A stretch of DNA of 32,000 nucleotides from Geotalea uraniireducens Rf4 (GTDB taxonomy: Bacteria; Desulfobacterota; Desulfuromonadia; Geobacterales; Geobacteraceae): positions 1,080,001 to 1,112,000 of the forward strand of contig NC_009483.1 in NCBI RefSeq assembly GCF_000016745.1. Reading direction: 5' to 3'. The position numbers and the translations under genes were made by a program. This document shows positions 1 through 32,000 of the stretch, piece by piece. Within the stretch, counting starts at the first letter, position 1. Each line of letters opens with the position of its first letter. Under the pieces are notes generated by a model that was not told the DNA's origin, searched no databases, and saw nothing but the letters and a program-made list of their open reading frames with translations.

Positions 1-1282
1 CATCAAGATGCCCGGCTTGTCCGGCCTGGAGCTGTTGGATCGGGTGCGGGAGCTTAAGAGCGACCTCCTCGTGGTGATCATGACTGCCGAGGCGAGCATG
101 AAGAACGCCGTGGAAGCCATGAAACGGGGGGCCTACGATTACCTGACCAAACCGTTCGACCTGGATGTGATCGACGCCATTATCGAAAAGGTAAACAGGG
201 CGAGGGAGGTGACCTCCCAGGTGACCCTTCTCAAGGAAGAGCTGAAGGACCGCTACCAGCTGGAAAAGACCATTATCGGCAATTCTCCGGCCATGCGGGA
301 GATCTACAAGACCATCGGCAAGGTGGCCCCCAGCGACGTCACTGTCCTTGTTCAGGGGGAGTCGGGTACCGGCAAGGAGCTGATCGCCCGGGCCATCCAC
401 TTCAATTCGAAGCGGCTCGGAAAACCGTTCATCGCCCTTAACTGTGCGGCAATTCCCAAGGAGCTCCTGGAGAGCGAGCTGTTCGGTTTTGAAAAGGGGG
501 CGTTCACCGGCGCTACGGAGCGAAAGCTCGGCAAGTTCGAGCAGGCCAACGGCGGCACCATTTTCCTCGACGAGATCGGTGACATGCCCATCGACCTCCA
601 GGCGAAGATCCTCCGGGTCCTCCAGGAGAAAGAGGTGACGAGGACCGGCGGTAACCAGAGCATTAACGTTGATGTGCGCATTGTTGCTGCAACCAACCAG
701 GACCTGGAAGAGAGTGTGCGGCGCAAGGCGTTCCGCGAAGATCTCTATTATCGGCTCAATGTAATCCCGTTGCAACTGGTCCCGCTTCGGGAGCGGAACG
801 AAGATATTCCGCTTCTTGTGGAGTATTTCCTGGCGAAGATCTGTGCGGAGCTGGAGGTGCCGGTCAAGCGGTGCTCTTCCGACGCGCTCCGCCTCCTTAC
901 CGGCTACACCTGGCCGGGCAATGTCAGAGAACTGGAGAATACTCTCAAGCGGGCGGTCATCCTCTCGTCGGACCCGCTCCTGACCATTGCCGACTTTCCC
1001 GGACTGCGCGTCCAGAAGGGTGGCGAACTGGTTCAGAGCGAGGAGCTCTCTCTGGAAGGGATTGTCGACATCAAGCTGCGCGGATCATTCACCAACATGG
1101 AGAAGATGGAGAGCGGCGACGTCTACACCATGGTGTTGGAACAGGTGGAGCGGCCGCTGATCCGCTTCGTCCTGGAGAAGACCAGGGGGAACCAGGTGCG
1201 GGCAGCCGACATCCTCGGCATTAACCGGAACACCCTGCGGAAGAAGATAACCGAGCTGGGGATAGAGGTGAAGAGGGATTAG
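1..1282 (+). CDS. Sigma-54-dependent response regulator (NtrC/AtoC family), N-terminus cut off by window edge
   Basis: ORF 8..1282 stays open in frame back to base 2. The sequence ..[12 protein letters not shown] is the middle of a CheY-like receiver. AAA+ sigma-54 interaction domain has Walker A GESGTGKE and a canonical GAFTGA loop (EKGAFTGA). C-terminal Fis-type HTH is [21 protein letters not shown]. Stop TAG at 1280-1282. Confidence 0.9.
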
Positions 1283-1285
1283 AAG

Positions 1286-1488
1286 CTGGGAACTGGGAAC
1301 TGGGAACTGGGAACTGGGAACTGGGAACTGGGAACTGGGAACTGGGAACTGGGAACTGGGAACTGGGAACTGGGAACTGGGAACTGGGAACTGGGAACTG
1401 GGAACTGGGAACTGGGAACTGGGAACTGGGAACTGGGAACTGGGAACTGGGAACTGGGAACTGGGAACTGGGAACTGGGAACTGGGAA
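1286..1488. repeat. Perfect tandem heptanucleotide repeat (CTGGGAA) x 29
   Basis: Counted directly. First unit is 1286-1292 and last unit is 1482-1488, giving 203 nt = 29 x 7 with no variant position. It starts 3 nt after the regulator stop codon and ends 57 nt before the ATG at 1546. Confidence 0.97.
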
Positions 1489-1545
1489 ATTAGATTTTAC
1501 TGATCCCCGATCCCCGTTCCCTGATCCCAAATAAAGGGGGATACA

Positions 1546-2109
1546 ATGGGTGTGAAGGACAAGTTTTTTCTGGACAGGAACAACGCAGTACTGATGGTAA
1601 TCGATGTGCAGGAAAAACTGTGCAGGGCCATGGACGAGAAGGTACTGGCGAAGCTCACTGCCAACGTCTCCGTTCTCCAGGAAGCTGCGGTTGAGCTGGG
1701 AATTCCCGTCCTGGCCACCGAGCAGTATGTAAAGGGACTGGGTGAAACCCTGCCGGAGTTGAAGGGGAAGCTTTGCTCTCCGGCGCTGGAAAAAATGACC
1801 TTCAGCTGCTGCGGGGATGACAACTTTACCGCCGCTTTGAAGAAACTGGGGCGCAAGCAGATCATCATCACCGGTATGGAGACCCATGTCTGCATCTTGC
1901 AAACGGTTATCGAGCTGCTTGATGCGGATTATGTTGTTCATTTGGTGAACGATGCGGTGATGAGCCGTAAGAAGGAAAACTGGCAGGTAGGGGTGAATGC
2001 CGCTGCGGCGGCAGGGGCGGTGATAACCTCTACCGAGGCGGCATTGTTCCAGTTGCTCAAGGTCGCCGGTACCGACGAATTCAAGAAGCTGTCGAAACTG
2101 GTGCGGTGA
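1546..2109 (+). CDS. Isochorismatase-family (cysteine) hydrolase
   Basis: 187-aa ORF with SD AAGGGGGA 6 nt upstream of the ATG. It has the VIDVQ acid motif and the ITGMETHVCILQT cysteine motif typical of the isochorismatase/nicotinamidase fold. A hairpin terminator follows. Confidence 0.8.
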   Translation: MGVKDKFFLDRNNAVLMVIDVQEKLCRAMDEKVLAKLTANVSVLQEAAVELGIPVLATEQYVKGLGETLPELKGKLCSPALEKMTFSCCGDDNFTAALKKLGRKQIIITGMETHVCILQTVIELLDADYVVHLVNDAVMSRKKENWQVGVNAAAAAGAVITSTEAALFQLLKVAGTDEFKKLSKLVR

Positions 2110-2200
2110 AACAAGTGAGACGTGAGGCCAGTGTCGTATTGACTTAAGCCTTCAAGCTGGGCAGCAATCATGTATGGTACAGTTCATTAATTAAAGAATC

Positions 2201-2237
2201 AAAAAAGCCCGGGGATCTCTCCCCGGGCTTTTTGCTG
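2201..2237. terminator. Rho-independent terminator hairpin, copy 1 of 3 of an identical module
   Basis: Sequence is AAAAAAGCCCGGGGA-TCTC-TCCCCGGGCTTTTTGCTG. A 9-bp GC stem is flanked by an A-run and a T-run, so it can act in both directions. The identical string recurs at 3423-3459 and 7505-7539. Confidence 0.8.
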
Positions 2238-2449
2238 TCGTATCTTCTCCTTTCATTTGCCTTATTCGTATTTCTTATCGGTCAGCGACAAATAAAACCT
2301 GATTCCCTCTTCTCCCGATGTTCGAATATCAAAAGGAACTCTTTAACTGCTTGCAAAGTCGCGAAGATTGCTTTAATAGTAAAAACTAATCATTTCGCTC
2401 AATCTATTAGCAATGCTAATGGGCAAAACAAAAACATAGGGATAACGGA

Positions 2450-3391
2450 ATGGAAACGCTCTATTTGAAGACTCTTGTTGTGGCGGTTGATTCAGGAAGC
2501 TTTTCCAAGGCGGCAACGGTACTGAACATAACGCAATCTGCCGTCTCGCAGCGGATCAAGTTTCTGGAGGATCGCTATGGTTACCAGTTACTGGATCGAT
2601 CTGGTCCGGTTCTGGTTGCCACGGAAGCAGGCAGGGTGGTTCTGGCAAAAGCAGAAGAGATACTGCGTATTGAATCTGAGCTCAGCAACGAACTGAAGCA
2701 CATGGAGGGTAAACCACGCCTTTCTCTCTGCTGTACACCAACCTTCGGCATCGTCTATCTCCCCAACGTGTTGAACAGGTTCATTTTGCAAAATGCGGAC
2801 ATCGTTGACCTGAAATTCATGTTTTATACCCCTGAACAGGCAATAAAGGGTTTGCATGAAAACGAGTTCGACGTGGGGGTTATTGAACACTGTGAGGCAC
2901 TGGAACTTTCAGAGTTCAAGACGTTTCAACTACCCCGCGACGAGCTGGTTTTTATCAGTTCGCCCGGCTTGCAACTACCATCAATGGACGTGGATATCGA
3001 CCATCTGTTGCATCACCGCTTGATAGCCCGCAAAGTCGGTTGCAGTTCCAGGAAACTGCTCGAGCTGAACATGACTGCTATAGGGAGAAGTCTGAAAGAT
3101 TTCAAGAGGATGATCATCTATGACGACTTACGTTTGACTATCGATACCGTCATTGGCGGGGGAGGTATCGCGTTTGTATCCAGAAGCCTCGTGAAAAAAC
3201 AACTTGAGGAAGGTTCGCTCCTTGAGCATCGACTGCCTGGTTTTACCCATAATCGCTTTCGCACTGTTGCTCTAAACAAAAAAAGAACTCCGGATAAAGT
3301 TCTTCAGAATTTTATGGATTGCATTTTTACCACGTTCCCATCGGTTTCGGTGGAAGAAGAGGGGGATTCAAACCAGAATTGTCGACTATGA
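2450..3391 (+). CDS. LysR-family transcriptional regulator
   Basis: 313-aa ORF. N-terminal wHTH is FSKAATVLNITQSAVSQRIKFLEDRYG, followed by a LysR substrate-binding-type C-terminal region. The gene and its upstream region look more AT-rich than their neighbours. Confidence 0.88.
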   Translation: METLYLKTLVVAVDSGSFSKAATVLNITQSAVSQRIKFLEDRYGYQLLDRSGPVLVATEAGRVVLAKAEEILRIESELSNELKHMEGKPRLSLCCTPTFGIVYLPNVLNRFILQNADIVDLKFMFYTPEQAIKGLHENEFDVGVIEHCEALELSEFKTFQLPRDELVFISSPGLQLPSMDVDIDHLLHHRLIARKVGCSSRKLLELNMTAIGRSLKDFKRMIIYDDLRLTIDTVIGGGGIAFVSRSLVKKQLEEGSLLEHRLPGFTHNRFRTVALNKKRTPDKVLQNFMDCIFTTFPSVSVEEEGDSNQNCRL

Positions 3392-3422
3392 TAATTGAAA
3401 CCGTACAGTCCAACTGCTCCAT

Positions 3423-3459
3423 AAAAAAGCCCGGGGATCTCTCCCCGGGCTTTTTGCTG
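3423..3459. terminator. Bidirectional rho-independent terminator, copy 2 of the identical module
   Basis: Same 37-nt string as at 2201-2237. It lies between the convergent LysR gene (+, ends 3391) and cytochrome paralog A (-, ends 3486). Confidence 0.85.
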
Positions 3460-4045
3460 CGCTGGCACTTCCTTTCGTTACTTTGCTACAGGGTTACGGT
3501 GATGTAGTTGTACTTGCTGTCCACCTGCACTCCGTTTTTGTAGACGAGCACCGTCAGCTTTTTCGTGCCGGTTGTGGCATAAATATGATTGGCAGTGGCC
3601 GAACTGCCGGCGGCGCCCACGTGCGGCAGGGTGGTCGAAGTCCCGTCGGCCCAGATGATCCGCAGGGAGTCGTGGTCCTTCAGGTTGCCGAAGGTGTAGG
3701 TGCTTGAAATCCCTCTTCTGGCAGTGGTCGGACCGATGGTCATCCCGACAACGGGCGGGTTAACCACGTTGAGTGTCCTGGATACTGTTGCCGTTTTCCC
3801 TTCCTCATCGGTCACCTTGAGGGTGACGGCGTAGGTGCCGAGGGTGGAGAAGGTCTTGCTGGCGGATGGTCCGCCGGCAGTGGTGCCGTCGGTAAAGGAG
3901 AGGCTGTAGGTAAAGAAGCCGTTGCTGTTGACCCCGGTATCGGCGGACAGGGTATAAGGGGTGTTGACCACCAGCTGATACCCAGCGGTATTGGGGTCGG
4001 CATCGGGGAAGCCGGCAGGAAACTGGGCGACGGGATCAACTCCGA
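3423..4045 (-). repeat. Duplicated 3' module, copy A (terminator + PKD-like C-terminal domains); partner at 7505..8128
   Basis: Aligned by eye at offset +4080, becoming +4083 after one 3-nt indel. The terminator is identical. The next ~300 nt differ at roughly one position in ten. Similarity decays by about 4045/8128. Confidence 0.85.
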
Positions 4046-6983
4046 AACCTGTTTTTGCCTGTTGTGCCGGGTCGGCAAAGCTGTTCAGATAGGCAACCCA
4101 TGCCTTCCGGTCACTGGTTGCCACGGCTGCGCCGGTCTGGTCTGTGGTTATTCCTTTGTACTGCTTGTCAATCCATAGAGATCCGGCCAGCCCGAGTGGT
4201 CCGGCATCGCTCTGAGGATGGATGCGGACGCTGTAGCCGTTGCGCCCTTCGATGAGGAGCCCGCTGCCGTTGGCCCTGATGCCGAATTCCGGCTGTCCTC
4301 CGCTGTAAGAGGTGCCGTCCCAGGTTCCGGTGAATGCAGCGCCGAGGTTAGTGAGGAGACCGGCCATATCGGTGACAAGGGCCGACACCTGTTTCGTTCG
4401 GGTTACGACCGTTACGCCGGAGTTGTTGGTGGCTTCAATCTTGAGCAGCCACCCCTGGCTGGTGGTAGTGGTGCTTGTTGCTGCCGGGAACGTGATGGCA
4501 GTCCCGCTGATACTGGTGTTAAAGGCAGTATTACGGGCCTTGAAGGCGTTTTCATACAGCCCTTCGCTGCGATCGATGTCGCGGATTGTGGTCGCGTTGG
4601 AGGCGAATTGAACTGCAAGCGAGCGAACACCGCTTCTTTCCTTGACTCCGGGATGGAAATCCGAGGGCTGGGTGGAGGCGTTGACCGAGGCGAACGGGGT
4701 AACCTGTGCGCCGCCGCCGGTCCAGGACATATTCAGGGTATCCCCTTTGACAACGAACTTGCCGTTATAGAAGCCGCCTGCAGTGGTGTCGCCGATGGTT
4801 CCCGCAGAACTGGCGCTGGTGGACCCTTTGTGGCAGTCGCCGCAGCCGCCTGATCCCCAGGCAGAGTCGGCTGGGGAGATGTCATGGTTCGTTTTGAACG
4901 TAACCCCCATGAAAGAGAGCTTGGTTACATGGGTCTTGGTATTATTGCCTGTGGAACCCGGTGTCGATTTAAGGCCAAGCTGGTATTCAAGATCACGGTC
5001 AATGGCGTTGATGTGGTCGCTGATATCTGCTGCAGTGACGGTACCAAGCTGGGTAAGCGCAACCAGTTGTTGACCGGGCCGTAATGAATAGGTATTAGCC
5101 TTGTTGATGTTTGCCACGTGGGTTTGCAGGAGGGAATCCATCCCACCGGCTCTGCCGTCGTTGTTGGCGTCAAAATTGACATCATTTTTGTCTCGCCAGA
5201 AGAGTGATGTGGAGAGATTGGCAGCCGTCAGTTTGTTTCCTTGCCAGGCCATGAAGTTATTATTGGTCATGTTCTGGCGGGTTACATTCTCGTTCTCATG
5301 ATCGGCAAGCCGTCCTTCGGCATCGTTGCCGGTGCCGTCAACCATGGCTCCGCCGGTGAAGTTCCCCAGTTTTCGTGAATGGCAGGCTTCACAGGCGATC
5401 AGGTCGAGATGGCCGACGTTGGCCGTGCCGTTCATGGTCCCCCCCTGCTGGACAATCTTTGCGGTCAGACCTTTCGCCTGATGTGCAGCCGTGGGATTCG
5501 GTGCACCGTGGGTCTCGTAGGAGATGACGCTCTGGGTTGCCGGATCGAAATCCCCACCATAGATATGACAGCCGCTGCAGTTCTTGGTGGTGTTGTCCGT
5601 TGCATTCCAGAGGGATTCGTAGGCGCCGTTACCCTTGGCTGGATCGCACTGGCCGAGTTTTTTCGAATCGTCGCCGGGGCTGGCCGAGCTGATGTTGTTA
5701 AAGCCGTAGGTACCCTTGAGGCCCGTGAAGCCGGAAGTCCCTACTTTGGAGAAATCAGCGTCCTTGCGTTTGTGGCATCCCATACAGCCCATGCTGTAAT
5801 GGACTTCGGCGGTACCGGACCAGGTGTCACCCCTCTTTTTCCAGTCAACGGCATGTTCAGCCATGTGGCAGCCGACGCAATTGTTGGAATCGGGAGTGGC
5901 CAGAATGTTGCCGGCGACCGTGCCGGCCAGCTTGAGGGCGGAGTTGTCCCCGGTCGGCACGACTTTCAACGGGTCGTAGGTAACATTGACGCCATCTGTC
6001 GGACTTGCAGCACCGAGCAGCGCGCCGGTTGTTCGTGAAGCATCGAATTTGCCGGTACGAACCGCTTTTTTGCGCTCTTCCCAGGAATAATCCTTCAGGT
6101 GGCACATCAGGCAATCCATTTCAAGGACGCCGGTCTGGCTGTAATCGTTCTGAACCGCCGCATAGCTGGCTGGGGTGCCGTCCGTATTGAAGCCGTCACC
6201 GCGGCTGCCGTAAACATCGATGAAGTAGTTGAAAGCGGTTACAGCACTCCCGAAGAAATAATCACGCAAAGAGGTCCGCACTTCCGGACTTTTGCCGGGA
6301 ACGTACTCATTGGCGCCGCCACCCACATGGCATTCAGCGCAATCCCGCATGGAGCCGGCCATGGAGTTGTCGACCCTGGCCTTGAACAGCTGTTGCGCAG
6401 TAAGGCCGGGAAGTAGGGCCGCACTGGTGGGAAATGAAGCATCACCGTATGTGGTGCCGTAATCATAGGGGCTGAACGTTGTAAAGGGGTTATTCTTGAA
6501 TTTTGCCGCAGTTCCATCGTAGGTCGTTCCTGCACCATCTTTGAATAATCTCGCCAACTGGCGAGCGGAGGGTGGTCACCACGCCCCCACATGGCCGGGG
6601 CCCTGGACCCAGTTTTTGCCCTGGGGACCAGCGCCACTGACGACGGGATCCCCGGAATCGGGGTTCCAGTTGTTCCACCCCCGTTGTTCGTTTGAGGCCA
6701 GTTGGGCGTGATAGCTGTGCCGCTCGATCTGGTCATAGCTTAGCAGAGCTTTGCCGGACGAGGGGGCAATGGTTGAACCATTATGGCAGGCGCCACAGGT
6801 GTTCTTCATGCTGAAAGCCTTGGTGCTGCCGGGGGTGATCGGGTTTCCGCCGGCCGGGCCTGCATCACGGAGCAGTATGTTGTCGTGGGCCGGATTGTAA
6901 GCCACTGCTGTTCCAGCAATTAGAAGAACTGCGCTGGAAATCAGGCCAAGCTTCAATCGGCCATAGGCTGATATTCTTGTCAT
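3486..6983 (-). CDS. Candidate selenocysteine-containing octaheme c-type cytochrome with C-terminal PKD-like domains (paralog A, 1165 aa if UGA 6578-6576 is decoded)
   Basis: ORFs 6576..6983 and 3486..6557 are in the same frame. They are separated only by one TGA plus 6 sense codons (135+1+6+1023 aa = 3498 nt including the stop). The upstream ORF has SD AGGAGG, a signal peptide (LISSAVLLIAGTAVA) and one CXXCH (CGACH). The downstream ORF has 7 CXXCH (CAECH, CLMCH, CVGCH, CMGCH, CSGCH, CEACH, CGDCH). Its nominal TTG start has no SD and no signal peptide. The C-terminus has a PKD-like pattern (TYSLSFTDGTT...TLKVTDEEGKTATVSR). Confidence 0.6.
6550..6578 (-). promoter_or_regulatory. In-frame UGA plus SECIS-like hairpin (paralog A)
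   Basis: Minus strand reads UGG-UGA-CCACCCUCCG-CUCGCC-AGUU-GGCGAG. There is a 6-bp stem and a 4-nt loop, and the stem starts 10 nt after the UGA. Geometry matches the paralog B site. The outer stem pair is C-G here and U-A in paralog B, a compensatory change. Confidence 0.55.
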
Positions 6984-7504
6984 GTCGGTGTCTCTCCTCC
7001 TGAATTGGATGCCACCATGGGAAAGCCTTGCTTGCTTCCGCTGGTGGAGGTTGTTGTCAATATCGCCTCTGATGCGGTGGGTTTATCTTTTCCTCGATCC
7101 TCCTTTGGAATTTTTTCTTCGCGAGGTTTTGCTGTCTGGGGGGACAGGCCGCCCGGAAGCATTCAGGACGAAACTTCAAAACCTCTTGCAAACGGGAAAA
7201 CGAAACGCTTGTTATTGCCAAGCACGAATTAATCCTGAACCTCGACTAATGTGTCGTATTGTTTTGCATACCGTCATGAATAAAACTTATAAATTTATGT
7301 TTACTGGATTTCCGGAGCAGCTTGAGGGGTAGACGAAGGGAAAAAACAATATTTTGCATCAAAGATAGGATAGTGTGGCTTTTTCATAACGGCATTGAAA
7401 TTGTGAACTGTGGGGGATATGACGCAGAAGGGTAAAGAGAGTCGTCGTGTTGGGGATTTTCCCCCATTGACTGCCATGATATCAAAGATGGGAATAGTAA
7501 AATT

Positions 7505-7539
7505 AAAAGCCCGGGGATCTCTCCCCGGGCTTTTTGCTG
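7505..7539 (-). terminator. Rho-independent terminator, copy 3 of the identical module
   Basis: Sequence AAAAGCCCGGGGATCTCTCCCCGGGCTTTTTGCTG lies 26 nt downstream of the paralog B stop (7566). It is identical to the copies at 2201 and 3423. Confidence 0.85.
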
Positions 7540-8128
7540 CGTTGACACTTCCTTTCGTTACTTTGCTACAGGGTTACGGTGACGTAGTTGTACTTGCTGT
7601 CCACCTGCACCCCGTTCTTGTAGACGAGCACTGTCAGTTTCTTCGTGCCGGTAGTGGCATAAATATGGCTGGTAGTGGCCGAACTGCCGGCGGCACCCAC
7701 GTGCGGCAGGGTGGTCGAAGTCCCGTCGGCCCAGATGATCCGCAGGGAGTCGTGGTCCTTCAGGTTGCCGAAGGTGTAGCTGGTGGAGATCCCTCTTTTG
7801 GCCGTGGTCGGACCGATGGTCATCCCCCCGACAACCGGCGGGTTGACCACGTTGATGGCCCTGGATACGGTTGCCGTCTTCCCTTCCTCATCGGTCACCT
7901 TGAGGGTGACTGATGAGGTGCCGATGGTGGAGAAGGTCTTGCTGACGGATGGCCCGCTGACAGTGGTGCCGTCGGTAAAGGAGAGGCTGTAGGTGAACGA
8001 GCCGTTTGTGTTGACGCTGGTATCCGCCGCCAGGGTGTAGGGTGTGTTGACTACCAGCTGGTAGCCGGAGGTGTTCGGGTCGGCGTCCGGGAAGCTGGCG
8101 GCGAACTGGGCGACCGGGTCTACGCCGA
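7505..8128 (-). repeat. Duplicated 3' module, copy B; partner at 3423..4045
   Basis: See the partner entry. The last ~190 aa of both paralogs are nearly the same (GVDPVAQF...NGVQVDSKYNY(I/V)TVTL). Confidence 0.85.
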
Positions 8129-11100
8129 TGCCGGCGGCAGCGGCGTTGTTGTCGATGCTGAGCAGATAGCTGATCCACTCGCTCCGCTTGTAGGAGCCTG
8201 CTGTTCCCGTACCCCCCGGAGCCGTGCCGTCAGCCCTGAAGTAACCGTCGGGATCAGGATAGAGAGCTTCCCCGCGGCTCAGATCTTTAGTCTGTGTGTA
8301 AACTACGCTATTCTCAACTACTTCTTCCTCGAAAGGAACACTCCTCGGCTGGCCGAGCTTGTTGAAGAGTTCGGTACCAGTGCGAAGATCACCCTTGTAG
8401 GCCTTGATGGTCGGAATGAATACGGCAGGTCTCTCCATCATGGTTGAGGCGCTCGCGGGAATAATGCCGGGGGCCGGTGTCCAGGTAGCATCGGCGGGTA
8501 TTGCGGTACCGGTCATGTTAAAGCCGCCGTCGAAGAAGTTTTTAGCCGTTGCGTGGCAGTCGTTGCAACCGAATGTTGTTACCTTGCCTGTCGCGTCGAA
8601 GGCACGCGGCTTACCCAGGACATACTGACTGATTGGTTTGACGCCGTGGGTCACCTGGTACAGGCCGCCGATATAGCCAAGCTCGGTGCCGTCCCAGGAT
8701 TTGCCGCTCTGTCCCGGCATGTCCTTGATCCGGGTTCTGTAATTTTTGTACTCCCTGATTTCGTCAGGGGTGGTGAAGATGGTATTGCCGCCGTAAACGC
8801 CAACGTATTTCCAGGCGCCGGTGAAGCTGCCATCCATGTTGTAGGCGCTCTGGTACCTACCTCCCTGTGCAGTTGATCCGGCAACACCGTCTCCGGGACC
8901 GCCGAACCCAACCGGGATCGGGGCGAAGCCGCCGGGGGCGAAGTTAATGCCCGCCTTGAGGTCGCGCTGAATCCACGGGTCAAAGATCGGTTCGCCAAAG
9001 CCCTGGGTCGAATTGAGATCACCGACTGCCAGAATCTGCCCATTGACACCATCACCGTTGGCGTCGACAGTTGTGCCGTAGTCGTTGTTGAAGAGCGCCG
9101 AGACGATAGTGTTGGTCAGGTAAATTTTACGCCTGAAGTTCGGGCTGGTCTTCAAGCCGTTGCCGACCTTCGACCAGGTTTTCAGCGGCAGCCATTCCTG
9201 GAGTGCACCGCCGATAAGCTGGGTGCCGTATGGAATTTCGGCCTGGTAGCCAGGGCCTGGTTGATTGGTTGCGGCACAGATGGTTCCGGGGCCCTGGCTG
9301 GCAGAGGTATAGCCGCAGTTCTGGTTGATGGTCTGGTTCATGAAGTTATATTGCTGTCTGGCACCTTCGTTGGCAGCGTCCGGCGCCGGGTCTTCGAACA
9401 TGCCCATCATACCCTTGCTGTAATCGAAGCCAACCATGGTCGGGTAACGGTTGCCGCTGGTGCAGTCAAGTGCGCGGACTGCCATGCTCTTTTTCTGCAC
9501 GTGACAGACGGTGCAGTCAATGACATCAAGATGGTTGCCGGGGATGAGTTTCTGGCCGCCGCTGCCATCCGGGCCCATGGCCCTGTTGATCATGGCGGTG
9601 AGGCCTGCTCTCTGATGTGCTGCTGTGGGGTCCGGGGCCCCCATGACATCTATCGGATTGCCGTCGGGGTTGCTGCCGGAGAGATGACAGCTTTCACAGC
9701 GTTTGACGGTATTGCGGCTGTCGACCTTGGTGCCGATCTGCGAGCCGTCTGCTATGGTGCCTGAGCCGTCGAAACCGCGGCCGGGATCACACTGATTCTT
9801 GTCGGGATTGGAACTGTTGGTGTCCATGTGACAGCCTGCGCAGCCAAGGCTGCCATGAATCTCCTGGCCATTCTGCCAGGCATCGCCACGCTTGAACCAG
9901 TCGGCACGAGGGAAGGGTACGGTGGATTTCTTCAGTACGTTCTGGTTCTGCTGTCCCGTGAAATCGGCGGTAAGGCCGATTTCCGTAACCGGTGCCTCAT
10001 AGTAGATCGGGCCGCTGGCACCTTTATTGTCACCACCGAAGGAGGTCATGCCGTTGACGGTCAGCCTGTTGTAGACGGTTGACCCCTGGGCGGCAAGGAT
10101 GCCGCGGACCATGTAACTGTAGAGGTTGGTCGCGTCGATCAATGGCGAATTGGGGGAGCCGGGGTATTTATCGGGAGATGGCATCCACGGCGCATTAAAA
10201 TCGTAGGCCGGCATTACCAGCCCGGTCGGGCCTACCATCGGATTGTTTACATTGGTGTTCAGGATCATCGGCGCCGAAGAGAGGAACCCGGTCATCATTT
10301 CCGGCAGATCCTTGAGAGTGTTCGGGCTATGACACTGCTGACAGTTGGCGCTGGGTGGCAGACGCTTGATGTTGTCAACCAGCGATTGCTTCAGACTGAC
10401 TGCCTGCATGCCGTTGGCATCTTTTGGCCCAAGTTCGATCATGGCGGCGTTGTAACCACCCTGGGTCGGGCTGCCGGGCATGAGGTCCATGAGGCCTGCT
10501 CCGGCCATTGGCGCTGCATTGAGAATGCCCATCTGCGCAAAAACTGAACTCATCAGGTTGTTGTAACCCTGGAAGTGGCAGAAAAGACAGTCCATCTCCC
10601 GTACGTTCGGCATCATCAGCTGCCCGTTCTGAATGTAAGGGGGCGTATTTGCCGTCCCATCCTGGTTCATGGCGACACTTCCCCAGCCGTTGGGAGCAAT
10701 CATCGCGTTACCGCCGCCAAGGGCCGGCGCCTTCCTGTCGGTTGTGCCGGGATAGCTCCAGGGTGCACGGATCACATTGCTTAGCGGGCTGCCTGTTTTT
10801 GCGTCCCATGCTTCGGCAACGGTGTTCATATAAGGGGTAATCGTTTGGTCGGACAACGCCCGTTGAGAAAGCCTGAAGCCGTTGCGGTCCTTTTCCACCA
10901 GGGCGCCGCCTACGTGGCAGCTGCCGCAGTTGGTCGCCATGTCCCATACGGAAAGGTCGACCTTGGTATACTTGCTGCCTGCTACATCACCAAAAAGAAA
11001 TTTATCTGTAGTTGGATAGGTTAAATCGGAACCACCTGGTTGTTTCATTAAATTCGCCACCTGGCGAAGAGAGGGGCTTCACCACTTGCCCCACATGGCT

Positions 11101-11543
11101 TTGGTCTGGGTCCAGGGTTTCTGGCGGTTGACTGTGGTGTCAAAGCCGCCGGTGGGCGAATCGTTCCATTCATTGGCTCCGAGAGCCGAATGGAAGGCGT
11201 GGTCGGCCAGCGCATCGTAACTTTTCAGTGCTTTACCAGTGGATGGTGCGATTGTCGAGCCGTTGTGGCAGGAACCGCAGGTTGCCTTGGGGCTGTAAGG
11301 GAAGCCCTCCATCGGGTTTTGCGGATTGCCTCCGACCATTACCGGCATCGGTCCCATGGGGACCTTGTTGCCGCTTGCATCGACAGTGTAAGGTACACCA
11401 TACTGGATGGCTACCTCGTCGTAGGTCTTGAGCTCGATCGGCGGATGGGCTGCGAAGCTTGTGCCCAACGACAGCCCGAAACCGGTCAAGAGCGCACCGA
11501 CCGTGGCCATCATCGGCAACGAGTCTTTAAAACGCTTGTTCAT
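7566..11543 (-). CDS. Candidate selenocysteine-containing octaheme c-type cytochrome with C-terminal PKD-like domains (paralog B, 1325 aa if UGA 11081-11079 is decoded)
   Basis: ORFs 11079..11543 and 7566..11060 are in the same frame. They are separated by one TGA plus 6 sense codons (154+1+6+1164 aa = 3978 nt including the stop). The upstream ORF has SD AAGGA, a signal peptide (MMATVGALLTGFGLSLGTSFA) and CGSCH. The downstream ORF has 7 CXXCH (CGSCH, CLFCH, CQQCH, CAGCH, CESCH, CTVCH, CNDCH). Its nominal GTG start has no SD and no signal peptide. Confidence 0.6.
11053..11081 (-). promoter_or_regulatory. In-frame UGA plus SECIS-like hairpin (paralog B)
   Basis: Minus strand reads UGG-UGA-AGCCCCUCUC-UUCGCC-AGGU-GGCGAA. 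There is a 6-bp stem and a 4-nt loop containing GG. The loop begins 17 nt after the UGA. Confidence 0.55.
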
Positions 11544-11696
11544 GACTATTCCTTTCGTTTTTGAGTTTTTTTCACGGTCTGTGAGATCCGCGCTTTTCCA
11601 CCCCCGTAAATTTCCTCCTGCACTGGGGGATGCAGTGGATTGGGGCAGTTCTTTTGCAAAGCCAAACGGGTCGGGAATGGAAACGTTTTATTAGGT

Positions 11697-11712
11697 AGCA
11701 TTAAATATGCCT
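11697..11712 (-). promoter_or_regulatory. Possible sigma-54 (-24/-12) promoter for paralog B
   Basis: Minus strand is AGGCAT-ATTTA-ATGCT against the consensus TGGCAC-N5-TTGCW. GG and GC have correct spacing. It lies ~150 nt upstream of the ATG at 11543. This match is weaker than the one at 14153-14168. Confidence 0.35.
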
Positions 11713-11873
11713 TTATTTGCATAATAATATATTGAGTTAATGGAATTGATGCGCATCCATCTTGTGAGCGGTTTTCGGCAAATTTTCAGAGGGGCTTATT
11801 GGTTGAATGGTGAGGTTGCATAGGGGGTGGATGACGCATTTTTTCAAAAAGCAGGGGGATAGTGCGCAGCTGT

Positions 11874-11900
11874 GGGGCATTTGCCCCGCAAATCCGGGGC
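11874..11900. promoter_or_regulatory. GGGGCA-TT-TGCCCC palindrome plus an overlapping GCCCCG-N6-CGGGGC palindrome (possible enhancer-binding site and/or post-NHL hairpin)
   Basis: Sequence is GGGGCATTTGCCCCGCAAATCCGGGGC. It starts 5 nt downstream of the NHL gene stop and lies ~160 bp upstream of the candidate -24 element at 11712. The same GGGG-N6-CCCC core occurs at 14301-14314. Confidence 0.3.
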
Positions 11901-11904
11901 GACG

Positions 11905-13044
11905 TTATTTGCCGGCAGCTACGGCCTGGAGAGGTGCGTTGTTACCGAGTGGCGGGGTTGTGTTGTTCTGCTGAGCGGAGACCTTTTGGTGGCCGAAGCC
12001 GTAAACGCTTATCTTTCTTGGTCCTGCCTGGTTGGTGACGAATATCAGTTGCTCCACCTCAAAGGCGGGGTCGGCAAACCGTCGAAAGTATTCAAGGTTG
12101 TCGCGGCTGATGGCTATATCGGCGGGGAGATTCAAGGTTCCCGCCTTTGATCCCCGTTCGCCGAAGAACATGAGCAGTTGGGCATCCTGATTGAAAATCT
12201 GGACAACCTGATGGCCGGCGTCGACCACGTAGATCAATCCATCATCGTCCACCGCAATCCCTTTGGGTCTGGCAAACTGTCCCGGCCGGTCCCCCGTCTC
12301 ACCAAAGGCCTTCATCACCTTGCCCGTCCGGTCCATCTTGATTATCCGGTTGTGTCCCAGGTTGGTTACGTAGACGAAACCGTTTTTGTCCAGGGCAAGG
12401 TTGGTCGGCAGGGACAATGTTTCATCCGGTTTGCCCTCCCTGCCGATGCTCCTGATCAGGTTTCCGCTCTTCCTGTCCAGTACCTTCACTTCACTGCTGC
12501 TGTAATCGACGACGAATATTTCGTCGCCATAGATTGCCACATCCGTTGGTTTCGTGATCTCCCTGGCAAGGGTTCTTTGCAAATCCCCTTCCGGCGTGAA
12601 CTGCAAGACCGCTTTCTTGCCGGTATCAGCCACATAGATGTTCCCCTCCTGGTCAAGTGCTATGTTGATCGGTGTTTGCATGGCATCCTGCCTGAACAGG
12701 GCATATGTTTTCTGTTCAAAGTCAATGGCGGACAGCTGCGCAAAAGGGGTATCGGAAACGTATATTTTGCTCCCCCTGACGGCGATGCCGTAAGGTTTTG
12801 AGAGCGTTTCCCCCGGTTCGGCTGTATTCGGGAGAAATGGCAGCAGCGCAGGTTTTACATCAGCGGCGCTGGATATGCTGGTAAGGTACTGTAAGTGGGG
12901 CGGGTTCGGGGCTGGGGGGAAATAAACCGTTTCCTTTGCGGGTTTGTTCAGGGCACAGCCGGTGAGCCAGAAGGGGAGCAGCAATAAGAGAAGAAAAGGC
13001 TTGAAGGTTGGTTTTCCGACGGCGTTAGGGCGATGGGGGTGCAT
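11905..13044 (-). CDS. NHL-repeat (beta-propeller) lipoprotein
   Basis: I place the start at ATG 13044, which has SD GGAGA 8 nt upstream. The 13125 start has no SD. Lipobox is LLLLLLPFWLTGC. Repeated NHL-type blades include GNIYVADTGKKAVLQF, DEIFVVDYSSSEVKVLD, GFVYVTNLGHNRIIKMD and GLIYVVDAGHQVVQIF. Confidence 0.8.
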   Translation of the reverse strand: MHPHRPNAVGKPTFKPFLLLLLLPFWLTGCALNKPAKETVYFPPAPNPPHLQYLTSISSAADVKPALLPFLPNTAEPGETLSKPYGIAVRGSKIYVSDTPFAQLSAIDFEQKTYALFRQDAMQTPINIALDQEGNIYVADTGKKAVLQFTPEGDLQRTLAREITKPTDVAIYGDEIFVVDYSSSEVKVLDRKSGNLIRSIGREGKPDETLSLPTNLALDKNGFVYVTNLGHNRIIKMDRTGKVMKAFGETGDRPGQFARPKGIAVDDDGLIYVVDAGHQVVQIFNQDAQLLMFFGERGSKAGTLNLPADIAISRDNLEYFRRFADPAFEVEQLIFVTNQAGPRKISVYGFGHQKVSAQQNNTTPPLGNNAPLQAVAAGK

Positions 13045-13119
13045 GGTTATTAATCTCCGAATAAAGTTTCCTGCTCCGATTCTCCGGCGAACCTGTGTCG
13101 TTATTAGAGCCTTCAGGGG

Positions 13120-13152
13120 GGCCAATGGGCAGGCTGCGCCTGCCCATTGGCC
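13120..13152 (-). other. Intercistronic 14-bp perfect stem-loop between the tetraheme cytochrome and the NHL gene
   Basis: Sequence is GGCCAATGGGCAGG-CTGCG-CCTGCCCATTGGCC. No U-tract follows on the minus strand. It is therefore more likely an mRNA-stabilising, processing or attenuating hairpin than a full terminator. Confidence 0.5.
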
Positions 13153-13174
13153 GGTGAAAGCAAGAAGCCGGCTG

Positions 13175-13966
13175 CTATTTGTCGTGGCAGGTCAGGCAAA
13201 GTTTCGAGCCGTCCAATTTTACGCGCAAGAGTGGGGCCGCGGCGGTTGCGTTTGCGGTATTATGGACATCGTGGCAGGAGGCGCAGGTCAACTTGTCACC
13301 CTTGTACAAGAGCTCGCTGATGGTTGTGCACTTCCTGTCACCGGCCGGAATCCAGGAGATGTTGGCGTTGGGCTGGTGGATATACGGATCCAGGGCAGCT
13401 ACCTTCCCGTAACTGAAACCGATCGGATGGTCGTCCATCAGGTTTCCGCCGTTGGCACCCCCGAAGGCGCCATCAGGGGCAAGCACTACATGGTTAGAGG
13501 TGGGGGTGAACGACCCCATCTTGCCGCTGTAAGAATCTATGGCGGTAGTACCGTCGTGGCAACTCATGCAGAGCCGGGATGGTCCGTCCATCATATCCGC
13601 CGGATCGATCACCGCCTGTAGGCTCGCGGACTTATCCAGGTAGTCGGGCTCTGTCATGTAGTCGCCTTCCTCTATGCCGACATAGGGGAGGAAGTTCTGC
13701 GTGGTCTGCGTGTGGTTCCATAAGGGGCTGTAAGAAGCCTGGCCGGTGCTGAGAGTGTTGTGTGGCGTGTGGCAGAATTTGCATACTTGCTGCTGGTTGT
13801 CACCGTTGTTGGCTCCGCCGGTTGCCAGGGGGAGGTAGAGGTTCATGTTATGGGGCGAACTGATAACCCCGCTCCCGGGTGAGTATGAGACAAGGCCGGC
13901 GAAAGCCAAGCTTGCACTTCCCGCCAGCACGGTAACAAAAATGCCGGCAATAAAATTGAGTTTCAT
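13175..13966 (-). CDS. Tetraheme c-type cytochrome (periplasmic/secreted)
   Basis: 263-aa ORF with SD GAGGA and signal peptide MKLNFIAGIFVTVLAGSASLAFA. Four CXXCH motifs are present (CKFCH, CMSCH, CASCH, CLTCH). A CxxCHTPH...PLWN-type signature is also present. Confidence 0.85.
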   Translation of the reverse strand: MKLNFIAGIFVTVLAGSASLAFAGLVSYSPGSGVISSPHNMNLYLPLATGGANNGDNQQQVCKFCHTPHNTLSTGQASYSPLWNHTQTTQNFLPYVGIEEGDYMTEPDYLDKSASLQAVIDPADMMDGPSRLCMSCHDGTTAIDSYSGKMGSFTPTSNHVVLAPDGAFGGANGGNLMDDHPIGFSYGKVAALDPYIHQPNANISWIPAGDRKCTTISELLYKGDKLTCASCHDVHNTANATAAAPLLRVKLDGSKLCLTCHDK

Positions 13967-14152
13967 AAGTATCCTCTTTTACAAGTAAAGATGATTGGTT
14001 GTTGACGATGCATAATCAGGTTCGGCGCTTTCATTTTTCCCGTTTGGCTTTTTAGTGCATGCTGCCCGGATAAAGGGAGACTCAGCTGCTGTTCTTGCCA
14101 TTGCCCGGCTCTGCATCCTTCCCCCAAAGGAGTGCAAACGAGTATCACCGAG

Positions 14153-14168
14153 AGCAATGTTGATGCCA
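14153..14168 (-). promoter_or_regulatory. Sigma-54 (-24/-12) promoter of the cytochrome operon
   Basis: Minus strand is TGGCAT-CAACA-TTGCT, against the consensus TGGCAC-N5-TTGCW, with exact GG/GC spacing. It lies ~185 nt upstream of the ATG at 13966, immediately downstream of a sigma-54 activator gene. Confidence 0.65.
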
Positions 14169-14300
14169 TGCATGTCCGTACCCGCTGGCGGCAAGTGATA
14201 AATGCCCGAGATACGTCTAAACATCAGTATATTGCAAAACTTTCATCTCTTTGTTGCTTGCCGGCCCCTCTCTCCAGCAGAAAGTGCCGGTGAAAAAATA

Positions 14301-14345
14301 GGGGTATTTGCCCCATGTCAGGGGCCGGTTGGGTGAAAATGCCCC
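14301..14345. promoter_or_regulatory. Possible upstream activator sites (GGGGTA-TT-TGCCCC palindrome and a weaker GGGTGA-AAA-TGCCCC copy)
   Basis: 14301-14314 is GGGGTATTTGCCCC. 14331-14345 is GGGTGAAAATGCCCC. They lie ~135-175 bp upstream of the -24 element, the usual distance for bEBP binding sites. A partial IHF-like ATCAG-N4-TTG lies between them and the promoter at about 14224-14236. Confidence 0.3.
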
Positions 14346-14385
14346 AGTGGAGCATGGCCAGGGACAACCTATCCTGTTTACCCCT

Positions 14386-15888
14386 TCAGCTCACCAGATG
14401 CGGGAATAACCGTTGAGAAACGGCAGAATCCTCCCCCGTTTTCATGTCGCACCATTCGTCCTTTTGGGATGATTCCGACATGCCGAATTTTTTCATGCGG
14501 TAGCGGAGGGTGTCCCGGCTCATTTTCAGATATTTGGCTGCTTTTGTTTGGTTGCCGCCGGAGATCTCAAGCCCCATCCGGATAAGTTGACGCTCCAGTT
14601 CTTCCAGGGATATGCCGCCGGTCGGGATGGTAATATGCCCCCTGGCAAACGAATGCTGGGCAGAAGCATGTGAATCGACATGCAGGCTTTTGTTTTGTGC
14701 TGTTTCGTATTGCTGCTTTATTTCCGCGTTCAGAAAAACGGGAGTCAATATTCTGCTATGTTCGAGCATCATGGTTCGTTCTATGGCGTTACGCAGTTCC
14801 CGTACATTCCCCGGCCAGCCATAGCCGGTGAGATAAGCCATGGTTTCCGGCGACACCCCTTCCACCCTGCGCCCGTATTCTTCATTCAGCCGTTCGATGA
14901 AATACTGGACGAGGCTGGGGATATCATCCGTTCTCTCCCTCAGCGGCGGCAAGGGAATGTTCATGACGTTCAAGCGGTAAAAAAGGTCGCCTCTGAAGCG
15001 GCGTTCTTTAACCATTGCAGGTAGATCCTGATGGGTGGCGGCGATGATCCTCACATCAGCCTGGATGTCTTCTTCCGCACCGAGACGGCGGAACCGTTTC
15101 GTCTCAATCACCTTGAGCACCTTTGCCTGCATGGAAAAGGGCATATCGCCGATTTCGTCGAGAAAAACCGTTCCACCTTCTGCCAGTTCGAAGATCCCCT
15201 TGCGCCTCTTGCTTGCATCCGTGTACGCCCCCTTTTCATGGCCGAAAAGTTCGCTTTCCAGAAGGGTTTCCGGTATGGCGGCACAGTTGACCTCTGCAAA
15301 CGGTGCCTCGGCCCTTGCACTGTGATTGTGGATGGCCCTGGCCACAAGTTCCTTGCCGGTTCCGCTTTCACCCAGGATCAGAACAGTTTTGGCATCGGTA
15401 TCCGCACAGACCTTGATCATCTTGAAAAGGTTGACCATGCTTGCGCTGTTTCCCACGAGTTTGTCATGTTCGGTTTTCTTGCGGAGTTCCTTGCGGAAAA
15501 AATCCAGTTTTTCCCTGAGTTGCCTCTTTTCAAAAGCCTTGTCGATAACGTGGCGTAACGCTTCCATATTGAATGGCTTGCCGATATAGTCTTCCGCACC
15601 TAGCTTCAAGGCTCTGACAGCGGAATCGACATCGGCATTGGCAGTGATCATTATTACGCTGAGCTCTTCATCTCTGAGTTTGAATTGCTGGAGCAGGTCC
15701 AGACCATCGGCATCGGGGAGCCGTATATCAAGTAGTGCCATATCAGGCTTGAACAGGGAGAGTTTATTGATTGCTTCCGACCCGCTGGCAGCGGTTTCGA
15801 CCGCATACCCGGCTTTTGAGAGCATGACGGATAGGGACCAGGAAATAAGCTTTTCATCATCGACGATTAATATCCTGTTATGCTCCAT
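14386..15888 (-). CDS. Sigma-54-dependent response regulator (NtrC family)
   Basis: I place the start at ATG 15888 (MEHNRILIVDDEK), which has SD GAGGA 9 nt upstream. The longer ORF runs to 16005. It has a CheY-like receiver, an AAA+ domain with GESGTGKE, a variant sigma-54 contact loop GAYTDA, and a C-terminal Fis-type HTH (GGNQTKAAKYLKMSRDTLRYRMKKFG). Confidence 0.88.
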   Translation of the reverse strand: MEHNRILIVDDEKLISWSLSVMLSKAGYAVETAASGSEAINKLSLFKPDMALLDIRLPDADGLDLLQQFKLRDEELSVIMITANADVDSAVRALKLGAEDYIGKPFNMEALRHVIDKAFEKRQLREKLDFFRKELRKKTEHDKLVGNSASMVNLFKMIKVCADTDAKTVLILGESGTGKELVARAIHNHSARAEAPFAEVNCAAIPETLLESELFGHEKGAYTDASKRRKGIFELAEGGTVFLDEIGDMPFSMQAKVLKVIETKRFRRLGAEEDIQADVRIIAATHQDLPAMVKERRFRGDLFYRLNVMNIPLPPLRERTDDIPSLVQYFIERLNEEYGRRVEGVSPETMAYLTGYGWPGNVRELRNAIERTMMLEHSRILTPVFLNAEIKQQYETAQNKSLHVDSHASAQHSFARGHITIPTGGISLEELERQLIRMGLEISGGNQTKAAKYLKMSRDTLRYRMKKFGMSESSQKDEWCDMKTGEDSAVSQRLFPHLVS

Positions 15889-16439
15889 GGTTGCTGTCCT
15901 CTGAGTATAAACGTTGCAGTCGTACGGCAAATCAGCGTCATTTTGGGGTCTTGGTTGATTAACCATGGAGCCGGCGATAGCTTTATGGGTGGACCGTTGC
16001 TTCATGGGGATATGTATTCTCTGCTTTGCACGGTTCAGCTAAGGCGGCAATCCATTCGAAATCTTTTTGGGAGGGTGGTTACTTTCGAGCACGGAAGCAC
16101 TGTTGTCCTGCTTAGCACAAACCGGTCCGTGTGACACAGATATGCAAAAAATATTTCTAATATCAATATAATAAATTATTACAATATTGCATTTATTGGG
16201 TTTATGGCTGGCCGTGAAAATAAAATTAGAAATAATTTTAAATCAAAGTACTGAGATATTGTGAAAATACGATGGTTGGCTAGCGTTAATTGAAAACCGT
16301 TTACGCAAAAACACGGGAACATGTTGTGTTTCCGCAAAATGCCGGGGAACCTGCCGTCTACTTGCCGATTGCGTTGCCGGGAAAGGGTTGGAGTTCAAGG
16401 AAGAGAAAGTTTGCCTGAAGGGGAGTCTTGCATGAATTC

Positions 16440-16492
16440 CTCCCTTCCATGCGAAGGAAGCATGGAAGGGAGGAATTCATGCGGCGTGAGAT
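16440..16492. other. Perfect 23-bp inverted repeat with a 7-nt loop
   Basis: Sequence is GCATGAATTCCTCCCTTCCATGC-GAAGGAA-GCATGGAAGGGAGGAATTCATGC. It lies 50 nt downstream of the receiver-PilZ gene stop. There is no flanking T-run on either strand. Confidence 0.6.
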
Positions 16493-16541
16493 ATGCGCGG
16501 TTGCGGTTCTGGAGAAGCTTGAGGAGTAGCTTACTCATCTC

Positions 16542-17243
16542 TCACGATTTATGTCTGTCCACAAAGCTGGCCAGTGCCGCTTTGGATTCTTCGGTTATGG
16601 CGATGAATTCAACGCCGAATCCTTCTGGCAGGCTCAATTTATGCCGATCCGTCTTGGAGTTCGGCCAGGCAACCCGCCCTTTGGTATGGATGATCGCCCC
16701 GTTTTCTTCGGGCAGGGCAAAGACCAGGTCAATAACCGTATCCGTTTCCATTGCATAGTCAGTTGCTATATAAATGCCGAGGGCGCTCAGATTCGCGATC
16801 TCCCCCGAGAGGGATACGCCGAAGGCTCTGAACTTGACTTTGGCCCGGCAGTCAATCCTTCTGTCGCGCCGGTCTATTTCCGGCAGATAGGATCGGGCCA
16901 GCTCCAGATAGAGCTGACGGTCAAGGGGCTTGGTAAGGAAATTGTCGCAGCCGGCTTTAATGCAGAGCGACTTGTCATCTTCCTTCCCTGCCGAGGTCAT
17001 CATGATGACCGGTATCGACTTCAGGGTGGGGTCGGCTTTGATGGCTGCACAGCATTCTGCGCCGTTCATGTTGGGCATGTGCAGGTCCATGAAAATCAAA
17101 GCGGGGCGCTCGGCACGGCAGACTTTCAACGCTTCCACGCCGTCCCCGGCGGTCAGTATGGTGACAGACGATTGTTTCAGGAAGCCTTTCTGCAACTCCA
17201 CAAACATGTTGACGTCATCTACAAGCAGGATCTTAATCGGCAT
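16542..17243 (-). CDS. Response regulator receiver + PilZ domain protein
   Basis: I place the start at ATG 17243 (MPIKILLVDDVNMF). The receiver has DLHMPNMNG. The C-terminal PilZ signature is RRDRR...NLSALG. Confidence 0.8.
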   Translation of the reverse strand: MPIKILLVDDVNMFVELQKGFLKQSSVTILTAGDGVEALKVCRAERPALIFMDLHMPNMNGAECCAAIKADPTLKSIPVIMMTSAGKEDDKSLCIKAGCDNFLTKPLDRQLYLELARSYLPEIDRRDRRIDCRAKVKFRAFGVSLSGEIANLSALGIYIATDYAMETDTVIDLVFALPEENGAIIHTKGRVAWPNSKTDRHKLSLPEGFGVEFIAITEESKAALASFVDRHKS

Positions 17244-17308
17244 ACAATTCCCGTAGTTATTTATAGTGGCTGCCAGCACTGCCCGGTTAGCTTGTTGCGT
17301 CCGCACTT

Positions 17309-17392
17309 CCCCCCTCACCCTAGCCCTCTCCCACAAGGGGCGAGGGGACTTTAAAGCTCCCCTCCCTTGATGGGAGGGGTTAGGGGAGGGTG
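17309..17392. repeat. G/C-rich REP-like double-hairpin element, copy 1
   Basis: Sequence is CCCCCCTCACCCTAGCCCTCTCCCACAAGGGGCGAGGGG..AAGCTCCCCTCCCTTGATGGGAGGGGTTAGGGGAGGGTG. A near-identical copy lies at 28889-28972 in the same orientation. Confidence 0.8.
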
Positions 17393-17417
17393 CAACGTCT
17401 CGGCAGTTCTTCTTTTA

Positions 17418-18716
17418 TTAAGCCGTAACCAGCCGTTTGGCTATAACATCATGGTTGAGCCAGAGGACCGGGGCATCCTGCTTCCAGGAAAAGTCGTACA
17501 TCAGTCTCCCCACTGCTTTGAACACTTCCTGGGAAAGTACGGCGCAGACGATTTCCTTCGGGTTTTTGTTCATTGCCAGGAGCTCGGCAGAGCAGTTCAG
17601 CATGAAATCCTGCTGTTCCGGTCTGTTATGCTGGGGCCAGCCGGCAAAATCACGGAGCGCGACTGTAATAGGCGCAGACAGATAGTCGTTTGCCTTTGCG
17701 ATAAGCGTATCAATTGCAGTGCCGTCATTCGAGAGGGCCCGGCAGGATGCCTTGATTTCCTCGGCAAATGGGCCGTTCCCTTCTTTTTCCAGGGCTGCCA
17801 GCAAGGGGTAAAGTGAATTCTCCACGCCGAGGAACAGGGCGCTGGAGTTGGTCAGGATTTCCGGGCAGTTGAAAACTGTTGCCTTTATCCCCTCTGCCCA
17901 GGCGGTTGCGGCGACCTCTTCGAGACGGATCTTTGCCCACCCTTGCAGGTAGGGGGTGTAGGATTGCCAGGTGTAAGCGCCATTGATGAGAACTTCGCAG
18001 CCGTGGTAGCCGTAAGCCGTATAACGGGCGGAAACCTTGTCCCGCAGGGGGGCGGTGGCATCGATCAGGTAGCGGAAGGTGTCGGCGGTCACCTCGTCGA
18101 AGCTCACCTTGCAGAGCTTGCCCAGATCGGAATTCCAGAAGGTCTCCGAGGAGAGGAAGCGGTCTCCCTGTCCCTTGAAGACCCTGTTCAGGAGCGGCAT
18201 GAAGATACGGGCCCTGGGAATGCCGCCGGCCATGGTGTGGACAAACAGGACGTTTGCACCGGCGGGGAGCATCTTCCCCAGTTCGGTGACAACCAGGCCG
18301 AGGTTGGCACTGAAGCGTCTTGCTCCCTGCTGCCGTGTATGCTCAACGTCGTTCCAGTCGAATCGGACCTTGTCCCACTCGTCGGCCTTGACCCCCTTGA
18401 GCTGTTCAACTACTGAACGTCCGTCGCCCGCGCCGGGCTCCATGTCGAAACCGGCCTCCAGCGGGATGTTGATGATCTTCCCTCCCAGCGTTGCTTCGGC
18501 TTCTGCCAGTTCTTCCGTGGTCAGGGAGCGCAGCGTCCCGTCGGCGTCACGCCGCCCCACTGTTGTGCCGATAATGGTCATGCCGGCCCGGCGTGCTTCA
18601 TCGACAATGCCGTTGGCGTAGCCGCGGCCGAACAGCTCACCGCACAGAACCAGCACATCGTCTTTTTTGTATTCCGCCGCTGCAGGAAGTTGGCGCAGCG
18701 CATTGTAAGTGGTCAT
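17418..18716 (-). CDS. Conserved hypothetical protein; possibly a divergent FabV/trans-2-enoyl reductase-like fold
   Basis: 432-aa ORF with typical codon usage. The N-terminus VLVLCGELFGRGYANGIVDEARRAGMTIIG resembles a degenerate Rossmann beta-alpha-beta. YGYHGCEVL...YTPYLQGWAK gives a Y-X8-K spacing like the FabV active site as I recall it. No search was possible. Confidence 0.3.
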   Translation of the reverse strand: MTTYNALRQLPAAAEYKKDDVLVLCGELFGRGYANGIVDEARRAGMTIIGTTVGRRDADGTLRSLTTEELAEAEATLGGKIINIPLEAGFDMEPGAGDGRSVVEQLKGVKADEWDKVRFDWNDVEHTRQQGARRFSANLGLVVTELGKMLPAGANVLFVHTMAGGIPRARIFMPLLNRVFKGQGDRFLSSETFWNSDLGKLCKVSFDEVTADTFRYLIDATAPLRDKVSARYTAYGYHGCEVLINGAYTWQSYTPYLQGWAKIRLEEVAATAWAEGIKATVFNCPEILTNSSALFLGVENSLYPLLAALEKEGNGPFAEEIKASCRALSNDGTAIDTLIAKANDYLSAPITVALRDFAGWPQHNRPEQQDFMLNCSAELLAMNKNPKEIVCAVLSQEVFKAVGRLMYDFSWKQDAPVLWLNHDVIAKRLVTA

Positions 18717-18782
18717 GTTTTTTCCCTTTCATGTATGACAAATTGTAGGGGGGGGGCTGTCTGCCGCGCCACTACGTAATGA

Positions 18783-20132
18783 TCAATGATCGTCCCTTTT
18801 GCTCAGGTTCTCGAATCGCGTGTGTTCGCCGCGGAAGACCAGGTCGACGATGCCTATCGGGCCGTTCCTCTGCTTGCCGATGATGATCTCCGCCTTACCC
18901 TTCAGTTCTTCGTTTTCCTTGTCGTAAACCTCGGCGCGATAGACGAACATGATGACGTCCGCGTCCTGCTCAATGGCTCCCGATTCGCGGAGGTCGCTCA
19001 TCATCGGCCGCTTGTCGGTACGGCTTTCCAAGCCTCGGTTCAGCTGGGAAAGTGCGACCACCGGCACATTGAGCTCCTTGGCCAGGGCCTTGAGCGAGCG
19101 CGAGATCTCGGAAATTTCCTGTTGGCGTGATTCCGGGTTGGCTCCCCCCCGCATGAGCTGGAGGTAGTCGACGATGATCATGCCTATATCGTGCTCGGCC
19201 TTCATGCGCCGGCATTTGGCGCGCATCTCCAGTACCGAGATGGCCGGGGTGTCGTCGATGAAAATCTTCGCCTCATGCAGTTTGCCTGCGCCACGGGCCA
19301 GCTTTTCCCAGTCAGATTCGATGAGATGTCCGGTGCGGAGCCGGCTGGCGTCAATCCTTGCTTCGGAACAGAGGAGACGGGTCACCAGCGACTCCTTGCT
19401 CATCTCCAGGGAGAAGATGGCGACGGGGTACGGTTTGCCGGCATGAATGGCGGCGTTCTGGCCGATGTTGAGGGCGAAAGCGGTTTTCCCCATGGATGGC
19501 CGTCCGGCGACGATGATCAGGTCGCCTCCCTGGAAACCGGCGGTCATTTCGTCGAGATCGATGAAGCCGGTCGGCACGCCGGTGACATGCTCCTTCTTCT
19601 CATAGAGCAGCTCGATGTTCTTTATGGTGTCCTTGAGGATGGCGCCGACCGGGTAGAATGCGGGGCGCAGCTTGTTTTCCGATATCTCGAAGATCACCTT
19701 CTGGGCGTTGTCGAGCAGCTCCTCCACGTCCACCTGGTCTTCGAAGCCCTGGCTGACGATCTCGGTGGCGGCGCTGATCAGCTTGCGGGTAATCCCCTTT
19801 TCCTTGACGATCTTGCAGTAATAGACGATGTTGGCGGCCATCGGGACATAATCGACCAGGGTCGCCAGATAGGCTCCGCCTCCTACCTCTTCCAGTTCCC
19901 CCTTTTTCTTGAGGATCGAGGTGAGGGTGATGAGGTCACACGGCTCATTGCGGGTGTTGAGCTCGATCATGGCCCTCATGATCTTACGGTGCGTCTCCCG
20001 GTACATATCGTCCGGGGTGATGATCTCCAGTGCCCGGTTGATCGCCTCGTTATCCACGAGGATGCCGCCGAGGATCGACATTTCCGCTTCGATGCTCTGG
20101 GGTGGCAGTTTTCTTAAATCCGATGATGACAT
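18783..20132 (-). CDS. dnaB: Replicative DNA helicase DnaB
   Basis: 449 aa. The N-terminal domain is PPQSIEAEMSILGGIL. Walker A is GRPSMGKTAFALN. Also present are IIVDYLQLM and SQLNRGLESRTDKRPMMSDLRESGAIEQDAD. Confidence 0.95.
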   Translation of the reverse strand: MSSSDLRKLPPQSIEAEMSILGGILVDNEAINRALEIITPDDMYRETHRKIMRAMIELNTRNEPCDLITLTSILKKKGELEEVGGGAYLATLVDYVPMAANIVYYCKIVKEKGITRKLISAATEIVSQGFEDQVDVEELLDNAQKVIFEISENKLRPAFYPVGAILKDTIKNIELLYEKKEHVTGVPTGFIDLDEMTAGFQGGDLIIVAGRPSMGKTAFALNIGQNAAIHAGKPYPVAIFSLEMSKESLVTRLLCSEARIDASRLRTGHLIESDWEKLARGAGKLHEAKIFIDDTPAISVLEMRAKCRRMKAEHDIGMIIVDYLQLMRGGANPESRQQEISEISRSLKALAKELNVPVVALSQLNRGLESRTDKRPMMSDLRESGAIEQDADVIMFVYRAEVYDKENEELKGKAEIIIGKQRNGPIGIVDLVFRGEHTRFENLSKRDDH

Positions 20133-20256
20133 GTATTACTACCTGCAAAGTTGAGGGTTGATAAAGAAAGGGGATACTATAACCCGCCACTCTTTCCCGG
20201 TCAACATTTTTGGCTGGATGCGGCACGTGTCCCGGCAGGGTGGGAAGTACGCTGCA

Positions 20257-20991
20257 TCAGACCCCGATTTCCCGCAAAAAGGCGAGGGACTTGAGAGGAC
20301 GGCTTAGATGGCAGGAGATGGCGGCGTTCAGCAGTTCTCCCGCCTCTTCCAGTTCCGTGGGGGAAAAGCGGATCAGGCCGAATCGTCCGGTATCCATGGC
20401 CCGGTTCAGGAGCGCCACTGTTTGTGATGCAATCGGTCTTCCCGTTTTTCCGCATCTCCCGCAGAGGACACCGGCAGAGGAAGGCGACCAGCGGAGCACC
20501 AAGGCGCCGGCAAGGTCGGCATCGCAGGCGGCGCAACGACTCAAGGCGGGTTGATAGCCGACGACCTTCAGCAGGTTCGCTTCGAAAAAGCGTCGGTCCG
20601 ATGGGTCGTGCTGGAATTGGTCGAGATGATCCAGGTAAGCGGCGAGGAGCCGGAACAGGCGGTGGTTCTGCTCTGCCTCGGGAACGAGGCGTTCCACCAG
20701 CTCACAGGCATAGGCGGCGTGGCCGATCTTGACAAGGTCCTGGCGGATGTGGGGAAAGATGGTGACGATATCCGCCCCGTTCAGGGTTGAGAGTCCCACT
20801 TTCATGGCAAGGTGCAGGCGCAGGCGGGCAAAAGGTTCAAGGGCTCCGCCGAACCGTTTGCGGCTCTTTTTCGCGCTGCGGGCCAGCCCCTTGAGTTTGC
20901 CGTGCTCCAGGGTGAAGAGGGTAACGATCTTGTCCGCCTCGCCGTAGTCCATGACGCCGAGAACAATGGCTTCGCACTGTATGTTCTGCAT
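20257..20991 (-). CDS. recO: DNA repair protein RecO
   Basis: 244 aa. The N-terminal OB fold is [48 protein letters not shown]. The C-terminal zinc-type motif is CAACD...CGRCG. Confidence 0.88.
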
Positions 20992-21315
20992 GGCGCAAAA
21001 TTACCATTTGCCGTATCGGCAGTCAATCTTCCCCGATTTAGAAAACAATAATTATTCTTGCGCTTGACCGGCGTGCGCTCTTTGTGCTATTTGAAAAAGA
21101 CTTTCAATTTTAAAACAACTGCGGGGGTGGACTGTAGTAGTAAGACTCAGGCTTGTTCGCGTAAAAGCAGTGGTTTATTTATTGAATGAAAGTGGATATC
21201 AAAATCATACGACGGGAAAGGAGGCGGGTAAGTCGGTGTCGCAATCGGATTGGAAACCAATAGTGTCACATCCGGAGTTTCCGGATGGCCACTAACTAAA
21301 AAGGAGAGAAGGGCA

Positions 21316-22575
21316 ATGAAAAAGACTTTTGTTATTTGGGCGGCAATGACGATCCTCTGTTCCATGGCGGCAAAGGCGCGCGCAGCAACTGTTGAAGAGC
21401 TGCAGGCGCAGGTGGACGATTTGAGCAGCCAGGTCAAGGCGATCAAGTCGGCAACGGCGGATAAACCCGCGACGGACGGGAAAGCAGGCGATGGTTTTTT
21501 GAAAAAAGTCTGGGATAAAACCCGCTTTGGCGGCTATGGAGAGCTTGACTATATTTTTACGAAGGAAAACGGCAACGGCAAGGGGGGCAACACCTTTGAT
21601 CCGCACCGCATCGTCCTGTATGTCAACTCGGAATTGACAGACTGGGTAACGCTGAACACCGAACTGGAATGGGAACACGGCGGGGTGAAGGACGAATTGA
21701 ACGACGAAGGGGAGCTTTCCGGCGAGGTGAGAGTTGAACAGGCATTCCTTGAGTTCAAGTTGGCGCGACCATTCAACATCAAGACCGGGATTATGCTGGC
21801 GCCGGTCGGCGCCATCAATCTGTATCATGAACCGACCAATTTCAATTCCAGCGAGCGGCCGCAACTGGACCGTTTTCTCATCCCCTCCACCTGGTCTGAA
21901 ATGGGTGCAGGCATTTACGGCTCTCTGGGAGACAAGGTCGATTACCAGCTGCTGGTGATGAACGGTCTGGACGGCAGTAAATTTTCCGCCAAAAACGGCA
22001 TCAGGGGAGGGGTACAGAATTTCAACGTAGACATCAACAGGAACAAGGCCGTAACCGGCCGTCTGGAAATACGTCCCATAACCAATCTCTACACCAATTT
22101 TTCCTTTTATACGGGCAATTCCGCCAAGGTCGGCACGGCGTATACCACCGTTGCCGCTTTCGACGGGAAATACAGCGTCGGCGACTTTGACCTCGCCGGA
22201 GAATACGTGCATGTTTACCAGGATGACCCGAAAGCGCTCGGTGTCAACGATATCGGCCACAACATGTCAGGCTACTGGGTGGAAGGGGCCTATCACGTTA
22301 TGCCGAACGGGTTGAAGAAAGGTAAGTTGACAGATGCCGATGCACTGGTGTTTGCCCGTTATTCGGAATTCGACACCCAGCAGGGCGCCATTGCCGATCC
22401 GGGCACAGCCAGCGGCAGGTTCGAGCGCAACTACACCACCTTTGGCCTGGTCTTCAAGCCGACCACCACGGTCGCCATCAAGGCCGATTACCAGATTTAC
22501 GACGATCACCGCAAGATTGGTGAAAAGCCGCTGGATAACGACAAGTTCCAGATCACACTCGGCTTCGTATACTAG
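21316..22575 (+). CDS. Outer-membrane beta-barrel porin-like protein with an N-terminal coiled-coil segment
   Basis: I place the start at ATG 21316, which has SD AAGGAGAG at 21301-21308. Signal peptide is MKKTFVIWAAMTILCSMAAKARA. A short heptad-like segment follows (TVEELQAQVDDLSSQVKAIK). The rest is an alternating beta-strand pattern, ending in the aromatic terminus LGFVY typical of OMPs. Confidence 0.65.
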   Translation: MKKTFVIWAAMTILCSMAAKARAATVEELQAQVDDLSSQVKAIKSATADKPATDGKAGDGFLKKVWDKTRFGGYGELDYIFTKENGNGKGGNTFDPHRIVLYVNSELTDWVTLNTELEWEHGGVKDELNDEGELSGEVRVEQAFLEFKLARPFNIKTGIMLAPVGAINLYHEPTNFNSSERPQLDRFLIPSTWSEMGAGIYGSLGDKVDYQLLVMNGLDGSKFSAKNGIRGGVQNFNVDINRNKAVTGRLEIRPITNLYTNFSFYTGNSAKVGTAYTTVAAFDGKYSVGDFDLAGEYVHVYQDDPKALGVNDIGHNMSGYWVEGAYHVMPNGLKKGKLTDADALVFARYSEFDTQQGAIADPGTASGRFERNYTTFGLVFKPTTTVAIKADYQIYDDHRKIGEKPLDNDKFQITLGFVY

Positions 22576-22735
22576 GAGACTGTCGGACTTAGGAAAATCT
22601 ACTGCGAGAACGGAAAATCGGTCCATATTCCCGAAAATTTTCGACAAATAGGTCCACTATTCGCTCTCAAATTTCCGATAATCTGTCCTCGATTTGCCAT
22701 TTTCTCGTTACGATTCCCTAAGTCCGACAGGCTCC
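22575..22735. repeat. ~160-bp imperfect palindromic (MITE-like or structured-RNA) element
   Basis: Arms are GGAGACTGTCGGACTTAGGAAAATC (22575-22599) and GATTCCCTAAGTCCGACAGGCTCC (22712-22735). They are complementary apart from one substitution and a 1-nt indel, with a 14-bp perfect core CTGTCGGACTTAGG. Inner arms also pair partially. GGAAAATC-type motifs recur inside. Confidence 0.7.
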
Positions 22736-22742
22736 TGGACGG

Positions 22743-22775
22743 AAAAAGGGCGCCCGGCAAGCCGGGCGCCCTTGG
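22743..22775 (-). terminator. Rho-independent terminator between the convergent porin and TPR genes
   Basis: Hairpin is GGGCGCCCGG-CAAG-CCGGGCGCCC (22748-22771). The U-run (from AAAAA at 22743-22747) follows the hairpin on the minus strand. It mainly terminates the TPR/folA transcript. Confidence 0.75.
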
Positions 22776-22812
22776 TACATTCAACTGCCTTGTCCCTTCG
22801 TCCCTTTCCTGT

Positions 22813-23256
22813 CTATCGCAAGCCCAGCCGTGAAAGCAGCATACCGAGATACTTGTTCAGGGGGTGGTTTCTCTTCAGCGCGGGGAAGAGCGGAGGTTTT
22901 CTGTTGCCGTGGATCTCAAGTTCCTTGAGAATGTCCGGGTTATTATCAAACTGCATTCCTTTGCGCAAGATATCCAGGGCGCTTTCCTTGTCTCCCGCCA
23001 AGAGGTAGATCCTCCCCAGGTTCAAATACAAAGCGGAGTTTCCCGGCGCATCGTCAACCGCCTCTTTGGCCAGGGCGATCGCCTCGCTGAATTGGCCGCG
23101 CGTTTTTGCCCGGCATAAGGCGAGGTAGGAGCAGACCTCCGGGCACTTCTCCAGCTCCATCGCCTGCTCAAAGCAAGTGCGGGCAAGGTAGAGATGGTCG
23201 TGCCCGATAGATTCCAACCCTTTGGCGAATAATTCCCCTGCTTCTTTCGATAACAT
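22813..23256 (-). CDS. TPR-repeat protein
   Basis: 147 aa with SD GAGAGG. About three 34-residue TPR-like helix pairs are visible, for example AIALAKEAVDDAPGNSALYLNLGRIYLLAGDKESALDILRKGMQFDNN. Confidence 0.7.
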   Translation of the reverse strand: MLSKEAGELFAKGLESIGHDHLYLARTCFEQAMELEKCPEVCSYLALCRAKTRGQFSEAIALAKEAVDDAPGNSALYLNLGRIYLLAGDKESALDILRKGMQFDNNPDILKELEIHGNRKPPLFPALKRNHPLNKYLGMLLSRLGLR

Positions 23257-23320
23257 GGCGCAGTACCTCTCTGTTTAAGATCGGCTACGGCCATCTTTTC
23301 TTTAGCGATATTTTCAAAAA

Positions 23321-23812
23321 TCAGGCCGGCGATGCGGATGACGGCCTTTTGTCATAGAGGACAAAGCTGTACGGGATAGCATTCTCCACCGTCTCCCGCC
23401 CAACCTCGACGAACCGTTCCGGTATTTCGGGGAAACGGGTGTCCCCGTCAAACCGACTGTGGATGATGGTCAGATATATTCTGTCGGCAATGGGGAGCGC
23501 CTGGCGGTAAATTTCACCTCCGCCGCAGATGAAGATCTCATCGGTTTCTCCCGCCATTGCCAGGGCCGAAGCAAGATCGTGGGCGATGAAGCATCCTTCC
23601 GCCCGGTAATCCATCTGCCTGGTGATGATGATGTTCTTTCTCCCCGGAAGTGGTCCGGCCAGGCTCTCAAAGGTCTTTCGCCCCATGATCACCGGGTGGC
23701 CGAGGGTGAGTGCCCTGAACCGTTTCCGGTCTGCCGGGATGTCCCAGGGGATGGCGTTGTTTCGGCCGATCACCCTGTTTTCAGCCATGGCGGCGATGAG
23801 GGATATAACCAT
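23321..23812 (-). CDS. folA: Dihydrofolate reductase
   Basis: ISLIAAMAENRVIGRNNAIPWDIPADRKRFRALTLGHPVIMGRKTFESL is a classic DHFR N-terminus. I place the start at ATG 23812, one codon after GTG 23815, with SD AAGGA upstream. Confidence 0.9.
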   Translation of the reverse strand: MVISLIAAMAENRVIGRNNAIPWDIPADRKRFRALTLGHPVIMGRKTFESLAGPLPGRKNIIITRQMDYRAEGCFIAHDLASALAMAGETDEIFICGGGEIYRQALPIADRIYLTIIHSRFDGDTRFPEIPERFVEVGRETVENAIPYSFVLYDKRPSSASPA

Positions 23813-23840
23813 CACGTTGTCCTTTATGCAATCGGCTTCG

Positions 23841-25043
23841 TCAGTTCCTGCCCGAAAGCCGCATGAATTCCGCGCGTGACCGGGAAATGCAGTCTTCGAT
23901 GGCCAGGCCGAGGAAGTAATTGCCGGTCAAGAAGAGGGCCTTCCTATCGGTCAGCCGGTCGATTGCGGCGGTCAGTTTCTCGTGGCCGACCACCGGTGAT
24001 GGAAGCCGGCTTTCCCTGACGACAAATTGCGTCAGTTCCTGCTGCCCGATCTTCAGAACTTCGGAGATCCGCTTCAGCTTTTCATCGAGGCTCGCCACTC
24101 CTCCCTTGAAATGGAAGCTGAATCCCCGGTAGTTTGCATGGGGAACGGTGTCCCGTGATACCGCGGAATAAAAGATGTCGTTCGGTGCGATAATCCCGGC
24201 CAGAGGGGCAAGCTGAATCTTTTCCCTTTTCACTGCCACACCGACCGTTTCGATGGTCTCAACCTTTATTTGTCCGAGGAGCGCGGAAATATCGGGCAAC
24301 AACCCGCTCAGCAGCGAGGCCGCAGCAGGCGGCGGAACAGCCAGGCAAAGGTTTTTTGTCTCGTAGCTTTGGCCGCTCTCCGTTTTGATCTGGTAGGTGC
24401 CGTCGGAGAAATCTAAGGCGGGCACCGTCGTCCCGGTCACCACCTCTATGCCGGGCTCGCAGCTGAGCGCATCGGTGATCGTCTGGAGGCCGTTGACGAG
24501 GGTAAAGCTCTTCATGATGTCCTTGCGGCGCGGCCGCTTGTTGAAGAGCATCCCGGCCGGGAACTCGCCGGCCTTTTGAGAAAGAACCGCATTAAAAGCC
24601 GGCGCGAACACCCGCTCGTAGTTGCCCCGGCCAACGATCCGGGAGTAGTAGGAGGCGACGCTCTCTCCGTTTTTTTTCAGGGTGAAAAGTCGGGGGACTG
24701 ACAGGAGCAGCTCCGGAAAATTGAGTTGAGAGGGGATGGAACGAATCCGTCCATCCACCAGCATCCTGAAAGAGACTTTTTCCCTTTTCACGAGACGGTC
24801 CAGGAGCCCGTCTTCCTCCATGATGCCGATGAGGTTCCCGTAGGAGTTATAACAGGTGTGGGCGCCCAACTCCAGCCAGAAGCCGGCAGCATCCCCATCG
24901 AAGCGATGGGAGTGGAAACAGCCGCCGGTCCGCCCGCTCTTTTCGATGACCAATGTTTTTTGTCCTGCCCCGGCGCAGTAGTGGGCCAGGCTCAGGCCGC
25001 TGATGCCTGCGCCGATGATGATCGTGTCGTAGTGGTTTGGCAT
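23841..25043 (-). CDS. FAD-dependent oxidoreductase (amine oxidase / protoporphyrinogen oxidase-like)
   Basis: 400 aa with SD GAGGGGG. The N-terminal dinucleotide-binding motif is YDTIIIGAGISGLSLAHYCAGAGQKTLVIEKSGRTGG. Confidence 0.7.
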   Translation of the reverse strand: MPNHYDTIIIGAGISGLSLAHYCAGAGQKTLVIEKSGRTGGCFHSHRFDGDAAGFWLELGAHTCYNSYGNLIGIMEEDGLLDRLVKREKVSFRMLVDGRIRSIPSQLNFPELLLSVPRLFTLKKNGESVASYYSRIVGRGNYERVFAPAFNAVLSQKAGEFPAGMLFNKRPRRKDIMKSFTLVNGLQTITDALSCEPGIEVVTGTTVPALDFSDGTYQIKTESGQSYETKNLCLAVPPPAAASLLSGLLPDISALLGQIKVETIETVGVAVKREKIQLAPLAGIIAPNDIFYSAVSRDTVPHANYRGFSFHFKGGVASLDEKLKRISEVLKIGQQELTQFVVRESRLPSPVVGHEKLTAAIDRLTDRKALFLTGNYFLGLAIEDCISRSRAEFMRLSGRN

Positions 25044-25390
25044 TCCGCCCCCTCTTTTTTCGGCTGTTTGCAGCTCCTACCTTGATTTATACCATGCACG
25101 GGATGAAGGAGCAAATGCCGATTGCGATAATGCGGCATTTCTCCGGGAAGGATGCCCGCCGCTGCTCCAGACGCCCTGTTTCTGCCGCGTCTAAAGTTCA
25201 TTCCACTACAGCCGATAAACTCATTATGCGGAATATCGGCTGTGTACGCCCCATTTCGACAAGAGCGGAGTTGAGCCGCGCATAGTTGCTCTCTGCGGTC
25301 CCCTTCAACTGCCGATTTCAAGGCGATACCCTGTGCCGCACTTCGGGCGGGGAAACCGCGGTCGGCACAATAAAAGCGAAAGGTGAATGA

Positions 25391-26404
25391 ATGCGAAAGA
25401 TTTTATGTAATGTGGTTGGTGTGCTGGCAGCGTCTCTCTCCGTCCATCTCTGCCTGTCAATCGTTGCCGGGGGGGCGATGGCTGCCGACGGGGGAACGAT
25501 CGATCCGGCAAGCGGCAAGCCCTGCTACCGCTGCCATCCGAGCAAGCTCGATGGGACGTATCTACATGAACCGCTCTCCGGCAGGGAGTGCACCCCCTGC
25601 CATAATACGGAGGGGGGTAACCACCAATTCAAAAAGGGGCTGTTTGCGGTCAAAGCCAAGGGGGCAAAGCTCTGTTACGATTGCCATGACAACCTCTCGG
25701 TGGAAAAGAGCGTCCACGGGCCGATCCGGGAAGGGGTATGCGTCGATTGCCATGCACCGCACAACTCCCCTAACAAGAAGCTGTTGCGTTTCACCGGGAG
25801 CGGGCTCTGTTTTGAGTGCCACGACAAGAAGGGATTCGAGAAAAAGAAATTTCCCCATGCGCCGGTTGCCGACGGCGCTTGTCTCGACTGCCATGCACCC
25901 CACCAGGCCAAGGCTGCAAAACTGATCAAGCAGCTGCAACCCCTGATCTGTTTCAATTGCCACGACAGCGCCCTGGCCGACGGCAAATCGGTGCACATGC
26001 CGGTAGCATCGGGTGAGTGCGAGAGCTGCCATGCCGTGCACGGCTCGGACAACGCCAGGCTGCTCAAGACGGGCTTCCCGGCAGAGTATAATCTGCCGTA
26101 CGGTGACGACCGCTATGCCCTCTGTTTCACCTGCCACGACAGCAAGAGCATGACCGAAGAGGAGACGGAAAAATCGACCGCTTTCCGCAACGGGAGGCAG
26201 AATCTCCATTATCTCCACGTGAGCGGCAGTAACGGGCTCAATTGCACCATGTGCCATGATGTTCATTCCAGCAGGCAGGAGAGGCTGATAAAGGAAAAAA
26301 GCGGCGGCAAGGGGAAGGATGAGGTGACGATTGCCTATAAGGCGTCGTCTGACGGCGGTACGTGTACGGCAAGCTGCCACGATACGGTGACTTACAAAAG
26401 GTAA
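25391..26404 (+). CDS. Multiheme c-type cytochrome (10 CXXCH + 1 CX3CH)
   Basis: 337 aa with SD AGGTGA and a signal peptide ending AGGAMA. CXXCH motifs are CYRCH, CTPCH, CYDCH, CVDCH, CFECH, CLDCH, CFNCH, CESCH, CFTCH and CTMCH. A C-terminal CTASCH is also present. The H-x-P...C-x-x-C-H-x-(P/V)-H modules repeat, as in c7/c3-type cytochromes. Confidence 0.88.
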   Translation: MRKILCNVVGVLAASLSVHLCLSIVAGGAMAADGGTIDPASGKPCYRCHPSKLDGTYLHEPLSGRECTPCHNTEGGNHQFKKGLFAVKAKGAKLCYDCHDNLSVEKSVHGPIREGVCVDCHAPHNSPNKKLLRFTGSGLCFECHDKKGFEKKKFPHAPVADGACLDCHAPHQAKAAKLIKQLQPLICFNCHDSALADGKSVHMPVASGECESCHAVHGSDNARLLKTGFPAEYNLPYGDDRYALCFTCHDSKSMTEEETEKSTAFRNGRQNLHYLHVSGSNGLNCTMCHDVHSSRQERLIKEKSGGKGKDEVTIAYKASSDGGTCTASCHDTVTYKR

Positions 26405-26431
26405 CGTCCCGTCCGCGACGCTTTGTTACGG

Positions 26432-26468
26432 CGCCCATCACTCCTGATGGGCGTCGATTTATTTTTTT
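26432..26468 (+). terminator. Rho-independent terminator of the multiheme cytochrome gene
   Basis: Hairpin is CGCCCATCA-CTCC-TGATGGGCG, followed by TCGATTTATTTTTTT. Confidence 0.65.
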
Positions 26469-26486
26469 GACGGAGGCTGCCTGCCG

Positions 26487-28844
26487 TCAACGCATGGTGA
26501 CGATGGTCACGCCGTTCCCCCCCTCGAACTGTTCGCCGCTGCGGAATTCCCTGACCAGCGGATGTCCGTCCAGGTATTCGCGTACCGCCTTCATCAGCGC
26601 CCCTGTCCCCGTGCCGTGAATGATCCTCACTTTTCCGAGTCCGGCAAGGGAGGCGTGGTTGAGAAATGGTTCGATCAGGGAAAGGGCGGCGTCTACCCGT
26701 AATCCCAAGAGCTTCAGTTCGTGAGATGCTTCTGCTTCGTCGGCGGTTTTCCTCCGGGACGATTTTATTTCCGTGAGCTGCTTCCCCTTTTTTGCGGCAA
26801 TATCCGCCAGCGGCACTTCCACTTCCCTCTGGCCTGCTTTTACCCGCAACCTCTGCTGCTTCCCGTCGATCTTGACGATGGTTGCATCGAAGCCTATGGA
26901 GCGGACAAAGACCAGGTCACCGGGCCGCAGCTCTTCCAGTGAAAGGGGTTTTCCCCCCTGATATTCCCGGAGCTGCTCCTCGACGCCGCTTTCAATGGTT
27001 TCCAGTTTTTTCAGCGCGTCGCGGCTCTTTTCCCTTTTTGCCTCGTCGAGGATGGCCCTTGTTTCCCGTTTGATGGCGGCGACTATCTCCCGCGCCTGTA
27101 AGAAGGCCTTTCCCATGGCATCCTGTTTCGCCTCTTCCGCCTGGGCCAGGCGCACGGCAAGGAGCCGTTCACGCTCTTCCACCCCTTTTTCCCGCGTTTC
27201 CGTGTCAGCCAGGAGCTCTCCATAGCGCAGCCGTTTTTCCTTCAGCTCGGCCAACAGTGAGTGAAATTCCGTTTCCCGGCTGCCAAGCATGTGCTGGGCG
27301 AATTCGATGACGCCGGCGGGCATGCCGTAACGTCTGGCGATCTCGATGGCGTGGGACTGACCCGGTTCCCCCGCTTGGAGCCGGTAAAGGGGGGTGAAGG
27401 TCCTTTGGTCAAACTCCATGGAGGCGTTTATCATCCCCTCGTTGCGGTGGACAAAGGCGACGATATCGGTCAGGTGAGTGGTGGCAAGGACGAGGGCGCC
27501 TTTTTCCTGCAGCTCTTTCAACACGCCGCAGGCGATGGCCGCACCCTGGCCCGGTTCGGTGCCGGTTCCCAGTTCGTCCATCAGGACAATGCTGCGCCTC
27601 CCAGCCTGCCGAAGTATTTCCGCCATATTGGCCACATGGGCGGAGAACGTCGACAGGCTGCTTTCTATGGACTGGTCATCCCCCATGTCGACGAGCAGCT
27701 CGTCGGCCAGGGGGATGGTGGATGAAGGGTCGGCGGGGATCGGAATCCCGGCCAGGGCCAATACGATAAGGAGCCCGACGGTCTTGATGGCGATGGTCTT
27801 ACCGCCGGCGTTGGGGCCGGTTATGATCATAACTGTAGCGGTATCGGGGATGTCACCGAGATGAAGATCGAGCGGCACCGGTTCATGTCCGCCCCCTTGC
27901 CTGTGCATGAGCATGAGGAGCGGATGGCGAGCCTGCCTCAGCATGATCAGCGGGGTCTCGCTCACGCTGGGGGGATGAGCCTGTATCAGCTCGGCAAAGC
28001 GTGCGATGCTGTTCAGCATGTCGAGCTGCACCAGGGTGGCAAATTCCGAACCGATTTCGTCGGCTGCAATGCGGATTTCCCGGCAGATGTCGCGGATGAT
28101 GCGGATCTCTTCCGCCTTTATCTCCGCGGCCAGGTTCTCCAGCTCATTGGCGAGGCCGATGATCTCCAGCGGTTCCATGAACGCAGTTTCACCGGTGTTG
28201 GAGACATCGTGCACGACCCCTGCCACCATCCCCTTTGAATCCATGCGCACCGGAATCACCCACCGCCCCCCGCGCTGGGTGACGAATTCGTCCTGGAGGA
28301 AAATCGCCACCCTCGGTTCGCGGACAATCTCCTCGAGCCGTTTCCGTATCCGCGCAGTCAGCCCCCTTTTGCGCGCGCGCAAGTCCTGGAGGAGGCGTGA
28401 AGCCGTGTCGAGTATATTCCCCTCGAAATCGAGGGTTACTTCAAGGCGGTCGAGAATGTGCGGGAAGCCGGTCAGGTGCCCGGCCAGCTCATGGAGAAGG
28501 GGTATATCGGTACGATAGCCGAACTGTTTCGCTATGGCTGCGAGGGTCTGGAGAAGCGGGGTGAGGACGACAAGGTCGTGGGGATCGAGCACTGCCCCTT
28601 CGGGGCGCACCTCTTCCAGCAACGGTGCTATATCTTCAAAGGGTGAGAGTCTTAGCGGTACGCCTATCTGTGCAAGTCGCCTGATTTCCTCTACCTGGCC
28701 AAACCGCTTTTCGATGGCTTCCCGTGTGCCGAGAGGCAGGATTTCGGCTATGGCCTGTTGGGATGGGGTACTGTTGGCGAAGCTTGCGATAAAGGTGAGG
28801 ATCTTGTCAAACTCAAGAAGTTGGCGGGAATCATTTTTTATCAT
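26487..28844 (-). CDS. mutS2: Endonuclease MutS2 (MutS-family ATPase with C-terminal Smr domain)
   Basis: 785 aa. Walker A is GPNAGGKT, with DELGTGTEP also present. The C-terminal Smr domain is LKLLGLRVDAALSLIEPFLNHA...IIHGTGTGALMKAVREYL. Confidence 0.92.
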   Translation of the reverse strand: MIKNDSRQLLEFDKILTFIASFANSTPSQQAIAEILPLGTREAIEKRFGQVEEIRRLAQIGVPLRLSPFEDIAPLLEEVRPEGAVLDPHDLVVLTPLLQTLAAIAKQFGYRTDIPLLHELAGHLTGFPHILDRLEVTLDFEGNILDTASRLLQDLRARKRGLTARIRKRLEEIVREPRVAIFLQDEFVTQRGGRWVIPVRMDSKGMVAGVVHDVSNTGETAFMEPLEIIGLANELENLAAEIKAEEIRIIRDICREIRIAADEIGSEFATLVQLDMLNSIARFAELIQAHPPSVSETPLIMLRQARHPLLMLMHRQGGGHEPVPLDLHLGDIPDTATVMIITGPNAGGKTIAIKTVGLLIVLALAGIPIPADPSSTIPLADELLVDMGDDQSIESSLSTFSAHVANMAEILRQAGRRSIVLMDELGTGTEPGQGAAIACGVLKELQEKGALVLATTHLTDIVAFVHRNEGMINASMEFDQRTFTPLYRLQAGEPGQSHAIEIARRYGMPAGVIEFAQHMLGSRETEFHSLLAELKEKRLRYGELLADTETREKGVEERERLLAVRLAQAEEAKQDAMGKAFLQAREIVAAIKRETRAILDEAKREKSRDALKKLETIESGVEEQLREYQGGKPLSLEELRPGDLVFVRSIGFDATIVKIDGKQQRLRVKAGQREVEVPLADIAAKKGKQLTEIKSSRRKTADEAEASHELKLLGLRVDAALSLIEPFLNHASLAGLGKVRIIHGTGTGALMKAVREYLDGHPLVREFRSGEQFEGGNGVTIVTMR

Positions 28845-28888
28845 AAATATCCAATACTGTTCGGTTAGCTTTTTACAACCAGCGCAAT

Positions 28889-28972
28889 CCCCCCTCTCCC
28901 TCGCCCTCTCCCACCAGGGGAGAGGGAATTATAAGCTCCCCTCCCTTCGATGGGAGGGGGTGGGGGAGGGTG
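28889..28972. repeat. G/C-rich REP-like double-hairpin element, copy 2
   Basis: Sequence is CCCCCCTCTCCCTCGCCCTCTCCCACCAGGGGAGAGGGAATTATAAGCTCCCCTCCCTTCGATGGGAGGGGGTGGGGGAGGGTG. It aligns with 17309-17392 with few changes. Confidence 0.8.
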
Positions 28973-29042
28973 CAAGGTGGTGCTTTCAATCTCAAACGTT
29001 AAGCTGCAATTTTCTAATCGGACACTGCTGATAAATATCCAG

Positions 29043-31448
29043 TTAGTTCTGGTGCAGAACGGGAATTTTGCCGATTGCGGCTGCGCGGCTTTCCTTGTCC
29101 GCGCCCAGTTTTACGGTATCCATCATGAATCCGATGAGTTCAAGGAAGTGGACTGCGTCATCGGTGGCATTGGCGCATGCGTCGGGGGAACCGGGCTGCT
29201 TGCCCGGGGCGTAAACCAGCACCTTTTTGCTGTCGGTGAGGAGTATGGCAACGTAGATATGGGCGTTACCCCCTTCGCTTACGGTGCAGATGTACCCTTT
29301 GCAATTTTGGTTTACGTTCCCTTCCAGGGCGGCACGGGCCAGGTTTATCGACTGTTGCAGGGCGATGACGTCTTCGACCGTGGAGAATTCGATCCATTTC
29401 CTCGATCTGTCAAGGATAAACTCTGTACCGTTCCCGGACGAACGGCCGCCGAAGCCGGCTGACCATCCCGCCTCCTGTCCCAGGAAGGCAAAAGGGTCAT
29501 CGTGATTTACGGTCGGGCCGGGCTCAGGGCTGGCGGTTGCAGTTACTGCCGCTGTTTTTTCCGGTCCGGCGGCAGCCTTGGCGGCCGCTATCCTTTGCTC
29601 CTCGGCTTTTCCCGCGGCGATTCTCTCCGCTTCCGCCTTTTCTCCGGCAGCTTTTTCAGATGCGATCCGTTCCGCTTCAGCCTTCGCCTCCAGACGTTTT
29701 GCTTCGGCCTTTACTTTAGCCGCTTCCTCGGCTGCCAGCCGTTCCGCCTCTATCTTTGCTTTTTCAGCTTCCAGACGTTCTGCTTCGGCTTTTGCTTTAG
29801 CCGCTTCTTCGGCCGCCAACCGTTCAGCGTCGGCCTTTTCTTTGGCAGTTTCATCCTCAGCCCTGCGTTCTTCCGTTGCTTTTAACTTTGCAGCCTTTTC
29901 TGACGCCATGCTTTCTGCAACAGCCCGTTCAGTTTTTGCCTTTTCAGTTGCTGCATTTTCAGCATTAATCTTTTCACTGACCATCTGCTCTATTGCGGCC
30001 TGCTCGGCTTCAGCCGACTCGGCGGCAGCCCTCAGCTCTTCCTCTTTAAACCGGAGCAACTCTTCCGCAGCCAGTCTCTCGGCAACGGCGGCCTTTTCCG
30101 CGTTCTGCGCTTCGGTGTATTTCTCTGCACTCCCTTTTTCAACTTCTGCAATTAATGCGGCGACTTCTTCTCCCGCGATTCTGTTCGCCTTCGCCTTTTC
30201 AGCAGCGGCTTTCTCTTCAACGGCTTTTGCAACGGCAATCTTTTCTGCTTCTGTTTTTATTCTGGCTACCTCTTCCGCCGCCAGCCTCTCTGCTGTGGCT
30301 GCTTGCTCGGCTTGCTGCGCTGCCATTGCCTTTTCCGCTGCAATCCGTTCTTCCTCGGCCATTTCAGCAACGGCTTTTTCCGCAGCGATCCTGTCGGCCT
30401 TGGTCCGTTCGGCCATATCTCTTTGTTCTGCAACTGTCTCGGCAGCGCACCTCTCTGCCTCGACCAGTTTAGCTATTAGTTCTTCGGCAGCGCGCCGTTC
30501 TCCAGCGGTCTTTTCATTCAGTTGTTTAATAAAAGCAACTTTTTCCGCGGCAATTCTTTCTGCTTCCATCCGTTCTTCTGAGGCGATTTCGGCGGCGCGC
30601 ATTGCTTCTTCGGCCTTCATTGCGGCGGCTGCCATAGCAGCGCGCCGTTCCTCTTCGGCCTTGATCCTGGCAGCTTGCTCTGCAGCTAGCCGTTCCTGCT
30701 CGGCCTTTATCCTTGCCGCTTCTTCAGCAACGATCCGTTCCTGCTCAGCCTTTATCCTTGCCGCTTCTTCAGCAGCGAGCCGTTCCTGCTCGGCCCTTAT
30801 CCTTGCCGCTTCTTCCGCAGCAAGCCGTTCCTGCTCGGCCTTTATCCTGGCCGCTTCTTCCGCAGCGATCCGTTCCTGCTCGGCCTTTATCCGTACCGCC
30901 TCTTCTGCGGCGCGCCGTTCTTCCTCCGCCTTTATCCTGGCGGCTTTCTCTGCGTTGAGTCGTTCTTCTTCAGCCTTCATCATTGTTTCTTCAGCAGCGC
31001 GCCGGTCCGTCTCGGCCTGTTGCGCCGCGGCTTTTTCGGCTTCAGCCCTTTGTTTCGCGGCGAGGCGGGGCGCGCTTACGGGGCGCAGCACGCGGATGCC
31101 GCGCAGGACTACCTCCCGAAGTGCCACGCTGTAGTTCAGGTTGACGCGCTCCATGACAAATCCCAGGGATTTTGCATAATCGAGGGCTTTATCCAGCTGG
31201 CGTTGGTAGTCAGCCGGCTCTTCCGACGCTTCAGGAGTGTAAATCCGGGTCTTTCTGCTGTTTTTAAGTGAGAGCGCCACATAGACACGAACGGCGCCAT
31301 TTTCTTTGACAGCACAGACGTAGGCATCACATGGTTGGTTTTGAAGGTTTTCCGGCGTGATGGCGATTGCGGCTGTGGACTGGTATACCTCAACCACGTC
31401 CGATTCTGCGGCTTCAATAAAACTGAGCGACGTATCCAGAGTAAACAT
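29043..31448 (-). CDS. Large E/A/K/R-rich helical-repeat protein with homologous N- and C-terminal globular domains (function unknown)
   Basis: 801 aa with no signal peptide. Residues ~1-125 and ~665-801 align with each other: CDAYVCAVKENGAVRVYVALSLKNSRKTRIYTPE vs CKGYICTVSEGGNAHIYVAILLTDSKKVLVYAPG, and LDYAKSLGFVMERVNL vs VHFLELIGFMMDTVKL. The ~520-aa centre is nearly pure A/E/K/R/I/L repeats. Confidence 0.75.
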   Translation of the reverse strand: MFTLDTSLSFIEAAESDVVEVYQSTAAIAITPENLQNQPCDAYVCAVKENGAVRVYVALSLKNSRKTRIYTPEASEEPADYQRQLDKALDYAKSLGFVMERVNLNYSVALREVVLRGIRVLRPVSAPRLAAKQRAEAEKAAAQQAETDRRAAEETMMKAEEERLNAEKAARIKAEEERRAAEEAVRIKAEQERIAAEEAARIKAEQERLAAEEAARIRAEQERLAAEEAARIKAEQERIVAEEAARIKAEQERLAAEQAARIKAEEERRAAMAAAAMKAEEAMRAAEIASEERMEAERIAAEKVAFIKQLNEKTAGERRAAEELIAKLVEAERCAAETVAEQRDMAERTKADRIAAEKAVAEMAEEERIAAEKAMAAQQAEQAATAERLAAEEVARIKTEAEKIAVAKAVEEKAAAEKAKANRIAGEEVAALIAEVEKGSAEKYTEAQNAEKAAVAERLAAEELLRFKEEELRAAAESAEAEQAAIEQMVSEKINAENAATEKAKTERAVAESMASEKAAKLKATEERRAEDETAKEKADAERLAAEEAAKAKAEAERLEAEKAKIEAERLAAEEAAKVKAEAKRLEAKAEAERIASEKAAGEKAEAERIAAGKAEEQRIAAAKAAAGPEKTAAVTATASPEPGPTVNHDDPFAFLGQEAGWSAGFGGRSSGNGTEFILDRSRKWIEFSTVEDVIALQQSINLARAALEGNVNQNCKGYICTVSEGGNAHIYVAILLTDSKKVLVYAPGKQPGSPDACANATDDAVHFLELIGFMMDTVKLGADKESRAAAIGKIPVLHQN
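30639..30956 (-). repeat. Seven tandem 45-bp (15-aa) coding repeats inside the helical-repeat protein
   Basis: The DNA unit is roughly CCGTTCCTGCTCGGCCTTTATCCTTGCCGCTTCTTCAGCAGCGAG on the + strand. It encodes AAEEAARIKAEQERL-type pentadecads at aa ~165-270. A looser second repeat set lies at about 29640-29830. Confidence 0.85.
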
Positions 31449-31514
31449 CCGAACCCCACAATAGTGTTGAAAGAATTCCCGTCAGCTTAACCCGTTTGTA
31501 TTAATACCAATTCC

Positions 31515-31693
31515 AATCAAGGCGCTATCTTCGTTGGCTCGTCTTCGGCTCCTCAACGTACCCCTCACTCTATCTCTCTCAGAGGGAGAGAGTATACTGT
31601 TTACCCTCTCCCTCCGGACCCAAAGGGCCTAAAGGAGAGGGTGGCCAAAGGCCAGGTGAGGGCCTTCATCGCCTCAATCCTCGCCGCCTTGAT
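31515..31693. repeat. ~180-bp imperfect palindromic element with 10-bp terminal inverted repeats and internal REP-like hairpins
   Basis: AATCAAGGCG (31515-31524) pairs with CGCCTTGATT (31684-31693). An outer partial pair is CCAATTCCAATCAAGG / CCTTGATTTGAAATTGG. Internal hairpins are TCTCTCTCAGAGGGAGAGA and CCCTCTCC...GGAGAGGG. Confidence 0.6.
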
Positions 31694-31741
31694 TTCATCC
31701 TTGATTTGAAATTGGAATAAGGGGCAACTTTTGCAGCATCT

Positions 31742-32000
31742 TCACAGGAACCAGCTTACCGGCGAGCAGAGCCGCTCCAAAAACCGCACGTACCAGCCCC
31801 GCTTTTCATGCTCCGCGAGCATTATCCGCCTTGATCCCGCCAAATCGACGGCCAGCATCTCCGCCACTTGTTTGCCGAATTCAAGACTGTCGACAATGAC
31901 ATTTACCTCGTAGTTACGGTGAAAGCTTCGCTGGTCGAGGTTGGCCGAGCCGATCACCGACCAGCACTCGTCGATGAGCATCACCTTGGCATGAAGCATG
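31742..32000 (-). CDS. Phospholipase D/HKD-family protein (cardiolipin synthase-like), C-terminal part only
   Basis: The ORF is open to the window edge. The HKD motif is HAKVMLIDECWSVIGSANLD. Only the last ~85 aa are visible. Confidence 0.7.
   Translation of the reverse strand, partial: MLHAKVMLIDECWSVIGSANLDQRSFHRNYEVNVIVDSLEFGKQVAEMLAVDLAGSRRIMLAEHEKRGWYVRFLERLCSPVSWFL

What the first reader, a model, noticed from the sequence alone, without database searches (positions are those of the whole stretch)
3423..15888. Locus-level view: a sigma-54-controlled module of tetraheme cytochrome + NHL lipoprotein + two giant Sec-candidate octaheme/PKD cytochromes
Gene order on the minus strand:
1. NtrC-type response regulator (15888-14386).
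2. Palindromic sites, then a good -24/-12 promoter (14168-14153).
3. Tetraheme cytochrome.
4. A 14-bp stem-loop.
5. NHL beta-propeller lipoprotein.
6. A possible second -24/-12 element.
7. Paralog B, followed by a terminator.
8. A ~560-bp AT-rich spacer.
9. Paralog A, followed by a terminator.

No outer-membrane porin-type conduit component and no sensor kinase are visible in the module.

Inference: this is a co-regulated extracellular or periplasmic redox system. Its terminal components are very large, carry only 8 hemes in 1165-1325 aa, have C-terminal PKD-like surface domains and contain a candidate Sec. That could mean a catalytic (substrate-reducing or -oxidising) role rather than a pure electron-wire role. 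I cannot name a described system with this composition.
Basis: inference. Interest (0 to 1): 0.8.

Follow-up and report, generated by a model that had tools for sequence, protein, structure and literature searches.

The report
Hidden selenocysteine cytochromes beside nanowire genes
Two giant secreted eight-heme proteins in this locus are read through a UGA "stop" codon as selenocysteine; they belong to a widespread, mis-annotated, enzyme-like cytochrome family that often sits next to genes for OmcE-type protein nanowires.

Summary
The interpretation needs re-centring.

- **Nanowire genes.** The "tetraheme cytochrome" is a homologue of OmcE, the subunit of Geobacter cytochrome nanowires. The NHL lipoprotein is the beta-propeller partner typical of omcE clusters.
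- **Selenoproteins.** Both giant paralogs are true selenoproteins. The in-frame TGA lies in an invariant W-U-P-P-S-x-R-Q motif. It recurs in 70 homologous genes from about 55 genomes and is never TAA or TAG. Rare homologues have Cys or Asp there. A hairpin with compensatory changes starts 10 nt downstream.
- **Annotation.** Public annotation splits each gene into a ~135-aa "cytochrome c" and a ~1000-aa "PKD domain protein". This includes the cultured Geotalea daltonii FRC-32, which has the same locus.
- **Fold.** The heme core matches only octaheme tetrathionate reductase by fold. It matches no curated family or solved structure by sequence. MccSep, the one characterised multiheme selenoenzyme, does not match.
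- **Neighbours.** OmcE-like plus NHL genes flank the family in 12 of 29 long loci. A PAS kinase/response regulator pair is the more common neighbour.
- **Sigma-54.** Control is plausible only for omcE-NHL, and the -24/-12 element is not conserved in the closest cultured relatives.

Most likely these are secreted Sec-dependent terminal oxidoreductases, probably acting on sulfur or selenium compounds. That function is inferred, not shown.

The parts
14386..15888 (-). NtrC-type response regulator / sigma-54 enhancer-binding protein (REC + AAA+ + HTH_8). Its sigma-54 contact loop reads GAYTDA.
   Evidence: Pfam and NCBIfam hits. Orthologues sit in the same position in L002, L003, L077 and L080. 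GAYTDA is conserved in the orthologues and is listed as a functional variant in PMC4641369.
14154..14168 (-). Candidate sigma-54 -24/-12 promoter, TGGCATCAACATTGC.
   Evidence: One mismatch to TGGCAC-N5-TTGC. A matching element exists in L003 (AGGCATCGAAATTGC). The GG and GC dinucleotides are lost in G. toluenoxydans and G. daltonii.
14118..14129 (-). Conserved CTTTGGGGGAAG block in the leader of the omcE-like gene. Function unknown.
   Evidence: Identical in the window, L002, L003 and L080. No Rfam match.
13175..13966 (-). OmcE-family tetraheme cytochrome, 263 aa, with a signal peptide. Candidate nanowire subunit.
   Evidence: phmmer E 3e-16 to 9yuq_N (16-chain entry) and 2e-14 to 7tfs (OmcE filament). 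The four CxxCH motifs and four further His residues align.
13120..13152 (-). 15-bp GC-rich hairpin directly after the omcE-like stop codon, with no U-run. Candidate attenuator or mRNA stabiliser.
   Evidence: dG -32.5 kcal/mol, z -6.0. A strong hairpin follows the OmcE-like gene in all 9 other loci checked.
11905..13044 (-). NHL-repeat beta-propeller lipoprotein, 379 aa, lipobox LTGC.
   Evidence: Pfam NHL E 9e-22. Sequence. Called as 379 aa in public assemblies.
7566..11543 (-). Paralog B: secreted octaheme selenoprotein, 1325 aa, with C-terminal PKD/Ig domains. Sec is residue 155.
   Evidence: B-type orthologues occur in L002, L004-L007, L011, L018, L024 and L080.
11079..11081 (-). In-frame TGA (Sec codon) of paralog B.
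11053..11068 (-). SECIS-like hairpin of B: UUCGCC-AGGU-GGCGAA, starting 10 nt after the UGA.
7505..7534 (-). Intrinsic terminator after B.
   Evidence: 13-bp stem plus T run.
3486..6983 (-). Paralog A: secreted octaheme selenoprotein, 1165 aa, with an OTR-like heme core (about residues 137-760) and C-terminal PKD/Ig domains. Sec is residue 136.
   Evidence: Homologues. Model and fold match.
6576..6578 (-). In-frame TGA (Sec codon) of paralog A.
6550..6565 (-). SECIS-like hairpin of A: CUCGCC-AGUU-GGCGAG, starting 10 nt after the UGA.
   Evidence: z -3.1. Family-wide, 92.9% of cells are paired and 32 cells carry compensatory changes; 0 of 500 shuffles reach this.
3425..3454 (-). Terminator after A, with the same sequence as the one after B. 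It lies between the convergent A and LysR genes.
2450..3391 (+). LysR regulator of the 'multiheme cytochrome-associated' family NF041036. A possible regulator of A and B.
   Evidence: 441 bits against a cut-off of 210. It is also adjacent to A in L002 and L080, in the other orientation.

Best explanation
The locus joins two things.

**1. A reduced omcE-type unit.**
- It holds a gene for an OmcE-family tetraheme cytochrome, the kind that polymerises into extracellular nanowires.
- A strong hairpin follows that gene and probably keeps subunit mRNA in excess.
- An NHL beta-propeller lipoprotein gene comes next.
- In this genome the unit is likely driven from a sigma-54 promoter by the adjacent NtrC-type regulator.

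**2. Two separately terminated genes for an unrecognised selenoprotein family.**
- Each protein has a Sec-type signal peptide, eight c-type hemes on a core with the fold of octaheme tetrathionate reductase, and C-terminal Ig/PKD domains.
- A single selenocysteine is inserted at a UGA, directed by a 6-bp hairpin that starts 10 nt downstream.
- The Sec lies in the family's most conserved non-heme block: K123...W135-U136-P-P-S-x-R141-Q142.
- It sits five residues after a His/Met position (131) that behaves like an axial heme ligand.
- A second position (446) alternates between Cys and His, as axial ligands or resolving cysteines do.

**Inferred mechanism (not shown).** The proteins are exported and matured in the periplasm. 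They probably end up on or outside the cell surface. They would take electrons from periplasmic or nanowire cytochromes and use the selenolate next to a heme to attack a sulfur or selenium substrate such as polysulfide/S0, tetrathionate or selenite, as MccSep does. They would therefore be terminal oxidoreductases rather than wires.
For: **Selenocysteine**
- The TGA sits at the same motif position in 70 gene copies (65 distinct sequences) across the loci and the window. One homologue has TGT, one has GAT, and none has TAA or TAG.
- Full-length homologues with Cys (P0006) or Asp (P0007, P0008) exist.
- Hairpin covariation: 92.9% of cells paired, 32 doubly changed cells, 0 of 500 shuffles reach this. 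Some cases change the encoded residue from Ala to Ser or Pro while keeping the pairing.
- The downstream ORFs would lack any signal peptide if translated alone.
- Gene callers split the genes into fragments of ~135-154 aa and ~1000-1160 aa.

**OmcE identity**
-.
- The omcE cluster definition comes from the preprint read.
- Full clusters (cytochromes, two NHL proteins, a 670-aa barrel-like protein) lie next to A- and B-type genes in Geomonas and others.

**Enzyme-like core**
- The model of A residues 137-800 has pLDDT 86 and pTM 0.89.
- Its only significant PDB fold match is OTR, 1sp3, E 5.8e-5, probability 0.99.
- A heme-domain profile gives a weak match to NrfA.
- Conserved residues include K123, R141, R236, K383/R384 and a DxNxDG...D loop.
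- Position 131 is His in 46 sequences and Met in 6. Position 446 is Cys in 31 and His in 20.

**Precedent**

**Separate transcription units**
- Terminators and spacers separate the genes.
- The upstream region of B is conserved in G. daltonii.
Against: - No activity, localisation or selenium content was measured.
- The Sec loop could not be placed in 3D.
- The OTR match is partial: TM 0.27 normalised to the query and 0.38 to the target, 12% identity. No OTR, MccSep or ExtKL match appears at sequence or HMM level.
- Eight well-conserved non-motif His/Met residues exist. All eight hemes could therefore be six-coordinate, with no open site.
- The hairpin is still largely paired in the Cys and Asp variants, at 5/6 and 6/6 pairs. 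Part of its conservation may therefore come from the conserved R-Q-L-A codons.
- OmcE/NHL neighbours are absent from 17 of 29 long loci.
- The -24/-12 element is not conserved in the two closest cultured species.
- No tRNA-Sec or sel genes lie in the window.
Confidence: 0.6

Rival explanations
1. The TGA codons are true stops. Each "paralog" is then two genes, a small monoheme cytochrome and a separate ~1000-aa heptaheme PKD protein, as current annotation has it.
For: Public gene calls and names follow this model, for example 'cytochrome c, 1 heme-binding site' in G. daltonii and 'PKD domain-containing protein' in Geomonas. No Sec machinery is visible in the window.
Against: - The stop is always TGA, at one exact motif position, in 70 copies.
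- Protein conservation continues on both sides of it.
- Continuous Cys and Asp versions exist.
- The downstream part starts with PPSARQ and has no signal peptide, yet it must be exported for heme attachment.
- The hairpin shows covariation.
- Geobacter is a proven Sec decoder with a cytochrome precedent.
Confidence: 0.03
2. The large proteins are electron conduits or adhesins, not enzymes. They would be surface cytochromes that bind minerals or partner cells through their PKD/Ig domains. The Sec (with Cys446) would be a structural or redox-tuning element, for example a heme ligand or a selenenylsulfide.
For: - C-terminal tandem Ig/PKD domains resemble adhesins and S-layer proteins.
- There are enough conserved His/Met residues for eight six-coordinate hemes.
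- The genes lie beside extracellular electron-transfer genes.
- The Malonomonas copy tolerates Asp at the site.
Against: - Sec is costly and is almost always catalytic in bacterial selenoproteins (established knowledge; reviews read).
- The heme core matches a reductase (OTR), not MtrC, OmcS or OmcZ.
- Only 8 hemes in 1165-1325 aa is a poor wire.
- The Sec loop is the most conserved non-heme block.
Confidence: 0.22
3. The Sec-cytochromes and the OmcE/NHL unit are functionally independent. They are neighbours only because extracellular electron-transfer genes cluster, and each has its own regulation.
For: - Among the 29 long loci, the most common neighbours are a PAS-HisKA_3 kinase (22), a response regulator (21) and a SurA-like PPIase (17). 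OmcE plus NHL occur in only 12.
- In the window, B and A have their own spacers and terminators.
- Geomonas loci L012-L016 and L022 carry two or three paralogs with no OmcE-like gene within 10 kb.
Against: - The adjacency recurs across Geobacteraceae, Desulfuromonadales and Desulfobulbaceae-type MAGs, in several arrangements (16 of 54 loci).
- In the Geotalea-type loci the four genes form a compact block between the EBP and LysR.
Confidence: 0.35

Closest known systems
MccSep (ExtKL, GSU2937-2936; NCBIfam NF040886; PDB 9wt8/9wt9), the multiheme cytochrome c selenoprotein polysulfide reductase of Geobacter sulfurreducens (PMC13510729)
   Same: - A multiheme c-type cytochrome with one Sec encoded by a UGA that annotation treats as a stop, so the gene is split in two.
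- A SECIS hairpin just downstream.
- Same lineage (Desulfobacterota).
- Ig-like beta-sandwich domains.
- A candidate pairing of a Cys (possible heme ligand) with Sec.
- Local motif resemblance: GH-x(4-5)-U-P-x-[PS]-x-R.
   Different: - No detectable sequence or HMM relation (presence of MccSep in the PDB copy checked).
- 8 hemes rather than 5.
- 1165-1325 aa rather than ~450 aa.
- Sec lies near the N-terminus, between hemes 1 and 2, not in the C-terminal Ig domain.
- PKD domains suggest a surface location, whereas MccSep is periplasmic.
- The genomic partners differ.
Octaheme tetrathionate reductase OTR (Shewanella oneidensis SO_4144, PDB 1sp3; NCBIfam TIGR04315, which includes GenBank-annotated Sec-containing members according to PMC13188914)
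   Same: - Eight CxxCH hemes.
- The only significant fold match of the modelled heme core.
- In OTR a Lys (K56) upstream of heme 2 ligates the active-site heme (PMC3769277). Here an invariant Lys (K123) and the Sec lie in the equivalent stretch between hemes 1 and 2.
   Different: - No TIGR04315 hit even at E<=10, and no profile hit to 1sp3.
- The protein is 2.5-3 times larger, with long insertions and added beta-domains.
- The TM-score is low (0.27 normalised to the query, 0.38 to the target).
- The identity of any active-site ligand is untested.
omcE cytochrome-nanowire gene cluster (OmcE filament PDB 7tfs; D. soudanensis OmcE bundles, bioRxiv 10.1101/2025.10.22.684050)
   Same: - An OmcE-homologous tetraheme subunit with all four CxxCH motifs and four distal His residues.
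- An adjacent beta-propeller lipoprotein.
- Multiheme cytochromes in the cluster.
- In Geomonas and related loci the full set, including a ~670-aa barrel-like protein and a second propeller, lies directly upstream of the Sec-cytochromes.
   Different: - The window has one propeller rather than two and no barrel.
- Its two cytochromes are the Sec-octaheme family, not the small DmsE-like cytochromes of the canonical cluster.
- Polymerisation of this subunit is untested.
Outer-membrane cytochrome clusters with NHL beta-propeller proteins in Desulfovibrio ferrophilus IS5 (PMC5815863)
   Same: Multiheme cytochromes are co-expressed with NHL-repeat beta-propellers, which are proposed to scaffold an outer-membrane cytochrome complex.
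   Different: The cytochrome families differ, no selenoprotein is described there, and the comparison was not tested here.

Membership tests
Bacterial selenoprotein (SelB/SECIS-dependent UGA recoding) | In-frame UGA at a conserved position, with protein conservation on both sides | tested here: met
   70 copies have TGA in the W-U-[PS]-P-S-x-R-Q motif. None has TAA or TAG.
Bacterial selenoprotein (SelB/SECIS-dependent UGA recoding) | Stem-loop shortly downstream of the UGA with a G/U-containing apical loop, supported by covariation | tested here: met
   The 6-bp stem spans nt 14-19/24-29 with loop AGUU or AGGU. 92.9% of cells are paired and 32 carry compensatory changes; 0 of 500 shuffles reach this. 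Caveat: the stem is also kept in the Cys and Asp variants.
Bacterial selenoprotein (SelB/SECIS-dependent UGA recoding) | Homologues with Cys at the Sec position | tested here: met
   P0006 (WCPSSARQ) and L020 (TGT). Asp occurs in P0007, P0008 and L017.
Bacterial selenoprotein (SelB/SECIS-dependent UGA recoding) | selA/selB/selC/selD present in the same genome | not testable with these tools
   No tRNA gene lies in the window, and the rest of the genome is not available. Related Geobacter species decode Sec.
OmcE-family nanowire cytochrome | Significant similarity to solved OmcE filament subunits, with four CxxCH motifs and four distal His conserved | tested here: met
   E 3e-16 to 9yuq_N and 2e-14 to 7tfs. 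H39, H69, H180 and H235 align with the His residues of OmcE.
OmcE-family nanowire cytochrome | Cluster context: beta-propeller lipoprotein(s) plus a large outer-membrane beta-barrel (preprint criterion) | tested here: inconclusive
   A propeller lipoprotein is present. No barrel homologue lies in the 32-kb window. A barrel-like 670-aa protein is present in 13 related loci.
OmcE-family nanowire cytochrome | Polymerises into extracellular filaments | not testable with these tools
   Needs microscopy or biochemistry.
Octaheme tetrathionate reductase family (TIGR04315) | Match to the family HMM above its cut-off | tested here: not met
   No hit for A, P0007, P0060 or P0076 even at E<=10. No profile hit to 1sp3.
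Octaheme tetrathionate reductase family (TIGR04315) | Eight-heme core with the OTR fold | tested here: inconclusive
   Eight CxxCH motifs. 1sp3 is the sole significant Foldseek hit (E 5.8e-5, probability 0.99), but TM is 0.27 to the query and 0.38 to the target, and rmsd is 15 A.
Octaheme tetrathionate reductase family (TIGR04315) | Lys-ligated active-site heme 2 | not testable with these tools
   K123 is invariant, but no coordinates or hemes are available.
MccSep / ExtKL family (NF040886) | [quoted passage not shown] | tested here: not met
   No NF040886 hit. No match to 9wt8 or 9wt9 (their presence checked). Here there are eight hemes and an N-terminal Sec.
MccSep / ExtKL family (NF040886) | His/Cys-ligated heme next to the Sec | tested here: inconclusive
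   Position 446 is Cys in 31 sequences and His in 20, the pattern of an axial ligand. Its 3D position is unknown.
Sigma-54-dependent operon | EBP with a sigma-54 interaction domain and a functional GAFTGA-type loop | tested here: met
   PF00158 E 1e-70. The GAYTDA loop is conserved and listed as a functional variant.
Sigma-54-dependent operon | Conserved GG-N10-GC promoter upstream of the regulated genes | tested here: inconclusive
   Present upstream of the omcE-like gene in the window and L003. Absent in L002 and L080. Absent upstream of B and A.

The most novel reading that the evidence does not exclude
The Sec-octaheme proteins would be the catalytic end-pieces of OmcE-type nanowires. They would act as extracellular selenoenzymes that dock on the filament or on its outer-membrane complex. 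Docking might use the conserved His 2-5 residues from their mature N-terminus, which could fill the open heme site at a filament end. They would then reduce insoluble or poorly soluble chalcogen substrates (S0/polysulfide, Se) outside the cell. That would be a "wire plus enzyme" respiratory device with no described counterpart.
Probability: 0.12. Interest if true: 0.9.

Novelty: new variant of a known kind. Interest (0 to 1): 0.72.

Why it matters
- **Selenoproteome.** Only one multiheme cytochrome selenoenzyme, MccSep (2026), has been characterised. The 2026 selenoproteome review lists three cytochrome-type selenoprotein families, and none of them matches these proteins.
- **Annotation.** This would be a further family. 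It has roughly 60-70 clusters at 50% identity and occurs in Geobacteraceae, Desulfuromonadales and Desulfobulbaceae-type genomes. It is systematically mis-annotated as two genes.
- **Extracellular respiration.** The fold points to catalysis, and the genes lie beside nanowire clusters. This offers concrete candidates for two open questions: what sits at the business end of extracellular electron-transfer systems, and how insoluble sulfur or selenium species are handled outside the cell.
- **Testability.** The same locus is present in a cultured, fully sequenced strain, Geotalea daltonii FRC-32, so direct experiments are possible.
- **Practical consequence.** Cytochrome censuses and selenoproteome counts for these lineages are wrong for this family.

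Tried and rejected
- **Curated family for A and B.** NCBIfam and Pfam gave only PKD and generic c7/c3/MtrC-domain hits, all below or near their cut-offs.
- **Sequence relation to solved structures.** Single-sequence and two profile searches of PDB sequences gave only PKD domains, plus weak NrfA (E 1.6e-4) and 8e5f (E 2.3e-4) matches. MccSep, OTR, MtrC and OmcS/Z did not appear.
- **Full-length structure model, to place the Sec.** A Cys-type homologue (P0006, residues 1-1167) was modelled, but its N-terminal 146 residues have pLDDT below 50. Foldseek then found only Ig/FN3 adhesin-like matches for the C-terminus.
- **Riboswitch or known RNA in the leaders.** No Rfam hit at gathering thresholds in the window. 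Only a chance-level hit appeared in the omcE leader.
- **Second sigma-54 promoter and EBP palindromes.** Neither was found.
- **Barrel, 7-heme cytochrome, PPIase or PAS kinase homologues in the window.** None.
- **Correlation between Cys446/His446 and Sec/Asp at 136.** Rejected. His446 variants mostly still carry Sec.
- **Exhaustive representative search.** Beyond the top ~65 family hits it is swamped by PKD-repeat giants. It is useful only for a rough family size and for showing that most members start right after the UGA.
- **Literature.** No paper in the library describes this family as a selenoprotein.


Full report
**What is in the sequence**

On the minus strand the window encodes, in order:
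- an NtrC-type enhancer-binding response regulator at 15888-14386;
- a 420-bp spacer;
- a 263-aa tetraheme cytochrome at 13966-13175;
- a 15-bp GC-rich hairpin at 13152-13120;
- a 379-aa NHL-repeat lipoprotein at 13044-11905;
- a 361-bp spacer;
- paralog B at 11543-7566;
- a strong terminator at 7534-7505;
- a spacer (582 bp from B's stop to A's start, terminator included);
- paralog A at 6983-3486;
- the same terminator sequence at 3454-3425.

Both large genes contain one in-frame TGA, at 6578-6576 and 11081-11079, and eight CxxCH motifs. Both start with Sec-type signal peptides and end in PKD/Ig domains.

Two items were not confirmed:
- The "possible second -24/-12 element" has the wrong spacing.
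- The "palindromic sites" were not found. The clearest hairpin in that stretch looks like the terminator of the regulator gene.

**The UGA codons are selenocysteine**

A homology search returned 117 relatives. Most are about 1000 aa long and start just after the UGA position. They are annotated only as "PKD domain-containing protein" or "cytochrome c3 family protein".

Three full-length relatives bridge the site. One has Cys (P0006, GGW-C-PSSARQ). Two have Asp (P0007 and P0008 from Malonomonas rubra).

I fetched 76 loci from species-representative genomes and read the codon at the motif W-x-[PS]-P-S-x-R-Q. Across those loci and the window:
- 70 gene copies (65 distinct sequences) have TGA;
- one has TGT and one has GAT;
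- none has TAA or TAG.

Ten nucleotides after the UGA a 6-bp stem with an AGUU or AGGU loop is present. Across 63 distinct sequences, 92.9% of cells are paired and 32 cells carry changes on both sides. No shuffle out of 500 reaches this, and slid controls collapse. Several compensatory changes even alter the encoded residue while keeping the pairing. Examples are GCG (Ala) to UCG (Ser) or CCG (Pro), paired with CGC to CGA or CGG.

One caveat applies. The stem is also mostly retained in the single Cys and Asp genes found, so part of its conservation may reflect the conserved R-Q-L-A codons.

Translated alone, the downstream ORF would begin PPSARQ with no signal peptide. That is incompatible with periplasmic heme attachment.

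Public gene callers split each gene into a 124-154-aa ORF and a ~1000-1160-aa ORF. One example is "cytochrome c, 1 heme-binding site" in Geotalea daltonii FRC-32.

I regard the selenoprotein call as secure on sequence grounds. It lacks only direct protein chemistry and sight of the sel genes, and no tRNA gene lies in the window.

**What the large proteins are**

No NCBIfam or Pfam family covers the heme region. Explicitly absent are ExtKL/MccSep (NF040886), the GSU2204 family (NF041027) and the OTR family (TIGR04315). These are the three cytochrome-type selenoprotein families listed in a 2026 review of the prokaryotic selenoproteome.

Single-sequence and profile searches of all PDB sequences gave PKD domains. 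The only other matches were weak ones to NrfA and to chain 8e5f_A. MccSep is in that PDB copy and does not match.

An AlphaFold2 model of A residues 137-800 is confident, with pLDDT 86.3 and pTM 0.89. Its only significant Foldseek match in the PDB is 1sp3, the octaheme tetrathionate reductase of Shewanella. The match has E 5.8e-5 and probability 0.99, but TM is only 0.27 to the query and 0.38 to the target, at 12% identity.

The C-terminal third is made of tandem Ig/FN3/PKD-like domains that resemble adhesins.

I stitched 52 complete family members across the UGA and aligned them. The alignment shows:
- The most conserved block outside the heme motifs is K123-x-W125-x-Q127...G133-x-W135-U136-x-P138-S139-x-R141-Q142.
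- Position 131 is His in 46 sequences and Met in 6. The Met forms are the B-type proteins.
- Position 446, just before an invariant D-P, is Cys in 31 sequences, including both window paralogs, and His in 20.

His/Met and Cys/His alternation is what axial heme ligands do. A Cys there could equally be a resolving cysteine for the selenol.

Eight well-conserved non-motif His/Met residues exist, so an open coordination site is not required by the sequence.

An invariant D-x-N-x-D-G...D loop suggests a calcium site. This is inference.

[quoted passage not shown] Here the invariant Lys123 and the Sec lie in the topologically equivalent stretch. This is a lead, not a test. The N-terminal 146 residues of the only full-length model are unreliable, and no coordinates were available.

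**The small cytochrome and the NHL protein belong to a described system**

The tetraheme protein matches 9yuq_N (E 3e-16), a 16-chain entry named only "Putative multiheme cytochrome c". It also matches the OmcE filament of G. sulfurreducens, 7tfs (E 2e-14). All four CxxCH motifs and four additional His residues align.

A 2025 preprint on OmcE bundles in Desulfuromonas soudanensis states that minimal omcE clusters always encode two multiheme cytochromes, two beta-propeller lipoproteins, OmcE and a large beta-barrel.

In Geomonas paludis (L011) exactly such a set lies directly upstream of an A-type and a B-type Sec-cytochrome:
- cytochromes of 454, 203 and 549 aa;
- an OmcE-like protein of 276 aa;
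- two NHL proteins;
- a 678-aa protein with no family hit that ends in ...RRSF.

In L011 a PAS kinase/LuxR regulator pair lies between the two Sec-cytochrome genes, and a SurA-like PPIase follows them.

A strong hairpin follows the OmcE-like gene in the window and in all nine other loci inspected, often with a U-run. That fits a highly expressed major-subunit gene with reduced read-through into accessory genes. This is inference.

The window version is pared down to one propeller. It has no barrel, no PPIase and no kinase.

**Is the neighbourhood conserved?**

Partly. I clustered ORFs from 54 family-bearing loci. Among the 29 loci of at least 15 kb, the neighbours occur as follows:

| Neighbour | Loci (of 29) |
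|---|---|
| PAS-HisKA_3 kinase | 22 |
| Response regulator | 21 |
| SurA-like PPIase | 17 |
| OmcE-like plus NHL | 12 |
| 670-aa barrel-like protein | 9 |
| 7-heme cytochrome | 9 |

Across all 54 loci, OmcE-like plus NHL occur in 16.

The exact window arrangement is EBP, OmcE-like, NHL, B, A, LysR. It recurs in Geotalea toluenoxydans (L002), in a Geobacter MAG that lacks B (L003), in three metagenome contigs that carry the identical OmcE-like protein, and in G. daltonii FRC-32.

The heme domains of A and B are only 36% identical. A-type and B-type orthologues exist in many genomes, so the duplication is old. Even so, their last ~620 bp, including the terminator, are 85-94% identical at DNA level. 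That indicates recent gene conversion of the PKD module.

**Regulation**

The -24/-12 match TGGCATCAACATTGC at 14168-14154 is well placed. It is not above chance by count.
- The homologous position reads AGGCATCGAAATTGC in L003.
- It reads TGACATCAACATCGT in G. toluenoxydans and TTGCATCAACATCGT in G. daltonii. Both critical dinucleotides are lost there, although the regulator is retained.
- The regulator's sigma-54 contact loop is GAYTDA in all orthologues. That variant has been considered functional in Desulfovibrio.
- No -24/-12 element precedes B or A. Each of those genes ends in a strong terminator.
- The AT-rich region upstream of B is conserved in G. daltonii.

Sigma-54 control is therefore plausible for omcE-NHL in this genome. 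It is not demonstrated for the module as a whole.

A LysR regulator of the "multiheme cytochrome-associated" family NF041036 abuts A and is another candidate regulator.

**Mechanism proposed and its status**

Shown by sequence:
- Sec recoding;
- export signals;
- eight heme sites;
- Ig/PKD domains;
- OmcE homology;
- recurrent synteny.

Inferred:
- The proteins are terminal oxidoreductases in which the selenolate, held next to a heme by the H/M131 ligand and perhaps paired with Cys446, attacks a sulfur or selenium substrate.
- Electrons arrive through the octaheme chain from periplasmic or nanowire cytochromes.

The precedent is MccSep. There, a His/Cys-ligated heme and Sec325 reduce polysulfide and selenite and are essential for S0 respiration. 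The authors note that how extracellular sulfur species reach the periplasm is unknown.

The substrate, the location and any physical link to the filament are open. The rivals are scored in the report sections: true stops, a non-catalytic conduit or adhesin role, and functional independence from OmcE.

**Novelty and verdict**

The omcE-NHL part is a new member of a known kind. The Sec-octaheme/PKD family is, as far as the curated libraries, the PDB and the searchable literature show, an unrecognised selenoprotein family.

It works like known multiheme selenoenzymes and folds like OTR, but it fails the membership tests for both. I file it as a new variant of a known kind.

The exhaustive HMM search suggests roughly 60-70 clusters at 50% identity. 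Most start immediately after the UGA.

Interest is high for selenoprotein and extracellular-electron-transfer specialists, and the hypothesis is directly testable in G. daltonii FRC-32.

Noticed in passing
window 2450-3391 (+): This LysR regulator belongs to NCBIfam NF041036, 'multiheme cytochrome-associated LysR' (441 bits). That family is otherwise linked to the GSU2203 decaheme and the GSU2204 CXXCH beta-barrel selenoprotein. Here it is convergent with paralog A, but it is co-directional in G. daltonii and G. toluenoxydans.
   Followed up: partly
window 14118-14129 (-); also L002, L003, L080: A strictly conserved CTTTGGGGGAAG block lies about 25 nt downstream of the -12 element, in the leader of the omcE-like gene. 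It is kept even where the -24/-12 consensus is lost. It has no Rfam match and its function is unknown.
   Followed up: partly
window 3425-4043 vs 7505-8126: The 3' ends of paralogs A and B, including the terminator, are 85-94% identical in DNA. Their heme domains are only 36% identical in protein. This points to recent gene conversion of the PKD module.
   Followed up: yes
window 8-1282 (+): A second NtrC-type sigma-54 enhancer-binding protein, cut by the window start, flanks the locus on the other side.
   Followed up: no
window 16542-17336 (-): A response regulator with a C-terminal PilZ (c-di-GMP-binding) domain lies directly upstream of the EBP gene. It is syntenic in G. toluenoxydans and in the metagenome contigs.
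   Followed up: partly
window 14386-15888 (-), residues ~213-225: The sigma-54 contact loop of the EBP reads GAYTDA rather than GAFTGA in all orthologues checked.
   Followed up: yes
window 25391-26404 (+) and 21250-22575 (+): The first is a DmsE/GSU2203-like multiheme cytochrome of 337 aa with four paired-CXXCH domains. The second is a 441-aa signal-peptide protein ending ...GFVY with no family hit, possibly an outer-membrane protein. Both lie several kb from the locus, beyond housekeeping genes (fabMG-like, dnaB, recO).
   Followed up: partly
window 29043-31448 (-): This 801-aa protein is dominated by long imperfect repeats of the AEEAARIKAEQERLAAE type and is probably a coiled coil. Strong AT- and GC-skew shifts coincide with it.
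   Followed up: no
Sec-cytochrome family, A residues 605-616: An invariant D-x-N-x-D-G-x5-D loop resembles a calcium-binding site, such as those found near the active sites of NrfA-type enzymes. This is inference.
   Followed up: no
L017/L053 (Malonomonas rubra DSM 5091, NZ_FQZT01000002.1): At least four tandem paralogs of the family lie in one contig. Three carry Sec and one carries Asp at the Sec position. That makes a natural comparison set for the role of the residue.
   Followed up: partly

What the first reader, a model, noticed from the sequence alone, without database searches (positions are those of the whole stretch)
3486..6983. Paralog A: the same UGA-plus-hairpin architecture, with a compensatory base-pair change supporting a functional RNA structure
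Seen in sequence:
- ORF 6576..6983 ends ...GPGHVGAW-TGA. Six in-frame codons (PPSARQ) follow, then the 1023-aa ORF at a TTG with no SD and no signal peptide.
- The fused length is exactly 1165 codons plus the stop, with heme motifs again split 1+7.
- The hairpin CUCGCC-AGUU-GGCGAG sits at the same distance from the UGA as in paralog B.
- The outermost pair is C-G here and U-A in paralog B. Both partners changed and pairing was kept. The loop and the flanking nucleotides differ.
- The residues flanking the UGA are conserved between paralogs: W-U-xPSxRQxAxL.

Two diverged paralogs keeping the frame, the stop codon identity (TGA both times), the hairpin position and the pairing is hard to explain by chance or by a recent nonsense mutation.
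Basis: partly seen in the sequence, partly recalled or inferred. Interest (0 to 1): 0.85.

Follow-up and report, generated by a model that had tools for sequence, protein, structure and literature searches.

The report
Selenocysteine-containing octaheme cytochrome gene
The apparent stop codon that splits this large multi-heme cytochrome gene in two is almost certainly read as selenocysteine, guided by a small RNA hairpin just downstream, and the protein belongs to a widespread family that public databases annotate as two separate genes and that the selenoprotein catalogue I checked does not list.

Summary
On the minus strand, ORF 6576-6983 ends in W-TGA. The frame continues without interruption into the 1023-aa ORF, giving 1165 codons with CxxCH motifs split 1+7. 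A 6-bp/4-nt hairpin starts 10 nt after the TGA, as in paralog B.

I fetched about 55 homologous loci from Geobacteraceae, Geomonas, Desulfuromonadales and Desulfobulbales.
- All 67 unique stop-type sites read TGA, never TAA or TAG.
- The non-stop relatives read Cys (3) or Asp (2).
- The small and large ORFs are always contiguous and in frame.
- The three codons after TGA show a coding signature.

The hairpin is kept beyond what the protein requires. Leu is TTG in 47/47 cases against 8.8% background, Ala is GCG in 58/61 against 13.6%, and Arg is AGA in 32/42 against 8.2%. Three stem pairs show double compensatory changes. All four published bacterial SECIS criteria are met.

This is a selenoprotein gene. 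It hits none of the three cytochrome-type selenoprotein families in a 2026 catalogue (ExtKL/MccSep, GSU2204, Otr), and RefSeq names its two halves separately. The heme core resembles only Shewanella octaheme tetrathionate reductase, and only at fold level. The function is inferred to be a selenium-dependent reductase and was not shown. The Sec machinery of the host was not tested.

The parts
3486..6983 (-). Paralog A, complete recoded gene: 1165 codons (Sec at residue 136) plus TAG stop
   Evidence: Translation in one frame with a single internal TGA. Homologs with Cys or Asp at that position are uninterrupted full-length proteins.
6900..6983 (-). N-terminal Sec-type signal peptide (MTRISAYGRLKLGLISSAVLLIAGTAVA|Y). 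It is the only export signal for all eight heme-binding motifs.
   Evidence: Read from the translation (basic n-region, hydrophobic core, AVA cleavage motif). Inference only; no predictor was run.
6783..6797 (-). Heme-binding motif 1 (CGACH, residues 63-67), upstream of the Sec codon
   Evidence: C63, C66, H67 are invariant in A1.
6576..6578 (-). In-frame UGA read as selenocysteine (residue 136)
   Evidence: TGA in 67/67 unique stop-type homologous sites. TGT/TGC (Cys) in L017, L057 and L078, and GAT (Asp) in L045 and L079.
6566..6575 (-). 10-nt pyrimidine-rich spacer between UGA and hairpin; it is translated (Pro-Pro-Ser)
   Evidence: Third-position entropy is 1.7-1.8 bits and positions 1-2 are about 0.1 bit in codons +2 and +3 (0.75 bit in codon +1) across the family, which is a coding signature continuing through the UGA.
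6550..6565 (-). Bacterial SECIS upper stem-loop CUCGCC-AGUU-GGCGAG (6 bp, 4-nt loop with G at loop position 2). It overlaps codons Ala-Arg-Gln-Leu-Ala-Arg.
   Evidence: MFE -10.8 kcal/mol, z -3.6. 91.8% of cells paired in 65 sequences, with double changes at three pairs. Codon bias tests.
4830..6341 (-). Region holding heme-binding motifs 2-8 (residues 215-718), the catalytic or electron-transfer core
   Evidence: All seven CxxCH motifs are invariant in 55-63 homologs. AF2 model pLDDT 86, and the only PDB fold match is 1sp3.
3771..3974 (-). PKD (Ig-like) domain, residues 1004-1071, followed by a further beta-sandwich region
   Evidence: Pfam PF18911 at 3.8e-9 and PF00801 at 2.6e-7. Foldseek hits to FN3/Ig domains.
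3423..3455 (-). Intrinsic terminator of paralog A (GCCCGGGGA-GAGA-TCCCCGGGC + T6)
   Evidence: Read. The same element after paralog B was found by the scan.
7566..11543 (-). Paralog B, complete recoded gene (1325 codons + TAG). UGA at 11079-11081, hairpin UUCGCC-AGGU-GGCGAA at 11053-11068.
11905..13966 (-). Upstream genes on the same strand: a 263-aa multiheme cytochrome (13175-13966) and an NHL beta-propeller (11905-13125). They sit beside the Sec-cytochromes in at least 13 other loci.
   Evidence: Pfam; tblastn synteny.

Best explanation
Window 3486-6983(-) is one gene for an exported octaheme c-type cytochrome of about 1165 aa. Its codon 136 (UGA) is decoded as selenocysteine.

Mechanism. 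The bacterial Sec pathway is established; its use here is inferred. The ribosome reaches the UGA. The 16-nt hairpin, which begins 10 nt downstream and presents an AGUU loop, recruits SelB-GTP-Sec-tRNA(Sec). Sec is inserted and translation continues through PPSARQ into the part that databases call a separate 1023-aa ORF.

The single N-terminal signal peptide then exports the whole chain, so that all eight CxxCH motifs can receive heme in the periplasm. Paralog B works the same way.

The Sec lies in the most conserved segment of the N-terminal domain (PGHxGxW-U-PPSxRQxA). The protein has about 15 kDa per heme, a ratio that a review associates with catalytic cytochromes. Its heme core resembles only octaheme tetrathionate reductase. 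I therefore infer a selenium-dependent reductase with Sec at or near an active-site heme, probably acting on a sulfur, selenium or similar chalcogen or oxyanion substrate. That functional step is not shown.
For: Shown here:
1. One frame with a single TGA.
2. TGA is invariant in 67 unique homologous sites from several orders, never TAA or TAG. TGA is an ordinary stop for 8 of 17 other genes in this window.
3. Cys codons occupy the aligned position in L017, L078 (P0006) and L057, the classic Sec/Cys signature. L057 and L059 are a close Cys/Sec pair.
4. The coding signature is continuous across the UGA. Codons +1 to +3 are Pro/Pro/Ser, with all four third bases in use.
5. No SD-like motif occurs in 0/65 sequences. 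A start-capable codon 8 is missing in 7/65.
6. The small and large ORFs are always adjacent and in frame. In a 1.84-billion-protein search, 22 of 26 small-ORF relatives are 110-167-aa fragments, nearly all matched to the query's last residue. Only P0006 and P0008 are full-length relatives across the site.
7. Hairpin: six pairs are 91.8% paired. Pair 15-28 is UA 46 / GC 10 / CG 4, pair 14-29 is CG 37 / UA 10, and pair 18-25 is CG 53 / UG 5 / AU 4. Covariation exceeds 500/500 shuffles and all slid controls.
8. Synonymous-site tests: Leu TTG 47/47 (background 8.8%), Ala GCG 58/61 (13.6%), Arg AGA 32/42 (8.2%), Ala GCC 0/42 (44.6%). GCT..AGR versus GCG..CGN gives Fisher p = 0.006.
9. Four of five non-Sec homologs have lost the special codons or pairs.
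10. All four bSECIS criteria quoted in PMC13188914 are met. The loop is 4 nt, the stem 6 bp, G is at loop position 2 and is followed by U or G in 64/65, the spacing is 16 nt, and the MFE is -10.8 and -8.6 kcal/mol.

From established knowledge:
- Covalent heme attachment to CxxCH occurs only after export. A large ORF without a signal peptide could not mature on its own.
- Geobacter (now Geotalea) uraniumreducens has SelD and other selenoproteins (PMC1794560). The nearest named relative of the window is Geotalea toluenoxydans (L002, same gene order).

For the functional inference:
- Foldseek gives a single hit, 1sp3, at E 7.7e-6.
- Cytochromes above 7 kDa per heme are described as catalytic (PMC7096707).
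- MccSep sets a precedent for Sec catalysis at a heme (PMC13510729).
Against: - No selA/selB/selC/selD or tRNA-Sec is in the window or in the fetched loci, so the host's Sec machinery is not shown here.
- There is no Rfam hit, which is uninformative either way.
- RNAalifold on all 65 sequences returns only 2 pairs. It returns the 5-bp helix (-8.46 kcal/mol) only after the 3 re-registered sequences are removed.
- The core CGCC/GGCG follows partly from Arg-Gln-x-Ala codons. One Asp homolog (L045) and one Cys homolog (L057) still carry a 5-bp hairpin.
- The codon counts are not phylogenetically independent, so the binomial P values overstate significance.
- Asp at the Sec position in two clusters is unusual for a redox-active Sec/Cys site.
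- The AF2 model is unreliable around the site (pLDDT <50 for P0007 residues 106-129). No Sec-heme geometry is available, and the catalytic role is pure inference.
- The Otr match is weak (TM 0.27/0.38) and has no HMM support.
Confidence: 0.92

Rival explanations
1. These are two separate genes. A 135-aa monoheme cytochrome terminates at UGA, and the 1023-aa cytochrome is translated by re-initiation at the TTG (GTG in paralog B) seven codons downstream. The hairpin then regulates coupling or mRNA stability.
For: - Codon 8 is a start-capable TTG, GTG or ATG in 58/65 sequences.
- Gene callers and RefSeq annotate the region this way.
Against: - No SD-like motif occurs in 0/65 sequences, and the candidate start sits inside the hairpin.
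- 7/65 sequences have TTT, GCG or TGG at codon 8, and 2 have no start codon within 16 codons.
- Codons between the UGA and the TTG are under amino-acid-level purifying selection with free third positions.
- The large ORF has seven CxxCH motifs but no signal peptide.
- Cys and Asp homologs are single continuous proteins.
- The stop is always TGA.
Confidence: 0.03
2. The UGA is read through without selenium. A near-cognate or suppressor tRNA inserts Trp, Cys or Gly, and the downstream hairpin stimulates this.
For: The comparative data prove read-through and a functional hairpin. They do not identify the inserted amino acid.
Against: - The hairpin fits the bacterial SECIS model on all four criteria.
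- Cys is the recurrent replacement, as in known selenoproteins.
- The relatives are Desulfobacterota, known to be rich in selenoproteins (PMC13188914; PMC1794560).
- I know of no bacterial hairpin-directed UGA read-through system other than Sec (own knowledge).
Confidence: 0.04
3. This is a pseudogene, a recent nonsense mutation or a sequencing error, and the hairpin is a by-product of the RQLA codons.
For: The CGCC/GGCG core can arise from the common CGC and GCG codons. In 45-nt context the fold is not exceptional (z -1.3).
Against: - The same TGA occurs in 67 unique sequences across families and orders and in multiple paralogs per genome.
- Both flanks are under purifying selection.
- GCG, TTG and AGA are rare codons in these genes, yet nearly fixed here.
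Confidence: 0.01

Closest known systems
MccSep / ExtKL (GSU2937-2936) of Geobacter sulfurreducens, a pentaheme cytochrome c selenoprotein and polysulfide reductase (PMC13510729; NCBIfam NF040886)
   Same: - An exported multiheme c-type cytochrome of Desulfobacterota with one in-frame UGA-Sec.
- A stem-loop lies directly downstream of the UGA.
- It was historically annotated as two ORFs.
- Cys-type relatives exist, and Sec is followed by Pro (GUPTPNR versus WUPPSAR).
   Different: - MccSep has five hemes and is about 49 kDa, with Sec near the C-terminus after all heme motifs and no PKD domain.
- This protein has eight hemes and is about 120 kDa, with Sec after heme motif 1 and PKD/Ig domains at the C-terminus.
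- No sequence relationship was detected. NF040886 does not appear even at E<=10. phmmer and hmmsearch against PDB sequences give no cytochrome hit of this kind.
Octaheme tetrathionate reductase Otr of Shewanella oneidensis (PDB 1SP3; NCBIfam TIGR04315, listed as having GenBank-annotated Sec members in PMC13188914)
   Same: - Eight CxxCH motifs.
- It is the only solved structure that Foldseek matches to the heme core of paralog A (E 7.7e-6, probability 1.00).
- It is a catalytic, not purely electron-carrying, multiheme cytochrome.
   Different: - TM-score is only 0.27/0.38 with 12% identity.
- TIGR04315 gives no hit at E<=10, and the profile search of PDB does not recover 1sp3.
- This protein is about 2.7 times longer, with large insertions, a Dx[DN]xDG-type loop and C-terminal PKD/Ig domains.
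- The position of Sec in the Otr-family selenoproteins is unknown to me.
Bacterial SECIS consensus model (Zhang and Gladyshev model as summarised in PMC13188914; E. coli fdhF prototype)
   Same: - A stem-loop in the coding sequence immediately 3' of the UGA.
- A small apical loop with G followed by U or G.
- A 16-nt distance from the UGA to the loop.
- MFE below -7.5 kcal/mol.
   Different: - It is a very compact element of 16 nt.
- A lower helix is not supported (54.7% paired).
- It has no bulged U like that of the E. coli fdhF element (own knowledge).
- SelB binding was not tested.
MtrC/OmcA-type outer-surface multiheme cytochromes (Pfam PF22113)
   Same: Partial Pfam matches to the MtrC/MtrF domain II/IV model. 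It has Ig-like domains and a gene neighbourhood of other multiheme cytochromes and NHL propellers, as in extracellular electron-transfer clusters.
   Different: - The scores sit at or below the Pfam cut-off (26.9 and 30.7 against 30).
- No MtrC or OmcA structure appears among the Foldseek hits.
- It has eight hemes, not ten, and no lipoprotein signal.

Membership tests
Bacterial selenoprotein gene (UGA-Sec with SECIS) | In-frame UGA conserved among orthologs, with no other stop codon at the site | tested here: met
   67/67 unique stop-type sites are TGA.
Bacterial selenoprotein gene (UGA-Sec with SECIS) | Homologs with Cys aligned to the UGA | tested here: met
   L017 TGT, L078/P0006 TGC, L057 TGT. 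In addition, two Asp forms (L045, L079).
Bacterial selenoprotein gene (UGA-Sec with SECIS) | Protein-level conservation on both sides of the UGA in the same frame | tested here: met
   Period-3 entropy pattern from -45 to +57 nt; alignment A1.
Bacterial selenoprotein gene (UGA-Sec with SECIS) | bSECIS: 3-9 nt apical loop, 4-16 bp upper stem, G in the first two loop positions, 16-37 nt from UGA to loop, MFE <= -7.5 kcal/mol (criteria from PMC13188914) | tested here: met
   Loop AGUU (4 nt), 6 bp, G at position 2, 16 nt spacing, MFE -10.8 (A) and -8.6 (B) kcal/mol.
Bacterial selenoprotein gene (UGA-Sec with SECIS) | RNA structure conserved beyond the coding constraint | tested here: met
   Covariation counts; synonymous-codon skew and GCT..AGR / GCG..CGN coupling; relaxation in non-Sec homologs.
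Bacterial selenoprotein gene (UGA-Sec with SECIS) | Host encodes selA, selB, selC (tRNA-Sec) and selD | not tested
   None in the window or in 59 loci. Literature only: Geobacter uraniumreducens has SelD and 7 other selenoproteins (PMC1794560).
Bacterial selenoprotein gene (UGA-Sec with SECIS) | Selenium actually incorporated into the protein | not testable with these tools
   Needs 75Se labelling or mass spectrometry.
MccSep / ExtKL (NF040886) | Match to the family model; five heme motifs with the Sec/Cys site C-terminal to them | tested here: not met
   No NF040886 hit at E<=10. Eight motifs, with Sec after motif 1.
Tetrathionate reductase family octaheme cytochrome (TIGR04315) | Match to the family model above cut-off | tested here: not met
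   No TIGR04315 hit at E<=10.
Tetrathionate reductase family octaheme cytochrome (TIGR04315) | Shared fold and heme arrangement with 1SP3 | tested here: inconclusive
   Foldseek E 7.7e-6 but TM 0.27/0.38 and rmsd 12 A. Hemes are not modelled.
GSU2204 family CXXCH-containing selenoprotein (NF041027) | Match to the family model | tested here: not met
   No hit at E<=10.
MtrC/OmcA-type outer-surface cytochromes (PF22113) | Domain II/IV model above the gathering score | tested here: inconclusive
   26.9 bits for A (below the 30 cut-off) and 30.7 for B. No structural match.

The most novel reading that the evidence does not exclude
This is a previously uncatalogued family of large octaheme selenoenzymes, only distantly Otr-like in fold. 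Selenocysteine would work together with a heme active site, making this a second, evolutionarily independent heme-selenium catalyst after MccSep. The family is amplified into tandem paralog arrays in metal- and sulfur-respiring Desulfobacterota and is embedded in NHL-propeller and cytochrome clusters of the extracellular electron-transfer type. If so, selenium availability would directly gate a widespread respiratory reductase of still unknown substrate.
Probability: 0.4. Interest if true: 0.75.

Novelty: new member of a known kind. Interest (0 to 1): 0.6.

Why it matters
**Annotation.** Dozens of genomes, including RefSeq Geomonas, Malonomonas and Geotalea, carry this gene split into a 'cytochrome C' of about 135 aa and a 'PKD domain-containing protein' of about 1000 aa. 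The larger part lacks its signal peptide, first heme and Sec. Cytochrome counts, heme counts and localisation predictions for these organisms are therefore wrong.

**Selenoproteome.** The family is absent from the 2026 table of more than 110 prokaryotic selenoprotein families. It adds one to five selenoprotein genes per genome in Geobacteraceae, Desulfuromonadales and Desulfobulbales.

**Biochemistry.** Only one multiheme selenoenzyme (MccSep, 2026) has been characterised. A second, unrelated and much larger one would let researchers test whether Sec-plus-heme catalysis is a general solution for chalcogen or oxyanion respiration. The natural Cys and Asp variants provide ready-made comparison points.

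**Method.** The very compact SECIS is almost fully embedded in a conserved peptide motif. It is a clean example of dual coding and could seed a search model.

Tried and rejected
1. **Lower SECIS helix** (columns 6-12 with 39-45), suggested by several single-sequence folds. Only 54.7% of cells pair, so it is not supported.
2. **RNAalifold on the whole alignment.** It gave 2 pairs. The cause is three sequences (L040, L046, L051) whose hairpin is shifted by one register (CGGCA-GUU-UGCCG). Without them the helix is recovered.
3. **Sec136 paired with Cys446 (xCDPAKG).** I suspected this because both Asp-type proteins lack that Cys. Rejected: many Sec-type members also have GH-DPAKG.
4. **Structure of the Sec region.** The Asp-type P0007 model has pLDDT <50 around the site. 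Its Foldseek hits were dominated by the Ig/FN3 C-terminal domains.
5. **Sequence searches against the PDB.** The single-sequence search gave nothing. The profile search gave PKD domains plus two weak c-type cytochrome hits, neither of them 1sp3.
6. **Curated family models.** No NCBIfam family is reached, and Rfam finds nothing.
7. **Source genome and Sec machinery.** An exact look-up of the window's DnaB found no record. There is no tRNA-Sec in the window or in 59 loci.
8. **Sigma-54 promoter in front of paralog A.** No match within 2 mismatches in 6984-7565. Window-wide matches do not exceed chance.


Full report
**1. What is in the window**

The finding lies on the minus strand. ORF 6576-6983 (135 aa) ends ...GPGHVGAW followed by TGA at 6578-6576. 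The same frame continues CCA CCC TCC GCT CGC CAG (PPSARQ) into the TTG at 6557 that opens the 1023-aa ORF ending at 3486.

Translating 3486-6983(-) in one frame gives 1165 sense positions, one internal TGA and a terminal TAG. One CxxCH motif lies before the TGA and seven after it.

The hairpin CUCGCC-AGUU-GGCGAG occupies 6565-6550 and starts 10 nt after the TGA.

Paralog B (7566-11543) is built the same way. It reads ...MWGKW-TGA-SPSLRQVANL, with the TGA at 11081-11079 and the hairpin UUCGCC-AGGU-GGCGAA at 11068-11053.

As isolated 20-mers the hairpins fold at -10.8 and -8.6 kcal/mol (z -3.6 and -3.1). In 45-nt context the z-scores are only -1.3 and -1.0. One sequence alone would therefore not be convincing.

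**2. Comparative evidence that the UGA is read through**

A protein search with the fused sequence returned 116 relatives. Almost all begin right after the site (MARLF..., LARLF..., MYKDG..., MAHLF...), so gene callers cut them at a stop.

Only three relatives span the site. P0006 has Cys (GGW-C-PSSARQ). P0007 and P0008 (Malonomonas rubra) have Asp.

A scan of one genome per species returned 77 loci, of which about 55 are true family members. They come from Geotalea toluenoxydans, eight or more Geomonas species, Malonomonas, Desulfuromonas, Desulfuromusa, Desulfocapsa, Desulfurivibrio, Desulfobulbaceae and many MAGs.

- At the aligned codon, every stop-type sequence reads TGA (67 unique sequences), never TAA or TAG.
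- The exceptions are TGT (L017, L057), TGC (L078) and GAT (L045, L079).
- TGA is an ordinary terminator for 8 of 17 other genes in this window, so the code is not globally altered.
- The three codons after the TGA are Pro, Pro, Ser in 54-66 of 67 sequences. All four third bases are used (third-position entropy 1.7-1.8 bits). First and second positions are about 0.1 bit in the second and third of these codons and 0.75 bit in the first. The period-3 pattern runs unbroken from 45 nt upstream to 57 nt downstream.
- The small and large parts are adjacent and in frame in every locus.
- In an exhaustive search of 1.84 billion representative proteins, 22 of 26 relatives of the small ORF are 110-167-aa fragments, nearly all matched through to the query's last residue (the W before the stop). 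Only P0006 and P0008 are full-length relatives across the site. The remaining two are weak hits to much longer proteins.
- No sequence has a Shine-Dalgarno-like motif before codon 8. Seven of 65 have a non-start codon there.
- The large ORF carries seven heme-attachment motifs but no signal peptide. Covalent heme attachment happens after export (established knowledge), so the large ORF needs the signal peptide of the small ORF.

**3. Is the hairpin more than a by-product of the protein sequence?**

The 65 unique TGA+51-nt sequences align without gaps (A3). The six pairs 14-19/24-29 are formed in 91.8% of cells.

| Pair | Types observed |
|---|---|
| 15-28 | UA 46, GC 10, CG 4 |
| 14-29 | CG 37, UA 10 |
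| 18-25 | CG 53, UG 5, AU 4 |

The covariation score (0.211 for the 8-pair version) exceeds all 500 shuffles and all slid registers.

Because the hairpin overlaps the conserved peptide A-R-Q-L-A-R, I compared codon choice with the usage of the same amino acids in the same genes, about 970 codons each.

| Position | Observed | Background share of that codon |
|---|---|---|
| Leu, codon 8 | TTG 47/47 | 8.8% |
| Ala, codon 9 | GCG 58/61 | 13.6% |
| Arg, codon 10 | AGA 32/42 | 8.2% |
| Ala, codon 5 | GCC 0/42 | 44.6% |
| Arg, codon 6 | never AGR | about 22% |

- With the amino acids held constant (Ala...Arg), GCT goes with AGR (29), GCG goes with CGN (2), and there is one off-diagonal case (Fisher p = 0.006).
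- Third-position entropy drops to 0-1.0 bit inside the hairpin, against 1.6-1.8 bits in the flanking codons.
- Three sequences (L040, L046, L051) have a re-registered hairpin, CGGCA-GUU-UGCCG, at the same place.

Non-Sec relatives relax these choices:
- L079 (Asp) reads CGG CAG ACA GCC CGG, and the canonical pairs are gone.
- L078 (Cys) uses CGG at codon 10, which breaks pair 15-28.
- L045 (Asp) uses CTG.
- L017 (Cys) has TCA at codon 8.
- Only the distant L057 keeps the element.

Caveats:
- The counts are not phylogenetically independent.
- RNAalifold on all 65 sequences finds only two pairs. It finds the helix (-8.46 kcal/mol) once the three re-registered sequences are removed.
- A lower helix is not supported.

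**4. Fit to the bacterial SECIS model**

A 2026 review quotes four criteria for the bacterial SECIS (PMC13188914):
- a 3-9 nt apical loop and a 4-16 bp upper stem;
- G in the first two loop positions, usually followed by G or U;
- 16-37 nt from the UGA to the loop;
- MFE at or below -7.5 kcal/mol.

Here the loop is AGUU (50 sequences), AGGU (10), AGUG (2), AGGC (2) or AGAU (1). The stem is 6 bp, the distance is 16 nt, and the MFE is -10.8 and -8.6 kcal/mol. All four criteria are met.

The Sec machinery itself was not found in the window or the loci. It is documented for Geobacter (Geotalea) uraniumreducens (PMC1794560). The window shares its gene order (NHL, paralog B, paralog A, LysR) and 68-88% protein identity with Geotalea toluenoxydans (L002).

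**5. What the protein is**

- Pfam finds Cytochrome_C7, MtrC/MtrF II-IV (borderline) and PKD domains. No NCBIfam family is reached.
- The N-terminus reads as a Sec-type signal peptide (inference).
- An AF2 model of an Asp-type relative (pLDDT 84.5) is unreliable around the site. It matches only Ig/FN3 folds through its C-terminal domains.
- A model of residues 137-802 of paralog A (pLDDT 86, pTM 0.88) matches a single PDB entry, 1sp3. This is the octaheme tetrathionate reductase of Shewanella oneidensis (E 7.7e-6, TM 0.27/0.38).
- At about 15 kDa per heme the protein falls in the 'peptide-replete' class, which a review describes as catalytic (PMC7096707).
- The genes upstream on the same strand are an NHL beta-propeller, a 263-aa multiheme cytochrome and a sigma-54 activator. 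The NHL and cytochrome pair recurs in at least 13 loci. NHL proteins accompany extracellular electron-transfer cytochrome clusters elsewhere.

I infer a selenium-dependent reductase with Sec at or near a catalytic heme. This step is not demonstrated.

**6. Comparison with what is known**

The mechanism, UGA-Sec with a SECIS in the coding sequence, is classical.

The 2026 catalogue of more than 110 prokaryotic selenoprotein families lists three cytochrome-related entries: ExtKL (NF040886), the GSU2204 family (NF041027) and the Otr family (TIGR04315). None of these models hits paralog A, P0008 or P0057, even at E<=10.

MccSep/ExtKL was predicted in 2007 (PMC1914089) and characterised in 2026 (PMC13510729). 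It is a five-heme, 49-kDa protein with Sec near its C-terminus. It works like this protein at the level of recoding but is not related in sequence or architecture.

RefSeq names the two halves separately: WP_246014712.1 is 'cytochrome C', and WP_136526253.1 is 'cytochrome c3 family/PKD domain-containing protein'. No full-length Sec-annotated record appeared among the 116 relatives.

Literature searches for selenocysteine together with multiheme or c-type cytochromes found only MccSep/ExtKL-related work.

I therefore rate this as a new member (a new family) of a known kind. Supplementary lists of large selenoproteome surveys could not be checked.

**7. Verdict**

- Confidence that the UGA encodes Sec directed by this hairpin is about 0.92.
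- Confidence in a catalytic Sec-heme reductase role is about 0.4.
- Interest is 0.6. The recoding mechanism is ordinary. The family, however, is widespread, multi-copy, mis-annotated and absent from the 2026 selenoprotein table I checked, and it would be only the second kind of multiheme selenoenzyme.

Noticed in passing
window 3425-4045 and 7505-8128 (- strand): The 3' ends of paralogs A and B are 89.5% identical over 621 nt, although the rest of the proteins is only about 30% identical. The block runs past both TAG stops and includes the same intrinsic terminator (GCCCGGGGA-GAGA-TCCCCGGGC + T-run). This looks like gene conversion or a partial duplication.
   Followed up: partly
window 14154-14168 (- strand): A sigma-54-type -24/-12 match, TGGCATCAACATTGC (1 mismatch), lies about 190 nt upstream of the 263-aa multiheme cytochrome gene and next to a sigma-54 activator gene (14386-16005). 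Window-wide, such matches do not exceed chance.
   Followed up: no
window 11905-13966 (- strand); L003, L004, L009, L012, L019, L022, L023, L027, L038, L048, L049, L050, L078: An NHL beta-propeller gene and a multiheme cytochrome gene of about 260 aa recur immediately upstream of the Sec-cytochrome genes. This suggests a conserved functional module.
   Followed up: partly
L020, L045, L054 (Malonomonas rubra NZ_FQZT01000002.1, about 236.9-258.8 kb): A tandem array of at least five paralogs lies in one genome. Four have TGA and one has GAT (Asp) at the site. The Asp copy uses CTG rather than TTG in the loop codon.
   Followed up: partly
L059:6181 and L057:6181: A distant branch (23-24% identity) carries the same site as F-[U/C]-[L/I]FSYRQLAKK with the hairpin UCGCC-AGUU-GGCGA. 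One MAG has TGA and the other TGT, an independent Sec/Cys pair.
   Followed up: no
L005:535, L010:536, L011:572, L019:10974, L022:13313: A third paralog type in Geomonas and Geobacteraceae reads HGHNGKW-U-[T/V]PSLRQVADLQ. Its hairpin is UCCGCC-AGGU-GGCGGA, so the outer pairs changed on both sides relative to types A and B.
   Followed up: partly
residue 446 of paralog A (window about 5646-5648, - strand); alignment A2: The family splits into an 'xCDPAKG' group and a 'GH-DPAKG' group at a nearly invariant DPxKG motif. The Cys does not track the Sec, Cys or Asp state of residue 136.
   Followed up: yes
window 21250-22575 (+) and 29043-31448 (-): Two long ORFs (441 and 801 aa) have no Pfam match at E<=1e-5. 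ORF 1279-1941 (-) is also unmatched.
   Followed up: no

What the first reader, a model, noticed from the sequence alone, without database searches (positions are those of the whole stretch)
7566..11543. Paralog B: an in-frame UGA with a downstream hairpin fuses two ORFs into a 1325-aa octaheme cytochrome, a candidate selenoprotein
Seen in sequence:
- The 154-aa ORF (11079..11543) ends ...KAMWGKW-TGA.
- Exactly 6 sense codons later, in the same frame (SPSLRQ), the 1164-aa ORF nominally starts at a GTG.
- That GTG has no Shine-Dalgarno, and the protein from it (MANLMKQPGGSDL...) has no signal peptide. Yet it carries 7 CXXCH heme-attachment motifs, which require export.
- The small ORF supplies a good SD, a signal peptide and an eighth CXXCH.
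- Ten nt after the UGA there is a perfect 6-bp stem and 4-nt loop (UUCGCC-AGGU-GGCGAA). The G-containing loop starts 17 nt from the UGA.

Established knowledge, from memory: bacterial SECIS elements are hairpins just 3' of the UGA, with a G in the apical loop about 16-37 nt away. Deltaproteobacteria of this type carry Sec machinery. I believe a Geobacter multiheme '(seleno)protein ExtKL' has been named in RefSeq, but I cannot verify that. This protein is far larger, splits its hemes 1+7, carries PKD-like domains and has no ExtHIJ-type neighbours.

Inference: this is a single Sec-containing extracellular octaheme cytochrome, with Sec in a W-U motif about 120 residues after signal-peptide cleavage.
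Basis: partly seen in the sequence, partly recalled or inferred. Interest (0 to 1): 0.9.

Follow-up and report, generated by a model that had tools for sequence, protein, structure and literature searches.

The report
Overlooked selenocysteine octaheme cytochrome family
Two ORFs that public annotations treat as separate genes most likely encode one exported 1325-residue, eight-heme cytochrome whose internal UGA is read as selenocysteine. It belongs to a selenoprotein family conserved across Geobacter relatives, including the model species G. sulfurreducens, and every public annotation examined splits it.

Summary
Comparison with related sequences makes the selenocysteine (Sec) reading very strong.

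- **UGA conservation.** The same in-frame TGA sits in the motif G-x-W-[TGA]-x-P-S-(L/A)-R-Q at 44 of 44 sites in 28 Geobacterales/Desulfuromonadales sequences. These include the window's paralog A and both G. sulfurreducens copies.
- **Hairpin.** The 6-bp/4-nt hairpin 10 nt downstream of the UGA is kept in all 42 distinct sequences. All cells are paired, and 3 of 6 pairs show compensatory changes.
- **Cys homologs.** Three homologs read straight through with Cys. The two whose DNA was examined (TGT, TGC) have lost the hairpin.
- **No independent large gene.** The large ORF has no Shine-Dalgarno sequence and no signal peptide in any homolog. TGA is an ordinary stop elsewhere in the window.

The family shows no detectable sequence relation to MccSep/ExtKL. 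That is the pentaheme Sec polysulfide reductase published in 2026. It also matches neither of the other two catalogued Sec cytochrome families. RefSeq and GenBank still split it into a "hypothetical"/"1-heme cytochrome" and a "PKD domain-containing protein".

Not shown:
- the chemical role of the Sec, which by analogy is a nucleophile working with a heme and the lone invariant Cys585;
- extracellular location;
- Sec machinery in this particular genome.

Verdict: a real Sec recoding site defining a new multiheme selenoprotein family.

The parts
7566..11543 (-). Complete recoded gene (paralog B): a 1325-codon reading frame with one internal UGA
   Evidence: Translation. Collinear homology across the UGA appears in 28 sources. 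Full-length Cys homologs were found.
11550..11554 (-). Shine-Dalgarno-like AAGGA upstream of the ATG at 11543
   Evidence: Upstream sequence printed. No comparable purine run precedes the GTG at 11060.
11448..11543 (-). Signal peptide, about residues 1-32 (...GTSFAA|HPP)
   Evidence: Hydrophobic segment with Kyte-Doolittle score 1.78. It aligns with the signal peptides of 30 N-terminal homologs. The cleavage site is inferred from the A-x-A pattern and was not run through a predictor.
11082..11447 (-). N-terminal monoheme domain (heme motif C89-G-S-C-H93; invariant H118, K142, W144, G152, W154)
   Evidence: Alignment A7. No Pfam or NCBIfam family matches. Alone it folds poorly in AlphaFold2 (pLDDT 59.7).
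11079..11081 (-). UGA codon 155, read as selenocysteine (inferred)
   Evidence: TGA at 44/44 aligned sites. Homologs carry TGT/TGC (Cys) here. 38 of 44 cluster representatives end exactly at G-x-W.
11053..11068 (-). SECIS-type hairpin: 6-bp stem (11068-11063 with 11058-11053) and loop AGGU (11062-11059), starting 10 nt after the UGA
   Evidence: Fold. On 42 sequences, 100% of 252 cells are paired and 3 of 6 pairs have changes on both sides; 0 of 500 shuffles reach this. The hairpin is absent in the two Cys-type homologs whose DNA was examined.
7566..11078 (-). Part downstream of Sec: conserved SPSLRQVAN linker, seven CXXCH motifs (fused residues 206, 319, 401, 568, 616, 677, 993), then Ig-like/PKD domains and a TAG stop
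   Evidence: AlphaFold2 model with pLDDT 78.8 and pTM 0.75.
9789..9791 (-). Cys585 (motif K-x-Q-C-D-P-G-R-G). It is the only conserved Cys outside heme motifs and is the candidate partner of Sec155.
   Evidence: Invariant in A1. Present in 40 of 41 residues at that column in A5. Its role is inferred.
7863..8057 (-). PKD domain (fused residues about 1163-1227)
   Evidence: PF18911 E = 5e-08 and PF00801 E = 6.6e-06. PDB collagenase PKD domains are hit by the family profile.
7505..7534 (-). Intrinsic-terminator-like hairpin (13-bp stem followed by a T run) just after the stop codon of paralog B
   Evidence: This is a consensus match only.
3486..6983 (-). Paralog A: same architecture, 135 aa + UGA (6576-6578) + 1029 codons, hairpin CUCGCC-AGUU-GGCGAG at 6565-6550, and 1+7 CXXCH
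   Evidence: (z = -2.54).

Best explanation
Window 11543..7566 (minus strand) is one gene.

**Synthesis, inferred from strong comparative evidence.**
- Translation starts at the ATG at 11543.
- At codon 155 the UGA is decoded as selenocysteine. SelB and Sec-tRNA(Sec) would be recruited by the 6-bp/4-nt hairpin that begins 10 nt downstream. This is the standard bacterial SECIS mechanism.
- Translation continues through SPSLRQ and on to the TAG at 7566.
- The 1325-residue product is exported by its N-terminal signal peptide. It receives eight c-type hemes (1 + 7 CXXCH) in the periplasm. It ends in Ig-like/PKD domains.

**A conserved family.** Paralog A (6983..3486) works the same way. The pair is conserved in Geobacteraceae and relatives, including G. 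sulfurreducens.

**Function, by analogy only.** Sec155 would be the redox-active nucleophile of an enzyme-type multiheme cytochrome. It would work with a nearby heme and probably the lone invariant Cys585, as Sec and the heme-ligating Cys do in the polysulfide reductase MccSep. A chalcogen substrate (polysulfide/S0, selenite) is the leading guess.
For: **Conservation of the UGA**
- TGA lies at the same aligned position, with conserved residues on both sides (G-x-W | x-P-S-L/A-R-Q). This holds at 44/44 sites in 26 genome loci, G. sulfurreducens and the window.
- 30 of 30 database N-terminal fragments end ...G-K-W.
- Of 44 representatives at 50% identity, 38 end at G-x-W, 3 read through with Cys, and 3 are truncated.

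**Sec/Cys pair**
- Homologs P0031 (TGT) and P0033 (TGC) are collinear through the site.
- P0113 also carries Cys at the aligned residue. Its DNA was not examined.

**Hairpin**
- It is kept in all 42 distinct sequences, with 100% of cells paired.
- Compensatory changes occur at 3 of 6 pairs (U-A/C-G twice, C-G/G-C once). Some of them cost amino-acid changes (Asn/Asp, Ala/Pro).
- 0 of 500 shuffles reach the observed score. Slid controls give 29-75% paired and no compensatory change.
- In the Cys forms the same register gives 1 of 6 and 4 of 6 pairs, with no stem, although PSLRQ is kept.
- The TGA-N10-hairpin pattern occurs only at the two junctions in the window; 0.01 are expected by chance.

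**No independent large gene**
- The large ORF has no Shine-Dalgarno sequence and no hydrophobic N-terminus.
- Gene callers pick different arbitrary starts in different homologs, none with a signal peptide.
- Seven CXXCH hemes require export. This point rests on established cytochrome c maturation biology.

**Genetic code**
- TGA ends 8 of 17 other genes in the window, so the code is standard.

**Sec insertion in this lineage**
- Mass spectrometry proved Sec insertion in G. sulfurreducens MccSep (PMC13510729).
- selB is annotated there.
- Geotalea relatives are reported to have the machinery (PMC1914089).

**Function hints**
- Sec is substituted only by Cys.
- There is a single invariant non-heme Cys585.
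- Only five invariant non-motif His (H118, H563, H643, H671, H966) serve eight hemes.
- The probable G. sulfurreducens homologs are induced together with iron oxides, and with GSU2937 in an ihfA mutant. The locus-tag mapping is inferred.
Against: - There is no direct evidence for selenium in this protein.
- No sel genes or tRNA-Sec lie in the 32-kb window. The source genome could not be scanned.
- Rfam gives no SECIS match.
- The paralog B hairpin is weak by single-sequence statistics (z = -0.83).
- A GTG/TTG codon is always present at codon +7 because it forms part of the hairpin. Reinitiation therefore cannot be excluded on sequence alone.
- The compensatory changes probably stem from only about three evolutionary events.
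- Function is analogy only. The family has no detectable sequence similarity to MccSep. The fused protein could not be modelled. Foldseek matched only the Ig-like domains. The distances between Sec, Cys585 and any heme are therefore unknown.
Confidence: 0.85

Rival explanations
1. These are two real genes. UGA terminates a secreted 15-kDa monoheme cytochrome. Ribosomes then reinitiate at the GTG/TTG seven codons downstream (translational coupling) to make a separate seven-heme protein.
For: A GTG or TTG is present at codon +7 in all 42 sequences. Every public annotation examined calls two genes.
Against: - The six codons between stop and 'start' are as conserved at protein level as the flanks.
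- The large product has no signal peptide in any homolog, yet needs export for heme attachment.
- No Shine-Dalgarno sequence is present.
- The GTG/TTG is explained by the hairpin, where it supplies the last two loop bases and the first base of the 3' arm.
- Cys homologs are single polypeptides.
- The N-terminal domain alone does not give a confident fold.
Confidence: 0.04
2. UGA is read through, but with a standard amino acid (Trp, Cys or Arg by near-cognate decoding, or an alternative genetic code) rather than selenocysteine.
For: Nothing in the sequence directly identifies the inserted residue. The source genome's Sec machinery was not seen.
Against: - TGA is the normal stop of 8 of 17 window genes.
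- A conserved, covarying hairpin at SECIS distance accompanies the UGA and vanishes in the TGY forms.
- The only sense replacement seen is Cys, the classical Sec counterpart.
- Sec insertion is experimentally proven in the same family of organisms.
Confidence: 0.04
3. The gene is a pseudogene, nonsense mutation or sequencing error.
For: None beyond the presence of a stop codon.
Against: The same codon at the same position occurs in 44 sites across at least five named genera and many metagenome-assembled genomes (MAGs). Both halves are intact and under protein-level conservation.
Confidence: 0.01
4. Functional rival: Sec155 is inserted but is not a substrate-attacking nucleophile. It could be an axial ligand of one of the hemes (His/Sec ligation tuning potential). 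It could also be a metal-binding or redox-switch residue forming a selenenylsulfide with Cys585, in a protein whose job is electron transfer to minerals.
For: - Only five invariant non-motif His are available for eight hemes, so some hemes need another ligand.
- The probable G. sulfurreducens homologs are induced by hematite and magnetite.
- Neighbours are other multiheme cytochromes and an NHL propeller, as in electron-transfer clusters.
Against: - No natural Sec-ligated heme is known (from my own knowledge).
- In the one solved Sec multiheme cytochrome, the heme ligand is Cys and Sec is the nucleophile.
- Nearly invariant Met residues could supply the missing ligands.
Confidence: 0.25

Closest known systems
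MccSep / ExtKL (GSU2937-2936), multiheme cytochrome c selenoprotein and polysulfide reductase (PMC13510729; PDB 9wt8/9wt9; NCBIfam NF040886)
   Same: - Same organisms.
- Exported c-type multiheme protein with one Sec encoded by a UGA that annotation pipelines treat as a stop splitting the gene in two.
- SECIS-like hairpin just downstream.
- Sec/Cys homolog pairs.
- An Ig-like domain and a conserved non-heme Cys.
- The local motif is loosely alike: G-U-P-T-P-N-R versus W-U-S-P-S-L-R.
   Different: - No detectable sequence homology. The family profile and the single sequence do not hit 9wt8/9wt9 although these are in the searched PDB copy. NF040886 is not hit even at E <= 10.
- 8 hemes rather than 5, and 1100-1600 aa rather than 450.
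- Sec lies about 120 residues from the mature N-terminus at the end of a monoheme domain, not in the C-terminal Ig domain.
- No ExtHIJ neighbours.
- Function untested.
Tetrathionate reductase (OTR) family octaheme cytochrome with Sec (TIGR04315; listed as GenBank-annotated in PMC13188914)
   Same: An octaheme c-type cytochrome reported to contain Sec in some members, with sulfur-compound chemistry.
   Different: TIGR04315 is not matched at E <= 10. The size and domain layout differ, and PKD domains are present.
GSU2204 family CXXCH-containing (seleno)protein (NF041027; PMC13188914)
   Same: A Geobacter protein family with a heme motif and a Sec.
   Different: It is described as an MtrB/PioB-type outer-membrane beta-barrel. 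NF041027 is not matched. The protein here is a soluble-type multiheme protein.
Bacterial SECIS elements of the fdhF type (SelB-binding hairpin just 3' of the UGA)
   Same: - Hairpin within the coding sequence, with its stem starting 10 nt after the UGA.
- Small apical loop with invariant G and U (A-G-K-U).
- From memory, the E. coli minimal element is a 17-nt stem-loop 11 nt after the UGA with essential loop G and U.
   Different: - Short 6-bp stem without an evident bulged U.
- No Rfam model matches.
- A lower stem is only suggested in paralog A.
- SelB binding is untested.
MtrC/OmcA-type outer-surface multiheme cytochromes (PF22113)
   Same: Weak profile similarity over part of the heme region. 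The genomic setting sits among electron-transfer cytochromes.
   Different: Scores are below Pfam's gathering threshold (27.9 versus 30 bits). Heme number and order differ, and no porin partner is in the window.

Membership tests
Bacterial selenoprotein (UGA-Sec recoding) | In-frame UGA conserved at one position, with protein conservation on both sides | tested here: met
   44/44 sites carry TGA in G-x-W|x-P-S-L/A-R-Q. 38 of 44 representatives end at G-x-W.
Bacterial selenoprotein (UGA-Sec recoding) | Homologs with Cys at the aligned position | tested here: met
   P0031 (TGT), P0033 (TGC) and P0113 (Cys residue; DNA not examined).
Bacterial selenoprotein (UGA-Sec recoding) | SECIS hairpin immediately downstream at a fixed distance, supported by covariation | tested here: met
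   A 6-bp stem 10 nt after the UGA is 100% paired in 42 sequences. 3 of 6 pairs are compensatory and 0 of 500 shuffles reach this. It is lost in the two Cys forms examined. The single-sequence z-score is weak.
Bacterial selenoprotein (UGA-Sec recoding) | selA/selB/selC/selD present in the same genome | not testable with these tools
The machinery is documented for G. sulfurreducens and for Geotalea relatives.
Bacterial selenoprotein (UGA-Sec recoding) | Selenium demonstrated in the polypeptide | not testable with these tools
   Needs 75Se labelling or mass spectrometry.
MccSep / ExtKL family (NF040886) | [quoted passage not shown] | tested here: not met
   No NF040886 hit at E <= 10. The family profile does not hit PDB 9wt8/9wt9, which are present in the library. 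Here there are eight hemes and the Sec is N-terminal.
MccSep / ExtKL family (NF040886) | His/Cys-ligated active-site heme with Sec within ~4 A of the ligating Cys | not testable with these tools
   A lone invariant Cys585 exists. The fused protein could not be modelled, and the models carry no hemes or accessible coordinates.
OTR-family octaheme cytochrome (TIGR04315) | Match to the family profile | tested here: not met
   Absent from hmmscan at E <= 10.
GSU2204 family CXXCH (seleno)protein (NF041027) | Match to the family profile | tested here: not met
   Absent from hmmscan at E <= 10.
c-type multiheme cytochrome (general) | Multiple CXXCH motifs plus an export signal on the same polypeptide | tested here: met
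   There are eight CXXCH motifs, seven of them invariant across homologs. A signal peptide is present only on the N-terminal part.
MtrC/OmcA decaheme family (PF22113) | Pfam match above the gathering threshold | tested here: not met
   27.9 bits against a cut-off of 30 for paralog B, and 25.8 for paralog A.

The most novel reading that the evidence does not exclude
This would be a second, independently evolved heme-selenium catalytic centre. Sec155, delivered by an N-terminal monoheme domain, would sit over a heme of the seven-heme core together with Cys585. The large PKD-bearing protein would be a secreted or surface-exposed reductase acting directly on solid or colloidal chalcogen or metal substrates (S0/polysulfide, selenite, or mineral surfaces). 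The boldest version has Sec itself as an axial heme ligand, which is unknown in nature.
Probability: 0.3. Interest if true: 0.8.

Novelty: new variant of a known kind. Interest (0 to 1): 0.7.

Why it matters
- **Annotation.** Geobacter's cytochromes are the core of its mineral, electrode and sulfur respiration, and their annotation is used constantly. Four long-standing 'genes' of G. sulfurreducens appear to be two selenoproteins. These are PCA proteins AAR36618/36619 and AAR36623/36624, probably GSU3226/3228 and GSU3232/3233. Mutant, proteomic and heme-count tables that treat them as separate 1-heme and 7-heme proteins would be wrong.
- **Breadth of Sec-heme chemistry.** The first Sec multiheme enzyme, MccSep, was characterised only in 2026. 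A second family, unrelated in sequence, much larger, and conserved as a paralog pair across Geobacterales, suggests that selenium-plus-heme chemistry is a recurrent solution in these anaerobes.
- **Testability.** The hypothesis can be tested at once in a genetically tractable organism.
- **Pipelines.** The case gives annotation pipelines a clean new SECIS and selenoprotein model.

Tried and rejected
- **Rfam.** Gathering thresholds on the whole window, and a permissive scan around the UGA, gave no SECIS or other meaningful family.
- **Protein family libraries.** Pfam and NCBIfam on both halves and on the fused sequence gave only PKD and generic, sub-threshold cytochrome matches.
- **PDB by sequence.** The single sequence gave nothing. 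The family profile gave only PKD domains. The N-domain profile gave nothing.
- **Structure prediction.** All three Cys homologs exceed the 1200-aa limit.
  - The C-terminal ORF alone gave a usable model (pLDDT 78.8). Foldseek against the PDB matched only tandem Ig-like domains, with TM <= 0.10 on the query. The heme core therefore has no recognised structural relative by this route.
  - The N-domain alone folded poorly (pLDDT 59.7), so no fold search was run on it.
- **Lower SECIS stem in paralog A.** It is 92.7% paired with one covarying pair, but it is not distinguishable from shuffles. It is left as inconclusive.
- **Alignment A4.** A large alignment that included the N-terminal fragments was misaligned and was discarded.
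- **G. sulfurreducens locus tags.** I tried to verify them in the KN400 re-annotation table. The stored file is cut before that region, so the GSU numbers rest on accession order and memory.
- **Literature.** Searches for an earlier description of this family found only ExtKL/MccSep. I found no paper merging these ORFs.

Full report
**1. The observation**

All features are on the minus strand.
- A 154-codon ORF (11543..11079) ends ...KAMWGKW-TGA. The same frame continues with SPSLRQ and then a GTG (11060) that a mechanical ORF finder takes as the start of a 1164-codon ORF ending at 7566.
- The N-terminal ORF has an AAGGA Shine-Dalgarno, a hydrophobic signal segment and one CXXCH.
- The large ORF has seven CXXCH and a PKD domain. 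It has no Shine-Dalgarno (upstream CCCCTCTCTTCGCCAG) and no hydrophobic N-terminus.
- The hairpin UUCGCC-AGGU-GGCGAA starts 10 nt after the UGA.
- Taken alone the hairpin is not special: -8.6 kcal/mol, z = -0.83, and 40 of 200 shuffles fold as well.
- The composite TGA-N10-hairpin pattern occurs only twice in the 32-kb window, against 0.01 expected.
- The second hit is the neighbouring paralog A (6983..3486). It has the same build: 135 codons ending HVGAW-TGA, then PPSARQ, a TTG 'start', 1+7 CXXCH, and the hairpin CUCGCC-AGUU-GGCGAG.

**2. Comparative evidence for recoding**

Protein searches:
- A search with the fused sequence found about 77 strong homologs, nearly all from Geobacteraceae/Desulfuromonadales. 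They cover only the part after the UGA.
- Two proteins, P0031 and P0033, cover the whole query and have Cys at the UGA position (...GKW-C-xPSLRQ...).
- A search with the N-terminal region returned 30 proteins of 127-170 aa. All end exactly ...G-K-W.
- An exhaustive HMMER search of 1.84 billion cluster representatives with the 154-aa ORF found 44 proteins. Of these, 38 end at G-x-W, 3 read through with Cys (P0031, P0033, P0113), and 3 are truncated fragments.

Genome loci:
- Twenty-seven loci were fetched, from Geotalea, Geomonas, Geomesophilobacter, Oryzomonas and several MAGs. The G. sulfurreducens chromosome was added.
- I located the aligned codon in all of them. It is TGA at 44 of 44 sites, window included, in the motif G-x-W-[TGA]-x-P-S-(L/A)-R-Q.
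- Two paralog types exist, B with PSLRQV and A with PPSARQLAR. They usually lie in the same locus.

Genetic code:
- TGA terminates 8 of 17 other genes in the window, so the genetic code is standard.

**3. The hairpin is a conserved RNA structure tied to the UGA**

- On an ungapped alignment of 42 distinct sequences, the 6-bp stem (columns 14-19 with 24-29, counting from the U of UGA) forms a standard pair in 252 of 252 cells.
- Three of the six pairs show changes on both sides: 14-29 is U-A in 26 and C-G in 16; 15-28 is U-A in 33 and C-G in 9; 18-25 is C-G in 40 and G-C in 2.
- None of 500 shuffles reaches the observed pairing or covariation score. Sliding the 3' arm gives 29-75% pairing and no compensatory change.
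- The 15-28 change couples a synonymous Leu change (CUU/CUC) to an Asn/Asp replacement. The 18-25 flip couples CGC/CGG (Arg) to an Ala-to-Pro replacement. The RNA pairing is therefore maintained at the expense of the protein.
- The loop is A-G-(G/U)-U with invariant G21 and U23.
- These are probably only about three independent events, so the statistics should not be over-read.
- The control is clear. In the two Cys-type genes examined the peptide PSLRQ is kept, yet the same register gives 1 of 6 (TGT form) and 4 of 6 (TGC form) pairs, with no stem.
- A lower stem enclosing the UGA-proximal bases is suggested in paralog A. It is not distinguishable from shuffles.
- Rfam has no matching model. 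From my own knowledge, bacterial SECIS elements are family-specific, so this is not surprising.
- Also from memory, the geometry is close to the E. coli fdhF minimal element: stem start 10 nt after the UGA and a small loop with G and U.

**4. Rivals**

- **Termination and reinitiation at the GTG/TTG.** This cannot be formally excluded, because that codon is always present. Its presence is explained by the hairpin, where it supplies the last two loop bases and the first base of the 3' arm. The inter-ORF codons are as conserved as the flanks. There is no Shine-Dalgarno sequence. The large product would lack the signal peptide that heme attachment requires. Gene callers choose different, arbitrary starts in different homologs, such as MKQPGG, MDQD, MNQT and MADLQKK.
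- **Pseudogene or sequencing error.** This is excluded by conservation across genera.
- **Insertion of another amino acid.** This is disfavoured by the SECIS-type hairpin, by Cys being the only sense substitute, and by the normal use of TGA as a stop.
- **Sec machinery.** I could not check it in the source genome. The window has no tRNA or sel gene. Sec insertion is proven by mass spectrometry in G. sulfurreducens (PMC13510729), which carries both paralogs with the same UGA and hairpin. selB is annotated there. Geobacter uraniumreducens and Geobacter sp. FRC-32 were reported to have the machinery (PMC1914089). They are now in genus Geotalea (the FRC-32 = G. daltonii equivalence is from memory), and Geotalea holds the window's nearest named relatives at 80-83% identity.

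**5. What the protein is**

- It has a signal peptide, then an about 120-residue N-terminal domain with one heme motif. That domain has invariant H118, K142, W144, G152 and W154.
- Sec155 follows, then the conserved linker x-P-S-L-R-Q.
- A roughly 950-residue region follows, with seven invariant CXXCH motifs.
- Other conserved blocks are MPNVKEMDC, VPFPRAEWFKRGD, QCDPGRG, VDANGDG and PVGFG.
- It ends in Ig-like/PKD domains (AlphaFold2 pLDDT 78.8 for the C-terminal part).
- The N-domain alone does not give a confident model (pLDDT 59.7). That fits a segment that packs on the rest of the protein.
- Only five non-motif His are invariant (H118, H563, H643, H671, H966) for eight hemes.
- There is exactly one conserved Cys outside heme motifs, Cys585.
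- There is no lipobox. Location beyond the inner membrane is not determined, so 'extracellular' is unproven.

**6. Context**

- Upstream on the same strand lie a 263-aa tetraheme cytochrome, an NHL-repeat beta-propeller and a sigma-54-dependent response regulator.
- The cytochrome and the propeller recur next to type B genes in about half the loci. The regulator recurs in several.
- A strong terminator-like hairpin follows paralog B (7534..7505). Paralog A has its own Shine-Dalgarno sequence and a long upstream spacer.
- In G. sulfurreducens the two paralogs flank a LuxR-type two-component pair.
- The PCA proteins are AAR36618.1 (137 aa) + AAR36619.1 (991 aa), and AAR36623.2 (121 aa, 'Cytochrome c, 1 heme-binding site') + AAR36624.2 (1063 aa). 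They are still split after the 2012 expert re-annotation and in RefSeq.
- By accession order and memory these are GSU3226/3228 and GSU3232/3233. I could not verify the tags.
- If the tags are right, all four ORFs are induced 2-8-fold by hematite or magnetite (PMC4070692). Three of them also rise together with GSU2937 (MccSep) in an ihfA mutant (PMC7962754).

**7. Most likely mechanism**

Well supported by the comparative data: ribosomes reaching UGA155 are met by SelB and Sec-tRNA(Sec) bound to the hairpin 10 nt downstream. One polypeptide is made, exported and loaded with eight hemes.

Inferred: Sec155 is a redox-active selenol serving a catalytic heme, probably with Cys585. The analogy is MccSep, where Sec attacks polysulfide or selenite and a heme-ligating Cys resolves the adduct. 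The supporting hints are:
- Sec is exchanged only for Cys.
- A single conserved extra Cys is present.
- There are too few conserved His ligands for eight hemes.
- Homologs occur in sulfur-metabolising Desulfobacterota such as Dissulfurirhabdus.

Alternatives remain open, at about one in four: Sec as a heme ligand, or as a redox switch in a mineral-facing electron-transfer protein.

**8. Comparison with what is known**

- A 2026 review lists three cytochrome-related selenoprotein families: ExtKL (NF040886), the GSU2204 family (NF041027) and Sec-containing members of the OTR octaheme family (TIGR04315) (PMC13188914).
- None of these profiles matches either half or the fused protein, even at E <= 10.
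- MccSep structures (9wt8/9wt9) are in the PDB copy searched. They are not hit by the sequence or by the family profile.
- The 2007 stop-codon survey that first flagged GSU2937+2936 did not report this family. Later literature searches found no description of it.
- It therefore works like a known kind, a Sec-containing multiheme cytochrome with a bacterial SECIS. It is not a member of any described family.

**9. Verdict**

- This is a real recoding site, with about 0.9 confidence for Sec read-through. It defines a new selenoprotein family within a known kind.
- Confidence in the whole statement, including the proposed chemistry, is 0.85 as worded. The chemistry is flagged there as analogy only.
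- Interest is 0.7. The result corrects the annotation of a model organism. It gives a second family, unrelated in sequence to the first, pairing selenium with multiheme cytochromes, one month after the first was characterised. It is directly testable.
- It is not categorically new.

Noticed in passing
window 3486-6983 (-): Paralog A has the same UGA (6576-6578), the same hairpin with one compensated pair, and 1+7 CXXCH. The A/B pair is conserved and usually linked in other Geobacterales genomes, although gene order and spacing vary.
   Followed up: yes
window 3486-4200 versus 7566-8280 (-): The last ~550-700 nt of paralogs A and B (the PKD/Ig-like C-terminus) are about 76-100% identical, while the rest is about 50% identical. 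This looks like recent gene conversion, or a shared C-terminal module, between the tandem paralogs.
   Followed up: partly
N-terminal domain, window 11265-11279 (-) and homologs P0085-P0110: The first heme motif is CX2CH in the window. In homologs the spacer between the invariant first Cys and the CH ranges up to about 15 residues (for example P0108 about CX13CH and P0101 about CX15CH). This is reminiscent of the unconventional motifs that need dedicated heme lyases in MccA-type enzymes (from memory).
   Followed up: no
proteins P0121, P0124-P0140, P0144, P0148, P0149: A third architecture exists. Its N-terminal parts are 270-590 aa, with Ig-like repeats and 3-6 extra CXXCH ahead of the same domain. 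They also end exactly ...GKW, so some family members would carry about 11-14 hemes plus Sec.
   Followed up: partly
window 7505-7534 (-): A 13-bp GC-rich hairpin followed by a T run lies directly after the stop codon of paralog B. It is a likely intrinsic terminator separating the B and A transcription units.
   Followed up: no
window 11905-16005 (-): The upstream neighbours on the same strand are an NHL-repeat beta-propeller (11905-13125), a 263-aa tetraheme cytochrome (13175-13966) and a sigma-54-dependent response regulator (14386-16005). All three recur beside type B genes in other genomes.
   Followed up: partly
window 11439-11450 (-), residues 32-35: An A-H-P-P motif immediately after the predicted signal-peptide cleavage site is nearly invariant in type B N-domains. 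The conserved His at or next to the mature N-terminus may be a heme or metal ligand.
   Followed up: no
window 25391-26404 (+): A separate 337-aa cytochrome has ten CXXCH motifs (four paired-CXXCH Pfam repeats) and a signal peptide.
   Followed up: no
L028 (G. sulfurreducens AP017912) 1300-11192: Both paralogs are present with TGA and the same hairpins, flanking a LuxR-type response regulator and a PAS histidine kinase. In the type A copy only 7 CXXCH are counted, because the first motif is C-x5-CH (CFGTAGCH).
   Followed up: partly
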